NCBI GenBank assembly: GCA_050084515.1 | Contig: CM114271.1 | Span: 7,874,001 to 7,938,000 of the forward strand | Reading direction: 5' to 3' | Length of the DNA stretch: 64,000 nucleotides | From: Blasia pusilla | Lineage: Eukaryota | Shown: positions 1 through 64,000 of the stretch, piece after piece | How the letters are laid out: each line of letters opens with the position of its first letter | Position numbering within the stretch: the first letter of the stretch is position 1 | Notes under the pieces: model-generated | Seen by the model: only the letters and a program-made list of their open reading frames with translations | Database searches by the model: none | Told to the model about the DNA's origin: nothing | Made by a program: the position numbers and the translations under genes

Positions 1-78
1 AACATCATATCCTCCCTAGGGCTCACGAGGTCACTCCTTTCTCTGGATATGGTTATTGTATGACGGGAATTCAATTAT

Positions 79-5128
<5,050 letters not shown>

Positions 5129-5177
5129 GGGGAGGCGAGGAGAATCAATACTTTGCTGTAATTTGTGATTTGACCAG

Positions 5178-6446
5178 TGTGATACCCAAAATTTTTTACT
5201 TTTGAAGATTTACATCTTTTTATTCAAAGAAGACTTGTATATACACTATGATTTTGATATTATGGTTGCATAGAAGAAGAATGAGTGAGATTGAAGTGAA
5301 TCACGAAGCTCCAAGGACAAGGCAGAGAGGTAGATAATCAAGGATTTGCCTTAGAGGAGAGGAAAATACAGAAACGAAGTCTCAAGACCCAACGCAAAGT
5401 TTGGAAAAGAAAGCAAAGCCTTATTAAGAACCGGTTTATGACGTGCTTTGCTCTTGAACGAACCATGATGAAGAAGAAGAGGAAGAAGTACTTCACTCTT
5501 GAACGAAGAACGAAGAACTTGGAATAAGAGCAAAGAATGGAGCGCTTCGTCTTCATATCAGGAGAAAGAGCTTCGTCCTCAAGTCAAGAAAAAGAAGTCC
5601 AGACTTCGCGGCGAAGCGAAGCTAAGACTCAAAGTGATTTCAAGTAGCATACCGTTAGAATAGTTAGACTAGGAAGAGGCGCGACTTTTTGTATCAAATA
5701 GGAAGTTCGTACAATTACGATCAGCGGATTCACAAGGATCGTAGGAAAAGAAAAGAGCGCCGTAGATCTAAGTAGTTACAAATGTTGAAGAGACACCAAC
5801 TTCATCAAGAATACTTTGAATCTTTGGAACACTTCTACTTCAGAGAGTATTTAAGAAGCATGAAAGTAGCTATCATTATCATGCTTTCACGAAGTCCTTA
5901 TGGTGTAGGAATGGTCCGAGCAAGGGAGTAGTACCCTCTCACGCTTGTATACACTTTGAAGCTTTCTCATTCTTGATGGAGTAGTAAAGCACTCATTTCT
6001 TCATTCTGATGTGCGATGCTTATGTCTGAATATTCTTTTTGGGTCTGCAGAGTGAAGAGTGAATAAGGCGAGCCTTTCTCATTAATGGAATAATCAACAT
6101 GGAGTTGTAGGAAATTTTTTTGACAGAGTATAACTTACGAAGACGGATTGAGTTTTGAAAGTAGGAAAAGCCAGCTTTCTTGTTGAGATCTCTGCGAGGT
6201 TTCTTGATGTCGAGAGGAAATCTACCTAAGCATGATGTCAACTCCACTAGAGAGAATTGAGAAAAGAAATCTTAGTACTAAGAAATATTTGAAGACATTG
6301 ATAAGACATTGAATCTAAATTATTCACACCTAAATACAACTATTGCAAGAGAATTGTAATTTTGAATTCTCTTTTCACCAAACAATGATCCTCTTGGGGA
6401 TCGAACTCAGTAAACGAATGTAATATTAAAACTCTTGTACATTACA
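5178..6446. mobile_element. Solo LTR, family C (copy 1)
   Basis: TGTGATACCC...CATTACA termini, 5-bp TSD ACCAG (5173-5177 / 6447-6451); homologous over its length to 53636-54852. Confidence 0.93.
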
Positions 6447-6642
6447 ACCAGTAAGTACCTAAAGAGAAGAAAAACCTCCATCTTAATAAGTTATTTTGGT
6501 TGATATCTTCTTAGACTATTGATAGAATATGGATGTGACGTGAACTCCTATCACCCGTTAGAACACATAATTAATAGAAGTGAATGAAGGAGAGTTCTAT
6601 GTTATGTAGACCATTTTCACACATATTGTTTGATCTATTAGA

Positions 6643-7610
6643 ATGCAGAGAATGGGGCAATTTAAAAGAGCTAGGCCAGGTCTAAGTGATGTTGGGAGGA
6701 TCGCTTCCCATGACGAAAAGATCTGGCATAGAGAGAAGGAAGCAGCAAGAGTTCTTGGGTTGAAGAAACTAAGGTGCCCGTGTAGTGGATGCAAAGGGAT
6801 AGAATTGAGATTAGTACACATTGTAGAAAAGCACCTCATTCAAAATAAGAGATATCCTCCCAAACGAATCTGAGTAAATCCTGATGATTATGATTCATCA
6901 GATGAGGAGTGGAAATCAAATGAAGGCCACCATGGTGATAATCACGTTACTCTAGATCATAGTGATGTTATAACTGATTTAAATCAGTCATGAAGTGATC
7001 CACCATTGGAAATTGACAAAACGTTAGATATCCATCGGATGATCAACGAGGCTTTCCATACCTTTGACATGGGACAAGTCCAAGATCTGCCAACAGAGAT
7101 ACAACTAGATGCTAGAATCGAAGATTGAGGATCAAGTGCCATTTGAGATGGGGGTAGACGAATCTGAAAGGGGCGGTGGTGAGGAGGAATGGGCTACACA
7201 ATCTAAGGTGTTAAGGGATGCTTGTCAACCCTTATTTACTCGTTCAAAAACTAGCAAACTTGCATTCACCATGTTGTTCTTAAACATATGTGGTACTCAC
7301 AATGTCTCAAATATTGCTGTGGATGAGATCCTAAAATTCCTGGCAGTGCAAGTCATGCCCAATGAGAATGTGGTTCCGAGAAACCACTATGATGCCAAAA
7401 CATTGATCAATAATTTGTGTTTGAATTATATTCAAATTCACTATTGTCCCAATGGTTGTATGTTCTTCAATGGAGAGCGTAAGGACTTGTTGAATTGCTC
7501 AAAGTGCAACTCCCCTCGATATAAAGTGCAAGGGAAAACAAAGATTGCTGTAAAGGTTCTCAGACACTTTCCAATTATCCTGCTGCTAAAACAAATGATT
7601 GTATGCATAT
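6643..7610 (+). pseudogene. CACTA/En-Spm transposase (TnpD-like) N-terminal fragment
   Basis: Transposase-associated motif CPCxxC...HL, then PLF...SKL...VSN..DEIL...LNYIQIHYCPNGCMFF...CSKCNSPRYK...KVLRHFPI, typical of CACTA transposases; contains stops and is truncated before the catalytic core. Confidence 0.88.
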
Positions 7611-7804
7611 ATGAGACATTCACTATTAAAAATGTTATGGTGTGCTCGATGTCATGCTTCTGATAAATGATGTGCAACCACATACTTGAATGTATTGAAA
7701 TGATTGTATGTGAGACATTTATTCCTAAAGAAATCCATAGTCTGTTCAATGTACAGAAACAATCAAAGAACAATAAAAGAAATTATCTTAATAACGTAAT
7801 GAAA

Positions 7805-8065
7805 CTAGAACTAGTTTTAATCAAATACCAACACTATAGAACTAAAAAAGAATGACTATACTTAGTTACACTTATACGAAAAGAAAGGACCACTAGTTTT
7901 TTTATCAAATACCAAAATTGTACATCTAGAAAGAAAGATTATTTAGTTTCAATTATACAACGAGAAATAACCACTAGTTTTTAATCAAATACCAAAATTA
8001 TACACTTAAAAATAATGACTATATACTTAGTTACAAGGATACAACTAGAAATAACCACTAGTTTA
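7805..8065. repeat. Degenerate AT-rich tandem repeat (~83-bp unit, ~3 copies), probably CACTA subterminal repeats
   Basis: Recurring ACTAGTTTT(T)ATCAAATACCA...TTAGTT units downstream of the transposase fragment; candidate TAGTG ends at 8189 and 8478. Confidence 0.65.
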
Positions 8066-8769
8066 GCATAACTGTAAGTAGTTTCATATAAAACACTTAC
8101 AATGGATTCTATATAAATTCAATAACTAGAATGACTACATTTAGTGTCAAATAGTAGCACGGAAATATTTGTCTACACTACATGTAGTGCGTTCGTCCAC
8201 GTGTCACACTTGTACTTCAACCACTCATTTTGTACCACATGTCAGAATCATAAAAAAATCCACGTAAGCATCGTAAGAATTCCACGTCAAACTCATTGGA
8301 TTGATCACTAGGATTCTATTCACTTGTACACTTTCCACCTTAGCGTTAAAAAATCTTTGCCAACGGTCATTTTGACACTAGAAATCCTTTATGACGAGTC
8401 CTTTGATACTACTTGTTTTCTAGTTATAAGTTAGTGTTATCAATCCGGGAGAACTAAACCCAGTATTAAATTCTAGTGGTTTTGGATTGAAATCCTTCTA
8501 CTGGAACACACACACAAACACGCACAATCCCATGCAAACTCATGGCATCCAAACAACAAGACAAGAAGTACCAAAATATGTCCAATCGTCCCCCTAGCTA
8601 GTGGTTAGGTCCCTCTAACTCGAGATAGCCATCTATCCCTACCTACCATGACATACATCTCTCAGACGCTAAGAGCAAGAAGGCCAGGTGCTCATGTGGC
8701 CCCATCGTTAGTCGCCTTCTTGTCATCCATATCACAGACACAAGTCGGAATGTAGAACTACCTACTCTA

Positions 8770-8905
8770 TGTACATCTGGGACACATGACCCTGAGGAAC
8801 CCTAGTGAGAGGTGGCGTCAAATATGCCATATGCCATCCTCTTGAACACCCATCATAGATTGGCATAGTGGCTGCATCACGGGCGGAACCACACAACACA
8901 CACCG
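8770..8905 (-). pseudogene. PHD finger at the integrase C-terminus of the Gypsy element
   Basis: CVLC..[Y]DGCSRGWHMA[Y]LTPPLTRVPQG followed by CPRC in a shifted frame; C4HC3 pattern with two Cys>Tyr changes. Confidence 0.85.
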
Positions 8906-9059
8906 CAAGCCTTCAAGAACCATTGCTAAGCTCGGATCAACTGTACCATCAATGTTCGGAAGATGACATGGCGCAGAGTTACGCACATGGTCCTTCCAAA
9001 CCATACCATCGCATCCCTCCAATAAGAGAACACCGGATGGCAAAACCTCACGCACTCTC

Positions 9060-11790
9060 AAGATGGGTGCGCCTTGCAGTCACATCCAATGTTGTGGGTG
9101 TCGTCTGCTACAAGTAGATATAGTCTCTTTGATGAAACCTCCGGATAGTAGGTCGATAACATCCTCCCCGAATAGTCGCATACCTCAACGTATCCCGCTG
9201 TTGCGCAATCGCCAAGTTCTCAAACGCCATGGGCATCACTCTCAGAAAAAACTCAGCCCTCTCTGAACATGCTCGCATCCATACATCAGGGTCATTAAGG
9301 TTCAACACCTCACCAATATCTTGACGAATGGCCGCAGGTAAATCTGGCTCATAGCCATAAAGCAACAAGTACGGTGAGAAAGACGCTAAGGATGCCTGCC
9401 TGCTAAATCTATATCCCATCGCCAACCACAACAACTGAAGGTCCCAATCTCCTAGGTCAGTGACTCTGCAAGCCATACTTACGTAGTCCTCGCTTCATCG
9501 TCTGCACAACCCGCTTCGCTAGTCCATCTACCTTAGGATGATCTCGCGAAGTAGTGCGGTGGTTGATTAGTGTCTGATCACACAAGGCCTGAAAGTCCCC
9601 GCGGAACTCTATACCCTAGTCTGTCAACACCTCAACTGATGCGCTGTAATGACTCAACACTCCATCTAGGAAGGCATACGCTACTCCCTCACTTGCTTTG
9701 TCAGGAAATGCAACCAACTCTATCCACTTCGAGAAGTGCTCGACCATCATCAACACATAATGACTATGGCGCTCCGTCAAAGGCAAAGGTCCTGCAAAAT
9801 CCAAACTCCATCTATAATCTAAACCCATGATTGGAAGTGGATGCAACTGTGGAGTTGGAGCATTGAACGAAGCTCAGACTCGATCACACACCATGCATTT
9901 GGCAATAAACTTTTGAACGTTAGTCTGCATGCCTCGCCAACAATACTGAATCTGGAGCAAGCTATATGTCCGCTTCACTCCAAAATGACCCAACTCCTTG
10001 TGGGCATGACGCATCAAACGTGCTCTATACAAAGGATGAGGCACTATACGCACTCTACCATCCTCCCACACTCGCAACACATGAGTCTCCTCCCAGCGGA
10101 ACCGTTTGGCCCGTTGTAGGACCCTATCCCGCTCTCTAGCACCCACTGTGCTTGCAACACTGCCAGTACAAAGATACTCCAAGACTACTCCATCATCATG
10201 AATATCTCGGCCACCTGTCGTCTCCTCACTGGCCTCGAGATCCAAGGACTCTCCATCAAAGTCTCCACACTCTAGCTCTCCATAGCCAACAAGCCTAAAT
10301 AGGTTGACGTGTGCCATCCTGGCACTGACTCCTCATCACTCTCTCCATGCCATCGAGCTCCAATCGCATCTCGTTGACTCGGGCATGGGTTACGACTCAG
10401 CCCATTTGCATCCTAGTTGAGCATCCCAGGTCTACGTACCACATGAAAATCGTACTCCTACAGCAACAGAGCCCATCTCGCAAGCTTCCCTGTAAGCTTG
10501 TCAGACTCCATCAACTACTTTAGTGGTTGATGATCAATGATGATGGTAAAGGGGTTGCCGAATAAGTAACACTTGAAATGTGCGACAACCCACACCGCAG
10601 CCAAGCACTCACCCTCATATGAGTTATACTTTGCCTCTACAATGTTGTTAGAACGGCTAGCGTAAGCCACCACAAACTCTCTACCCTCATCATCATGTTG
10701 GGTTGGCACCGCTCTAAGCCCCAACATGCTCCAATCTGTGTGCAATTGGAAAGGACGCCCCCTGATCGGTCTCCTCAAGATGGCTGCGGACGTCTATTTG
10801 TCTTTGAGCAGCTGAAATGCTTGCTCTTGCTGATCCCCCCAATGCCACTCATGATCCACCTTGGTCAGCAAGGTCAGTGGCTTCGCAATCGAAGTGAATC
10901 CCTTGACGTACCGCCCATAGAAGTTTGCCAATCCCATGAATGCACGAACGCGGATCACATCTATAGGGCGTGGAATGCGTGAAATAGCCTCTACCTTCGT
11001 TTGTTGAACACCAAGGCCACCTGGGTATATTGTAGGACCCAAGTACTCAATCTGGTCGTAGAAGAACTTACACTTGCCTGAATGTAGCTTCAGCCCATGT
11101 AACCGCAATCGTCGAAATACCTCCTCTAGATGTCGCTCATGCTCTTCAACTGTGGCACTAAAGACTACGATGTCATCAATATAACACCTAGCAAAATCGA
11201 GACCAGCCAAGATCCTATCCATGACCCTCTGAAACTTAGCCGGAGCGTTCCTTAACCCAAATGGTAAGAACCGCCACTAGTACAAACAATCCTTCCCGCG
11301 AGGATCGATGCCCCAAAATGCCGTCTTTTTCCTATCCTCCAATGTGATAGGCAGCTAATGGTTTCCGGCTCGCAAATCCAATGAACTTTTGCGTGACCAA
11401 TCGCATCAAAGATCTCCTCAAGAGTGGGTATGGTATACCCATCGGACTTCGTCTGCCAATTGATAGGCCGATAATCCCCACACATCCGCCTATCCGTTCA
11501 GTTGCCATGCACATCCTTCTTAGCAAGCATGACAGTGGCAGATGCATACTCCCCATGCGACATCTCCACTAGTCCTGCTCCAACCAAGTCCTGGCTCCTA
11601 CTGTGAATCAGAGCCCTCTCCATATCAATGAACCTGTAGGGTCGTCGAAAGATTGGCGTATCACTTGACAACTCAATGCGGATCCCTGGTCCCTTCAGAG
11701 TACCCAAATCCTCCATGCTAAACGCAAAGCAGCTCCTATAACTCCTAAGGAACTAATGTATCCGGCGCCGCTCTTCTCCTATCAGCTTAG
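9060..11790 (-). pseudogene. Gypsy RT - RNase H - integrase (interrupted)
   Basis: ORF fragments 11498-11716, 11252-11485, 10794-11222, 10515-10778, 9874-10317, 9616-9846 and 9108-9476 carry canonical motifs in Gypsy order. Confidence 0.95.
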
Positions 11791-12139
11791 GGCCCATATC
11801 TCGCTCCCAAGTCTCCATCGTGACTACGGTAGGACTCTCCGGCGCGGGTATCGATGGTTGCTATGGTGCAACCCCGTCTAGAATACCAACACTTGGCCGC
11901 TCTCCTGCAACCAACTGCAAACTGTGATCTCCTCCACATGTAGTGCCCAGAACCACGCTCGATGGTGTGGCTATCATCTCCTGGCGTACCTACAAAACAT
12001 CCCAAGAAGTCAAAGGGTGTCTCTCCCGATCTCCCCTAGTGTGTCGATCTCCTTGGGTCTCGCCCCAAACCATTGCCTCCACCGTCTTGGTAGGCATGGG
12101 GCTCATCAACGCAACCTCTGTGATTTGTCGCAATCTCAT

Positions 12140-13110
12140 CTGACGTTGCTCAGCCACTCCCAAGCTGAAGATCCATGTCAAGCAGTTCAGGTCCATCGCC
12201 TAACCCAAGATATGGCGTTGTGATGCCTCTCACACTCACGGTACTGCCGTCACTCTTGTGGGAAATCCCATCGCCCGATCTCTCTCGCCGGCGTTGGGCT
12301 CCACCAACCTCTAAACCTGGTCATCCTAAACCAAGCCAAGACCAGCCTCCTTATATGCATAGGAAGCGAGAAAACTCACAAACGTGGGAAAGGCTCCCCG
12401 CGGCCGGCCTACGCTGTTGACCACAGTCAACAGCGGTCGATCATCGTGCCTCACTACTTGTGATCGATGACCCGGATCCAGAATGGAATCCACTAACAAG
12501 TGGGAGGGGCGCTCCACTCTTGCATACGCCCTCTGCAACACCTCATGTGGTACCATGTTGGTCCACCACAGACGCAAGCGATATGCTCGAGAACCCACAC
12601 TCGCCGCATCCAAAACTAATGCTGGGCCAATCCGGACATGCACCTGATGTGCACTCGTCACCACCCGTGACCTCGAATCGCCCAAGATCAATACATTCTC
12701 TAGAATGTAAGCCGGAGAACGGGACTAATGCTCTTGCAAATATCTCAAGACCCTCAACATCTCCCAAAATAACGTGGATCGTGTGTCAACCAACCCGATG
12801 CCTCGTCGAACACTCAATTGACCCTCACATGGCCAACCTGCAATGACCAAATCAACGGTCCCTACCCGCTCCAAGTCCTGCGTCCCCAGCAACAAAATAT
12901 CCCTCGGTAGGGAACTGTGGTATCCCTGTACCGCGGTTGTAGACAAAAAGTTGGGAAAACATAGGCGTAACTATGCCACAAGTTGTAGTGAGATGCGCCT
13001 TGCAGGATCATCACTCTCCACATACAGGTACTGCTGCACTCGCACTCATGCTTGCAAAACAGCAGCTAATCCGGTGCTAATCCCTCCAAAGAGATCTAAC
13101 ACCTAAATAC
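12140..13110 (-). pseudogene. DNMT3-like C5-cytosine DNA methyltransferase domain inside Gypsy pol (copy 1)
   Basis: Motif I VLDLFGGIST, motif IV DLVIAGWPCEG, motif VI YILENV, motif VIII AYRLRLWWTN, motif IX ERS.GFP, motif X region MDLNCLTWIF; several in-frame stops. Confidence 0.9.
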
Positions 13111-16085
13111 TGTCCTCTGGAATACGCCACACAATGGGTGTGGTATCCAAGGATGTCATCATAGCACTCCTTGCTACCTCGGGTTTCTCAGACCCGTCAC
13201 GCTCTGGTGTGAACGCCTTGCTCCACGCGGTCTACGCGTGCTCATCTGCCAATCGTCGAAGCTCCTCAGTCAACCCCATAGGGGCACCTCTCCTCCACGG
13301 AATGATGCGGCTACCATAACACTCCTCTCTGTATAAATGTAAGGAACGGAAGTATCCTCTACATGGACATGTCCCTCAATCAAATCACTAGGCCAAGTGA
13401 TGGCACTACTAAGTACTATTAAGGTCACCACCTCTCCTGGCCGACGCTCGATCATTGCACCTGTAAATCGAATGGGTAATGAGCTAAGGCGCCCATTACC
13501 TAACTGCCATCCTGGTCTATAGGACGCTGACTCCTCCCAGTAATCGTGCGAAAACCCCATCGGGTATAACACTGCTCCACCAACCAAGACGTCGTAGGAC
13601 TCTACATCAGTCACTATCACCTTGGCTCGCACCATGGACTCATATGTAGGATGTCCCGGGCGAATCCTCACCACGACCTCCTATCGGGTGATATACTCTG
13701 TGGTACTCGCTCCACCCAAGGATTTTTGTATCCAAAATGGACAACGCTCCACATCGGCTCTCGTCAAGCCCAATCCTCTGAATGACGCTTTCCCCAACAT
13801 CAGGGGTTGCGATCCTGAATCCAACAAGACGAGCTGGGGACTAAAAACTCTACCTCTGGGACTCACCAACTGGAATACCTCTCCTTGATTATCCAGCAAC
13901 ACAACACAAGGAGAAGCCATGGCACGCTCTATCGCGGGTCTAGCAGGCATCTTCGCCATCCTAGCAGCCGCAACTTACCATGAATGTGACGTGGACAGCT
14001 CGAGCATCGGCTCCAAGGGCAGGTCCATCACCTCCTCTGCAATCACCTCTGAACGTGATGCAAGAACTCCAACTCCGCGCTCACATAGTGAAACGACTAG
14101 CGGAAAAGCCTCGGCGGGCGTATCCCCCAACGTCATAACATCGAAAGCAGAAAATAAAGGAGTACGGTACACAACGGTGGCCGCTCCCAACAACGTGCTC
14201 AACACATGCCCCTCCTGAGCATCAACAATAGGAGTCGTCACACTCGCTTCTCTTATTGCCCTCCGTGCCTGCACACCAACAACATCACCAACTCTCCAAG
14301 AATTTTGATGAGGATCCATCAATGGGGTCCTCATCGCTTCGGACAACGTGAAAGAATGAGGAAGCCTAGTCTATTTTCTAGCTTTCCCTTGCTATGGATC
14401 CAACTCTACGGCTGCTCCACGCATCATAGCTGCGGCGACCTCCATTTGGGCAACCCCGTACATCCAACCAGGATCCTCCATATCTCTGGCTGCTCCATAT
14501 GATGTCGATGCCACGGATTTGGCATCGGGTAATCTCAATGCCATAGCGGCAATCTACTCCTGCAGCTGCTGTATCTGAGCAGCCATCCCAACCTCACATC
14601 CGGCGTCTCCCTCGGCATGTCTAGATGGTCATACTCTACCTCCTCCACGGGCAGCTCCACCACCCTGGGGCACCCCTCGTCCCCCAACGGGACCACTTGG
14701 TGCACGATCTCTAGGCCCACCTGGACCGGCTACTTGCTCTGGTGCCCTCTCTGGCCCTGGGTTCGGACATAACTCAGGATGTAAACTGAAACACCTGGCG
14801 CGTGTATGACCATACCTCTGAAAATAGTCATGCTGATAACCTCCTAGTGCAGCACCATCTCCTCCTCCATGTTGAGGCACACCTCCGTGACCCTACCGAG
14901 TGTAATGGCGGTGATGATGGGCTCCACCACATGACCAACAAGTAATAATAGGCGGCTACTGTTGAGCCGCAATGTGGACCACTCAATGTGTACGGTGGAT
15001 CACTAACACACTCCTCTATACGCTCCCCCTTGTTTGAAGACAACACAGAAGGAGATCGAGGTGGTCTCTCACGTGGAGACCCTCGAAACTTCGCACCACT
15101 CCGTGTAAACCCTCCATAGCTACTCTCAGGTCCATTACCTCGCCTCTCAAAATCCTGAAAAGACGTCATGATGGCCGTCGTGCCCCTCTCACATGATGAC
15201 TCCCAATCTTGCGAGTAATCCCTCAATCACTCAAACTAAACATGCGGCACTCAATCTACACTCTCTCACTAAGACGTGTGTTGTGCGGCAACAAGCAGCG
15301 TGTTGCGGAAAATCACTGATCTATTGTCTCATCGACAAACCATCCTCAACTTTGGACATGTCACACAAGTCTATGTCCCCTAAACCCATACATCATCGAT
15401 GCTCCTAGAATCAGCACGAAACCCAATATCCCAAATAACTTCCCAATATCCGAAAATCCCTCACACGTGCAGGGTAAGAGACTAGAATGGGTAACCTGAC
15501 AATAAAGTCAATGTCACTCCTCGGAAACTGCAAATCTCGACCCCAACTTGGTCGTGAAGACAACTCCTCCAATCAGCAAGTCGTACTCCTCTCGTACTGA
15601 CACTGCTCAAACCTCCTCAATGTGCGGTGCAGGTCGAGCGGTCCGGTGCGGCACGGAACGGCTACAAACGGCATGGCACTCGAGAATGGGGCGCGGCACT
15701 CGGCGACATACCCTCCTCAACCAGTAATTCATACGCTTTGCTCCTTAGTGAAGGAGCGGCTCCGCGATCGAGACGATGCGGTGTGGCCACGAGCGGCACG
15801 ACGTAGCAATTGGCGGCGCGTTGCGGCTACGGCGTCACGACACTGTACTCGATCGTCGTCGAGCGGCTACCAATCACAACATAGCAGCATGAAATGAAAA
15901 CTCAAATACTGTAAGCCGGGATGACCTGCCATCACTAGTTGATGACAAAATTGCGATGACAGTGGCGGCCAAAACAAAGTATGTGGTGGCGACGTAAGTT
16001 AGAGAATCAACGAACGTCATGGAAGACCCTCCACTCCGTAATGGCGGCAATTGCAACCAAAGGGTGGACAACTGACGGGGAATAT

Positions 16086-16798
16086 TGTAAAGCCCAATGT
16101 CTCTTTCTCCTACACAAAATTCGGCAGCGCTTCCGCGCTGATTTCTCCCAACGAAAATGTAAAACCTATTAATAAAAATTAGAAAACTACATGGTGCTCC
16201 CCAGAGCACCGGCATGGGGCAACCGGCCCCCATAATCATTCCCTATCAAATTTTGGGCAGCCCTTCCGCGACCCACTCTTTCACACGAAAAATTGGCAAA
16301 TGCAAAGAACAATCAAAGCAGCCCTTGCTTTGATTGGGACATGTCTCTCTCAATGTCAAACCAAACCCACTCTCCTAATGAGAGGCTTGGGTTACACACA
16401 CAAGGCAAGCAAGATCATAGCTCCGCCGCCTCATGCCAAGAGGTTCAACAAAGAGAGAATGAGCTCTCAAGCTCTCTCTCCTTGAGGTATACCCCTCCCC
16501 TCTCCCAAGCTCTCTCCATGGTAACCTATGCTCCCAAGTCACCTCCTTGGCTCTTGACCTGATGTATGAGGTCAAGGGCCACTTACCAAAAATTGAAAGT
16601 CGATCACATACTCAAAATGGTACTTATCTAAAATAGTAAGTTCCTCAATATGGTTCCAAATGAGCGGAAACGAAAGGGAAACCTCCTCTCTCAAGTTTCC
16701 TTGGGGCCTTAGCAGGTCATCTTGACCTATTAAGCCTGTCCTCCGCTACTCACGAAGGCGCTCTACTAGATCTTACCGATCTCTTAAGAGATGTGACA
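16086..16798 (-). repeat. Putative 5' LTR of Gypsy-DNMT copy 1 (family E)
   Basis: TGTCAC...GCTTTACA on minus strand; homology to 45838-46720 begins exactly at the TG. Confidence 0.7.
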
Positions 16799-18823
16799 GA
16801 ACTCCTTTCGCTTAATGCTATGAATGCTTTACAATATTAACCTCATGACCCAAGTCTAACTACAAATTTTACGTACCTCTGTCTATACTATTGTTTGAAG
16901 AGCGATTTTCATACTGCGACAGACAATTGAGTGTTCATCACATGTCTTTTAAATTCAAAATGCGCAACGCATGACATAACAAGGCGTTTAAAATTACATC
17001 ACTGGTCCTAAGTAATTACTACAAATTTCTTCGTGGCCTAAGACTTCACTACCCATACTATTGAAATTTAAAAAGGAAGGAAAATTTGTACTACATCCTC
17101 CACTGCTTTAATGCCCGACGACAGAAATCGACGGTAAATTGGAGTTACTTTGAGATGACGGGGCTCCGTGAAGTTTAGAGGGCTAGGGAGGGGCCAATGG
17201 CGAGGCGGGCACCAGTCAGGTGGAAGCAGCTACAGACATTTTAGGATTATTTGATGAAAATCCCCTAGTGTGTTTCCAATAACTATAGCCTTCGCCTGAC
17301 TTTGGCGGCTTGGAGCGGGCCCCACGCTTATCCCTTCAGTCAAGTTCAGTGGGGACGAAGCAGGTGATACGGGTACAGAACGAGTTACCAGAGGCTGGGC
17401 GTTAAGGGTTTAGCAGAGCAGCTAGGGCGACATGTCTCGCCCGAGAGTGAAGATTAAGTAAAGTCTTCCGGTGGTGAATGTCGAGGAAGGTTCGTTGAAC
17501 CACTAAGTCCGGGTTTCACATCAAGAGGGAAGTCACGCGCCACCGCAATATTCGGCAATATTTGAGGGAAGTTCTTTGGTTTGCCCCGCCAAGGCATTGC
17601 GTGAAGATCGAGCTCCAGTGCGCCATGATTTAGAGTACGAACTTGCGTGAGGAATGATTAGAGCCATGTATGCTTGACTATTAGCTGGCTTTAGCGGCCA
17701 ACCTGGAACACCTGATCGGGAGTTGGAGATGAGAATAGAGGAGGACTATGTGGGTTTGATGCAAGTAGTTTCTTACACGACGTAGTACTTCGGCAAATTT
17801 CCATTCGCCTGGATTCATTTAGCGAGCAATCCCCTCAAAAGCTTTTACCTCGCCAAAGGTGTGGGAGAGAATTCTTTATGTATGTACGTCATCGGGACAT
17901 CTTAGTCTTACCTTTCTTATTGTTTCCAATGCCCATGGCGGACTTTTGTACTCTGCTGTAATTACGGTGTAGCGGTACTTCAGCCCGCTGTGAAGAGGTG
18001 ATGTGTAAGACGCTGGCCGTCTCTGTTGATTTTGTCGGTAGCCCCATCCGGTCGAATTTTCAGAAAGAATTCGGGAAACTGTTGTAGCTGTGGTATTTGT
18101 TCTTTAGCCTCTTCTGTGCTGCCCACCGTGTTGTCCCCTAGTCCCTCATCACTTTACATTCACTCCTGCTAAGACTCAATCTGTCTGTCTGTCGGTCTCT
18201 GTTTCCCTCTCTTTGCTCGTCTGATAAGGACTAATGGAGCATTGTTGAAATGAGAGTTGATTTTGTTGAAGTCTGATCCTGCGCAGCATCTTGGTCCCCC
18301 TGGAATGAAGTAGAATCTTGTCCAGATTCGTGTGTTCTATTCCTTTAGACTCTTCAGCTTGGTTCTTCCGCGATTACAGGGATTGGCGTTATCATAATCG
18401 GCGAAGGAAGGTGGTAATACCCCTGGAGTGGTTCATGTACGTCCGTTGGGCAGATTATTGTTGGTAGGTGGTCACTCTCAAGATCCTTCCATTTAACAGT
18501 ACGTCTACCGTGATAGTGTACACTACTCTTGATCGATCGATCTAGGAAGACCTTTCTGTTGGAAGGTCTTAAGCGCGGAACCGAAGAGAATTTTTGAATG
18601 TGGGAGCCCGAAACAAGGTATCTACTCTTTGTGGAATCGAGCTGTCGAAGCTCGAGGATCGTACAATCCGGAGGCTGATCTCCAATACTACTAAACTGCA
18701 ACAACCGAGATCAGGTAGTAAGTGACAGCAGCTGTTACCAGTGTTGCATTATTTAAACACTCGCTGATGAAATGATGGCAGTGTGAGTGGATTCGAGCTG
18801 TTTGAGTGGCGAATTCCAACAAT

Positions 18824-20800
18824 ATGGCACAGACCTCAGAGGCTCGCCGGATTATCATTCCGTGCTCTGTCACTTCTCTAGATGACTTCAAACCAGTTGC
18901 TGGAAACGGAAATTCGCTGGAATCGTCCAAAATCCTGGAGGCTGTGAAAGTGGACAGTGGTAGTGAGCTTACACCGCGGTCTAGAGTCTCTTGGGCAAGT
19001 CAGGTGGAGGAAGAGCACGAAGCTACAGGTTGGACCGGTCTCCCGAGAAACAAGCACGAGAAAGGTGGGATGTCGAACGACAAGGTGGATGACGCAGCGA
19101 AGAAAAATAAGAAGAAGAAGAAGAAGAAGACCAAGGGCGCTTCCACTGCGGAAAATAGCTCTACGGTTGAAGGTAGTCAGAAATCCGAAGATAGAGTCAT
19201 TCCATCCGATGCAAAACTGGAGTCGAAAGCGAATTTATCGAATGGAAGTCATCAGCCAGCGGTAAACAATTCCACTCCCGAAAATGATATCTATAGTAAC
19301 CAGCCCGAAACACCCAATTCTTCGTCAAAGGCTGCTGCAAGCAATGGGGGTAATGGACACAGCAGATTTTCCGAGTGTGCAGGTAGTCCCAACGGTCGAA
19401 ACAAACCCAGCAACCTGGCTGGGACGTCAGTGTGGGTAACTAGGAACACCGAGGAGCTTAAAGCTGCCAGCTCACCGAAGGCAAAGCTGTCCTCTGGGTC
19501 TTCATGGCAGCCAGTCGGGGTCAAGGACACTTCAAATGAGAATGGAGACTCGGGTTGGGACACAGGCTCGAAGCAAGCAGGGTTAGACTCCCCGATGACT
19601 GGAGTGTCGGGCTGGGAAATGGCGGGTTCTCATCGAGGTCGAAAAGGAGCCGATCAGTCGGTGATATCAGCGGCAGCAGCACCTTACATTCCTCCATCTC
19701 CCAAAGGAAACTGGGACGAAATGCTACCCTCAGAGAACCCATCGCCGAATTGGGATGCTGGCTGGGAAGTGGCCAGTTCTCGTCGAGGTAAGAAAGGAGA
19801 CGACGTCCAGTCGAAGTCTTCCGGGGGATCAAAGTCTAAGGGACGAGGACAGCACTTGATCCCTAGACCGAATGAGCATGGTGGTAGAGGAGGAGCCAAG
19901 CAACGATCTGGTGAATGGGAGAAGGGGCCTCGTGGTCGAGGCGCCGGGGCCGTTCATGAGAAAGGTGGACGCCCAAGCCCCAGGAAGTCTGCAAGGGCAG
20001 AAGGAGGTAACAACTTCGGGTCGCTCCTCCAGCAACCAATTCAATCCGCTTGGGGGAAACCTCTTTTCAAATCACTTAGTAATGCCTCTAATCCCGATAC
20101 CACACCCTTGCCAGCTACTGCTCAAGGGTCAGGAATAGCTGCTAATACGAAGAGTCCTCCTGGCGTTCTGGAAAAACTTCTTTCCACGGAGCATGCTGAT
20201 TTGTTAGCTGATCATGTTGAGTTCAATGGGGGCTCAACCTCTATCAATGCTTGGAAAGGAGGATTTGCTGCCTTCTCTGGAAATGGGCCGTCAGTGTTTG
20301 ATGATTACCCGGGAAGTCTCTACTCTGATAGTCAGTGCTCAGATGGGGACCTTGACAGTGACACAATGAGCCTCGCATCTTTTGACTCTGAAGAAAGTCA
20401 CAAAAGTCATTCAACGCAGAAGAGGAACAAGTGGTTCCGCAACTTCTTTCAAGATCTGGAGGAGTTGACAGAGGATCAACTGCAAGAGCATGACCGTCAG
20501 TGGCATTGCCCTGCCTGTCAAGGTGGAGTGGGTGCGATTGACTGGTATCGTGGACTCCAGCCGCTGCTTGCACATGCAAAAACTGTCCGATCAAAGAGGG
20601 TGAAGCTACACAAAGCATTTGCTGAGGTCTTGGAGGAGGAAGTTAGAATCAGAGGAGCAGCTCCAGGGACTCATGGAAGTGGCAAATACGGGAAGTGGAG
20701 AGGATTGGGAGATGACAATGACAACCAAGACATTTTGATTGTTTGGCCACCCATGGTCATCATCCGTAACACTCAGCTAGAGCAAGACGAAGTTGACAAG
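18824..20800 (+). CDS. SGS3: SGS3 coding exon 1 (disordered N-terminus, zf-XS, start of XS)
   Basis: Long ORF 18806-20827; donor AAG|GT at 20800/20801. Confidence 0.92.
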
Positions 20801-23800
20801 GTTTTGAGAAGTTTACCTCTTCCTTAAGCCTGATTAACATTAGGATAGAGTTGTTCTGTAGCTCATTCACCAGTTTGCACATTCAAAAATAGTCTGATCT
20901 GAGTCCTTTCACTACTCTTGTTTTTATGTTTAGAGAGTTATTTGTAGCCTGAGGATTACCTACCTGCTGAAGTCAAAATTTCAATGTGAGGGCATAACAT
21001 CCAGAATCACTTAAGTGATTTGTATCCAGCTAGGAGCACTAACTTGTCCTCAAGTGTGTATGTTCACAACAGGATGCATGAATTGGATTAAAACTGTATT
21101 GTCCTACATTTTTATACTGGAGTGCATATATGAGTTGAGTATGTGTACAAATCTGTGAGGCACTCACTACTCATTAGCATGCCACTCGTATTCTGATTTG
21201 CTTTCCCTTTGGACTTGCTAGACAAAGATTCAGCAATTTGAGTAGAGCATGTGGAATTCAAATTTGTATTCATCACCATTTCTCTCTGTTGCGCTTTCTA
21301 CAGTGGATTGGAATGGGTAATAAGGAGCTGTTAGATATGTTCAAAAGTCACAATCCTATGAAGGCTCGCCATGCTTATGGACCTCAAGGTCATCGGGGAA
21401 TAAGCATTTTAATTTTTCCAGAATCACCAACTGGATATTATGATGCTCAACGTCTTGACAAGCACTTCAAAGAAGCTCGTCGAGGCAGGGACTACTGGAA
21501 CACCCCAGGAAAAGTTCTATTTCAGCCTGGAGGGGATCGAATTTTGTATGGCTATATGGCCTCTCCAGAGGATTTGGATAGTTTCAACAAGCACAGCAAA
21601 GGTAAGAGCCTGTAGCAGGGCATCTTTTGATTCATCTCTCATCCATTTTAGGTGAAAAAAAAATCGTCCATCACTTTTTGACTTCACAATTGAGGGACCT
21701 CATGATAAAACTATGGGTGAATTTAGTGCATGAGCACGCTCATTAATCATCTTCCCATTTTACTGAAATGCACCACCTTTCATTTCGGTTCTTGTCTGTG
21801 CTGTGCCATATTGGCACACGAGTAATCTGGCTAGATCTGCTCATTTCAAGTTTCATGGACAACACTAGGGGTGGACATAAATAGAAGGTTATGCTTCTTT
21901 CTTTGATTGCCTTACCTTAGTTTCACTTAGTCTCTTCAGATTTCATCCTTTACAACAAGGTTATGTAGGGAGATGGGCCTGAGTCTTTTGTAAGACTTTT
22001 CAAGAGGCCAAGAAGAATTATGGAAAAATTAAAAATGAAATAAAAAACCCTGCTGTGCTGTAGGAAAGCAACATCTGAAGTGGGAGAGAAAAAGCCTGCG
22101 GGAGATGGTATTAGTTCCAATGCGAAAGATAGATGAAGAAAGCGTCCAAGTGACTTACCTTCAAGGAAAAGTACAGAGAGAGATTGAGGTTACCAAGACA
22201 CTCAAGAAGAATATCTCTGTGATGAGGAGGAAGCTAGACATGCGAGAAGATGAGCTTAAAGTCATCAGGGAGAGAGCAAAGGAACAGTATCAACAGCAAC
22301 AGATGGAGGTCATTATCTGCACTCTATATGTATCAGCATTTAACATTCATTTTTGCCTAAAGAATTAAGTTTTTAACTTCAGAGATTTGTAGGTGGGATG
22401 CAAAGAATTACACTTTATTTGTATGCATTATCAGCTCTATCAAACTTTTCAAATTTCTTTTGATAAGAGTGTAACTCGTGACAATATGCTTCTTCAAAAT
22501 TAAGTCATAGTGTTAAGATCAGTGTACGACCTTGTGCTTTAGGAATTGCCTTCCATTTGTGTTTCATGACTCCATGTTGTTACCTCCTTAAACGAATTTG
22601 ACATCCCACTGAAGTTATGTTTAAGATGGTCTTTTTGGCAATTGTTGAACTGAAAGTGTTTGGGGTGCAGATCGAAGATATGGAGGCACTTTATAAGTCG
22701 AAGATTGAACAGCTGAAACAGGAGATACTAGATAAAGAGGAAGGGTTGCAAAAAGTTCATAAAGATTATGAACAAGAACATCTAGATCAGTGTGAGCAGC
22801 TGGAACAGCGGGCAATGAAAATCCCCAAAGATAAGAATCTAAGTGATGAGCAGCAGCAGCAGCAGGCTTTGTACGTATCTCTCTCTCTCTCCCTTGTTCT
22901 CCCTTGTTCTCTCTCTCCCTGGTTGCTGGGACCAGGAGCTCCCAGCAAAATTGGGCTGCACCTCCCTGGACAATCCTGCCTAACCATGGAACGGGCAAAA
23001 GCCAGGGATGTTGAGACGATTCTCAAGCTCTGACCTCCCTCTGACTCCATAGACGGGACTATGTTTTCTCTGGAGAAAAGCACACCCTATCTAATTGTTT
23101 TCCCCTTTCCCACTGCCTGAGCACATAGACCAGTACATCGAGTGAACACTGCACTCATGACTACCACAGAACAACCAGCGTTAGAAACCTCGCCGGAGGA
23201 GGTCCAAGACATGACCAGTGTCAAGGATCTTTCCCACAAGCAAATGAAGAGCAGGGACAGTGGACGATCTGTGAGATCAAATGGCTCACGGAGATTGATC
23301 GCACCAAACTCTCGCCACTATGTCAGGAAAAAAATGAGGCAGTGTGACAAGGAACGACTCCATGCAGCTGTCACACATCAACAGAGGTTATACCTTATCT
23401 GGAAGTGGCATCCATCACCAGACGGTTCTCTGAACTAGAAGGAAAATGGGAAAGCTTTCAGGCCAACCAGATGTTGGCATGGAATACAATGATGCAGGCA
23501 GCAAAAGAAGAGCAGGGCAGATGGATGTCCAGCAAGGAATCGAACCTCCTCGAATGGACGGCTCAGAAGACAACTCTGGAATTAGAGCTGGTCGCTTTGA
23601 GGGCTGAAAACATGCAATTGAAGAAGGACTTAGCTGCCTGCTTCAAAGAGGATAACACTCAGCTTGGGAAAGTAATGCAAGAGTACCGTTTAACTGGGAA
23701 CAGCCCTGCACGTCCTGTTAGAACCTGGACTGAAGTAGTGGGCAAGCACACGACCACAACACAAATCAAGGAGGTTGCAACACAGGTAGCCAAAGAGGTA

Positions 23801-26800
23801 GCAAAAGAGGAAGCAGATAGGGTCCTAGAAATCATGGATAGGAAAACCAGAGAACTCAATTTAGTTATCATGGGACTGCACTTTTCCAAGGAAGAAGACT
23901 GTAATTCAGTTTTGCAAGAGAAGGTCTTCACAACTCTCGGGGTCACACCAACAGTCACCTTCACAGGGATCAGACTTGGGAAAGGAACAGGGGACCGACC
24001 AGCACCAATGTTGGTACAATTTGATCCCTCACAACGGGGACCAGTGATGGAAACGAGGTTGGCCATCCTCCGCAGTAAAGCAGTCCTGAAAGGATCTGCT
24101 ATCCGTATCTTCCCAGATCTGACCACCAAGCAAAGAGCAGCACTCCCTATTGAAAGGGAGAAGGTTCTGGCTGCCCGCAACAACGGTCTTTGGAGTGAAC
24201 TCAGGGAAGGAAAGGCCACGACACCAGTACCTAGGAGAAATAAAAATGCATCACCAACACGACAAACAGGAGGGGCAATGAGCGAAAACTCGGATTCCAA
24301 CCAGGGAATTAGCAATTCTACAACTCGGAACCAGGACTTGGAGGTGACAAACCTCCATGACAAGACCTCCCTATAGGGAATGGAGGATGGTAAGAATATT
24401 ACCAACCCATCCATTCAGGCAGTTTTTCACAATTGTGGAGGACCATTCTGGTCCAGAGGCAATGGCATTACATATCTGGGCACAAAACTGGACCTTATCT
24501 TTTTTGCTGAAACATATGAACATGATTCCAACCGCATTCTCAACACAGAGGACTTCCAGGTTTTTGCTATCCACAACCCACTCACAAACAGCAAAAGCAA
24601 AGGACACGGTGGCCTGGCATGCTTGATAGCACCATGGTTACAACCTTTTGTCTCCATAGCCGACATTGATGAGGAGAAACACTTCCTCTGGATCAAGGTC
24701 AACAAAGAAGTGGGGTTACCGAAAGTTCTCATTGCTGTTTGCTACTGCAGTCCCACTGTGCTCAAAAGAGAATTCCCGTATGAGGCTCTCTCTACATCTA
24801 TTGAGCACCACATGCACAGGGGAAATGAGAAAATGATTGACCAGCAGAAGTATCTCTTTGTACAAAGTCAGAGCTAGCATCAGCTAGACCATCCATGATT
24901 TCAGCTTGTACACAATCAGCAAATCAGTTCTTGTCTCTATTGCCAAATCAGAGCCCTACCATGATGTGACTCTTCTTACTATCTAAGAGATACTAAGAAG
25001 GATTCTACAGTCACACCTTGCACTCACACTACAGGTCCTCACATGTCACCAGCTCAGAGATCAGACATGGCTCACCATTGAGCACAAACAATCTCCATCA
25101 GCATACTAGACAAAACTACCTGCCTTCCAGTGGGGCTCTAGCAAGCACAGCAATTAGTCTCAATCTCCTCTTCCTACTCTCTGATCACTCTGCAGCAGGA
25201 CCAAGAGCCTCAGGAGTCCTCACCAAAACTGTGCATGCTGTAGAATTGGCTTCTGCTCTCTAAACAGAAACATTATATACATGAGGGTGAGCACTTCTGG
25301 CCCTTGGATCTTCTTGAACAGATCCATACCCTAAATAACAGATGGTGGCTAGCCCTAACTCGAGAATTGCCCTAATTCAAGGTTACCCTAAAAAGATAGA
25401 GGAACACTAAGTTATCTCTAGCTAACTAAATTAGTATCCAACTAAGTTAGTATTTGACTAACTACTTTTAGGGCATGACTAAACTAGATATTAACAAATT
25501 TCAACACTCCCTCTTAATGAGAGTTTAGAGTAATGCCCATCATAGATATACACTTTCTATGCCCTGTGACAGAGGTTTGGTCAGGACATCAGCTGCCATA
25601 TTCTCTGTTGGACAGTAAACCAAGGAGATTTCTCTTCCTATCATTTCTCTCACAAAGTGATCTTTGATGTCAATGTGTTTTGTTCTAGGATGATGAACAG
25701 GATTTTTGCTTAATGGAATACTTCCTTTGTTGTCAACCTGTAGGGATGTAGGAGTCATCTGTTCATATCCAAGATCATTCAATAAGCTCCTTAATCAGAT
25801 CACCTCCTGAGCAGCAAGAGAAAGGGCCATGTACTCTGCCTCAGTTGTAGAGAGTGCAACAGTTCTTTGTTTCTTACTGCACCAGCTGATCACCCCTCCA
25901 CTTAACAAGAAGACATATCCACTTGTTGATCTTCTTTCATCAGTGTCATCTCCCCAACTTGCATCTGAAAACCCTTCCAAGATTGGTCCATTTTCTTGAT
26001 GCCTGTATTCCAAGTATGTTCTTGTTGTGCCACGCAAATATCTGAGTACTCTCTTCAGACATTTCCAATGTTCTATTGTAGGTTTGCTGGTGTACCTGGC
26101 TAAGACACCAACTGGGTATGCTAAGTCTGCTCTGGTACAGACCATAGCAAACATCAATGACCCTACAGCACTTTGATATAGTGCTTGCAAATTGTCAACC
26201 TTCTCAGTTGAAATTCCCATATCTTTGCTGAGTTTGCAGCCAGGATCTAGGGGTGTTGATACAGGCTTACAATCTTGCATGTTGTACCTGATCAAGATAC
26301 TCTCTATATACTTTTCTTGACTCAATCGAATCCAGCTCTCTTCCCGATTTCTCTCAATCTGAATCCCCAATTGCCACTTTGCTGGACCCAGATCAACCAT
26401 CTCAAAGTTGCGACAGAGGTCTTTCTTCACTCTCTTTACAGTGTCTAAGCTCCCTCCTAGCATCAGAAGATCATCAACATATAATGCTATGTACATAGTG
26501 GAGTCTAAGGAGTACACTCCTTGATCTGCATTGCTACGTTGGAATCCTTTCCTGATCAGGTAAGCATCCATCTTCTCATACCAGAATCTAGGTGCTTGCT
26601 TTAGGCCATAAAGGGCTTTCTTCAAGAGACACACCTTGCCTGGATGAGTATATCCATCTGGTACCTCCATGTAGATCTCCTCTTTGAGTTCTCCATTTAA
26701 GAATGCAGTCTTCACATCCATCTGTTCCACCTCCCAATTTTGTTGAGCTGCTAATGCCAAGAGAACTCTAATGGATCCATACCTTGCAACAGGAGCAAAG

Positions 26801-29800
26801 GTCTCCTGATAGTCTAAACCAGCCTCCTGATTGAAGCCTTTTGCAACCAGACGTGCCTTGTACTTCAAGATCTCATTCTTTGGTCCCCTTTTTATTCTGA
26901 AGACCCATTTGCAACCAATGGTCTTTCTACCAGGTGGCAAATCTACAAACTCCCATGTCTCATTTTTCTCTAATGAGACCTTTTCTTCTGCCACAGCCTG
27001 CTCCCACTGTTTCGAATCATTCCTGCTCATAGCCTCACTCAAAGAGTTGGGCTCTACAACTCCTTCAATAGAATGAGCTTCGTTTATCCCCAACCTTTCT
27101 ACAGGTTTGGAAATTCTTCCAGATCTCCTTTGCTCTGAGATCTCCTTGATCACTCCCTCTGTGGACTCATGTGCCTCTATAACTTGCTTGGCTGCACTTC
27201 TCCTTTGGTACACCTTCATAGGCTGATCATTTTCAACATGATCTTCCTCTCTTACACCTTGGGTGCAAGTATCTAATCCTCCACTACATTCTGCAAGTGT
27301 ATCCTTTGATACTTCCTCCTTATCAGCATCTTGATGTGAGTATGACACTACAGGGATGATTACAGGAGTGACAACAGAACTGGTTACTGGCACCACTCTG
27401 GTGACCATTGACTCTTTGTGCTCAGAGTCTTTCCAAAAACTCTTCTCATCAAAAGTCACATCATTGCTTCAAATTGCCTTGCAGGTTCTAGGATTATACA
27501 ACATGTATCCTTTCAGCCCTTCTTCATACCCAACAAATATGTACTTGTCAGCCTTTGCATCTAGTTTCCTCCTTTGTGTATCAGGGGTGACGGCATAGCC
27601 AACACAACCATAAAAGAAAAACAGGAGTAAACAAATACTGACTTTGATTACAGAGCTAATTTGTTTCTCCAAGCTCCAAGAAGTTACAGCAGATTACAGA
27701 TACATGGAATAGCTTCACAGACGTCAAATAGGAAAGGAAACTCTGTACTTACCAAAACATGAGAGAGATCTGATTGATCTACTACTCATAAACTTCCTCC
27801 CTATAGGAAGAAGAGACTCTCTACACTATTGATGCCTTTCCAAGCAGCACACTATCTCCTCCAGCAGCAGGTCCTCCAAAACATCAACTCCTTCTATCAC
27901 AATAGGTCAGCCACCCAAGCTGAGGGGCAGCAATACTGAAGTTCGCAGGTCCAGGAGCTGGGAATAGTAGAGAAGAGAATAAGAGTGCTCTGGTAAGCCT
28001 CTTGCTCTTATAGGATAGCCCCTGGCTATCTTAAACCCTAAAAGTCTTTAACTAAGGCTAAAGGAGGCTATTATGAAACCCTAAAGGTTTTTAACTAAGA
28101 CTAAAAAAGCTATTGCGAAAACCTATAGGTAATAAACCTAAAAATAGAATTTTACTTATAGATAAAAAAAGTAACTTTTCATAGTAAAAAACAGAATTTT
28201 TTGCTCCTGATCTTACGGTTGCAATTTCAACACTCCCACTCAACGTGAGCTCAGGTGTATTCCAATTAACTCCATGCACCTTAGGTGTTTAACCTTGGTG
28301 AGAGATTTTGTGAACACGTCAGCTGCCATGTCCTCTGTTGCACAGTGTTCTAATTCAATTTCCACTCCAACCTTTTCCCGTATAAAGTACATTGTATATC
28401 AATGTACTTTGTCCTCGCATGGTGTATCGGATTCTTGGTTAGATCAATACTGCCCCGGTTATCAGCATACACTTTTGTAGGTCTTGCTTGATGGCATCCA
28501 AAACCATCAAGGAGGCATCTAAGCCATATTGCCTCCTTGGCAGCATGTGTTAGGGCCATGTATTCTGCTTCACATGTGGAAAGTGCTACGGTGGATTGTC
28601 TCTTGCTGCTCCAACTAATAGCTCCTCCACACAGCAAGTAGCAATATGCAGAAGTAGATTGTCTATTGTCTAGATCTCCTGCCCAATCGGCGTCACTGTA
28701 ACCAATTAGATCTACTTCTGCCTCTTTGATATATGTGAGGCAAAAGTCGTGAGTGCCTTTCAGGTATCTCATCACACGCTTGACAGCTTGCCAATGTTGC
28801 AAGCCAGGGTTGTGCATGAACCTGCTCAAAACTCCCACTGTGTATGCAAGGTCTGGCCTTGTGGCAACCATTGCATACATAATGCAGCCCACTGCATTCT
28901 GATATGGTATGTTAGCCATATCATTCATCTCCAATTCAGTTTGAGGACACATTTCCTTGGTAAGCTTGATTCCTACCTCCATGGGTGTCCCTACTGGATT
29001 ACAATCACCCATAGAAAAACGATTGATGACATTCTTCACATATTTGGTTTGGCTCATCTTGATCCAACCAACATCTCTATTTCTAGTGATTTGTATTCCG
29101 AGTAAATAATTTACTTCTCCTAGATCAACCATTTCAAAAGCTTCACTCAGTCCACGCTTCAGCCTGTGCATAGTTTTCAGGTCTTCACAGAGGAGTAACA
29201 AATCATCTACATACAGTGCTATGTGAATCACAATATTCAACATGTGATAAACACTGGGATTTGCCCTATTCTTGTGAAAACCCAACTTCTGAAAATAACC
29301 GTCAATTTTCTCATACCAGAGTCTTGACGCTTGCTTGAGTCCATATAAAGCTTTCTTCAGCAACCATACCTTGTCTCCATCCTTGAAACCTTCTGGTTGT
29401 TGCATGTAAATCTCCTCATGCAATTTTCCATGGAGGAAGGCGGTTTTTACATCCATTTGATGTATCTCCCAATTATGCTTTGCCGCTAATGCTAGCAAGC
29501 TTCTTATGGAAGTAAATTTTGCTACAGGAGCAAAAGTTTCTGCATAGTCAAGTCCTTCAATCTGACTGTAGCCTTTAGCAACTAGTCGAGCTTTATACTT
29601 GACCACCTCATTCTTAGGTCCTCTTTTCACTTTGAAGACCCACTTGGAACCGATTGCCTTCCTCATGGGGGGCAAATTCACCAACTCAAAAGTCTGATTG
29701 CTTTGGAGAGATCCCATCTCTTCATGTACCGCTTGCTCCCACTGGATGGCATCATCTCTAGTGAGAGCTTCTTCAAGACTTAGCGGTTCATCAGCCTCTA

Positions 29801-32800
29801 ACATTCCTGATGTACAACCTGCATTATCAAGGGCTTGGTAACACACTTCAGCCAGATGCGATTCCTCTGTGAATCTTTCTTCTTGCTGGTCAGTCTCACC
29901 TTTTCCAAGACTTATCCCAAGTCGAATTGGAATTTTGGATGTCCTTGTTGATTTTCGAACTGGAGGTTGTTGCTCTGTGCCTGTAAGATAACTATCGGTA
30001 CTCTCTAATGGTACTTCTGATGTTTCTACATCAGGCTTTCTCCTTACGTAAAATCTGGTTGGAGATAATCTCCTTGGAGATTTATCAACCTCATCATCAT
30101 TTTCTTCAACCTTGATATCTTTAAAGAATGTCAACTCCTTTTCAAAACTGACTTCTGCAGTGCTAGTAATGCTGCTACCAAGATCTTTCTCATTGAAATA
30201 GACATCCCTACTTCTGATTGCTTTCTTAGTGCTTGGATTGAAGAGTCTGTACCCTTTACATCCAGGTTCATACCCTAAGAATATGCATTTCTCCGATTTG
30301 GAGTCTAGCTTTGTTCTTTTCTCCTTTGGAATCAAAGCATAAGCACAACACCCGAAAACTTTCAGGTGAGAGAGATCTGGTTTCTTACCACTCCATGCTT
30401 CCTCTGGTGTCAAGTTGTCCAATGCTGTTGAAGGACTCAAATTCTTCAAGTAGTTGGCAGTAGTTAGGGCTTCTCCCCAAAATTCTCGACCAAGGTTTGC
30501 TGTGGAGAGCATGGACCTGGTTCTTTCAACCAATGTCCTATTCAATCTTTCAGCTGCTCCATTCTGCTCTGGACTGCTCCTTGCAGTAACTTGACTCTTA
30601 ATTCCCTTTTGAGATAAGAAATCTTTGAACTGTTTGTTGATGTATTTGTTGAAATTTGTTAATATCTAGTTTAGTCATGCTCTAAAAATAGTTAGTCAAA
30701 TACTAACTTAGTTGGATACTAATTTAGTTAGCTAGAGATAACTTAGTGTTCCTCTATCTTTTAGGGTAACCTTGAATTAGGGCAATTCTCGAGTTAGGGC
30801 TAGCCACCATCTGTTATTTAGGGTATGGATCTGTTCAAGAAGATCCAAGGGCCAGAAGTGCTCACCCTCATGTATATAATGTTTCTGTTTAGAGAGCAGA
30901 AGCCAATTCTACAGCATGCACAGTTTTGGTGAGAACTCCTGAGGCTCTTGGTCCTGCTGCAGAGTGATCAGAGAGTAGGAAGAGGAGATTGAGACTAATT
31001 GCTGTGCTTGCTAGAGCCTCACTGGAAGGCAGGTGGTTTTGTCTAGTATGCTGATGGAGATTGTTTGTGCTCAATGGTGAGCCATGTCTGATCTCTGAGC
31101 TGGTGACATGTGAGGACTTGTAGTGTGAGTGCAAGGTGTGGCTGAGTAGAATCCTTCTTAGTATCTCTTAGATAGTAAGAAGAGTCACATCATGGTAGGG
31201 CTCTGATTTGGCAATAGAGACAAGAACTGATTTGCTGATTGTGTACAAGCTGAAATCATGGATGGTCTAGTTGATGCTAGCTCTGACTTTGTACAAGGAG
31301 ATACTTCTGCTGGTCAATCATATTCTCAGTATTCTCCACCTCCATCAGTTCTAAGCACTTTCACTTTCAGGCCAAGCTCATTCTCAACCTCATTGACAAA
31401 ATGCTGAAATCTGTCCAAGACTTCATCCTTTGTCTTCATCAAGTAGACAAACGTCCTTCTTGACTTGTCATCAGTGAAAGAAACAAAGTATTTTGCACCT
31501 CCGCGAGATGCTACTTTCATCGGTCCACACACATCAGAGTGGATGAGCTCAAGCTTTTCTCCTACTCTAGTTTTGGACTTCTTAGGTATAGAAGTTCTAC
31601 TCTGTTTCCCTTCTATACAACCTTCACAAAAGAATTCTGAACTATCAGGTTGTAAATGGAATCCAACAACCATCTTCTGGAGTTTCCTCATATTCTGAAT
31701 TCCCAGATGTGCTAGTCGCCTATGCCAAATGTCTAAAGAATTTTCTTCAGATCCAATGTTGGCTGATTCTTCATCAACATGTGTTGTATGAAGTTTATAA
31801 AGCTGATTGTTCACAATCGAAGCTTTTCCGATTTCAGTTGTATCATGATAAAAAATAATGCAATGATCATCTGTAAACAACACTTTGAAACCCTCACTTG
31901 CTAAGACTTTCACAGAGATCAGATTTTTTCCTATCTCAGGAATATAAAGGACATTTTTGAGAAGTAATTCTCTACAACCTTTCAGATTTAGATGAACTTC
32001 ACCTTTGGAAGAAGTTTCCAGCTTGTGATTGCTTGCCACTGTTACATTGCGTGTAGAGATTTTCTGAATGTTGCTAAAACAACTTCTCTTACCGCACATG
32101 TGAGATGTTGCTCCACTATCAATGTACCAAGCATCCCCAGAACTTGATTCGAATGGTACATCACCTTCCAAAGTCATGAATAGTTGATCATCATCGCTAT
32201 CTTCAACCACATGAGCTTTCTCGGAAGTGTTGAACTTTCCCAAGCTTTTCTTCTTGCCTTTCAGGTCTCTCACTTTTTTCCAACAGACCTCTTCTGTATG
32301 GTCCAGCATGTTGCAATATTTGCACTTGAGCTTCTTCTTGCCCTTTTCATTGTACCTTCTCTTACCAACCTTGGCAGCAAGAGCGATCTCATCAGATACA
32401 TTGTTCCTACCAGCATGCTTCGATTCTTCATTGATGAGTTGTCCGTTGACATACTCCAGGGTAAGTTTCTTTTTCTCTTGAGCTTCCAGCACAGTACTCA
32501 CAGTCTCAAAACTCTTAGAGAGAGTGCTGAGAAGTAGACCTACTTGGAAAAAATCGTCTACTTTGAAACCTCCTTCGATGAGAGTAGAAATCATCCCTTT
32601 CACCCTCGCCACATGAGAAGCAACAGGTTCAGATTTGTCCTGGCGCAAGTTCACAAGGTTCCGAAAAACACTATAGATGTGTCCTACAGATTCAGTTTGT
32701 AAGCCTTCTTTCACAGTCTCCCACATGGCATGAGCATTTGGTTTGTCACGGGCCATCTTTATAGCAGAGTCTCCCATGTTCATAACCAATGCAGCCATTG

Positions 32801-35800
32801 CCCTATTGTTGGATTTGATCCATTCTGCATCCAACAGTTGCATTGTTGTTGGTGCACATTGGACCACTTCCCAACAATCCTTATGACAACAAAGGATCTT
32901 CATTTCAAAAGACCACTTTCTCCAATTAGTAGCGTCTAATTTCTTGCTAACCCAGTGATCTATATCACTTCGTGGGTCCATAACCTAAAAGAAAAACAGG
33001 AGTAAACAAATACTGACTTTGATTACAGAGCTAATTTGTTTCTCCAAGCTCCAAGAAGTTACAGCAGATTACAGATACATGGAATAGCTTCACAGACGTC
33101 AAATAGGAAAGGAAACTCTGTACTTACCAAAACATGAGAGAGATCTGATTGATCTACTACTCATAAACTTCCTCCCTATAGGAAGAAGAGACTCTCTACA
33201 CTATTGATGCCTTTCCAAGCAGCACACTATCTCCTCCAGCAGCAGGTCCTCCAAAACATCAACTCCTTCTATCACAATAGGTCAGCCACCCAAGCTGAGG
33301 GGCAGCAATACTGAAGTTCGCAGGTCCAGGAGCTGGGAATAGTAGAGAAGAGAATAAGAGTGCTCTGGTAAGCCTCTTGCTCTTATAGGATAGCCCCTGG
33401 CTATCTTAAACCCTAAAAGTCTTTAACTAAGGCTAAAGGAGGCTATTATGAAACCCTAAAGGTTTTTAACTAAGACTAAAAAAGCTATTGCGAAAACCTA
33501 TAGGTAATAAACCTAAAAATAGAATTTTACTTATAGATAAAAAAAGTAACTTTTCATAGTAAAAAACAATTTTTTTTGCTCCTGATCTTACAGTTGCAAT
33601 TTCAACAAACCAAACACTTTCAATCTAGAAATGTCAGGTTTCTTACCAGACCAGCTCTTACTCTTCTGGAGTTACATTCTTCAAGGCCGCTGTGGGACTG
33701 ATGTTCCTCAGATAATTCGCTGTCATGATAGCTGCTCCCCAGAATTCTTGACCAAGCTTGGCATGTTGCAACATGCTCAAGGCTTTCTCTTGCAAGGTTC
33801 TATTCAACCTTTCAGCTACTCCATTTTGGTGGGGGCTGTCACGTGCCGTAACATCTTTTAATATCCCCTTGGCTGAGAGATATGCTTGAAAGTCTTTACT
33901 TGCATATTCTCCTCCTCCATCAGACCTAAGTCTCTTCACTCTTCGTTCAACTTGCCTCTCTGTCATATTGACAATGACAACAAATTTCTCTAGAACTTGA
34001 GCCTTGCTGATTATCAGGTACACAAAGCTCTTTCTACTCTTGTCGTCCACAAATGACACAAAATAGCGTGCTCCTCCTAGTGACTTTACAGGCATTGGTC
34101 CACACACATCAGAGTGAATCAAGTCCAATAATCTTTCAGACCTGTTAAGTGACCTTCTGGGAGCGGGTGACTTGTGAGCTTTCCCTTGCACACAAGCCTC
34201 ACAGAACTCAAGCTTCTGTGACTTCTCAATCTCCACACCACATGACATTCCTTGCAGAGCTCGAATGCTGTGTTCCGATAGGTGCCCCAATCTGCAATGC
34301 CACAGATTCAGCAAGCTCCTATTCTCAGTGAGATTTACCTGTTCCTCTGGATCACATTCCAGCAGTTTGAACAAATTTCCTTGTACCACTCCTCGGCACA
34401 AGACTTTCCCGTTTCTTTCAAGTGTGCAAGTCTGGTTTGAGTTCCAGAAGTGCACATCAATTCCTGCCTCCAATAATTTCTTAACTGACAACAGATTTTT
34501 TATGTAATCTGCAACATATAACACTCCATGCAGCTGCCATTTCATCAATTTGCTTTCATCAGCACTGAAGAAAATAGAAACTGAGCCAAACCCTCCCACA
34601 GGACTTAACAATCCAGAAGCACTTCTCACGTGATGATTACTTGCTGGTTTTAGGTCTGAGAACAACTCCTCTTGATAACAGACATGTGATGTTGCACCGG
34701 AGTCCACCCACCATCCACTGCTCCTCTTGAGATCTTTCTCACACGAGGCCATCATGAAAGAACAACAACTTTCATCAGATGTGTATTCAGTAGTCATCAC
34801 TCCAGCAACCTTTGCCTTATCCTTCTCCCTGTAGGAGGTACTTTGCTTCTCCATCAACTTCTCTTGATTCTTGACTGCAGATCCACTCCTTTTAACTTTC
34901 TCTCCCCTTTTCAACTTCTTTGGACAATTGCGAGCAAGATGTGAGAATATGATTGACCAGCAGAAGTATCTCCTTGTACAAAGTCAGAGCTAGCATCAGT
35001 TAGACCATCCATGATTTCAGCTTGTACACAATCAACAAATCAGTTCCTATCTCTATTGCCAAATCAGAGCCCTACCATGATGTGACTCTTCTTACTATCT
35101 AAGAGATACTAAGAAGGATTCTACTCAGCCACACCTTGCACTCACACTACAAGTCCTCACATGTCACCAGCTCAGAGATCAGACATGGCTCACCATTGAG
35201 CACAAACAATCTCCATCAGCATACTAGACAAAACTACCTGCCTTCCAGTGGGGCTCTAGCAAGCACAGCAATTAGTCTCAATCTCCTCTTCCTACTCTCT
35301 GATCACTCTGCAGCAGGACCAAGAGCCTCAGGAGTCCTCACCAAAACTGTGCATGCTGTAGAATTGGCTTCTGCTCTCTAAACAGAGACATTATATACAT
35401 GAGGGTGAGCACTTCTGGCCCTTGGATCTTCTTGAACAGATCCATACCCTAAATAACAGATGGTGGCTAGCCCTAACTCGAGAATTGCCCTAATTCAAGG
35501 TTACCCTAAAAGATAGAGGAACACTAAGTTATCTCTAGCTAACTAAATTAGTATCCAACTAAGTTAGTATTTGACTAACTACTTTTAGGGCATGACTAAA
35601 CTAGATATTAACAAATTTCAACAGTACGGGCTACTGCTGGAAAGGAAAATCAGCAACTGGGCTGAAGAAAAGAAGGTGCGAGCCAGAGGACAAGCAGCTT
35701 TCCGACACTCACATAGCACCCTGGACCACCTTCTCACACTCCGGGTACTGATTGAAAAAACTTCCAAGTCAAGAATTGGTCACAAGCCCGGTAAATTGTT

Positions 35801-38800
35801 CTGCTGTTTTGTAGACTTCAAGAAGGCCTTTGACACAGTCCCAAGGGCGCTCCTTTGGAAACGACTTGAAGAGTTGGGTGTCCCACCACAACAACTTACA
35901 GGTCTTATATGCTCAGGTGTTTGCACAAATTGCCACTAAGAGGGGCAGATCTGAAACTTTATCTTCCAACACCGGAGTCAAACAAGGATGCCCCCTCTCA
36001 CCTACATTGTTTGGACTCTACATTGTCGAACTTGAAGAGGTGCTTTCTGGAGTGAATGGAGATCCACCAGAGCTAGCACACTGCCTCATCCCCCCTGCTC
36101 TTGTATGCAGATGATATAGTTCTAATGTCTAGAACAGCACATGGGCTCTAACTTTACCTGAATGCACTTTCAAGCTTCTGCAACAAATCGGGCATGGAAG
36201 TCAACTTGCTGAAAACGAAGATAATCATCTTTGGATCACAGCTCCCTACGGCGCAGCGGTCACGCACTTTCACCTTCAGCCAGGGACTGAGAAGGGAGAT
36301 CATTGAGATTGTGGGTGAGTACATATACTTGGGGGTGCAACTCAAACCCAACAACCAATGGAGAGCCAATGGGAGTCGCAACAAGATCAATGCAGGCTTG
36401 AGGGGTCTACACCTGCTACAATCCAATTGCAGAAGAATGGAACTGTGGCATATTCCACAGAAACTCCATCTCTTAAAAGCTCTGGTGATCCCAGCCACAC
36501 TCTATGTGGGGCCCCAACTCCAAGGCTTGGCCCCAGGGCCTTGAGGCCCCCCAGAAACTCTTCATGCGTCAGAGTCTGGGCATTAGGAAAACCACTCCCC
36601 ATGACATTCTACTGGCTGAGTTTGGGGAGGTACCAGTGGAGATGCATGCTGTTAAAAATCTGATCACATTACTCCAACACCTTGAGGATATCTGCGAGGA
36701 CGATCCCAATCGTCTATCCGCCAGGGCCTACGTGGTTTCAAAAAGTAGTGCCACCCTTGGGGCTAAAAATTGGTACCATGACTGCACGGAGTGGCTCATG
36801 AAATGGGGAATATCCATCGGTGACCTGCCTCCAGCCACCCACCAGGACCTTGCTGAACAATTACACAACAATTACATTGCCATCAACTGGGGCTGACACC
36901 AGCGTCTCTGGGAAAGCAGGGGGAATTCCTCTCACAAAAATGGTGAAAGAATGAGGCGCTACCACACCCTCATGAACAACTGCAGATCCATGCAGCAAGC
37001 CTCCTACATCTCTGCCCCCATTCCCACTAAGTTACATCATACATTAGACCGATTCAGATGTGGCCCTACTGACCTGGAGATTGAGAAAGGAAATTCTCTC
37101 TGACGAAAATGGAGGGCAGATTATGTAGATTTTGCAACTCGGGGCTTGTTGATGATGAACATCACTACCTCTTCGACTGCACCTTTCACGATCACATTAG
37201 GCTTGACTTCCCGGATCTCTTTGTTCACCGGGCTCCCAGGGTCCTCCCGTTCATGGCTAGGCAGAATCAGACTCAGATTTCTAAATTCTTGCATCGTTGT
37301 GTGAAGACCAGGGACACTCACATGGCTCTGAGGACCCCTTAGGCCCTCACTGGTGCTTGCTCTCTCTCCAAAATTGTTGTTAAGTCTCAATATTAAGTCC
37401 CATGGCCCTGTGGGGTCCCCGTGGACAAAAAATCTATTCATTCATTCATTCTTATTGTCCTTTTGGGTCCCTTGGACACAAAATCAGTTCACTCATCAAT
37501 ATCTATTGTCGAGAACTTTGTCAGGAGGTGCCCCAAAAGCTCCTTTCCAGATTTTGGATTCTATTAAGTTTGTGAAAGCCTATATCTGGGGCGTTGAGTA
37601 TTAAAACCTCTTAGGTTCAACATACAAGCAATATTGCATGTGTTCTGGAAGTAAGAAACCTGAAAGTGGCAAACTTCTTTGTTCATGGCCAACATTTACA
37701 GTTGTGAATGATGAATGATGTGTAAACTAAATATTAACAAATTTCAACAACCACAAGGTAAAATTACCTTGTGGTTGTTGAAATTTGTTAATACTTAGAC
37801 ACTGTGTCAAAGGCCTTCTTGAAGTCTACAAAACAGCAGAACAATTTACCGGGCTTGTGACCAATTCTTGACTTGGAAGTTTTTTCAATCAGTACCCGGA
37901 GTGTGAGAAGGTGGTCCAGGGTGCTATGTGAGTGTCGGAAAGCTGCTTGTCCTCTGGCTCGCACCTTCTTTTCTTCAGCCCAGTTGCTGATTTTCCTTTC
38001 CAGCAGTAGCCCGTACTGTTGAAATTTGTTAATATCTAGTTTAGTCATGCCCTAAAAGTAGTTAGTCAAATACTAACTTAGTTGGATACTAATTTAGTTA
38101 GCTAGAGATAACTTAGTGTTCCTCTATCTTTTAGGGTAACCTTGAATTAGGGCAATTCTCGAGTAAGGGCTAGCCACCATCCGTTATTTAGGGTATGGAT
38201 CTGTTCAAGAAGATCCAAGGGCCAGAAGTGCTCACCCTCATGTATATAATGTCTCTGTTTAGAGAGCAGAAGCCAATTCTACAACATGCACAGTTTTGGT
38301 GAGGACTCCTGAGGCTCTTGGTCCTGCTGCAGAGTGATCAGAGAGTAGGAAGAGGAGATTGAGACTAATTGCTGTGCTTGCTAGAGCCTCACTGGAAGGC
38401 AGGTAGTTTTGTCTAGTATGCTGATGGAGATTGTTTGTGCTCAATGGTGAGCCATGTCTGATCTCTGAGCTGGTGACATGTGAGGACTTGTAGTGTGAGT
38501 GCAAGGTGTGGCTGAGTAGAATCCTTCTTAGTATCTCTTAGATAGTAAGAAGAGTCACATCATGGTAGGGCTCTGATTTGGCAATAGAGACAAGAACTGA
38601 TTTGCTGATTGTGTACAAGCTGAAATCATGGATGGTCTAGTTGATGCTAGCTCTGACTTTGTACAAGGAGATACTTCTGCTGGTCAATCATTTTCTCAGT
38701 GGTATGTGGCAGACTGATTTGCTGAATAGTTGGGAGCGTATACTCTCTCCTTTCCCCCTATCTGCAATTCTTCCCCTATATTCTTCTGATCCCATCCAGT

Positions 38801-41256
38801 TAGTCGCAATGTTCAATCAGTGCCTGGGGTCTTTATTGAAGCATACTTTATTAGTTGTCTCTAAATAAGGACATCATTAGATTTAAGGGCTGACTATGTT
38901 GGATTCCTGCCTGAAGTCTTCCTCTGGTCTTGTTGGAATGGTGTATGACTGGAGCTATATCCCAGTATTTCTATTCAAGAATGCGTTTCATCTGTTTCAA
39001 ACTGGCCCGTAGAGGTTTGGGCCACCCCTGTAACAGATTTGGTTCCATGTAAAGCTATATGGGATACCTTGTGTCCTGCATGGGGTAATGGTGAACTTCC
39101 TGAAATGTTTTGTTTTGCTTTGTTTTCAAATTCATGGACTGGAATTCCCAGTTAAGCATTGCAGATGCTGTCATAGGGTGTCTCAATATGTCCCTCAATG
39201 CTGGAGCAGAGCCACTGGAATTGAGTCGAGTCATACGAATGGATGGGCAGGACATTGTGGGGTAGAAATGCCACCTTGTGTCTAGATTCTAAATGTTGAT
39301 CTAGGGGTTGCAGGGAGAGCTGGAACCCAACAAAAGGGCACACTTTTAAAAAAGAATTGAGACATGAGACCCAAGTAAAACGAGCGGAACCCTCAGGGGT
39401 ATTCAGTACTTTACTGCAGCAGCATCCTGGTGGAGAGTGAGTGCTTCTCAATGGAACAGATAACACTAACTGAACAGAGGAAGAAGCCATGCATATATAC
39501 TTGTGGCTTGGAAGGTGGGGCAGCCTCTGGCTGATGGAGGCTGACCTGAAACGAACTTTAAGATATTTCAAAAAATAGATCTGATAAACTTGTTCCTCTA
39601 AAACAGCTGTCCCTAAACTTAGAAGAGACTTTAGGCATAGCTATGTATCTTTCTTCCTACTGTACTAGATCAGGTCACGGGCAACTACTGTCCATCATTG
39701 CTCCTTCTTTACACAATACAATCCATATGTCTTGCGTTTGGAATGTACTGCTTTCTCAGCACTTTTCTCCTGATGGGTAAAGGTAAAATCACAGAAAATA
39801 CTACATAATTGACTTGAAGACTGGACGCCTTGGTATTGAGATGCCCTAATGTGTGTCATGTTACCCTGCTCTGCGATCTTCTGGAAGTTCTGATTGATGC
39901 AGTAATCATCCTGGCTATATTGCTTAACTCCAGGGCAGCAATTTCAAGTCCGCCTGCCATGGGTTTACTAGAATAGAGGGATGGAAACATTACAAGGATT
40001 GCTCCTGCATGGTGGCTTCCAATGTGATTCTTAATGAATGAAAACCTGCTAGACCAACTTTTTCCTCAACCAGGGAAGTTTTATGGTGCAGTAATAGCAT
40101 GAATGTTTTACAGTCATGGCAGATACCTTGATATGTGAGGTTGGGTGGACTCCGATTTTTTATTTGTGAAAGACTGCATAGTAAGATCTATAGAATCAAC
40201 ACTGAGGATCCGTAGCTTACAAGTACCCTTTCCTCGTGTGAGGATTATGAGAAATCACTTTCTACTTGATCTGGTCTTAGAAGGCAAATTTTCACAGGAA
40301 AAGGCAGCTTAAATTATTAGTTAGCAATGATCTAGGCATTTCACCACTTAATCAGAAAATGAAGTTGACAAAGTAAGAAGTTTGTTTACTGTCCCATCTG
40401 TAGAAAGAATGGGGATTTACTTTCTTCTGACCCATTGAAGGGGTTAGTGATGTGTGATACTCCCAGGTATTCTTCTAATAATGTCTGCAATGAAACTCCC
40501 ATGTCACCAATGGGTCAGACCCTCCTCTTCAACTCAAGTGTTTGGAACTGTGAGTCAACAGTGGTCCAGCCTCAGCTGTGTCATAGGTGAAGTATGGTGC
40601 AGCCTTAAACAGAGACAAAATAGCCGAGCAGGTCATCTCCAATGATCAACTATTGTGCCATGTACATTGGTAGACAATAAGTCTACAACTGCCCAAAGAT
40701 TGAATTCAGTCACCTTTGCCTCCATGTATTTGATGATATTTGAGAGATGCAACGAAGAATGTTGGTAAGTGTAGTGTTCCTTTGGAGGTATAGTCGCCAG
40801 CTCTCCTGTTGTACAATGGACAAGATGGACGTAAACTTACCCTTTGGTTTGCTCCCATGGGTACTGAGTGGAAGAGTTAAAGCCACATGGACACTTGCAT
40901 CTGGAAGGTAATTAGAATCGTGGTCTGGGAATCCTCTTGAATGTATTTGCCTGTTGGACTCGGCCACATTTTTTTCTAACTCGCATTGTTTCTACAGAGT
41001 GGAGGAGGAAATTGCTCATCATTCACAGCTTGTGGAAGCATGCATTAAAAAACAGGAGGAGTGGGAGGCAAGGAAAGTGGAATTGTTGAAGGAGCATCAT
41101 CAGAAGATGATGGATTTTAAGTATCGCCAGTGGGAGCAACTATTTGCATTCGAGGCTGGTTTAGAGCAAGAAAGGATCAAAATCATGAATAAGTTTAGTC
41201 TTCCTGCAATACATGAAGATGTTTTACCTAGCAGTGGAGTGGAAGGAGGTAAATAG
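18824..41256 (+). CDS. SGS3: SUPPRESSOR OF GENE SILENCING 3 homologue; join(18824-20800, 21304-21601, 22064-22308, 22671-22870, 40998-41256), 992 aa
   Basis: KSHSTQKRNKWF, zf-XS (RQWHCPACQGGVGAIDWYRGLQPLLAHAKT..RVKLH), XS (IVWPPMVIIRNT, WIGMGNKEL, KARHAYGPQGHRG, LYGYMA) and C-terminal coiled coil. All introns are GT-AG, phases are compatible, total 2979 nt is open. Start codon taken as the first in-frame ATG. Confidence 0.93.
21304..21601 (+). CDS. SGS3: SGS3 coding exon 2 (XS domain)
   Basis: CAG|TGGATT acceptor; WIGMGNKEL...FNKHSK; G|GTAAG donor. Confidence 0.95.
22064..22308 (+). CDS. SGS3: SGS3 coding exon 3
   Basis: TAG|GAAAG acceptor gives GKQHLKWERKSLREMV; GAG|GT donor. Confidence 0.9.
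22671..22870 (+). CDS. SGS3: SGS3 coding exon 4 (coiled coil)
   Basis: CAG|ATC acceptor; IEDMEALYKSKIEQL...; TT|GTACGT donor (phase 2). Confidence 0.88.
23405..24376 (+). CDS. LINE ORF1 (coiled coil + RRM-like)
   Basis: Open 323 aa; coiled coil, then RELNLVIMGL, RLGK....PAPMLVQF, IRIFPDLT, typical of LINE ORF1p. Confidence 0.82.
   Translation: MASITRRFSELEGKWESFQANQMLAWNTMMQAAKEEQGRWMSSKESNLLEWTAQKTTLELELVALRAENMQLKKDLAACFKEDNTQLGKVMQEYRLTGNSPARPVRTWTEVVGKHTTTTQIKEVATQVAKEVAKEEADRVLEIMDRKTRELNLVIMGLHFSKEEDCNSVLQEKVFTTLGVTPTVTFTGIRLGKGTGDRPAPMLVQFDPSQRGPVMETRLAILRSKAVLKGSAIRIFPDLTTKQRAALPIEREKVLAARNNGLWSELREGKATTPVPRRNKNASPTRQTGGAMSENSDSNQGISNSTTRNQDLEVTNLHDKTSL
24826..25506 (-). repeat. LTR family A, copy 1 (3' LTR of Copia A)
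   Basis: TG...CA, preceded by PPT on minus strand; near-identical to three other copies. Confidence 0.96.
30647..31328 (+). mobile_element. Solo LTR family A (copy 2) inserted in the Copia B integrase
   Basis: TGTTGA...TCTCA, TSD GTATT (30642-30646 / 31329-31333); splits the TDGGGEY|INKQF frame. Confidence 0.97.
32972..32985 (-). promoter_or_regulatory. Primer-binding site complementary to the anticodon arm of tRNA-iMet (half-tRNA priming)
   Basis: GGTTATGGACCCAC immediately after the 5' LTR, one mismatch to GGTTATGGGCCCAC; overlaps the gag ATG. Confidence 0.85.
34942..35623 (-). repeat. LTR family A, copy 3
   Basis: Near-identical to copy 1; joined directly to the gag zinc knuckle (HLARNCPK) with no PBS. 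Confidence 0.96.
37732..37793. repeat. Perfect palindrome, 30-bp arms with 2-nt loop
   Basis: TATTAACAAATTTCAACAACCACAAGGTAA-AA-TTACCTTGTGGTTGTTGAAATTTGTTAATA; each arm contains an LTR-A terminus. Confidence 0.97.
37801..38016 (-). repeat. Inverted duplicate of LINE RT segment 35624-35839
   Basis: Reverse-complement match; the ORF track gives the same peptide (YGLLLERKISNW...KKAFDTV) at both sites. Confidence 0.95.
38017..38698 (+). mobile_element. LTR family A, copy 4
   Basis: TGTTGA...TCTCA; followed by GTGGT, which also precedes the LTR stub at 37776. Confidence 0.96.
40998..41256 (+). CDS. SGS3: SGS3 last coding exon (coiled coil)
   Basis: TTTCTACAG|A acceptor completes the phase-2 codon TTA; VEEEIAHH...ELLKEHHQK...LEQERIKIMNKF resembles the SGS3 C-terminus; TAG ends at 41256. 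Confidence 0.85.
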
Positions 41257-41545
41257 CTGGAAATTATTAAACTCGGGTTTAGAATTTCTGTTGAAGTCAT
41301 TAAGCATGGACTCAGACAGGACCATAGTTCAGTAGCTGAAATATGCTATTTGAAGGTTGGATGTATCATCACCAACAACAGTGTGGGAGCAGAGCAGTAC
41401 TTATTTTGACAGCCAAGAAGGCATGCAAGAGTCTAGGACTCCCGGCATGTGAACAGGAAAGAGACTTCAAAATAACTGCTGGCCTGATCTACACAAAGAG
41501 GTTGACTTCAAGCTCAATGAAGTAGGGTTCAAAAGTCCAAGAGCA

Positions 41546-43838
41546 ACTTTCTCTAATTTGTCGCATCTAGTTTCTTGTTAATCCAATGATCCATATCACT
41601 TTGTGGGCCATAATATAAAATAAACTGAGAAGTAAACAAATACTGACTTTGATGACAAAACTAATTTGTTTCTTCAAGTTCCAAGAAGTCACAGCGGATC
41701 ACAGATACCGTGAATAGTTTCACAATGTCAAATATGAAAGGGAACTTTGAACTTACAAAACAATGAGAGATCTGATTGATCTATTGCTCAAAAATTTCCT
41801 CCTTATAGGAAGAAGAGACTCTCAACATTATTGATGCTTCTTGAGGTAGTACACTGTCTCCTCCAGCAGTAGGTCCTCCAAAACATCAACTTCAACCACA
41901 ATAGGTCAACCACCCAAATGAAGGGGTGGCAGTTAGAAAGTGGGAAGAGAACAAGAGTGCCTCGGGAAGCTTCTTGCTCCTGTAGGAAAGTTCCATGCAG
42001 TGTGAACCCTAAAAGTCCTTAACTAAGACTAAAGGAGGCGATTATGAAACCTTAAAGGATTAGCTAAAAATCTTTAGAATAGATTCTTATTCATAGGTAA
42101 TAAAAGTAACATTTCATAGTAAAAAGTAAAAAGAAAAAAATAAATTTTGTTCTTGATCTCACAGTTGCAATTTCAACATTGCCACTCAACAGAAGTTCAT
42201 GCGTATCCCAATCAACTCCATGCATCTTAGGTGTTTAATCTTGGTGAGAGATTTTGTGAACATGTGAGTTGCCATGTCTTTTGTTGCATAGTGTTCTAAT
42301 TCAATTTCCACTCCAACCTTTTTTCGTATAAAGTGATGTTGTATATCCACGTGCTTTGTTCTCGTATGGTGTATTGGATTCTGGGTTAGATCAATACTTT
42401 CCCGATTATCTGCTTACACTTTTGTAGGTCTTGCTTGATGGCATCCAAAACCATCAAGGAGGGGTCAAAGCCATGTTGCCTTCTTGGTAGCATGTGTTAG
42501 AGCCATGTATTCTGCTTCACATGTGGAAAGTGTCATGGTGGATTTTCTCTTGCTGCTTCAACTAATAGCTCCTCCACACAACAAATAGCAATATGTAGAA
42601 GTAGATTGTCTATTGTCTAGATCTCTTGCCCAATTAGCGTCACTGTAACCAATCAGATCTACTTTTGCCTCTTTGTTATATGTGAGGCAAAAGTCGTGAG
42701 TGCCTTTCAGGTATCTCATCACACCCTCGACAACTTGCCAATGTTGCAAGCGAGGGTTGTGCATGAACCTGATCTAAACTCCCACTGTGTATGCAAGGTC
42801 TGGCCTTGTGGCAACCATTGCATACATAATGTAGCCCACTGCATTTTGATATGGTATTTTAGCCATATCATTCATCTCCAATTCAATTCAGTTTGAGGAC
42901 ACACTCCCTTGGTAAGCTTGATTCCTACCTCCATGGGTGTTCCTACTGGATTATAATCACCCATAGAAAAACGATCGATGACATTCTTCACATATTTGGT
43001 TTGGCTGATCTTGATCCAACCAACATCTCTATTTCTAGTGATTTGTATTCCGAGTAAATAATTGACTTCTCCTAGATCATCCATTTCAAAAGCTTCACTC
43101 AGTCCACGCTTAAGCCTATGCATAGTTTTTAGGTCTTCACATAGGAGTAACAAATCATCTACATACAGAGCTATGTAAACTACAATATTCAACTTGTGAT
43201 AAACACTGGGATTTGCCCTATTCTTGTGAAAACCCAACTTCTGAAAATAATCATCAATTTTGTCATACCAGAGTCTTGATGCTTGCTTGAATCCACATAA
43301 GGCTTTCTTCAGTAACCATACCTTGTCTCCATCCTTGAAACCTTCTAATTGTTGCATGTAAATCTCTTCATGCAATTCTCCATGGAGGAAGGCGGTTTTT
43401 ACATCCATTTGATGTATCTCCCAATTATGCTTTGTTTCCAATGCTAGCAAGCTTCTTATGGAAGTAAATTTTGCTACAGGAGCAAATTGCATAGTCAAGT
43501 CCTTCAATCTAATAGTAGCCTTTGGCAACTAATCGAGCTTAATACTTGACCACCTCATTTGTTAGGTCCTCTTTTCACTTTGACCCACTTGCAACCAATT
43601 ACATTCCTCATGGGTGGCAAATTCACCAACTCAAAAGTCTGATTTCTTTGGAAATATCCCATCTCTTCATGTACCGCTTGCTCCCACTAGATGACATCAT
43701 CTCTATTGAGAGCTTCTTCAAGACTTAACGGTTCATTAGCCTCTAACATTCTTGATGTACAACTTGCATTATCAAAGGCTTGGTAACACACTTCAGCCAG
43801 ATGCGATTCCTCTATGAATCTTTCTTCTTGCTGGTTAG
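41546..43838 (-). mobile_element. Older degenerate Copia B-family fragment (RT-RH, PPT, LTR, PBS, gag start)
   Basis: 42179-43838 is collinear with 28233-29895; LTR 41616-42178 is homologous to LTR-B; 41546-41615 is homologous to the PBS and gag start at ~32915-32985. Confidence 0.9.
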
Positions 43839-44845
43839 TGTAGTGCAAATACACATTGCTGCCAACATACATCGGCTCTCATACACAGACATGTCTAAGA
43901 TCCATCTACATATGAATCCTAACATCTCTACACATGAACGACTGGACAACCCCAATATAAAGTTGAATATGAATTATAAACTCTGATGAAATCTGCAATC
44001 AACCGTGCTTCATCCAAACAACGATATTCATGAATCGGATACACACGCTTGCAATAGTAAGAGAAAGTGTAAACAAGGACTCCCAAAATGTGTGTGATCT
44101 TCCATTATTGATCACTCCTAGCCCAACCTTCGAGAGAGAACCTAGGCTCAATACATGCAAGTTGCATTGTATCATGGATCCCGACACGGATCTACGATCC
44201 TGAGGAAGATGAGCTCCAAATGAGGTTCATCCGAGGTATATCCCCTCTAGGCATCTCCATGGATGACCTGTACACAAAGGTCACCTCCCTCCTAGCAAAT
44301 CACTACCAACGTGTAGTACATAGAATACTAACTCCCTAATAACTACACATGTGGCCCCCTCATGAGACCAACTACCAACTAATCCACGATCCTATAGATC
44401 CAAGTGGATCCATATATGGCTAGGAAGGTCAACCTCTCCAAGGTTGCCACTCCTCATAAAGGGAAGGGTGACCTACACTCGTAGGTCGCCTCCTAAGAGC
44501 ATGTCACATATGACCTCTCAAAATAGGGAAGTACAAGACCCCTCTAAGGCCTCAATACTATCTTGCCCTACACCTCATCTACCATGATAGTTTTCATGCG
44601 AATACACATCGCTGCCAACATACATTGGTTGTCATACACACACATGTCTAAGATCCATCTACATATGAATTCTAACATCTCTACACATGAACGCCTAGAC
44701 AACTTCAATCGCCCCCCTAACTGGTGGTTAGGTCCCTCTAACTCCAGATAGCCTACAAAACAAGTCAAAATGCTATGCACCTTTTTGGTGCTAAGATCAA
44801 GAGGTCGGGTGCTATGTCGCCCCATCACCTCTTGATAACTCTTGC
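43839..44845 (-). mobile_element. Fragment related to the Gypsy 3' end, with a ~110-bp internal direct repeat
   Basis: 44707-44753 matches 8583-8630 (purine-rich tract on minus strand); 43845-43955 is repeated at 44597-44709. Confidence 0.55.
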
Positions 44846-45837
44846 TGTATATACTTTGAAGCTTTCTCATTCTTGATGGAATAGTAAAGAATTCCCTTCC
44901 TTCATTCGGATGTGTGGCGTGTATTCATGAATCATCTTATTGGGTATGCAGAGCAAGGAGTAGATCGGGAGAGCACTATCACCACTAGAATAATCAACAA
45001 CAAGTTGTCATAAATCTGTTCGATAGAGAGTAGCCTGCCAAGACAGATTGAATTCCGAAAGTAGGAGAAGCCATCTTCTTGTTGAGATCTCTATGAGGTT
45101 CTTTGGTGTTGAGTGAGGATCTACCTGGGCGTGAATTCAATTCCACTGGCGAGAATCGAGGAAAGAAATTTTGGTACTAATGAAAAGAATAATACAATGA
45201 TAACCGATTGAATCCGAACTGTATACACTTAATTACAACTATTGCAAGATAAACGCCAACTTAAACTCTCTTTTCAGATATTCGTGATCTTCTTGGGGAT
45301 CGAACTCATTAAATTACCATAAAAAGATCAATTATTATAACTCTAGGACATTACAACTACTCCCTTGCTCGGACCATTCCTACAGCATGAGGACTTCGTG
45401 AGAGAATGATGATAGTAACTAGGTTGATGGTCTTTAAATATTCTTCGAGATAGTAGTAGTCCTAAAGATCTGAAGCGCCTCTTGTAAATCTAGTACCTAT
45501 TGGGATCTTGTAACTACTTTGATCTACGGTTCTTTGAAGTTTTCGTATGATTCCGCTGGTTGTAACTGTCCTACCTTTCTATCTGCTTCAGAAAGTCACG
45601 TCTCTTCCTAGTCTAACTACTCTAATGGTGTGCCGCTTGAAATCACGATAGTCTTATCTTCACTGCAAAGTCAGAACCTCTTCTTCTTCCTTTGAGGACG
45701 AAGCTCTTCCTCTTTGTGTGAGGACAAAGCGTTGCATTCGTCACGCTTATCCCAAGTGCTTCGTTCTTCCTTCTTTGTTCTTCCGCGAAGCATTGCTGCT
45801 TCGTCTTGGTGCTTCAGTGAAGAGAAAAATACTTCTA
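44846..45837. mobile_element. Rearranged family C LTR (right half forward, left half inverted)
   Basis: 44846-45355 matches 5946-6446 up to CATTACA; 45356 onward is the reverse complement of LTR-C running leftward from ~5933. Confidence 0.82.
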
Positions 45838-46720
45838 TGTCACGTCTTTTAGGATAGATTGGTGAGATGTAGTAGAGCCCCTTTGTGAGTAGTGGAAGAC
45901 AGGCTCAGTAGGTCGAGGATGACCTGCTGAGGCCCTGGGAAACTTGAAAGGGCAGGTTTCCCCTTCATTTCGGCTCATTTGGAGCCATATTGAGCAACTT
46001 ACTATTTTAGGCAAGTACCATTTTGAGTATATGATCGACTTTCTATTTTTTGTAAGTGGCCCTTGACCTCCTACATCAGGTCAAGAGCCAAGGAGGTGAC
46101 TTGGGAGAATAGGTTATCATGGAGAGATTTTGAGAGAGGGGAGGGGTATACCTCAAGGAGAGAGAGCTTGAGAGCTCATTCTCTCTTTGTTGAACCTCTT
46201 GGCATGAGGCCGCAAAACTATGGTCCCTTGCCTTGTGAGTGTAACCCAAGCCTCTCATTAGGAGAGTGATTTTGGTTTGAAATGAAAGAGAGTGTACACC
46301 TTTGAGAGCTATGGTTTGAGATGGTGTAGAGAGAGATTGGATCTTACTTTACAAAGAGAGAATGAGAGAATGAGAAAGTGAGAGAGCTTCATGGGGGAGC
46401 TCGCTGGTCACTCCCTGTTTTTGCAGGTTGGGGACCGTGTTCCCCATTCAGCGGCTCATGGGAGTGCTCACCGGAGCAAGGGCTGCTTTGATAGTCCTTT
46501 ACATTTGCCGATTTTTCGTGTGGAAGAGTGGCGCGCAAAAGCGCTGCCCAATTTCTGATAGGGATTAATTATGGGGGCGGGTTGCCCCATACTAATGCTC
46601 TCAAGAGCATCATATAGCTTTTTGATTTGTATTTTTATAGGTTTTACATTTTTGTTGGGAGAAATCAGCGCGGAAGCGCTGCCAAATTTTGTGTAGGAGA
46701 AAGAGATATAGGGCTTTACA
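45838..46720 (+). repeat. Putative 5' LTR of Gypsy-DNMT copy 2 (family E)
   Basis: TGTCAC...GCTTTACA; homologous to 16086-16798 with ~170 extra bp. Confidence 0.7.
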
Positions 46721-49700
46721 ATAGTCCCCTTCAGTTTTTACAGGAATTTTTAATTCCAAATATTTTTTGATGTTGTTGTGGATCATGAAGTTGTGCACAC
46801 TGTGCCACAAACAGTGCATAATTTGGAGTTGCGAGTAAAAAGTTATGGTCAATCTTGCAAAACTGCCATTGCTAGGCAATTTTTAGGGTTAAATTGTTCA
46901 AACCCTAAATCAGCCGCCACGCCGGCGGCGGCCGTCGCCATCATAGTCACTGTCACCTGTCAACGGTCAACCATCACCATCAACAGTCCGTCATCACCAT
47001 CAATAGTCCACCGTCCATCGACCACCGTCGGCCGTTGTCCACCCTTTGGTTGCCATTGCCGCCATTACAGAGTGGAGGGTCTTCCACGACGTTTGTTGAT
47101 TCTCTGACTTGCATCGCCACCACGTACTTTGTTTTGGACGCCAACTTCATCAAAGTTTCATCGTCAAGCACTAACGGAAAATGACCTCTAGTTATGGTGT
47201 TTGAGTTTTGATTTCATGGTGCTATGTTATGATTGGTAGCTGCTCGACGACGATCGAGTACCGTGCCGTGACGCCTGTAGCCGCAACGCGCCGCCGATTG
47301 CCGTGCCGTGCCGTGCCGCTTATGGCCGCACCGCACCATCTCGATCACGGAGTCGCACCGTCATTGTGGAGGATAGTGTGGATTTATTGTTGATTAAGGA
47401 GGGTATGCCATAGAGTGCCGCATCCCACCATCGAGGGCCGTGCCGTTTGTAGCCGTTCGGTGCCGCCTGGAACGCCGCACTGTTCTGTTGGAACTGCACT
47501 GTCTATCGAGGAGTTTTGAGCAGCGTTAGTATGGGAGGAGTACGACCTGCTGATTGGAGGAGTTGTCTCCATGATCGAGTTGGGGTTGAGATTTGCAGTT
47601 GCTGAGGAGCGACATCGACATGTGTTCAGGTTACCCATTTTGGTCCTTTACCCTGCACGCATGAGGGATGTCTGGAGTTGAGGGTAGGTTGTCAATGAGA
47701 TGATAGCCTGGTCGATTTTCTGCACCATGCCGCTTGTTGCCGCACGTTACACGTCTCGGGGAGGGAGAGTGTAGATCGAGTGCCGCATGTTTGGGATGAG
47801 TGATTGAGGGATTACTCGCGAGGTTGAGAGTGATCGTGTGAGGGGGGCACGAGGGCCATTACGGCGTCCTTTCAGGATTTTGAGAGGCGAGGTAGAGGAC
47901 CTAAGAGTAGCTCTGGAGGGTTTACCCGGAGTGGTGCGAGGTTTTGAGGGTCTCCACGTGAGAGACAAACTCGATCTCCTTCTGTGTTGTCTTCAGACAA
48001 GGGGGAGCATATAGAGAAGTTTGTGAGCACATCGCCACACATTGTGAGTGGTCCTACTAGTTGGGCGTACGAGATGGACGATCAAGGTAGAGGACCGCGT
48101 AGGTTTTCACGTGCAGTAGGCACGATTGAGTTGCACGATTTCATAGCAGAGTTTAGGAGTTGGTGCGACTCCCAGCGGGCCAAGAACTCTAGAGAGTTCA
48201 ACCCGTTTATAGCATGAAACAGTATGTTCCAGCATTTAGAGGGGGCGCCCATGGACGATTACCATACGTTCTCTCAGAGATATGCACGTGAGATGGAGGC
48301 GTGGAGGCTCTACTATGACCCACATTATGTGTCATGGATGGAGCCGTTCCCAGACGAGGAGGAGGAGTCAGGAGAGGTAACTTCCTCTTCCACTAGTGAC
48401 GTTGTAGGAGGGGTCACTCACACGGGAGCAGTTGCACCGTCTAGTCAGGTTCGTCCCAGGTTCAACCCTGTGGTTGAGTTCTTTGCTGAGTTGAGGGCGA
48501 GCTACCAAGGGGTACGGACGGAGAAGTTGAGGAGCATCCATGACTTCCAGAGGCGCCCGGGTGAGAGTTTGCGTGAGGCTTACACTCGCTTGTGCCGGTT
48601 GATCAACGTCACTCAGGGGGTGAATGGGGCTCAGGCTATCTAGTCATGGTACGCAATGCTGGACCGGACCCTGCGGACACGGGTGCGGGAGGGGGTGCTC
48701 CTTATGAACACCTCCCCTATGTTGAGAGATGCTCTACGGAGGAGAGTGTAGCCACCATGGGTTCTGGGCGAGAGTAGTCACGATTGCCTGCACTACCTGT
48801 GCAGCAACGTGGACTCCGAGATAGTTTGACTGTGGCACCACGAGCTCAGGGAGGATACCGGGGGGCTGTGCCACAGAGACCTGCGCCTTCATATGCGGCT
48901 CAGCAGCAGCTGCCTACTATTACTTGTTGGTCATGTGGTGAAGCCCATCATTAGCACGATTGCACTCGTCAAGGTCATGGACATATGCCTCAACATGGAG
49001 GAGGAGATGGTGTTGCACCAGGAGGTTATCAGTGTGACTATTTTTCAGAGGTATGGTCGTACACGTGCCATTTGTTTCAGTTTGCATCCTGAGTTACGTC
49101 CGGACTAAAGGCCAGAGAGGGCACTAGAGCGAGTAGCCGGTCCGGGTGGGCCTAGAGATTGTGCACCATGTGCTCCTGTTGGGGGACAAGAAGCTGGAGT
49201 TTCCCGACAGGATGGTGGAGTTGCCCGTGGAGGACGTAGAGTACCATCACCTAGACGCACCGAGGAAGACGCCAGACGTGAGGCTGGGATGGCTGCTCAG
49301 ATACAGCAACTACAGGAGCAGATTGCTGTTATGACATTGAGGTTACCCAATGTCGGATCCGTGGCATCAACATCATATGGAGCAGCCAGAGATCTGGAGG
49401 ATCCTGGTTGGATATGCGGGGTTGCCCAAATGGAGACAGCCGCAGTTGTGACGCGTGGAGCAGCCGCAGAGTTGGATCCACAGCGAGGGGAAGCCAGGAA
49501 AAAGACTAGGCTTCCTCAGTCTTTCACGTTGTCCGAGGCGATGAGGACCCCATCGATGGGTCCTGATCAGAGTTCCTAGAGAGTTGGTGATGTTGTTGGT
49601 GTGCAGGAACAAAGGGCGATGGGAGAAAAGAGTGCGACGACTCCTATTGTTGATGCTGAGGAGGGACATGTGTTAAGCACGTTGTTGGGGGCGGCCGCCG

Positions 49701-50764
49701 TCCTATACCGCACTCCTTTATTTTCAGCTTCCGATGTTATGAGGTTGGGGGGTACGCCCGTCGAGGCTTTTTGGCTGGCCGCTTCACTATATGAACGCGG
49801 AGTTGGAGTTCTTGTATAACGTTTAGAGGTGATTGCAGAGGAGATGATGGACCTGTCCTTGGAGCGGATGCTCGGGCCGTCCACATCATATTCATGGCAG
49901 GTTGCGGCTGCTAGGATGGCGGAGATGCCCGCTAGACCCGCGATAGAGCGTGCCATGGCTTCTCTTGGTGTTGTGTTGTTGGATAACCAAGGAGAGGTCT
50001 TCCAGTTGATGAGTCCCGGAGGTAAAGCTTTTATTCCGCAGCGCGTCTTGTTGGATTCAGAGCGCACAACCACTGATGTTGGGGAAAGCATCATTCAGAG
50101 GATTGGGCTTGACGAGAGCCGATGTGGAGCGTTGTCCATTCCGGATACAGACATCCTTGGGTGGAGTGAGTACCACACAGTATATCACCCGACAACATGT
50201 CGTGGTGAGGATTCGCCCGGTACATCCTACAGATGAGTCCGTGGTGCGAGCCAAGGCGATAGTGACTGATGCAGAGTCCTACGACGTCTTGGTTGGTGGA
50301 GCAGTGTTATACCCAAGGAGTTTCCTCTGGATTACTGGGAGGAGTCAGCGTCCTACAGATCAGGATGGCAGTCAGGTGATGGGCGCCTTAGCTTATTACC
50401 CGTTTGATTCATAGGTGTAGTGATTGAGCAACGGCCAGGAGAGATGGCGACCTTAGCAACATTTAGCAGTGCCATCACTTGGCCTAGTGATTTGATTGAG
50501 GGACATGTCCATGCAGAGGATATTCCTTTTCTTAACATTTCTATGGAGAGAGGCGTTATGGTAGCCGCATCATTCCGTGGAGGAGAGGTGCCGATGTGGG
50601 GCTTGACTAAGGAGCTTCGACGATTGGCAGATGAGCACGTGCAGACCGCGTGGAGCGAGGCATTTTCAGTGGAGCGTGACGGGTCTGAGGAACCCGATGT
50701 AGCAAGGAGTGATACGATGATACCCTTGGATATCACACCCATTGTGTGGTGTATCTCGGAGGAG

Positions 50765-51720
50765 GCTATTCGAGTGTTAGATCTCTTTGGAGGGATTAGC
50801 ATCGGGTTAGCTGTTTTTTTGCAGGTATAAGTGCGCGTACAACAATACCTGTATGTGGAGAGTGATGATGTTGCGAGGCGCGTCTCACTACAATATGTGG
50901 TGCGGTTACGCCTTCGTTTTCCCGACTTATTGTCTGCGTCCGCGATACAAGGGTACTAGAGTTCCCTATCGAGGGATATTTCGTTGCTGGGGGCAGAGGA
51001 CTTAGACCGGTTAGGCACCATTGATTTGGTCATTGCCGATTGGCCATGTCAAGGCCAATTGAGTGCTGGATGAGGCAGCGGGTTGGCTGACACTCGATCC
51101 AGGTTGTTTTGGGAGATGTTGAGGGTCTTACGGCAGTTGTAGGAGCACTAGTCTCGTTCTCCAGCCTACATTTTGGAGAATGTGCCGATCTTAGGAGACT
51201 TCAGATCACGGGTGGTGACGAGTGCTCATCAAGTGCATGCCTAGATTGGCCCAGCATTGTTCTTGGATGCGGCGAGTGTAGGTTCTAGAGCCCATCGCCC
51301 GCGTCTATGGTGGACCAACTTGGTGGCCCATGCGGTATTATGGAGGGCGTATGCGAGAGTGGAGTGCCCCTCCCATTTGTTAGTGGATTCCATTCAGGAT
51401 CCAAGTTGTCGCTCACAAGCAATGAGGCACGATGATCGACCACCGTTGATTGTGGTCAACAGGGTAGGCAAGCCACGGGCAGCCTTTCCCACGTTTGTGA
51501 GTTTTCCCGCTTCCTATGCATACAAAGAGGCCAGTCCTGGCTTGGTTTGGGATGACCACGTTCAAAGTTTGGTGGAGCCCAACGCCGACAAGAGAGAGGG
51601 GGCGATGGGATTTCCCATAGGAGTGACGGCAGTACCGTCAGTTTCAAAGGCATCATGACGCCATGTCTTGGGTCAGGCGATGGACCTGAATTGCTTGACA
51701 TGGATCTTCAGCTTGGGAGT
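50765..51720 (+). pseudogene. DNMT3-like C5-cytosine DNA methyltransferase domain inside Gypsy pol (copy 2)
   Basis: IRVLDLFGGIS (I), YLYVE (II), DLVIADWPCQG (IV), YILENV (VI), DAASVGSRAHRPRLWWTNL (VIII), EPNADKREGAMGFP (IX), LGQAMDLNCLTWIF (X); several in-frame stops. Confidence 0.92.
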
Positions 51721-53635
51721 GGCTCAGCAGCGGCGGATGAGATCGCCACAGATCACAGTGGTTACGTTCGTAAGCCCCATGCTTACTGAGAGGGTGGAGG
51801 CAGTGGCTGGGGTCAAGACCCGAGTAGATCGACAAACCATGCGAGATCGGGAGAGACACCCTTAGACTTCTTGGGATGTTTTGCAGGTACGTCAGGAGAT
51901 GATAGCCATAGCATCAAGCGTGGTTCCGCGCACTGCATGTGGAGGAGATCAGAGTTTGCACTTAGCTGTAGGAGAGCGGTCGAGTGTCGTTGTTTGAGAC
52001 GGGGTTGCACCATAGCAACCACCGATATCCGCGCCGGAGAGTCCTACCGTAGTCACGATGGAGACTTGGGAGCCAGATATGGGCCTTAAGTTGATTGGAG
52101 GAGAGCGGCACCGAATACATCAGTTCCTAAGGAGTTATAGGAGATGCTTTGCGTTTAGCATGGAGGATTTTGGTACGCTGAAGGGACCAGGGATCTGCAT
52201 TGAGTTTTCGAGTGATACGCCGATCTTTCGACGACCCTACAGGTACAGTGATATGGAGAGGGCTCTGATTCAGAGTAAGAGCCAGGACTTAGTTGGAGCA
52301 CGACTAGTGGAGATGTCGCATGGGGAGTATGCATCTGCCATTGTCCCGCCCGCCAAGAAGGATGTGCATGGCAAGTGGACGGATAGATGGATGTGTGGGG
52401 ATTACCGACCTATCAATCGGCAGACGAAGTCCGATAGGTATGCCATGCCCACCCCTGAGGAGATCTTTGATGCGATTGATCACGCAAAGGTCTTCAGTTT
52501 ATTGGATTTGCAAGTCGGATACCATCAGCTGCCTATCAAATTGGAGGACAGGCAAAAGACGGCATTTTGGGGCATCGATTCTCACGGGAAGGATTGTTTG
52601 TATCAATGGCAGTTCTTACCATTTGGGTTGAAGAATGCCTTGGATGAGTTTCAGAGGGTCATGGATAGGATCTTGGTTGGTTTGGATTTTGGTAGGTATT
52701 ATATTGATGACATCGTAGTCTTTAGCGCCGCGGTTGAGGAGCATGAGCGACATCTAGTGAAGGTGTTTTGACGATTGCAATTACATGGGCTGAAGCTACA
52801 TCCAGGCAAGTGCAAGTTCTTTTACAACTAGATTGAGTACTTGGGTCATAGGATATACCCATGGGGCCTTGGTGTTCAACAGACAAAGGTAGAGGCTATC
52901 TCACGCATTCCACGCCCTACATATGTGAGCCGTGTTCGCGCATTCATGGGATTGGCGAACTTCTATCGGCGGTACGTCAAGGGATTCAGTTCGATTGCAA
53001 AGCCGCTGACCTTGCTAACCAAGGTGGATCACAAGTGGCACTGGGGGCATTTCAATTGCTCAAGGACACGTTGACGTCTGCGCCCATCTTGAGGAGACCG
53101 ATTAGGGGGCGTCCTTTCCAGTCGCACACAGATTGGAGCATGTTGGGGCTTGGAGCGGTGCTCACCCAGCATGATGATGAGGATAGAGAGTTTGTGGTGG
53201 CTTACGCTAGCCACTCGAACAACACTGCAGAGGCGAAGTACAACTTATATGAGGGTGAGTGCTTGGCTGCAGTGTGGGCTGTCATGCATTTCAGGTGTTA
53301 CTTATCCGGAAACCCCTTTACCATCATCATTGATCACCAACCACTGAAGTGGTTGATGGTGTCCAACAAGCTTACAAGGAAGCTTGCAAGATGGGCTTTG
53401 TTGTTGCACGAGTATGATTTTCAGGTGGTACATAGACCTAGGATGCTCAACCAGGATGCAGATGGGTTAAGTCATAACCCATGCCCGAGTCACCGAGATG
53501 CAACTGGAGCTCGATGGCATGGAGAGAGTGATGAAGAGTCAGTGCCAGGATGGCACGCGTCAGCCTATTTAGGCATGTTGGCTATGGAGAGCCAGAGTGT
53601 GGAGACTTCGATGGCGAGATCTAGTGGAGAGTCCT

Positions 53636-54852
53636 TGTGATACCCACAATTTTGTACTCTTGAAGAATATATCTTTTTATTCAACGAAGACTCTTGTATA
53701 TTATGATTTTGATTATGATTATTTATTATTATGAGGAAGAATGAGTGAATCATGAAGCTCCTGGGACAAGGTAGAGAGATGGAAGATCAAGGATTTGCCT
53801 TAGAGGAGAGGAAAACGCAATAACGAAGTCCCAAGACTCAGAACGAAGATGTACGAAGCTCAATGAAGATGTACGAAGCTCTGTCTATGAAGTGCTTCGC
53901 TACATAACGAAGCATCACGAAGAAAAGAAGAAAGAAGTACTTCGCTCTTGTACGAAGCACGAAGCACCAGAAATAAGAACGAAGCATGGAGTACTTCGTC
54001 CTCATGAAGTCCAGCGAAGCGAAGCTAAGAAGGACTGTGATTTCAAGCCACACAAGTTAGAACAATTAAACTAGGAAAGGGCGCGACCCTTTGTATCAAA
54101 TTGGTAGTTAGAACAGTTTTGTACGGCGGATTCACAGGGATCGTAGGAAAAGCTAAGAGAACCATAGATCTAGGTAGTTAGAAATAGTGAAGAGACACTA
54201 GCTTCATCAAGAACTTTTTTAATCTTTGGATCACTTCCACTCCAGCGAATATTTAGGAAGCAAAGCAGAAGCCATAATCATCATTCTCTTACGAAGTCCT
54301 TATGTTGTAGGAATGGTCCGAGCAAGAGAGTAGTACCCTCTCGAGCTTGTATACACTTTGAAGCTTTCTCGTTCTTGATGGAGTAGTAAAACAATCATTC
54401 ATTCATTCATTCTGATGTGCGATGCTTATGTCTGAGTATTCTTTTTGGGTCTACAGAGTGAAGGGTGAATCAGGCGAACCTTTCTCATCAGTGAAATAAT
54501 CAACATGAGTTGTAGGAAATCTGTTTGACAGAGAGTAACCTGCCGAGACGGATTGAGTTCCAAAAGTAGGAGAAGTCAGCTTTTGTGTTGAGGTCTCTGT
54601 GAGGTTTCTTAATGTCGAGAGGAAAATCTACCTGAACATGCTGTCAATTCCACTAGACAAAATGGAGAAAAGATCCTTTGGTACTAAGAAAGATCAGAAG
54701 ATATTGATAAGACATTGAATGTAACTCATCCATAGTTAAATACAGCTATTACAACATAATTGTATTTCCGAACTCTCTTTTCATCAAACAATGATCCTCT
54801 TGGGGATCGAACTTATTAAACGACTATAAAATAGAAACACTTGTACATTACA
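53636..54852. mobile_element. Solo LTR, family C (copy 2), inserted in Gypsy copy 2
   Basis: TGTGATACCC...CATTACA; TSD GTCCT (53631-53635 / 54853-54857). Confidence 0.95.
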
Positions 54853-54907
54853 GTCCTTGGATCCTGGGGCCAATGAGGAGACCATAGGTGGTCGAGATAT
54901 TCATGAT

Positions 54908-59757
<4,850 letters not shown>

Positions 59758-60483
59758 GGGGGCTGGTATTCTGGCAGGAGAGAGTAAGAGAGGAGAGGAA
59801 GAGAGGAAGAGAGGAGAGTCTCTCTTAAAAAAAAAGGGCCAAATCCGCCTCCTCTCTTCAAAATTTTTGACATATTTGAAAAAAAATTTTGCTTTCAAAT
59901 TCAAGAAATATTTAGAAGAGAGTAGGTAGTGGTCCACATTTGGCCCTAGAAAAACCTAATTTTTCGTGGGGGCGAAAAAAAAGTATACATCATAAGACCA
60001 CTACAAACATTTTTCCATCACTCTCCATGTGAGCCTATTTCTTAACATTACCTGTCTCGGTCTACAAAAAGCAGTGCCCATGGGTATTTTTGTTGGAGGA
60101 CCACCTGAATGCCAACCTCTCTTTTTTGCGAGGGATTGATTGTTATCGCATCATGGCCTCCCTCAATTGCCCCATAACCAACTTTTCGTTGGTTATGAAT
60201 GGTGTCTGCTCAAGACCAACTTTGTGAAATGTGAACACATGAGAGGATAATTGAACCAAAAGATTGTTAGTATGCTGGAGTAAAGAGGAACGATGTCCCT
60301 TCATTCAAATCCTAAAGCGAGAAACCGAGAAGTCGCACCCTCCCAACCCGTAAGAAAGCTCACCATAAGAAAGGAAAGATTTTTAGAAGTGATTTTCTTC
60401 CACCCTGCACCACGACAATCTAACGGGTTGGGAATCCGAAATTGGCAATCCGACGGGTAGTAGGAACCCGCACATCTTAGACA

Positions 60484-61565
60484 AGAAAAGAAGCCTACAA
60501 TCTGGTTTGACGAATGTAGGGAACGAGCCAAAAGTTAAGAAGCCCGCCACAATGCGCCGGTTGGTCTCACAGGAAAGAGTCCGATCACTCAAGCAAATCA
60601 ACTTTGTGGGAATCCGACGACTTGCCGAAATGGTTAAAAAGTTGCAGTGGGCAAAAAGCAAAAAGTTGCAACCCGTCAGAATCATACTGGTTGCAAAATT
60701 GTAATTCTGAGTAGCTAAAAGAACACAATCCACAAGTCCAAAAACATATTCCAGAAAACTTTTACAAACACCATTATGGGTTGAAAAAATCTCATCCTTT
60801 ATTACCTTCGAAGGAACCTCGGAAATGTACATTTTACCTAGTCTATGATTTCTTCAGCCTCGTCATCTACAAATTTACTCCTTACTCTCCTCGGTGACAG
60901 TACAAAAGGAATGTCTTGGGATACAAGTGGCTCCTCTGGCCGATTGTAGACGGGGATCGAAAATGTTGGCGAATTCAAGAGCCTTGGCCCCTCCCTAGGT
61001 ACGCCATAACGATCCCATATAACCTGATTTGAGTCCCACCGCCTTCCTCGGCAGTATACCTTGTACGCTCTACAATGTGACACCCATCCAGTATCAATAT
61101 GTGCTCCGTCCTTGGTAATACCATTATGGCAATTGCACAAGTAGTAGGAATCCAACACGTCTGAGAGAAGAAAAGAAGCCTACGCCTGCCTTTACGAGTT
61201 GAGGGGAAGCTGCCAAGGGAAGAAGCCCGCCAGACTGCCTCTTAAGTTGGACCAACAGGGAAAGAGTCCGATCAGGCAACCTATTGGAATCCGACATGTT
61301 GCTTGGAAGTGGTAAAAAGGTGTTGTCGTCAAAAAGTGAAAACTTGCAAGCAGGAGAAATCTGACGGGTTGCAAAATAGAAGTCCGCGGAGTACATAGAC
61401 AATCACATTCGAAAAGACATAAAAAATGTTCAGCAAACTTTTACAAGCACCACCATCGTTCAAAAAAATCATCTCCTTTATATCATTCAAAAAAAAGCTC
61501 GAAACTGTACATTTGATCTATTCTATGAAATCTTTTGCCTCATCATCAAATAACTCCCTACTCCA
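60484..61565. repeat. Diverged direct repeat of ~400 bp (about 60484-60880 and 61168-61565)
   Basis: Shared ordered blocks AGAAAAGAAGCCTAC, AAGAAGCCCGCCA, GGAAAGAGTCCGATCA, GGAATCCGAC, AAACTTTTACAA, GTACATTT..CTA.TCTATGA..GCCTC.TCATC. Confidence 0.75.
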
Positions 61566-61603
61566 AACGCTGCAGTCAAGTTGGGTCCTTGAGTTCTTTG
61601 AAC

Positions 61604-64000
61604 TCACTCGTCATCGTCCGAGAGCTCTTGCAAAATTACTTTCGGCCTTGCCCTCCCGATTTTCGAAATCGTTGGAAGTGATGATGGAGTCACTACCAAT
61701 GGTGGGTCTGGAACCGGAGCTCTCGGCTTCGGTGGAGAGTTGTACGCCCCAACGAGCCTTTCGTATTCTGCCTTTTCCTCCTTGCAAAGGTCAAACAGTT
61801 CCTGCCTTCCCTCGAGGCAGAGAATGTTCTTGCCACTCAGCCAGGCGCCTTTGATACTTGCCCCTGAAAGTTCCACTAAGTCGAACACCAAGTCACCCGG
61901 CCTTGACCAGAGCTCGATGAGCGTTTGCATCAGGGCTGGTGACTTTTCCCTTCCTCCCAGAAGTGGGGTACCGTCTTGCATGTAAATTCCCGGGGGGGAA
62001 TTATACAAACTATCTAATTTGTACCCATCTGAACATGGATCCACAGGATCCTAGATCTTGAACACCTGGAAATTGTGCTCGGGCCGAACGAAGCAGTAAA
62101 CGTAGGAGTGGTCCATCTGTAAAGAAGCACATTGGAAACAATGTCAGCAACTTGGCATAATGTGCAACACGTCACCGAAGAAGTCGGCTTGACCCTAGAG
62201 AACTTTTTCAATTACTAACTTTGGATCAACCTGTCGGAGTCCGACGGGTTGTTTTGTCCCTGACCAACCCGTCGGAAGGCGACGGGTTGCTGGCCTAGAG
62301 CAGCCCATGGTCGTCTAAGAGCAACCCGTCGCTTTCCAACGGGTTGCAGCTTTCCGGAAACACAGGGAAAAACCAAAAGCAACTGCAACCCGTCGGGTTC
62401 CGACGGGTTGCAGGTACACCACGGCTTTCCCTGTGTTTCTGGGAAAGATGCAACCCGTCGGAAATTGACGGGTTGCTCTTAGTTGAGCATGGGCTGCTCT
62501 AAGCCAACAACCCGTCGCCTTCCGACGGGTTGCTCATGGAGAAAAACAACGGAGATATACTATCTGAAATTTACACGCATTGAGCCTTACCCGAATTTGA
62601 AAATATATTTGAGATTGTACTACAGGAATTGAGCCTTACCCGAATCTGACTCGTCGTAGATCGGAGTGGGTACTCGTTTTTTATGATCCACAATTGCGCC
62701 GTCCTCCACTTTAGCGACCTCTTGACACATTGGAGGTTGAAGAGCTCGTCCTCGCTCCCTCCAGTCAACACTAAGAAGCAGCCCCTGTCACTCAGATAGG
62801 CGTCTGCAAAGGAGAACAATAGCGCGATTTGGTCATAAGAGAGCGGCACATTCCACTCAGGTACCCCGTCCGACGGATTCTCGCCCCACAGTCGCAACCC
62901 CGAGGGCAGATCAGCGATCAAGAGATCCACCGCAACCTCTTCGACCACTCCATTCACCGTTCAGGCAGCGTGCCCGTTTCGTTGGAGCTTCCGTCCCAAA
63001 ATTGTCAATTTATCAATAGCTGGTGTCAACGCTTGAGAACTGAAGCTTTTCAGCTCATCCAGTAAAGGAGTGAACTGAAGGAGGACGCTTGTCCGGGTCG
63101 TTGTTTCTCTGTGTCTTCCCAAGGATGATGGACTGTATTCTCCTTGGGACAACACTGGCACCTCTTGCTTCCGCTTTTCCCGAGTCTGCAGACGGCTTGT
63201 CGGGGTCTCTATGACCTCAGACTCTAGTGGGGTTTTTTTCACCAAGGACCTGGTCCGACCCTCTCTCCCCGCTCGCCCGGACGATTCTGCCTCTAGCCTT
63301 GAATCTTCAGCCTCTCTTTGGGAAGACTCGGCCTCGAAATTCTTCCCTCCCCTCGCCTTGCCTTTGAGACCCGTTGTGGATTTGTCTTTGGCTGTGCGGA
63401 CCTTGGAAGCCAACTCAGCTGTCTGGTGGGCTTGCTCTTCTGCATCTCCTCCTCCGAAGTCTTCAAGCTGCACAAAATTGGGGATGTCGTCTTGTCCTGA
63501 GGCCACTGCATCATGAAGCACTCGTAAATCCTTCTCGGTGATGTCTTCAGGGTCGTTGAAGTCAAGCCAAATGGGGCAATTCTCCACCTCCCAATCGGAC
63601 ATGTGTTGCGCCATCTCCATGTCGTACATGGAGAATGTCTCTCCATCAGGTGGCGAAGCCCACAATTTCAAGGCTGTTGGTAATTTTCCCCAGGTACCTG
63701 CATTCTTACAATGGACGAGGTACTTGAAGACCATCCGTTGGGCAACTTTTACTCAAACTGAATCGGCCGTCTGCTCTTGTAGATCTCGCTTCTTCTTTGC
63801 TTGATCCCTTTTGTTCCCATAGATTTCTTCATCAAGCTCTGCCTGAGGGAGGACGCAAACCTTGAACATTGTCTTGAATCCTGGGTTTTTGATTGGCTTG
63901 TCCCGGATGTCGTCGAGGCAAACCTCAAAATCTACAGAATTTTCCAGGTTTGCTTCATCCGGAATGGGCTCTAATCTTTTGAGCTCCGCTTGCAGACCGT
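61604..64000 (-). pseudogene. Interrupted gene with a C-terminal beta-class N4C/N6A DNA methyltransferase-like domain; runs off the window
   Basis: One frame from the window edge to ~62640 with two in-frame TGA stops; VDLLIADLPSG (cf. DLIxxDPPY) ... LSDRGCFLV; probable intron from 62639 (CGG|GTAAG); then EKSPALMQTLIELWSRPGDLVFDLVELSGASIKGAWLSGKNILCLE (cf. KPxxLxxxLIxxxSxxGDxVLDPFxGSG). Confidence 0.72.
62227..62550. repeat. Nested palindrome: six 25-bp CAACCCGTCG-N5-CGACGGGTTG-type hairpins, five of them within one ~300-bp inverted repeat
   Basis: Units start at 62227, 62265, 62322, 62386, 62451 and 62508; outer arms 62248-62396 / 62400-62550 are imperfect reverse complements. Confidence 0.92.

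Follow-up and report, generated by a model that had tools for sequence, protein, structure and literature searches.

A DNMT3-like methyltransferase and an integrase-borne PHD finger in the remains of a Ty3/Gypsy-type retrotransposon of Blasia pusilla

Introduction

The retrotransposon KnitGypsy-Dnmt3 of Klebsormidium nitens (de Mendoza et al. 2018, PMC5890265) encodes a DNMT3-related methyltransferase with conserved catalytic residues; the text describing it proposes self-methylation and gives the repeats as DIRS-like. The text and the three supplementary files of that paper mention neither a PHD finger nor Marchantia nor liverworts. In chromoviruses, a group of Gypsy elements, the integrase ends in a chromodomain (Gao et al. 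2008, cited in 10.1101/2021.11.30.470311). EpiLTRs and DAM-LTRs are elements of Cymbomonas and Euglena in which an adenine methyltransferase occurs together with a DNMT4-related DNMT and a chromodomain, and the searched text of the preprint that describes them makes no mention of a PHD finger (10.64898/2026.05.21.726589). Among reader domains, fusion to retrotransposon genes is most frequent for PHD and Chromo, according to the text of Grau-Bove et al. (10.1101/2021.11.30.470311), and the PHD finger is a common accessory domain in Chlamydomonas transposable elements (TEs) (Craig et al. 2021, PMC8557442). Readers of the H3 tail unmethylated at K4 (K4me0) form a PHD class that includes the ADD domains of DNMT3A and DNMT3L (PMC3241642, PMC6979384). 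Our searches of the text of the literature found no description of a Gypsy element with a DNMT plus a PHD.

Here we analyze a 64,000-nucleotide stretch of the Blasia pusilla genome (assembly GCA_050084515.1, contig CM114271.1, positions 7,874,001–7,938,000), referred to as the window, in which an earlier note had proposed that a chromatin reader and a DNA methylation writer were joined in one retrotransposon polyprotein.

Organization of copy 1

The element, designated copy 1, extends from about 16798 to 8762 on the minus strand of the window. It is a decayed Ty3/Gypsy-type retrotransposon, now a pseudogene, whose domains lie in the order gag-PR-DNMT-RT-RH-INT-PHD and formerly made up a single polyprotein. 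Comparison with intact relatives by tblastn revealed that residues 952–2337 of P0052, an intact polyprotein of 2358 aa, are collinear with window positions 13102 to 8789, with DNMT, RT, RH, INT, and PHD following one another along the alignment, and that P0044 and P0047 carry the match on through gag and PR as far as 14982. Pfam and the collinearity with P0052 bear out the order PR-DNMT-RT-RH-INT-PHD that the earlier note had read from the letters, and the span that it gave, 8770–13110, agrees with the start of the DNMT (13102) and the end of the PHD (8786; stop codon at 8762–8764). The Ty3/Gypsy pol order PR-RT-RH-INT, with an RVT_1-type RT, an RNase H, and an integrase comprising H2C2 and DDE domains, was recovered by Pfam and by collinearity with P0052, P0047, and P0007.

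The Pfam scan of copy 1 was made on stop-to-stop ORF pieces of the minus strand. In addition to the DNMT domain and the PHD remnant (described below), we distinguished, all on the minus strand, (i) a putative 5′ LTR and leader (15227–16798), forming the 5′ non-coding end, where homology with a second copy begins near 16798 and self-BLAST aligned 15456–16798 with 47669–45838; (ii) a gag-protease region (13273–14982), which gave no Pfam match in the window ORF pieces and was delimited by tblastn of P0044 (aa 290–823 against 14982–13273) and P0052 (aa 566–791, including the Asp_protease_2 match of P0052, against 14139–13471), with a D-S-G protease motif in the ORF translation at about 13813–21; (iii) the reverse transcriptase and RNase H (10329–11809), with RVT_1 at 10794–11276 (E 3.5e-21), RT_RNaseH at 10515–10793 (E 5e-23), and tblastn alignments to P0047 and P0052; (iv) the integrase H2C2 zinc-binding domain and DDE core (9460–10332), with Integrase_H2C2 at 9874–10332 (E 1.7e-14), rve at 9616–9873 (E 2.6e-4, under the Pfam cut-off), and matches of a family INT profile to three pieces (E 3e-29, 1.6e-17, and 1.4e-13); and (v) the integrase C-terminal region (8906–9459), including an SH3-like module that runs straight into the PHD, as seen in alignments with P0001, P0002, P0007, and others and in the tblastn segments 9467–9060 and 9073–8786.

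The pol region of copy 1 has undergone at least 4 frame changes. Comparison of 15000–17600 at the 5′ end with 6400–8800 below the PHD for direct repeats revealed no LTR pair, so the 3′ limit of copy 1 is undefined; copy 1 has probably lost its 3′ end. Pfam gave no Chromo match in the window pieces, and the PHD takes that position. The placement of the PHD where chromoviruses carry their chromodomain, as the earlier note had it, also holds in that the PHD follows the integrase C-terminal domain and that the relative P0086 has a PHD (1923–1967) and then a Chromo domain (1993–2043). An XS-domain gene lies near the element in the window.

Copy 2 of the same element (45838–54908, plus strand) is 86.5% identical to copy 1 over 4743 bases in self-BLAST and is interrupted by a 1.2-kb repeat at 53636–54852. 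Its sequence breaks off inside the integrase zinc-finger region, at the equivalent of copy 1 position 10194. Because copy 2 has neither the integrase core nor the PHD, copy 1 is the sole witness to the PHD in the window; tblastn with INT and PHD pieces matched copy 1 only and revealed no other PHD-bearing copy there.

The DNMT domain and the PHD remnant

The DNMT3-like C5 cytosine methyltransferase domain of copy 1 (12170–13102, minus strand) is a pseudogene that keeps a single frame and contains 8 in-frame stops, of which 2 positions are common to copy 2. It was matched by the family DNMT profile with 350 bits (E 1.4e-106) and, at 12725–12970, by DNA_methylase PF00145 (E 2.8e-4; 20.8 bits vs a Pfam cut-off of 22). 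Motif IV reads P-C-E in place of P-C-Q, and with this change and the 8 stops the catalytic motifs of copy 1 are no longer intact. In tblastn, the DNMT (13270–12170) and the RT start (11809–11336) have frame −1 in common, which places the DNMT inside the pol reading frame.

The family DNMT is DNMT3-like according to a test on the relative P0044, whose DNMT yielded 27 PDB matches, 25 of them DNMT3A/B/C chains (best E 1.7e-8). This Marchantia DNMT shares up to 43% identity, over 336 aa (E 3e-82), with DNMTs located between RH and INT, and its match to DNMT3A reaches only 36 bits. The similarity points to one origin for these DNMTs. In the DNMTs of relatives, conservation is 90% or higher at the catalytic Cys and at the E-N of motif VI.

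The PHD finger remnant, of the C4HC3 type (8786–8905, minus strand), directly follows the integrase C-terminal domain and ends just ahead of the polyprotein stop codon. In the piece 8762–9079, the SH3-like part of the integrase C-terminus and the PHD share one uninterrupted frame. The whole 105-aa piece gave no Pfam match at E ≤ 10, and the piece trimmed to 52 aa (8762–8920) matched PF00628 at E 0.038 (14.4 bits vs a gathering cut-off of 24), under the cut-off, so Pfam alone is insufficient to identify the copy 1 PHD. The same 105-aa piece retrieved 36 database proteins (best E 9.8e-39), 29 of which carry PF00628 in precomputed annotation. A PHD profile of 46 positions was then built from relatives and applied to each of the window's 2585 six-frame pieces; its sole match was the copy 1 piece (E 3.8e-14, 49.8 bits, profile positions 1–40 of 46), and it found no second PHD in the window, the next best match having E 0.5. 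The PHD finger of the earlier note is thus upheld by the homologues of the piece and by the family profile, and stays below the cut-off with PF00628. Four of the 8 zinc ligands (C1, C2, C4, and H5) are present in frame, C3 and C6 are replaced by Tyr, and the terminal Cys pair is unreadable in frame, so that copy 1 no longer has the full C4HC3 pattern. On sequence grounds, the copy 1 PHD is a decayed PHD finger by descent.

Pairing of the two domains in relatives

The window's domain order was found in the intact proteins P0052 and P0055, and the order RT-RH-DNMT-INT-PHD in 76 further proteins. A loss of the PHD from intact members, which the earlier note had named as a refutation of its idea, was not seen among these proteins. 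Pairing frequencies are conditional and give no population estimate, because both sets of relatives were retrieved with queries containing DNMT or PHD: family profiles detected a PHD in 58 of the 67 DNMT-bearing long polyproteins among the fetched relatives; precomputed Pfam annotation, counted by hand, has a PHD in 22 of the 24 DNMT-bearing proteins among 110 long matches; and a DNMT is present in 30 of the 37 PHD-retrieved proteins that span RT to INT, the remaining 7 starting just before or within RT-RH, so that a DNMT upstream of RT would be invisible in them.

The PHD is always joined to the integrase in relatives that carry it, and it follows rve in all 27 long representatives scanned from the best 150 of 309 clusters (E ≤ 1e-30); the family PHD profile matched 148 of these best 150. 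All 8 zinc ligands are retained in 212 of 233 aligned PHD domains of relatives, and Pfam PHD exceeds its gathering cut-off in 18/20, 27/27, and 30/30 relatives in the three sets scanned. P0056 and P0084, whose domains follow the window's order, retain the DNMT without a PHD; therefore, the PHD is dispensable in some lineages. A Tudor-like segment comes after the PHD in many relatives, and many chlorophyte members also have an amino-methyltransferase-like tail there; the tail after the PHD of P0033 gave a methyltransferase lead with a score of 0.84, below the level that counts. Weak RING-like Pfam matches occur in some family members. The joining of liverwort DNMT-bearing and PHD-bearing gene models through an RNase H overlap was rejected, since P0047 and P0007 are only 57% identical and hence represent different subfamilies. 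Because intact green-algal and bryophyte relatives retain both domains, the pairing of DNMT and PHD is old and real, even though copy 1 is dead.

In RT-RH trees, all PHD/DNMT rows lie on one side of a branch and the PHD-less rows on the opposite side (41 PHD-less rows with support 100 in FastTree; 13 with SH-aLRT 97 in the quick IQ-TREE run). Copy 1 clusters with P0025, P0026, and P0162 (support 98 and 99), and the RT tree places the rows that bear a chromodomain outside the PHD/DNMT clade. The named hosts of the clade are liverworts, a moss, a zygnematophyte, and chlorophytes. According to these trees, the co-occurrence of DNMT and PHD is largely inheritance within one clade and not repeated independent pairing.

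Reader class of the PHD finger

The best PDB matches of P0002 were PHF12, CHD4, KMT2C/D, KDM5B and KDM5A PHD1, PHF21A, DPF3/2, ATXR5, KAT6A, UHRF1, BAZ2A/B, and AIRE. The similarity to solved H3-tail readers extends over the whole finger, with E down to 8.8e-14, and ING, BPTF, TAF3, PHF8, PYGO, and RAG2 are absent among the 60 PDB matches listed. PHD fingers of the K4-unmodified class have no aromatic cage and carry a hydrophobic residue ahead of C3, and an acidic cluster N-terminal to C1 is a mark of K4me0 readers (PMC3241642). In the family, the residue preceding C3 is hydrophobic in 204 of 209 PHD domains, and the C-D after the hydrophobic residue is conserved. Two residues before the His, which we take to be the position of the aromatic-cage Trp, Gly occurs in 194 and Trp in 1 of the 209 domains. 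With the cage position so assumed, the PHDs of relatives show the 2 features of the H3K4me0 subclass, namely the absence of the cage Trp and the hydrophobic residue before C3. The acidic cluster ahead of C1 is weak (mean of 1.3 D/E in the 10 residues before C1, and 0 in 58 of 209 domains).

The family PHD thus resembles readers of the unmodified H3 tail, such as PHF21A, CHD4, KDM5 PHD1, DPF3, and AIRE. The parallel that the earlier note drew with H3K4 state and with the ADD domain of animal DNMT3 gains support in this respect, in that the PHD class nearest by sequence is the one holding the DNMT3A and DNMT3L ADD domains and the accompanying DNMT is DNMT3-like.

Discussion

The best explanation, which we regard as fairly probable when taken as a whole, is that the element belongs to an old green-lineage clade defined by 2 captured chromatin modules, a DNMT3-like methyltransferase and a canonical C4HC3 PHD on the integrase C-terminus, and that the PHD would tether the integrase while the DNMT acts separately. 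With RT, RH, and integrase in between, the DNMT and the PHD are about 1150 residues apart in the order found in the window. Once the protease has cut the polyprotein, the PHD would probably still be on the integrase, with the DNMT on a different product. By analogy with chromodomains, tethering of the integrase is the most likely role of the PHD. The integrase-borne PHD may tether the intasome to nucleosomes with the H3 tail unmethylated at K4, and such tethering would steer insertions away from active promoters, the same role as that of the chromodomains in chromoviruses. In line with the self-methylation proposed by de Mendoza et al. (2018), the DNMT may act independently on DNA of the element itself. 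The 2 modules would then serve one life cycle, the reader not directing the writer.

Alternatively, the PHD could guide the element's DNMT to H3K4me0 chromatin, in cis or within one complex, much as ADD does, so that one chromatin state directs both integration and de novo methylation. We consider this coupling unlikely, though it is the strongest competitor. It agrees with the co-retention of DNMT and PHD in most DNMT-bearers across a deep single RT clade and with the similarity of the 2 domains to DNMT3 and to the K4me0 class. Moreover, in the 76 RT-RH-DNMT-INT-PHD relatives the DNMT immediately precedes the integrase and could stay fused to INT-PHD, so that one mature DNMT-INT-PHD protein is conceivable. 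However, RT, RH, and the integrase separate the 2 domains in the window's order, P0056 and P0084 manage with a DNMT and no PHD, and common descent accounts for the co-retention. The bolder form of this idea, in which INT-PHD supplies targeting to the element's DNMT as ADD does for animal DNMT3 and insertions land in H3K4me0 chromatin and are self-methylated, the whole being a clade-wide toolkit, is to our mind just as doubtful. For the self-contained reader and writer module of the earlier note, this means that the architecture is real and that the same 3 observations speak against guidance of the writer by the reader. Copy 1 itself is a long-dead pseudogene and can no longer work as such a module.

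Somewhat less probable still is that the PHD is a zinc-binding adaptor for a host protein, a nucleic acid, or the intasome and no histone reader. A few PHD fingers do bind non-histone proteins (PMC3241642), and the weak N-terminal acidic cluster and the RING-like matches would fit such a role; the whole-finger similarity to solved H3-tail readers, the conserved hydrophobic residue before C3 with the following C-D, and the presence after the finger of a Tudor-like segment in many relatives or a chromodomain in one, both of them chromatin readers, argue against it. That the PHD comes from a host exon or a different element, brought next to a truncated integrase by nesting or mis-assembly, is highly improbable. 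Copy 1 does lie in a nest of repeats and lacks a recognizable 3′ LTR, but the collinearity with relatives already contradicts this reading: the SH3-like integrase end and the PHD lie in one uninterrupted reading-frame piece, and dozens of intact proteins of other organisms have the same junction.

How mobile elements negotiate with host silencing is illustrated by retrotransposons that bring chromatin machinery of their own. The present analysis shows a DNMT3-like enzyme and a PHD that appears to belong to the unmodified-H3-tail class kept together in one polyprotein over a deep clade, both conserved; in the window itself, the element is only a fossil, with DNMT and PHD both dead. Whether a PHD finger directs integration as a chromodomain does, and whether a transposon-borne DNMT3 uses a reader supplied in trans, can be tested in tractable hosts with chromatin maps, such as Marchantia and chlorophyte algae.

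Gypsy-DNMT3 elements and chromodomain integrases are each already known, and the known kinds also include EpiLTRs. Comparison with these systems reveals that (i) copy 1 shares with KnitGypsy-Dnmt3, as described in the text of PMC5890265, the organization of a streptophyte Gypsy-type element whose pol ORF includes a DNMT3-related methyltransferase, whereas the host is another streptophyte, copy 1 is decayed, and its nearest named relatives are from liverworts and a moss; (ii) EpiLTRs, according to the preprint text, likewise unite a DNA methyltransferase and a chromatin reader in a single LTR retrotransposon and share the idea of an epigenetic toolkit inside one element, whereas the copy 1 family combines a DNMT3-like DNMT with a PHD; (iii) the PHD accessory domains of TEs are described, in the searched text of 10.1101/2021.11.30.470311 and PMC8557442, without pairing with a DNMT in one polyprotein; and (iv) chromoviruses likewise carry a chromatin reader on the integrase C-terminus, with a proposed role in tethering integration to a chromatin state, whereas the copy 1 family has a PHD and no chromodomain, and the likely mark is unmethylated H3K4 vs H3K9me in chromoviruses. 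Finally, the family PHD is nearest by sequence to the K4me0 readers, a class that takes in the ADD domains of DNMT3A and DNMT3L, and is paired with a DNMT3-like enzyme. In DNMT3, reader and catalytic domain belong to a single mature protein and the first regulates the second, whereas in the copy 1 family the reader is attached to the integrase.

Architecture and decay of copy 1

Pfam analysis of stop-to-stop ORF pieces revealed a decayed Ty3/Gypsy-type retroelement at approximately 16798–8762 on the minus strand (copy 1), with matches to Integrase_H2C2, rve, RT_RNaseH, and RVT_1 and a sub-threshold match to DNA_methylase. In tblastn alignments, residues 952–2337 of P0052, an intact 2358-aa polyprotein, were collinear with positions 13102–8789 of copy 1, giving the domain order DNMT-RT-RH-INT-PHD, and the Marchantia gene models P0044 and P0047 were collinear with it through gag, PR, and the DNA methyltransferase (DNMT). 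The pol region changes frame at least 4 times between the DNMT and the PHD finger (−1, −3, −2, −3, and −1; tblastn). The DNMT itself (13102–12170) lies in one frame, with 311 residues aligned to the family DNMT profile at 350 bits; its motif IV reads P-C-E, and it contains 8 in-frame stops. No LTR pair for copy 1 was found in the window. Copy 1 is a fossil member of its family.

In the last ORF piece of copy 1 (8762–9079, minus strand), the SH3-like integrase end is followed by a Cys/His-rich stretch, where the earlier note had placed a PHD finger. Pfam found no match in the whole piece, and the trimmed stretch 8762–8920 matched PF00628 below the cut-off (E 0.038; 14.4 bits, cut-off 24); the PHD finger would not stand on Pfam alone. 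Three lines of evidence at the family level were obtained: (i) a database search with the piece matched 36 proteins (best E 9.8e-39; named sources include Marchantia polymorpha, Calypogeia fissa, and Sphagnum fallax), 29 of which carry PF00628 in precomputed annotation, several immediately behind rve; (ii) alignment of the piece with the relatives P0001, P0002, P0007, and others revealed the motif C-x2-C, C-D-x-C, [W/Y/F]-H-x2-C, W-x-C-P-x-C, which in bryophyte members ends a few residues short of the stop codon; and (iii) a family PHD profile run against the complete six-frame translation of the window (2585 pieces) matched this piece alone (E 3.8e-14; runner-up E 0.5). Therefore, the PHD finger of copy 1 is confirmed as a fossil. 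Zinc ligands 1, 2, and 4 and the His (position 5 in C4HC3 order) are kept, ligands 3 and 6 are Tyr, and the final Cys pair is out of frame. The order proposed in the earlier note, with the DNMT in pol and the PHD after the integrase, is thus borne out by the tblastn collinearity and the family PHD profile.

Immediately downstream of the PHD end lies an AT-rich stretch (6634–7663, plus strand) with a transposase-associated domain fragment (PF13963, 6634–6873; E 2.6e-4, below cut-off), which may be the cause of the 3′ truncation of copy 1.

Copy 2 and the surrounding repeats

Copy 2 (45838–54908, plus strand) is 86.5% identical to copy 1 over 4743 bases and terminates at the equivalent of 10194, without the integrase core or the PHD finger. 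Of 4706 aligned sites, 610 differ between the copies, and transitions outnumber transversions 2.9-fold. Two of the 8 DNMT stop positions (equivalents of 13046–48 and 12725–27) are common to both copies, and the shared ancestor copy was therefore already dead. In addition, copies of the same two other repeats follow each of the two copies. Separate insertions of an active element are thus less likely than an inverted segmental duplication of a dead one or replication from a dead template.

The window is repeat-rich plant DNA. A repeat unit of ~4.7 kb occurs as 2 inverted, circularly permuted copies (110–5107 and 54917–59757; ~87% identity), contains an RVT_1 piece (3240–3698, plus strand), and is bordered by arrays of an ~8-base unit (1–317 and 4873–5163). 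A 1.2-kb family has 3 copies (5178–6446, 53636–54852, and 44846–45773), one of which is inserted in the integrase region of copy 2, with 57 element bases continuing beyond it (54852–54908). Between copies 1 and 2 sits a gene of the SGS3/IDN2-like plant family of RNA silencing pathways (18806–21615, plus strand), with zf-XS in a 673-aa ORF and the XS domain on the next piece; by Atlas look-up, this gene indicates a streptophyte host. Nested Copia elements occupy ~24.8–43.8 kb (24826–43839), with RVT_2 pieces at 25795–27468, 28350–30665, and 42872–43528, gag-PR-INT pieces at 31326–34983, and a 0.68-kb repeat that is present 4 times, in both orientations and at 98% identity (24826, 30647, 34942, and 38017).

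DNMT and PHD as joint traits of the family

The DNMT-RT-RH part of P0047, used as a query against proteins of 2084–5000 aa, returned 110 proteins (the DNMT-side set), among which precomputed Pfam annotation places PF00145 in 24, PF00628 in 57, and the PHD in 22 of the 24 PF00145-bearers (hand counts). Pfam with coordinates, run on 20 of these 24, revealed two domain orders. The order of the window, gag-PR-DNMT-RT-RH-INT-PHD, was found in P0052 and P0055, and in P0056 and P0084 with no PHD match; the other, RT-RH-DNMT-INT-PHD, was found in 16 of the 20. An exhaustive search with the integrase C-terminal region and PHD of P0002 matched 6677 cluster representatives at E ≤ 1e-3, of which 309 reached E ≤ 1e-30; all 27 long representatives scanned from the best 150 of the 309 had a PHD after rve, and 7 had PF00145.

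As this DNMT is divergent and poorly detected by Pfam, profiles specific to the family were constructed from the retrieved proteins and used to re-score all 304, giving RT-DNMT-INT-PHD in 76, DNMT-INT-PHD in 19, DNMT-RT-INT-PHD in 5, DNMT-RT-INT in 4, RT-DNMT-INT in 4, RT-INT-PHD in 11, and RT-INT in 40. By these profiles, and conditional on the queries used to fetch each set, the DNMT is present in 67, the PHD in 59, and both in 58 of the 110 DNMT-side proteins, and the PHD in 148 of the 150 best PHD-side representatives. The DNMT occurs in 30 of the 37 PHD-side proteins spanning RT to INT; the other 7 all start just before or within RT-RH, so that an upstream DNMT would be invisible. The PHD finger, on which the claim of the earlier note depended, is kept in intact relatives, with all 8 zinc ligands in 212 of 233 domains. 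Across 100 DNMT rows, conservation of the motif VI E-N and of the catalytic Cys is 90% or higher.

RT-RH-DNMT-INT-PHD is the majority order in the fetched data (76 proteins); Pfam detects the DNMT in only a minority of its members (P0059 to P0117 and others), and the order is therefore under-reported by routine annotation. One polyprotein, P0086, combines a DNMT, a PHD (1923–1967), and a chromodomain (1993–2043). In 112 of 209 PHD-bearing relatives (P0033, P0172, P0174, and others), the PHD is succeeded by a tail of 250 residues or more; tails of at least 150 aa number 131, and 128 of these are homologous. The tail opens with a segment resembling Tudor (PF21743 matched 6 of the 30 scanned, with a best E of 4.1e-5) and has amino-methyltransferase-like motifs (weak D12 matches in 2 of 30; a sub-threshold Atlas methyltransferase lead, 0.84). 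The polyprotein of the window lineage terminates directly behind the PHD, without the long tail.

Phylogeny and hosts

The RT-RH tree comprised 131 of the 147 RT-matching proteins (envelope of at least 300 aa; the 16 shorter ones dropped, including P0047) and both window copies, with stops read as X. In FastTree, a branch of support 100 separated all 92 PHD or DNMT rows from 41 PHD-less rows; precomputed Pfam annotation assigns a chromodomain to 13 PHD-less proteins of the DNMT-side set. The RT-RH-DNMT-INT-PHD rows cluster together as a single 78-row group (support 100), and the window copies group with P0025, P0026, and P0162 (support 98), nested with P0052, P0055, P0056, and P0084 (support 92). 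A quick IQ-TREE run on 56 rows (13 outgroup rows, 13 of window-like order, and 30 of RT-RH-DNMT-INT-PHD order; for speed, copy 2 and 76 others were left out) agreed, with SH-aLRT values of 97, 100, and 99 and a moderate backbone (83–93). In the outgroup-rooted tree, the order of the window forms a basal grade and RT-RH-DNMT-INT-PHD is derived. DNMTs of the two orders share up to 43% identity (E 3e-82), that is to say, they are as close as those within one order, which favors a single DNMT capture and subsequent relocation. Named hosts are Marchantia, Calypogeia, Sphagnum, and Closterium for the window-like order and INT-PHD fragments, and the chlorophytes Haematococcus, Monoraphidium, and Chlamydomonas eustigma for RT-RH-DNMT-INT-PHD.

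Predicted functions of the DNMT and the PHD finger

The P0044 DNMT matched 27 PDB entries, 25 of which are DNMT3A/B/C (best E 1.7e-8) and the rest M.HaeIII and plant DRM. The P0002 PHD had 85 PDB matches at E ≤ 0.01, the best being PHF12, CHD4, KMT2C/D, KDM5B PHD1, PHF21A, DPF3/DPF2, ATXR5, KDM5A, WSTF, KAT6A, UHRF1, BAZ2A/B, and AIRE; ING, BPTF, TAF3, PHF8, PYGO, and RAG2 were absent from the best 60 of the 85. Binders of unmodified H3K4, as listed in the text of PMC3241642, include BHC80, DNMT3L, AIRE, ATRX, CHD4, DNMT3A, DPF3, JADE1, and TRIM24, and three marks of the class are named there: the lack of an aromatic cage, acidic residues clustered on the N-terminal side of the first Cys, and a hydrophobic residue immediately ahead of the third; the text of PMC6979384 adds KDM5A/B PHD1 and PHF21A. 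Among the 209 of 231 family fingers fitting a strict C4HC3 pattern, a hydrophobic residue precedes the third Cys in 204; two positions ahead of the His, Gly occurs in 194 and Trp in 1; and acidic clustering is weak, with a mean of 1.3 D/E in the 10 residues leading up to the first Cys. The family PHD fits 2 of the 3 marks, and binding to unmodified H3K4 is predicted.

In every case the PHD is joined to the integrase, and in intact relatives PHD and DNMT are conserved and inherited together. By analogy with the chromodomains of chromoviral integrases, the PHD would tether the integrase to chromatin that is unmethylated at H3K4, and the DNMT may act on the DNA of the element itself, in line with the proposal by de Mendoza et al. 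That the PHD reader steers the DNMT writer is a stronger reading, which the adjacency of DNMT and integrase in RT-RH-DNMT-INT-PHD relatives would suit; we consider it improbable, since in the order of the window the two domains are ~1150 residues apart and likely end up in different mature proteins.

Comparison with known systems

A Gypsy-DNMT3 element of a streptophyte has been published (PMC5890265), and no PHD is mentioned in the text and supplements searched. Fusions of PHD and Chromo domains to transposable elements are known in general from the texts of 10.1101/2021.11.30.470311 and PMC8557442. Literature searches found no text describing a DNMT + PHD polyprotein. Elements described in the text of a 2026 preprint (10.64898/2026.05.21.726589) differ in that adenine and cytosine methyltransferases are combined with a chromodomain in one element. 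Gypsy-DNMT3 and reader-domain fusions of transposable elements are known, and the combination of DNMT and PHD in one polyprotein is probably new.

Follow-up and report, generated by a model that had tools for sequence, protein, structure and literature searches.

A DNMT3-type cytosine methyltransferase domain within the gag-pol of decayed Ty3/Gypsy copies from Blasia pusilla

The window analysed here, a stretch of 64,000 nucleotides of Blasia pusilla (contig CM114271.1), almost certainly holds two decayed copies of one Ty3/Gypsy-type retrotransposon family that carries a DNMT3-type domain in its gag-pol and belongs to the lineage of KnitGypsy-Dnmt3 from Klebsormidium nitens. In this family, a single gag-pol reading frame contains a C5 cytosine methyltransferase of ~340 residues between the protease and the reverse transcriptase (RT). 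Both window copies are pseudogenes incapable of any activity themselves, as their methyltransferase domains contain 7 and 9 stops, frameshifts occur elsewhere and the 3' end is missing. Taken as a whole, the explanation given below, which joins the identity of the family with the working of its active relatives, is likely to be correct.

Two copies and their methyltransferase domain

Copy B lies on the forward strand and copy A on the reverse strand of the window, with the following features.

45838-46357, +: copy B 5' terminal repeat (LTR-like), begins TGTCAC; set by the onset of A/B homology, with unlike flanks outside; 3' border approximate
46358-48088, +: copy B long leader from terminal repeat to gag; homologous to copy A with large indels
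48089-49158, +: copy B gag, disrupted by stops and frameshifts (tblastn with Marchantia protein P0005, residues 9-375)
49159-50689, +: copy B end of gag and protease region (tblastn; P0005 residues 339-1243 span 49049-51880)
50690-51766, +: copy B DNMT3-like C5 cytosine methyltransferase domain; 7 in-frame stops, 0 frameshifts
52067-53026, +: copy B reverse transcriptase (Pfam RVT_1, 81 bits; tblastn with P0011)
53041-53618, +: copy B RNase H, in a frame different from that of RT (Pfam RT_RNaseH, 106 bits); A/B homology stops here
16344-16798, -: copy A 5' terminal repeat, 88% identical to 45838-46291
13273-14982, -: copy A remaining gag and protease region (A/B homology, tblastn); the counterpart of B 48055-48893 is deleted
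12041-13174, -: copy A DNMT3-like domain; 9 in-frame stops; motif IV is PCE
10329-11809, -: copy A RT and RNase H (Pfam RVT_1, 80.8 bits; RT_RNaseH, 99.4 bits; tblastn)
9168-10215, -: copy A integrase (zinc-binding H2C2 and DDE core), in a frame different from that of RNase H (Integrase_H2C2, 51.5 bits; tblastn with P0182)
8789-9064, -: copy A degraded trace of the PHD finger at the pol C-terminus (tblastn with P0023 residues 1551-1642, 42% identity)

The pol order known from Ty3/Gypsy elements is found in copy A, where RVT_1, RT_RNaseH, Integrase_H2C2 and rve follow one another in Pfam searches (rve at 30.4 bits, under its cut-off of 32.6) and the protease was mapped via relatives (the protease domain of P0182 corresponds to 13947-13465). 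This agrees with the sequence-only reading, which had called the element Ty3/Gypsy-type. A DIRS-order retrotransposon was rejected: such an element would have a tyrosine recombinase, and here the integrase is of DDE type and includes an H2C2 zinc domain. The element does not extend to 54907, as had been proposed: A/B homology ends at 53618, where copy B stops without integrase or 3' end, and a different repeat that resembles 5178-6446 occupies 53636-54852, with a LINE-like stretch at 54917-59757. Only the 5' terminal repeat is present in either copy, and a comparison of 5000-10300 with this repeat gave no match for a 3' terminal repeat of copy A. In copy B, the depth of both DNA contigs and RNA reads peaks in the two bins of the terminal repeat. 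A search for protein matches to the copy B leader found none, and a Pfam scan of the window stretch that holds the copy A PHD remnant gave no match.

Translation of the methyltransferase domain gives one frame in each copy, over 359 residues in copy B and likewise throughout 12041-13174 in copy A; an open frame capable of yielding the enzyme is absent from both, given the stops listed above. The two translations are identical at 265 of 354 residues (75%) with 0 gaps, and both pass the curated PF00145 cut-off of 22 bits (31 bits for copy B, 24 bits for copy A). The motifs of C5 methyltransferases are unpermuted in both copies and could be read from the translations as well as from an alignment that includes relatives: LDLFGGIS (I), ILENV (VI), SRAHRPRLWWTN (VIII), REGAMGF (IX) and LGQAMDLN (X), with WPCQG in copy B versus WPCEG in copy A for motif IV. 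The likeness of motif VIII to DNMT3, also part of the sequence-only reading, holds in a residue-by-residue comparison with DNMT3A. In both copies, the domain sits between the protease region and RT, and in copy B it shares the reading frame of RT, which confirms the earlier placement of a DNMT3-like C5 methyltransferase inside pol.

It is quite possible, although we lean the other way, that copies A and B arose as the arms of a single ancient inverted segmental duplication, involving a copy that was already dead, and so amount to a single witness. The layout is mirrored (LINE-like repeat, copy A (-), copy B (+), LINE-like repeat (-)), the LINE-like parts (110-5107 and 54917-59757) and the two copies are equally diverged (86.5-87.6% and 86.5%, respectively), and two stops fall at an identical codon in both copies. 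However, the A/B differences are slightly skewed to synonymous sites, with omega in the true frame versus the two shifted frames of 0.38 versus 0.58 and 0.90 for DNMT, 0.51 versus 0.73 and 0.80 for RT, and 0.39 versus 0.40 and 0.85 for RNase H. Furthermore, the repeat that separates Gypsy copy from LINE-like sequence is reversed, relative to them, in one arm compared with the other, the LINE-like parts are not colinear, and hypermutable positions could have acquired the common stops in parallel. As the copies may be arms of one duplication, they do not prove a stable family feature, for which they had been taken as evidence; the feature itself stands, as dozens of relatives have the same order.

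Placement of the domain and its action in active relatives

By sequence, profile and predicted fold, the domain is nearest to DNMT3A/B/C. In sequence comparison, the nearest solved proteins were DNMT3A (8.5e-10), DNMT3C (1.3e-08) and DNMT3B (2.2e-07), with DRM2 at 0.019 and M.HhaI at 0.09. A profile of 31 family members searched against the PDB gave 2.1e-24, 8.7e-23 and 1.6e-21 for DNMT3A, DNMT3C and DNMT3B, then tobacco DRM (2.2e-14), DRM2 (2e-11), M.HhaI (7e-9) and DNMT2 (6e-6), and no match to DNMT1. An AlphaFold model of the domain (pLDDT 91.7, pTM 0.91) was compared with the PDB by Foldseek; among the matches listed, this predicted fold hit DNMT3A/B/C only (best E 4.9e-18), with target TM of 0.40-0.82, and 0.74-0.82 for chains consisting of the catalytic domain only. 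Catalytic residues, namely the Cys in PCQ, the Glu in ENV and the two Arg in motif VIII, do not vary among the 31 family members, sequences that are just 27-39% identical to the window copy.

Host DNMT3 proteins (human DNMT3A/B and mouse DNMT3C; plant DNMT3, e.g., MpDNMT3b) thus provide the best sequence, profile and fold matches, and they share the unpermuted motif order and the short region between motifs VIII and IX. Unlike host DNMT3, the domain of the element is embedded in a retrotransposon polyprotein, has ~20% identity to the solved structures and lacks an adjacent PWWP or ADD, neither of which was found by Pfam in three frames of copy B or in intact relatives. Our DNMT tree (FastTree, 153 rows, 62 of them unlabelled) is unrooted and contains no host DNMT3, DRM or bacterial outgroup, so for the placement inside DNMT3 we rely on the comparisons with the PDB and, in the case of the Klebsormidium relative, on the published tree.

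For active relatives, we give an even chance at best to self-methylation of the cDNA or the insertion. The DNMT domain would be translated within Gag-Pol and, as part of it, would be packed into the particle with RT and integrase. It would methylate cytosines in an S-adenosylmethionine-dependent manner, either on new cDNA or on the fresh insertion and its surroundings. The new copy would enter the genome pre-marked, and host maintenance methylation could propagate the mark, with camouflage among methylated host DNA or self-limitation as the possible outcome. Histone H3 tails are probably what the C-terminal PHD finger, which follows the integrase, recognises, and it would thereby bias the integration site. 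In all of this, packaging, substrate, sequence context and benefit to the element are what we infer.

It is unlikely that the enzyme acts instead in trans, with the host genome or rival transposons as its target, or mainly as a DNMT3L-like partner or decoy of host DNMT3, leaving the cDNA of the element unmarked. DNMT3 enzymes operate as oligomers with related subunits (according to the titles of matched PDB entries), and the PHD finger that closes pol hints at communication with chromatin. A role devoid of catalysis is disfavoured by the family-wide invariance of the catalytic Cys, ENV and RxR, and the location within Pol would favour action beside the cDNA. Less likely still is catalysis on RNA, in which m5C on the genomic RNA of the element or on the primer tRNA (cf. 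DNMT2) would aid packaging, stability or priming. The domain would accompany the genomic RNA in the particle, RNA methylation was raised by the authors of the Klebsormidium study for a LINE-borne DNMT, and the Klebsormidium domain left yeast DNA unmethylated (PMC5890265). However, sequence and fold are much nearer to DNMT3A/B/C than to DNMT2 (2.1e-24 versus 6e-6), and a DIRS-borne DNMT3 domain methylates DNA (PMC5890265).

Relatives, transcription and known systems

The order gag-PR-DNMT-RT-RH-IN is also found in proteins of Marchantia, Calypogeia and Closterium, and the intact polyproteins P0046, P0182 and P0187 contain CCHC-PR-DNMT-RT-RNaseH-integrase; Sphagnum and Riccia are named sources of shorter DNMT-bearing relatives. 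RT lies at most 1.5 kb downstream of DNMT in 49 of the 58 metagenome loci with enough sequence, and RT or RNase H lies upstream in none of 36 (0/36). A full-length match is available at 44 metagenome loci, and at just 3 of these is the DNMT free of stops; L001, L004 and L007 are stop-free relatives. The DNMT of relatives is under purifying selection (omega about 0.2): between the natural stop-free frames of L001, L007, L004 and L051, dN/dS is 0.21-0.24, compared with 0.83-1.80 for the same pairs in two shifted frames. The refuting conditions set in the sequence-only reading do not hold: the C5 methyltransferase hit is significant, other members keep the domain, and its evolution between natural intact copies is not neutral. 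That the DNMT stretch is foreign to the element, i.e., a pseudogene of a host DNMT3 or a fragment captured just once, in or beside a Gypsy copy, is extremely improbable: host gene fragments are frequent in plant transposons, and the window copies may represent one event copied by inverted duplication, as their mirrored and equally diverged LINE-like flanks suggest, but the domain has no introns, shares the RT frame in copy B, and a captured host fragment is already contradicted by the intact polyproteins, the 49 of 58 loci and the purifying selection. A second architecture, with DNMT after RNase H, is frequent in other records, including a Scenedesmus 'pol' protein.

Family members are transcribed under the species label of the window. 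In three RNA-seq runs with the same species label, all 30 copy B bins are covered, and first mates fall mainly on the minus strand (e.g., 41-78 versus 0.6-5.6 across DNMT bins), a strand reading that presumes the usual library type. Only ~3-4% of the aligned RNA reads are at least 95% alike, which means that most reads stem from other family copies.

The terminal repeats of relatives appear to be split direct repeats, unlike a plain LTR pair. Among the 33 related loci of at least 9 kb that were searched, the DNMT is enclosed by repeats of 307-342 nt in L007, L039, L072 and L079, at a spacing of 8.5-8.9 kb. A segment of 111-118 nt borders the 3' repeat on either side in 3/3 examined (L039, L072, L079). 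The likeness to DIRS elements is confined to this repeat layout. A PHD finger closes pol in relatives, with Pfam PHD matches in L039 and L072 at the stretch that matches the copy A remnant. Chromoviruses, Ty3/Gypsy elements with a chromodomain after the integrase, likewise have a chromatin reader at the C-terminal end of pol, although it is a PHD finger here and a chromodomain there. EpiLTRs join methyltransferases and a reader in one element, and as here the reader is fused to the C-terminal end of pol, but their enzymes are DNMT4-related or adenine enzymes and not of DNMT3 type (bioRxiv 10.64898/2026.05.21.726589). The streptophyte Gypsy-DNMT3 is given in this preprint as a separate, earlier case.

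KnitGypsy-Dnmt3 of K. nitens was described as a Gypsy-type element with an intronless DNMT3-like domain within pol (de Mendoza et al. 2018, PMC5890265), under purifying selection (Ka/Ks < 0.2) and with repeats constructed as in DIRS elements. The window element is of this Gypsy-DNMT3 kind, because a K. nitens protein has CCHC, PR and DNMT (GAQ93235.1, a partial record: CCHC 297-313, protease 598-691, DNMT from 833) and in the DNMT tree lies on the side that includes the window. In this unrooted tree of 153 rows (62 unlabelled), a branch with a support of 96 separates the K. nitens row and the DNMT-before-RT rows (14 labelled, the window among them) from all 77 rows labelled DNMT-after-RNase-H. 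This points to one lineage shared with the published element and no separate invention.

Both have a DNMT3-like domain directly after the protease in gag-pol, a comparison that is limited to the CCHC-PR-DNMT side as the K. nitens record is partial. The published Ka/Ks (< 0.2) is close to the 0.21-0.24 of the window's relatives, and the DIRS-like repeats of the published element resemble the arrangement in these relatives, i.e., a 5' repeat and then a 3' short segment-repeat-short segment (PMC5890265). Unlike these features, the DNMT domains are just 32-34% identical, and the nearest named relatives of the window are liverworts and Sphagnum, not charophytes. The PHD finger that ends pol in the window's relatives has 0 mentions for KnitGypsy-Dnmt3 in the main text of PMC5890265. 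In yeast, the Klebsormidium Gypsy DNMT domain gave no methylation in its one published test, a result that the authors considered inconclusive as human DNMT3B failed too; SymbioDIRS-Dnmt3 of Symbiodinium showed de novo CG methylation, and the Symbiodinium acquisition was judged independent (PMC5890265). SymbioDIRS-Dnmt3 and SymbioLINE-Dnmt are also retrotransposon polyproteins with a C5 methyltransferase, of DNMT3 type in the DIRS-borne one (PMC5890265), but they belong to the tyrosine-recombinase DIRS and LINE classes in another host lineage, whereas the window element has a DDE integrase.

Significance

As cytosine methylation is the main route by which plants silence transposons, a transposon with its own de novo methyltransferase is a paradox. 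The only activity demonstrated so far is that of the dinoflagellate DIRS element (PMC5890265). No printed account of land-plant members was found in the literature searched; the supplements of PMC5890265 and PMC12344493 could list them.

A wider picture, which we offer with considerable doubt, is that of an ancient integrase-bearing Gypsy-like lineage with split direct repeats, older than land plants and equipped with its own epigenetic module, a DNMT3-type writer in Pol and a PHD reader at the end of the integrase. This lineage would survive, transcribed, in bryophytes including Marchantia, and its sister lineage, in which the writer has shifted to a place between RNase H and integrase, would have spread through green algae. 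By means of the module, the elements would insert copies that are already methylated into selected chromatin, and there may have been gene exchange between the elements and plant DNMT3 genes.

What is new here is a member of a published Gypsy-DNMT3 kind, to which the window itself contributes two dead copies only. The Klebsormidium case is not isolated, as the same architecture is found in liverworts and Closterium, and shorter DNMT-bearing relatives in mosses. Marchantia polymorpha, a tractable model, has members of the family, and the benefit of the enzyme to the element could be addressed there with natural copies.

The Gypsy copies and their methyltransferase domain

Self-comparison of the window matched 10249-16798 on the minus strand to 45838-53618 on the plus strand (~86.5%). 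The homology of these two Gypsy copies, copy A (minus) and copy B (plus), starts at TGTCAC (16798 and 45838, respectively), and their outer flanks are unlike each other. Copy A has lost part of gag, yet extends farther than copy B. The element end that had been set at 54907 proved wrong, as 53636-54852 is a different repeat with a second copy at 5178-6446, beyond which lies a LINE-like sequence (54917-59757, with a Pfam RVT_1 match). A 3' terminal repeat is absent from both copies within the window, and a search of 5000-10300 for that of copy A came up empty even when 7-letter words were used. Where it would be expected, a short tandem duplication (7794-8064, 77% identical) lies in an AT-rich stretch (GC 0.36 over 6001-8000).

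Features of the two Gypsy copies
~45838-46357, plus strand: 5' terminal repeat of copy B
Between 5' terminal repeat and gag, plus strand: long leader of copy B
48089-49158, plus strand: gag of copy B
Between gag and DNMT domain, plus strand: protease region of copy B
50690-51766, plus strand: DNMT domain of copy B, single frame, 359 residues, 7 in-frame stops, 0 frameshifts
52067-53026, plus strand: RT of copy B
Broken off at 53618, plus strand: RNase H of copy B
12041-13174, minus strand: DNMT domain of copy A, likewise in a single frame, 9 stops
9168-10215, minus strand: integrase of copy A, with zinc-binding H2C2 domain and DDE core
8789-9064, minus strand: decayed cysteine-rich stretch of copy A, counterpart of the PHD finger of relatives

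The sequence-only reading had seen a DNMT3-like C5 cytosine methyltransferase (the DNMT domain) between protease and RT in both copies. Its coordinates for the domains were correct, and both the observation and the identification hold. The two DNMT translations align without gaps (265/354 residues identical), and both score above the curated threshold of 22 bits for Pfam PF00145 (31 bits in copy B, 24 in copy A). The claimed motifs occur in the usual order in both translations and in the alignment with relatives, and the proposed resemblance of motif VIII to DNMT3A is visible residue by residue when the two are aligned.

Methyltransferase motifs
Motif I: LDLFGGIS
Motif IV: WPCQG (copy B), WPCEG (copy A)
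Motif VI: ILENV
Motif VIII: SRAHRPRLWWTN
Motif IX: REGAMGF
Motif X: LGQAMDLN

As to the kind of METHYLTRANSFERASE, a single-sequence comparison with solved proteins placed DNMT3A nearest (8.5e-10), followed by DNMT3C (1.3e-08), DNMT3B (2.2e-07), DRM2 (0.019), M.HhaI (0.09) and DNMT2 (0.095). A profile built from 31 family members left this ranking unchanged and made it sharper, with DNMT3A at 2.1e-24, DNMT3C at 8.7e-23 and DNMT3B at 1.6e-21, ahead of tobacco DRM (2.2e-14), DRM2 (~2e-11), M.HhaI (7e-9) and DNMT2 (~6e-6); DNMT1 gave no match to this profile among solved proteins. The AlphaFold model of the window domain, with the family alignment as input, was confident (mean pLDDT 91.7, pTM 0.91). 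Among the Foldseek matches listed against the PDB, all were catalytic domains of DNMT3A, DNMT3B or DNMT3C (best E 4.9e-18), with a target-normalised TM of 0.40-0.82, and of 0.74-0.82 for chains comprising the catalytic domain only. The motif order is permuted in DRM, whereas it is unpermuted in the window domain. Four residues never vary across the 31 sequences compared, whose identity to the window copy is just 27-39%: the catalytic Cys, the ENV Glu and the two Arg of motif VIII. Pfam scans of copy B and of intact relatives found neither PWWP nor ADD beside the DNMT domain. Likeness in sequence, profile and predicted fold thus gives good support to a DNMT3-like domain.

Family members, architectures and selection

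A word-based search among longer proteins gave 21 matches, with Marchantia polymorpha as the main source and Calypogeia fissa and Sphagnum fallax also represented. A profile search for longer proteins added P0188 alone, because its candidates were restricted by shared words. At similar length there were 92 matches, and those with a species name came from Calypogeia fissa, Marchantia polymorpha, M. paleacea, Riccia sorocarpa, Closterium, Sphagnum troendelagicum, S. tenellum and S. jensenii; none of them was above ~62-69% identity to the window domain, and the top values span short parts only. In an exhaustive HMMER search, 2197 clusters had a representative matching at E <= 1e-3, and 187 at E <= 1e-30. 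Viral contigs yielded 12 pattern matches and no relatives. The DNMT domain is a feature of a family, and the family is large. The nearest relatives of the window element are found in liverworts and Sphagnum. Together with the zf-XS frame described below, they suggest that the host is probably a bryophyte.

To locate RT, RNase H and integrase on the listed proteins, the corresponding domains of the window served as queries, and Pfam scans agree. Two architectures emerged. In the first, which is the window's order, the DNMT domain precedes RT: the intact polyproteins P0046, P0182 and P0187 read CCHC-protease-DNMT-RT-RNaseH-integrase, the domain being translated inside Gag-Pol, and Marchantia and Closterium records also have DNMT and then RT. 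In the second and more numerous type, the DNMT domain follows RNase H and precedes integrase, with 31 full examples. Public proteins of this type include P0023, P0031, P0044, P0047 and P0050, and one example is annotated as 'pol' in Scenedesmus sp. PABB004, a green alga. A FastTree phylogeny of 153 DNMT domains, without outgroup and with 62 rows unlabelled, splits the architectures at a single branch (support 96): of the labelled rows, 14 share the side of the window copies and 77 lie opposite. The window copies fall within a 16-row group (support 100) alongside Marchantia and Calypogeia sequences. The two architectures may reflect a single capture and a later move, or two captures.

According to PMC5890265, KnitGypsy-Dnmt3 of Klebsormidium nitens carries intronless DNMT3-related domains in a Gypsy-type pol, under a Ka/Ks below 0.2 (de Mendoza et al. 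2018). One representative match, P0124, is K. nitens GAQ93235.1, which has CCHC, protease and DNMT in the same order as the window and falls on the window's side of the unrooted FastTree phylogeny. The window element is therefore a member of the published KnitGypsy-Dnmt3 kind.

A scan of metagenome contigs gave 202 pattern matches and 102 confirmed relatives, the best 80 of which were used as related loci. Within these best 80 of 102, 58 loci had sufficient sequence, and at 49 of these RT lies at most 1.5 kb downstream of the DNMT domain. Upstream, neither RT nor RNase H was found at any of 36, and the DNMT domain is stop-free at only 3 of the 44 loci with a full-length match. Decay of the domain as seen in the window is the rule among related loci. 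Comparison of L001, L007, L004 and L051 in their natural stop-free DNMT frames gave a dN/dS of 0.21-0.24, against 0.83-1.80 for the same pairs in the two shifted frames; the L004/L051 pair is saturated, and the near-identical L001/L007 pair has 0.77 at dS 0.06. These low ratios therefore argue against a DNMT domain evolving neutrally beside a conserved RT, and the domain has been under long-term purifying selection in the relatives. Between copies A and B, dN/dS lies weakly under the shifted-frame controls (DNMT 0.38 vs 0.58 and 0.90; RT 0.51 vs 0.73 and 0.80; RNase H 0.39 vs 0.40 and 0.85), which is uninformative taken alone because both copies are dead.

In four of the 33 loci of at least 9 kb (L007, L039, L072 and L079), the coding region is bracketed by repeats of 307-342 nt that are 88-94% identical, lie 8.5-8.9 kb apart and start with TGTCATGACC. 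In all three loci looked at more closely (L039, L072 and L079), a segment of 111-118 nt flanks the 3' repeat on both sides. Conservation between these loci ends where the segment ends, and upstream of the 5' repeat they have unrelated flanks. Such a layout is a split direct repeat, in line with the remark in PMC5890265 that the KnitGypsy-Dnmt3 repeats are constructed as in DIRS elements, although the split-repeat relatives encode a DDE integrase and no tyrosine recombinase. None of the 80 related loci (best 80 of 102) matched the window's 5' repeat at the DNA level.

The pol of these relatives ends, after the integrase, in a PHD finger (PF00628, 32.9 bits in L039 and 39.6 in L072; threshold 24), which is also matched in P0023. 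The element thus has a chromatin-reader domain alongside its methyltransferase. Pfam found no PHD match in window 8398-9650 or 8789-9064, where the counterpart is recognisable only via the relatives.

Full-length relatives and their PHD fingers
L039, 5765-15084 (ends approximate): full-length relative
L079, 6024-14990 (ends approximate): full-length relative
L072, 1676-10810 (ends approximate): full-length relative
L039, 14080-14382; L072, 9518-10069; P0023, residues 1605-1649: PHD finger (Pfam PF00628, 33-40 bits)

Origin and surroundings of the two copies

Copies A and B may be the arms of a single old inverted duplication rather than two insertions, as LINE-like repeats (110-5107 and 54917-59757) are mirrored outside both Gypsy copies and are equally diverged (86.5-87.6% identity). 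The copies also have two same-codon stops in common. Against this, the differences between A and B show a slight synonymous excess over shifted-frame controls in DNMT, RT and RNase H, and the intervening ~1.2 kb repeat (5178-6446 and 53636-54852) has opposite relative orientation between the arms and the same absolute orientation. The mirrored layout may have been left by an old inverted duplication that was rearranged later. The choice between one duplication and two insertions has no bearing on the main claim.

The two LINE-like repeats are not colinear, and an endonuclease-like frame lies at 54848-55597 (minus strand). Long GA/CT dinucleotide runs at ~5003-5100 and within 54800-59900 translate as RERERE... 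and SLSLSL.... Between the Gypsy copies, a ~683-nt repeat occurs four times in alternating orientation, 98-99% identical (24826-25506, 30647-31330, 34942-35839 and 37801-38700), enclosing long open Ty1/Copia frames (25798-34983, minus strand; RVT_2, copia-type gag, integrase). They have the look of recent Copia insertions that postdate the Gypsy-DNMT copies by far. Amid the transposons, 18806-20824 (plus strand) holds an open frame of 673 residues with a zf-XS domain (PF03470, 27.8 bits), a plant-specific domain of SGS3/IDN2-type silencing proteins; it could be either a gene or a captured fragment. Rfam found no families and ARAGORN no tRNA genes in the window.

Transcription and possible function

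Three RNA-seq runs, whose species label is shared with the best DNA sources of the stretch, were placed on copy B at 85% likeness and covered 30 of its 30 bins. First mates fell overwhelmingly on the minus strand, which corresponds to RNA of the coding strand if the library is of the usual stranded type. Only ~3-4% of the placed reads are at least 95% alike to copy B, which makes other family members the source of most reads. Depth peaks over the first 520 bases of copy B in RNA reads and DNA contigs alike, as expected for a terminal repeat. The family is therefore transcribed, which holds at the family level and does not prove any intact copy.

Following de Mendoza et al., the enzyme would travel together with RT and integrase, and integration would be biased by the PHD finger. 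Methylation of the fresh cDNA or insertion by this enzyme is quite possible, though short of probable. Two points count against this mechanism: activity of a retrotransposon DNMT3 is known for the Symbiodinium DIRS element only, and a yeast test of the Klebsormidium Gypsy domain gave a negative result, which the authors of PMC5890265 call inconclusive. Alternatively, the enzyme might act on RNA, act in trans (targeting the host or other transposons), or serve as a partner of host DNMT3.

In the available parts of later papers, these elements are named merely as 'streptophytes (Gypsy-DNMT3)', and those of PMC5890265 cite Iyer et al. 2011 for DNMT-RT fusions. A full-text search, with Iyer et al. 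2011 and the supplements of PMC5890265 and PMC12344493 outside its scope, found no printed description of liverwort or moss members, and the claim of novelty is limited to that extent. So far as searched, four points go beyond what is in print: the wider distribution of the family, its second architecture, its PHD finger and its split repeats.

Follow-up and report, generated by a model that had tools for sequence, protein, structure and literature searches.

A probable decayed member of a highly repeated, methyltransferase-like gene family in Blasia pusilla

The end of a stretch of 64,000 nucleotides of Blasia pusilla DNA, hereafter the window, bears the 3' part of a minus-strand gene (63998-61604) whose 5' part lies beyond the window end at 64000, and which we take to be, probably, a decayed copy of a very highly repeated gene in a land-plant-like genome, with its 3' two-thirds in view. 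The explanation that we favour as a whole, with a confidence better than even and well short of certainty, is that of a repeat-borne accessory gene derived from a methyltransferase, the active site of which is altered or dead. Intact members of the family in ferns and liverworts would be proteins of about 650-1200 amino acids formed by an N-terminal region of no known kind, a conserved middle domain of the form FRY...WExxNCPxW and a C-terminal domain, the latter probably originating from a bacterial or phage amino-methyltransferase of the beta class (PF01555-like) and being split here by a conserved intron. Across the family sequences compared, the catalytic tetrapeptide is replaced by D-hydrophobic-P-x, beside a new conserved set formed by VPxWN and LxDxG. 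We propose that the protein keeps a Rossmann-type fold and possibly the binding of SAM without canonical methylation of N6-adenine or N4-cytosine, and that it may have an accessory role for the repeat, either binding DNA or SAM or acting as an enzyme whose chemistry has changed.

Prokaryote-type DNA amino-methyltransferases are rare in eukaryotes, and N4CMT, MpDN4MT1 and the Dam domains of retrotransposons have shifted the views on epigenetic marks. What is new here is a domain apparently derived from the beta class within a repeat gene that has no name in any library searched. A more far-reaching explanation, which we put forward only tentatively, is that of an undescribed mobile-element gene family of liverworts, ferns and Blasia pusilla, still transcribed and occupying ~0.1% of the genome, in which a beta-class enzyme would have given rise to a SAM-dependent or DNA-binding factor with a rebuilt and selected active site (D-hydrophobic-P-x-G, VPxWN and LxDxG). 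If this were true, the protein might for example mark the element's own DNA or shield it from host silencing, and the family would represent a second independent co-option of prokaryotic methyltransferases by eukaryotic repeats, in Streptophyta, a lineage said to lack DAM-LTR elements, which are the LTR branch of the Dam-type route. Should intact copies bind SAM or DNA, the repeat might encode an epigenetic or anti-silencing factor of early-diverging land plants; should they be inert, they would clearly illustrate how a methyltransferase fold can be put to a different use. The value of the copy in the window is that of a pointer to the family.

Gene layout and decay of the copy

The features of the gene and its surroundings are collected in Table 1. 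The visible coding part amounts to 623 codons and ends at the natural stop codon (TGA 61606-61604). The conserved middle domain falls in exon A, together with a low-complexity linker and the first half of the domain that resembles methyltransferases. The sequence preceding the motifs is long and of no known kind, as had been described beforehand from the letters alone. For the middle domain, the family pattern of which is A-x-R-x-x-F-[RK]-[YF] ... W-E-x-x-N-C-P-x-W-x-D, no Pfam, NCBIfam or PADLOC family was found, and a protein atlas searched with the window middle domain gave a best score of 0.81, and 0.79 for Transposase_28, under the level of a lead.

Table 1. Coordinates of the features at the end of the window
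Feature	Positions	Strand	Basis or remark
Exon A	62640..63998	-	ORF list, translation with read-through; truncated at the window end
N-terminal part, long, upstream of the motifs	63998-62961	-	extends past the window end
Middle domain, conserved, function unassigned	63549..63752	-	family alignments A1/A2
Methyltransferase-like domain, N-terminal half	62640..62960	-	AlphaFold2 model, Foldseek, invariant residues
Intron (predicted)	62117..62639	-	523 nt, GT..AG, phase 0
Palindromic hairpin array within the intron	62224..62545		repeat search
Exon B, methyltransferase-like domain, C-terminal half	61607..62116	-	PF01555, PADLOC, PDB and phage matches; RNA depth
Segment that transcribed copies, and a minority of genomic ones, lack	61116..61594		read joints
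R2, 70%-identical duplicate of R1	61127-61563		self-BLAST; inside 61116..61594
Segment directly after the stop codon in transcribed copies	60797..61115	-	RNA depth
R1, older copy of the R1/R2 duplication	60443..60887		self-BLAST, 69.7% identity over 456 nt

The reading frame is interrupted by in-frame stop codons, as the earlier note had stated, and three of them were located: TGA at 63755-63753 and at 62963-62961, both in exon A, and TAG at 62053-62051 in exon B. Because of these three stops the window copy is a pseudogene, without function. We also considered, and rejected, a further short intron around the TAG, there being no GT donor and the sole nearby GT..AG pair, of 37 nt, meeting a stop.

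The two exons sit in different genomic frames, and the earlier note had listed a frameshift. This part of its description does not hold, because the length of the intron (3n+1) accounts for the change of frame and its removal leaves a phase-0 joint. The intron that it had also claimed agrees, as a predicted splice, with the GT and AG borders, with a pyrimidine-rich tract preceding the acceptor and with the collinearity regained on removal, the spliced window product aligning without gaps to the homologues P0006 (Riccia) and P0011 (fern). Among the 15 of 128 joints listed, 62640|62116 does not appear, nor was an RNA read across it listed, and the intron is given here as predicted. The donor region is duplicated inside the intron (49 bp; 62572-62600 and 62621-62649). 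In P0003, P0007 and P0008, as in the read-through of the window, a stop follows 2-3 codons past the Val at the aligned position of the intron donor; since four gene models end in this way past the same aligned Val codon, alignment of the sequences suggests that the intron site is common to the window gene and these relatives. Within the intron the hairpin array consists of six CAACCCGTCGG-loop-CCGACGGGTTG units, with outer arms of 104 nt that are 88% complementary. The hairpin motif occurs 14 times in the window, always inside 60450-62532, against a chance expectation of 0.31.

Copy number, transcription and mobility

On the interval 59500-64000 fall 27,764 of 12,434,590 sampled genomic reads carrying the same species label (0.22%), and the depth on the exons is ~1000 from 1,966 Mb read, most reads being 85-95% alike. 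Because of this depth, the family comprises hundreds to thousands of copies, as a rough figure ~0.1% of the plant genome. The gene is thus not single-copy, in contrast to the single-copy syntenic host gene against which the earlier note had set its mobile element. No further copy was detected by tblastn within the window, the best other match having E=1.6; the repeat-rich context reported before is confirmed by copia, gypsy and LINE ORFs in the window. Depth on the intron is 420-570 versus ~1000 on the exons, and because the intron is thereby present in a large share of the copies, the family would have multiplied at the DNA level or via unspliced RNA.

A search across sequencing runs listed no RNA run holding the sequence, and transcription was followed by mapping raw reads of three RNA runs. 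The RNA is strand-biased in all three and derives mostly from diverged copies, and other copies of the family are transcribed. Depth on exon B is 17-32 per run, with strand bias, in the two bins covering 61614-61915, and 19-32 per run with the same bias as exon B in the two bins of 60859-61160; RNA molecules end near 60797 (a 'begin' site at 60797), and the segment 60797..61115 is probably the 3' UTR. The joint 61115->61595 is carried by 34 DNA reads and by 17, 27 and 10 RNA reads, in agreement with the consensus of loose ends. R1 carries the hairpin motif at 60450 and 60669. The ORFs downstream of the gene (60383-61402) match no protein family and have no likeness to the family proteins. Further on, the adjoining LINE is a separate unit that ends, with its 5' end, at 59757. 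The loose ends of 270 reads at 59758 (agreement 0.31) make this position a candidate element end, at a border shared with the start of the LINE.

The description of the gene as belonging to a mobile element was supported by read depth as far as a highly repeated family is concerned, but the visible 4.2 kb revealed neither a transposase nor terminal repeats or a target-site duplication, and the visible 623 codons no reverse transcriptase or recombinase domain. Since these are missing and the gene's 5' part falls beyond the window, the word mobile is used here on the strength of copy number. We regard it as unlikely, without being negligible, that the family is not self-mobile and has spread as a host family via segmental duplication or, as a gene or gene fragment, as the passenger of another element such as a Helitron, a Pack-type DNA transposon or an LTR element. 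The absence of transposition machinery just mentioned would fit such an origin, as would the retention of the intron, the uneven depth along 59800-64000 and the annotation of the homologues as ordinary genes on chromosome-scale contigs. However, a depth of ~1000 in all exon bins together with a divergence of 5-15% is the typical pattern of a transposable element, several gene models occur in Riccia and Adiantum, in fragmentary and truncated form, and the hairpin motif, specific to the element, is concentrated within the gene and downstream of it.

Relatives, methyltransferase likeness and active site

With the exon A piece as query, phmmer detected 11 relatives at E<=1e-3 (E=1.7e-22 to 9.1e-4). 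Ten of these were looked up and comprise six Riccia, two Adiantum and two Logan proteins; the relatives found are only 'hypothetical proteins' without names, from liverworts (Riccia) and ferns (Adiantum), among them KAL3687003.1 and KAL3686416.1 of Riccia sorocarpa, KAL2653794.1 of Riccia fluitans, KAI5060227.1 of Adiantum capillus-veneris and MCO5570031.1 of A. nelumboides. The window gene shows the arrangement that defines the family, namely the FRY..WExxNCPxW middle domain and then D-hydrophobic-P-x-G ... VPxWN ... LxDxG. Its middle domain recurs in the Riccia and Adiantum proteins, as does the first half of the methyltransferase-like domain, where the motif is altered in the same way. The fern proteins possess the C-terminal half as well, both halves lying in a single chain that aligns collinearly with the spliced product of the window gene, although identity to the latter is only 20-37%. 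In Riccia P0006 the C-terminal half has degenerated further, and in the ferns it is nearer to the generic ExGxGxG motif. A word-indexed protein search with the family alignment A2 as query gave eight proteins (seven from Adiantum and one ENA protein); it returned no match for P0001 and, with longer lengths, none at E<=0.1 for P0002, blanks that carry little weight because the Riccia relatives were missed by that search. No relative of the two window ORFs was found in metagenome contigs.

On the minus strand, exon A contains DLLIADLPSG (62927-62898), a motif-IV-like strand after which come VPxWN and LxDxG, both conserved in the family, and exon B contains a motif X/I-like region, EKSPALMQTLIELWSRPGDLVFDLVELSGAS (EKSP...DLVELSGAS, 61948-61856), with the string EKSP..LIELWSRPGDLVFD..SG. 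Both strings had been pointed out before, together with the beta-class order, and both stand: the catalytic-like DLLIADLPSG lies upstream of the SAM-like EKSP region on the coding strand, and single fern proteins present the same permuted order. The comparison with PF01555 by HMMER that had been suggested gave a match in exon B (E=0.0039, 17.6 bits) but under the gathering threshold of 26.7 and only over profile positions 165-220 of 221, and exon A was left unmatched. The profile was absent from ten homologues at E<=1 and from five at E<=10, the sole Pfam methyltransferase match among homologues being a weak one to Methyltransf_23 on P0017 (E=0.099), at the motif-I spot; NCBIfam gave nothing for P0001 or P0002 and nothing relevant in five homologues. 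All seven PADLOC families matched are methyltransferases (best E=4.6e-4), and the four PDB sequences at E<=10 are all beta-class DNA adenine methyltransferases. Searching 50,697 phage records by tblastn matched 205, in which the matched gene is named a methylase or methyltransferase in 18 of the top 20 rows and in 30 of 40 evenly spaced ones, with no conflicting gene name in the rows inspected; the three matched phage proteins that were scanned are all true PF01555 members (E<=6.4e-32). By hhalign, with a shallow template profile, the family aligned to four phage methyltransferases in its C-terminal half alone (probability 47%, P=2e-4). The family profile A2 gave against the PDB a low-complexity TBP match only, and no methyltransferase; it had lost the columns of the C-terminal half.

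Structure predictions point modestly in the same direction. The AlphaFold2 model of the window N-terminal half (107 residues, mean pLDDT 82.7, pTM 0.71) found CcrM at the top in Foldseek (E=0.2, prob 0.90, 24% identity over 89 columns), with no match at E<=0.001 and with other alpha/beta folds in most rows; D17, P19 and G60 are invariant in the family alignment of this half. For the fern homologue P0011 all rows listed are class-I SAM-methyltransferase folds (best E=4.1e-4), including M1.HpyAVI, CcrM, M.BceJIV and METTL3. For the structure check proposed at the outset, this agreement is tempered by the E-value of the first search and by the poor overall quality of the P0011 model (mean pLDDT 51.7). 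Packing of the two halves was predicted with a score of 0.58, versus 0.02 for the best control, in weak support.

The C-terminal half thus resembles DNA methyltransferases of the PF01555 type, on which four libraries agree with single scores that are weak and none of which attains a curated threshold, and the likeness rises above chance only when the scores are taken together. It is jointly that the PF01555, PDB, PADLOC, phage and fold searches uphold the prokaryote-type amino-methyltransferase-like domain proposed by the earlier note.

The canonical SAM-binding motif I is F-x-G-x-G; at this site a conserved D is followed by V-E-L-S-G in the window gene, and the ferns have E-M-G-C-G/S-T. In motif IV, the window tetrapeptide is DLPS in place of (D/S/N)PP(Y/F/W), so that the motifs are non-canonical in both places, as had been suspected. 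D-[LMIFWV]-P-x is present in 13/13 sequences (12 homologues and the window) and Pro-Pro in 0/13, with an aromatic fourth residue in a single one (P0008, DWPF). Known amino-methyltransferases are described as carrying SPPY, DPPY, NPPY or DPPW, and N4C enzymes SPPY (PMC8885841). Because the usual catalytic motif is lost, the family protein is, judging by its motifs, probably not a working DNA-methylating enzyme; the conserved new motif set could instead indicate that the enzyme is not dead but active with another chemistry.

A working, or recently working, N4C/N6A DNA methyltransferase akin to MpDN4MT1 or N4CMT would share the beta-class motif order and the likeness of the C-terminal half to PF01555 enzymes; moreover, the conserved pocket-like motif set suggests a function, and the relatives occur in liverworts and ferns, lineages with motile sperm. 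We nevertheless consider it improbable in view of the motif IV found in all 13 family sequences versus that of the described enzymes (PMC8885841), of a domain under the Pfam cut-off, of hundreds to thousands of copies versus the two tandem genes reported for MpDN4MT1a/b (10.1101/2021.02.12.428880) and of the three stops in the window copy. That the likeness arose by chance, the ORFs coding for an unrelated repeat protein, is more improbable still: each E-value is weak (4.6e-4 to 0.7) and the N-terminal half has no match at the level of sequence, but four independent libraries give DNA methyltransferases only, always in the same C-terminal motif region, and the fold searches of two predicted models rank beta-class methyltransferases first or close to first. 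Least probable of all is the remnant of a methyltransferase-bearing large DNA virus, or of an element resembling one, that had integrated, since the nearest named sequences being those of phages, and the richness of algal giant viruses in such enzymes (PMC7248222), have to be set against copies in the hundreds to thousands, a spliceosomal intron common to distant plants and no viral genes nearby in the window.

Comparison with known systems

The decayed, repeat-borne accessory gene that we favour has its closest known counterparts in bacterial and phage beta-class enzymes such as CcrM, M.RsrI, M1.HpyAVI and the adenine methylases of lambdoid phages (PF01555), in which motif IV precedes motif I as in the window gene. 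In three phage enzymes the EKSP..LIEL.S.PGDLV.D...SG region is 34-39% identical over 67-87 residues to the window C-terminal half, and in the fold searches with the predicted models of the window gene and P0011 beta-class enzymes come first or close to first. The window gene differs from them in DLPS for DPPY/SPPY, in VELSGA for FxGSG, in a score under the Pfam cut-off and in belonging to a larger eukaryotic protein, split by an intron and present in hundreds to thousands of copies, of which this one is dead. A search of the literature, including 10.64898/2026.05.21.726589 apart from its supplementary tables, retrieved no described beta-class methyltransferase in plant repeats.

A further lead, and only a lead, concerns residues 140-420 of Riccia P0006, outside the window, whose language-model features are nearest to clusters of DUF3723 (PF12520), an auxiliary gene of fungal Starships (score 0.97, 194/256 features), with 12/30 matches sharing the family set; hmmscan detected no PF12520 in P0006, P0009 or P0014 at E<=10. 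DUF3723 is described as a gene borne by the Starship giant transposons that has no explained role (10.1101/2021.12.13.472469).

N4CMT of bdelloids and MpDN4MT1a/b of Marchantia resemble the window gene as prokaryote-type permuted domains in eukaryotes that have acquired introns. N4CMT is reported to have a clear PF01555 domain, the SPPY motif and demonstrated 4mC activity (PMC8885841), and MpDN4MT1a/b are reported as two tandem host genes (10.1101/2021.02.12.428880). By these descriptions both are low-copy host genes set apart from the window family, which is a high-copy repeat with DLPS and a score under the Pfam cut-off; neither is among the 11 phmmer relatives.

Dam belongs to the alpha class. 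The 'MT' domain of DIRS elements and DAM-LTR are, as here, amino-methyltransferase domains derived from prokaryotes and spread in eukaryotic repeats, with activity unproven. They are likened to T4 and E. coli Dam, keep the Asn-Pro-Pro triplet and lie in or beside ORFs for reverse transcriptase or tyrosine recombinase, and DAM-LTRs are reported by the same source to be absent from Streptophyta (10.64898/2026.05.21.726589). The window gene, in contrast, has the beta order, no Pro-Pro, no reverse transcriptase or recombinase in the visible part of its ORF, and a predicted intron.

Structure and decay of the gene copy

The minus-strand gene that runs off the end of the window is a real feature: the observation made in the earlier note is confirmed and its first interpretation was partly right. 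The proposed intron is supported, being a GT-AG interval between complete codons (phase 0) whose splicing at 62640/62116 gives a gap-free alignment to the homologues P0006 and P0011. The frameshift that had been claimed is only apparent, because an interval of 523 nt (3n+1) places exons A and B in different genomic frames, and a true frameshift is unnecessary. Both exons belong to one gene, since in the fern proteins P0011, P0015 and P0017 the N-half of the methyltransferase-like domain (62960-62640, exon A) is followed in the same chain by a C-half that lines up collinearly with exon B. The gene models of P0003, P0007 and P0008, like the window read-through, stop 2-3 codons past a Val (GTN) codon at the aligned donor position, the pattern expected from an unrecognised donor, which points to a probable intron site common to the window gene and these homologue models. 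The donor region at the exon-intron border (TTCGG/GTAAGGCTCAAT) takes part in a 49-bp tandem duplication (62572-62600 and 62621-62649), which yields a second donor-like site 49 nt into the intron.

Features of the gene and of its surroundings in the window
Feature	Position	Strand	Remarks
Exon A	63998-62640	minus	reading frame; cut by window end
Intron-like interval	62639 (GT) to 62117 (AG)	minus	523 nt; GTAAGG start; pyrimidine-rich tract and CAG end
Exon B	62116-61607	minus	reading frame
Terminal stop TGA	61606-61604	minus	sequence
In-frame stop TGA	63755-63753	minus	translation
In-frame stop TGA	62963-62961	minus	translation
In-frame stop TAG	62053-62051	minus	translation
DLLIADLPSG (motif-IV-like)	62927-62898	minus	translation
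EKSPALMQTLIELWSRPGDLVFDLVELSGAS (SAM-binding-like)	61948-61856	minus	translation
XS zinc-finger ORF	18806-20827	plus	open frame; 673 codons; PF03470 E=3e-6
Ty1/copia-type ORFs	25795-34983; 42872-43528	minus	open frames; RVT_2 E ~1e-76; integrase-like part
Gypsy-type element, GC-rich	49109-53640	plus	domains RVT_1, RT_RNaseH
LINE-like copy	2074-4347	plus	open frame
LINE-like copy	54848-55597	minus	open frame
LINE-like copy	57085-59757	minus	5' end exactly 59757; matches 1628-1903 and 54908-54944

The in-frame stops reported earlier are present, three in number (TGA, TGA and TAG), and they make the window copy a pseudogene. The gene models of P0004 (Riccia fluitans) and P0010 end at the aligned column of the TAG, an extra position relative to P0011 and P0006, which read through there, and RNA depth is ~10x higher downstream of this codon than on exon A; the C-half may have a short product, or a transcript, of its own.

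With exon A as the query, HMMER searched all 1.84 billion representatives and returned 11 proteins at E<=1e-3, 2 of them at E<=1e-10 (best 1.7e-22). The ten relatives looked up are five Riccia sorocarpa 'hypothetical proteins', one protein each from Riccia fluitans, Adiantum capillus-veneris and A. nelumboides, and two unnamed Logan proteins; a scan of these ten gave no Pfam domain. Two blocks are common to them and the window, a middle domain with A-x-R-x-x-F-R-Y ... W-E-x-x-N-C-P-x-W-x-D and the methyltransferase-like N-half. Outside the window, the N-terminal regions of P0006 (~residues 250-265) and P0014 (~residues 85-100) carry W-[DE]-G-N-H-[QH], which we take to recall the DGxHR/DGQQR signature of ParB/sulfiredoxin-fold domains; such domains are often fused to bacterial methyltransferases. 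Pfam, NCBIfam and PADLOC gave zero support for this region.

Methyltransferase likeness and the active site

Both motif strings of the earlier note are exact, with the catalytic-like one first, as in the beta class. The comparison with PF01555 that it proposed gives a partial match: exon B alone matches the Pfam profile (E=0.0039, positions 165-220 of 221), its 17.6 bits lie under the cut-off of 26.7, and exon A is unmatched. PADLOC matched seven families, of which six are Type II methyltransferases and the seventh is an orphan methyltransferase (best E=4.6e-4), and the four PDB sequences found at E<=10 are all beta-class DNA adenine methyltransferases (5hek/5hfj and 1nw8/1eg2, E 0.36-0.72). 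Searching 50,697 phage genomes by tblastn matched 205 records (best E=2e-3); among the 20 best rows, 18 name the matched gene a methylase or methyltransferase, the others being one 'unknown' and one unannotated record, and so do 30 of 40 rows sampled evenly along the list, with ten hypothetical or unannotated and no conflicting name. Three of the matched phage proteins were scanned, and each is a genuine PF01555 member (E<=6.4e-32); a scripted alignment of the spliced domain to them gives 34-39% identity over 67-87 residues, in the C-half only. The likeness of the C-half to methyltransferases is weak but consistent across four libraries; the N-half has no methyltransferase match at the sequence level in Pfam, the PDB profile search or the phage methyltransferase profile alignment.

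Structure prediction, which the earlier note had proposed, gave a modest answer. The 107 residues of the window N-half, folded with the family alignment, give a confident model and reach a mean pLDDT of 82.7 and pTM 0.71, and the top Foldseek match is the beta-class CcrM, but at E=0.2 (prob 0.90, TMq 0.51, 24% identity, 89 columns); M.BceJIV appears further down, at places 13 and 21, the remaining rows are mostly alpha/beta folds of other kinds and no match reaches E<=0.001. For the fern homologue P0011 the matches listed are all class-I SAM-methyltransferase folds, including M1.HpyAVI, CcrM, M.BceJIV, a Type III Mod subunit and METTL3, with best E 4.1e-4 and low TM-scores, but the mean pLDDT of the model is 51.7 (60-86 at residues 380-505). 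A two-chain prediction of the N-half and C-half with SAM scored 0.58 (runs 0.64, 0.54 and 0.58; best of three controls 0.02), with at least 56% of contacts agreeing and partner pLDDT of at least 53. It was run without alignments, with a calibration set without small molecules, and graded 'weak support': the mark is reached by 51/78 solved complexes and 2/108 mismatched pairs, and at scores <=0.60 by 5/78 solved complexes and by all 4 passing mismatches (of 180). A result of this kind may come from resemblance to solved methyltransferases, and it shows that resemblance and nothing beyond. The models as a whole lend modest support to methyltransferase descent.

In its catalytic motif the family departs from the forms named in a passage of PMC8885841 for known amino-methyltransferases, namely SPPY, DPPY, NPPY, DPPY/F or DPPW. 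Motif IV reads DFPT, DFPT, DMPS, DMPI, DIPT, DIPT, DLPT, DLPK, DWPF, DIPN, DVPE and DFPI in 12 homologues and DLPS in the window. As the earlier note had recognised for the window, the motif is non-canonical: D-hydrophobic-P-x replaces (D/S/N)PP(Y/F/W) in 13/13 rows, Pro-Pro occurs in none and an aromatic fourth residue in one, several rows being close kin and hence not 13 independent events. The Pro-Pro-aromatic unit of amino-methyltransferases holds the flipped base, and because it is absent, N6A or N4C catalysis of the canonical kind has probably been lost or changed. The block is conserved all the same: three of its residues (D17, P19, G60) do not vary and four (D12, P34, W36, D58) hardly do, a conservation that argues for some kind of retained function. 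The methyltransferase-derived domain would have a rebuilt active site.

A repeated and transcribed family

Raw reads of one genomic and three RNA runs with the same species label were placed on 59500-64000 at >=85% likeness. In a ~1 in 100 sample of the genomic run (12,434,590 reads, 1,966 Mb), 27,764 reads (0.22%) fell on these 4.5 kb, 364 of them at 99%+ likeness, 3,925 at 95-99%, 14,385 at 90-95% and 9,090 under 90%. Summed depth is ~920-1210 in twelve exon bins and 420-570 in intron bins; the exon mean of ~1036 answers the copy count proposed earlier with a highly repeated family, at ~0.5 copies per Mb of genome, which makes hundreds of copies if the genome measures 1 Gb and thousands if it is larger. 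The window copy has private changes, at least 95% of reads differing from it at 61776, 61839, 61872, 62018 and 62033 (among 40 of 912 variant rows).

In the RNA runs coverage has a strong strand bias: the depth of first mates is 17-32 on the plus strand and 0-3.9 on the minus strand in two bins covering 61614-61915, and 19-32 against 0-2.7 in two covering 60859-61160, which with the usual stranded chemistry indicates minus-strand, sense RNA; depth on exon A is only ~1-5. Other copies are expressed, because most RNA reads are <95% alike to the window. A joint 61115->61595 is carried by 34 DNA reads and by 17, 27 and 10 RNA reads; taken with the consensus of the loose ends, it shows that ~430 nt which follow the stop codon in the window copy are absent from the expressed copies. 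Its ends, AC..TA on the coding strand, are not splice-like. The additional sequence of the window copy corresponds to R2 (61127-61563), which duplicates R1 (60443-60887) at 70% identity. The short minus-strand open frames closed by R1 and R2 resemble each other in their acidic tails before the stop, FVDDEAEEIID (60838-60870) and LFDDEAKDFIE (61525-61560), and a 113-codon frame without family match (60838-61179) sits in the transcribed 3' segment. The gene family is an unnamed, high-copy and transcribed one of early-diverging land plants, and literature searches found no earlier description of such a family.

The earlier suggestion of a transposon association is favoured by the high copy number, but neither the gene, as far as the window shows it, nor the ORFs that follow it gave a match to a transposase, recombinase or RT; tblastn found no second copy elsewhere in the window. 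At <=1 mismatch the window contains 14 instances of the palindromic 11-base half-site CAACCCGTCGG, all in 60450-62532, where chance would give 0.31. Within the intron, six hairpins make up a palindromic array of 320 nt, and R1 and R2 contain single units; these may be a small inverted-repeat element nested here or repeats of the element that bind protein. Loose ends in 270 reads at 59758 (agreement 0.31) may mark a repeat terminus, but the adjoining LINE has its 5' end at 59757 as well.

The context is repeat-rich as had been claimed, with copia, gypsy and LINE ORFs, the Ty1/copia-type ORFs being apparently nested or tandem copies. The XS-domain gene, whose domain is of the type known from plant SGS3/FDM-like RNA-silencing factors, is probably the single ordinary host gene of the window. 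Four 'air metagenome' runs contain small shares (0.06-0.12) of the words of the stretch, which is no evidence on habitat.

Comparison with known systems

By sequence, the domain very probably descends from, and is like, the beta-class PF01555 enzymes, and it differs from that family on two of the points tested, scoring under the Pfam cut-off and having another tetrapeptide at the catalytic position. DUF3723 is, according to 10.1101/2021.12.13.472469, an auxiliary gene of Starship transposons; a Riccia homologue resembles it in language-model features of its N-terminal part, a lead that hmmscan does not bear out. The retrotransposon methyltransferase domains reviewed in 10.64898/2026.05.21.726589 are Dam-type with an Asn-Pro-Pro triplet and tied to an RT or a tyrosine recombinase, and the DAM-LTRs are reported there as absent from Streptophyta; compared with these, the window domain is of a different class. 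From N4CMT and MpDN4MT1 the window family differs in copy number and motif. Prokaryote-type methyltransferase domains co-opted by eukaryotic repeats are the kind of case to which the family belongs.
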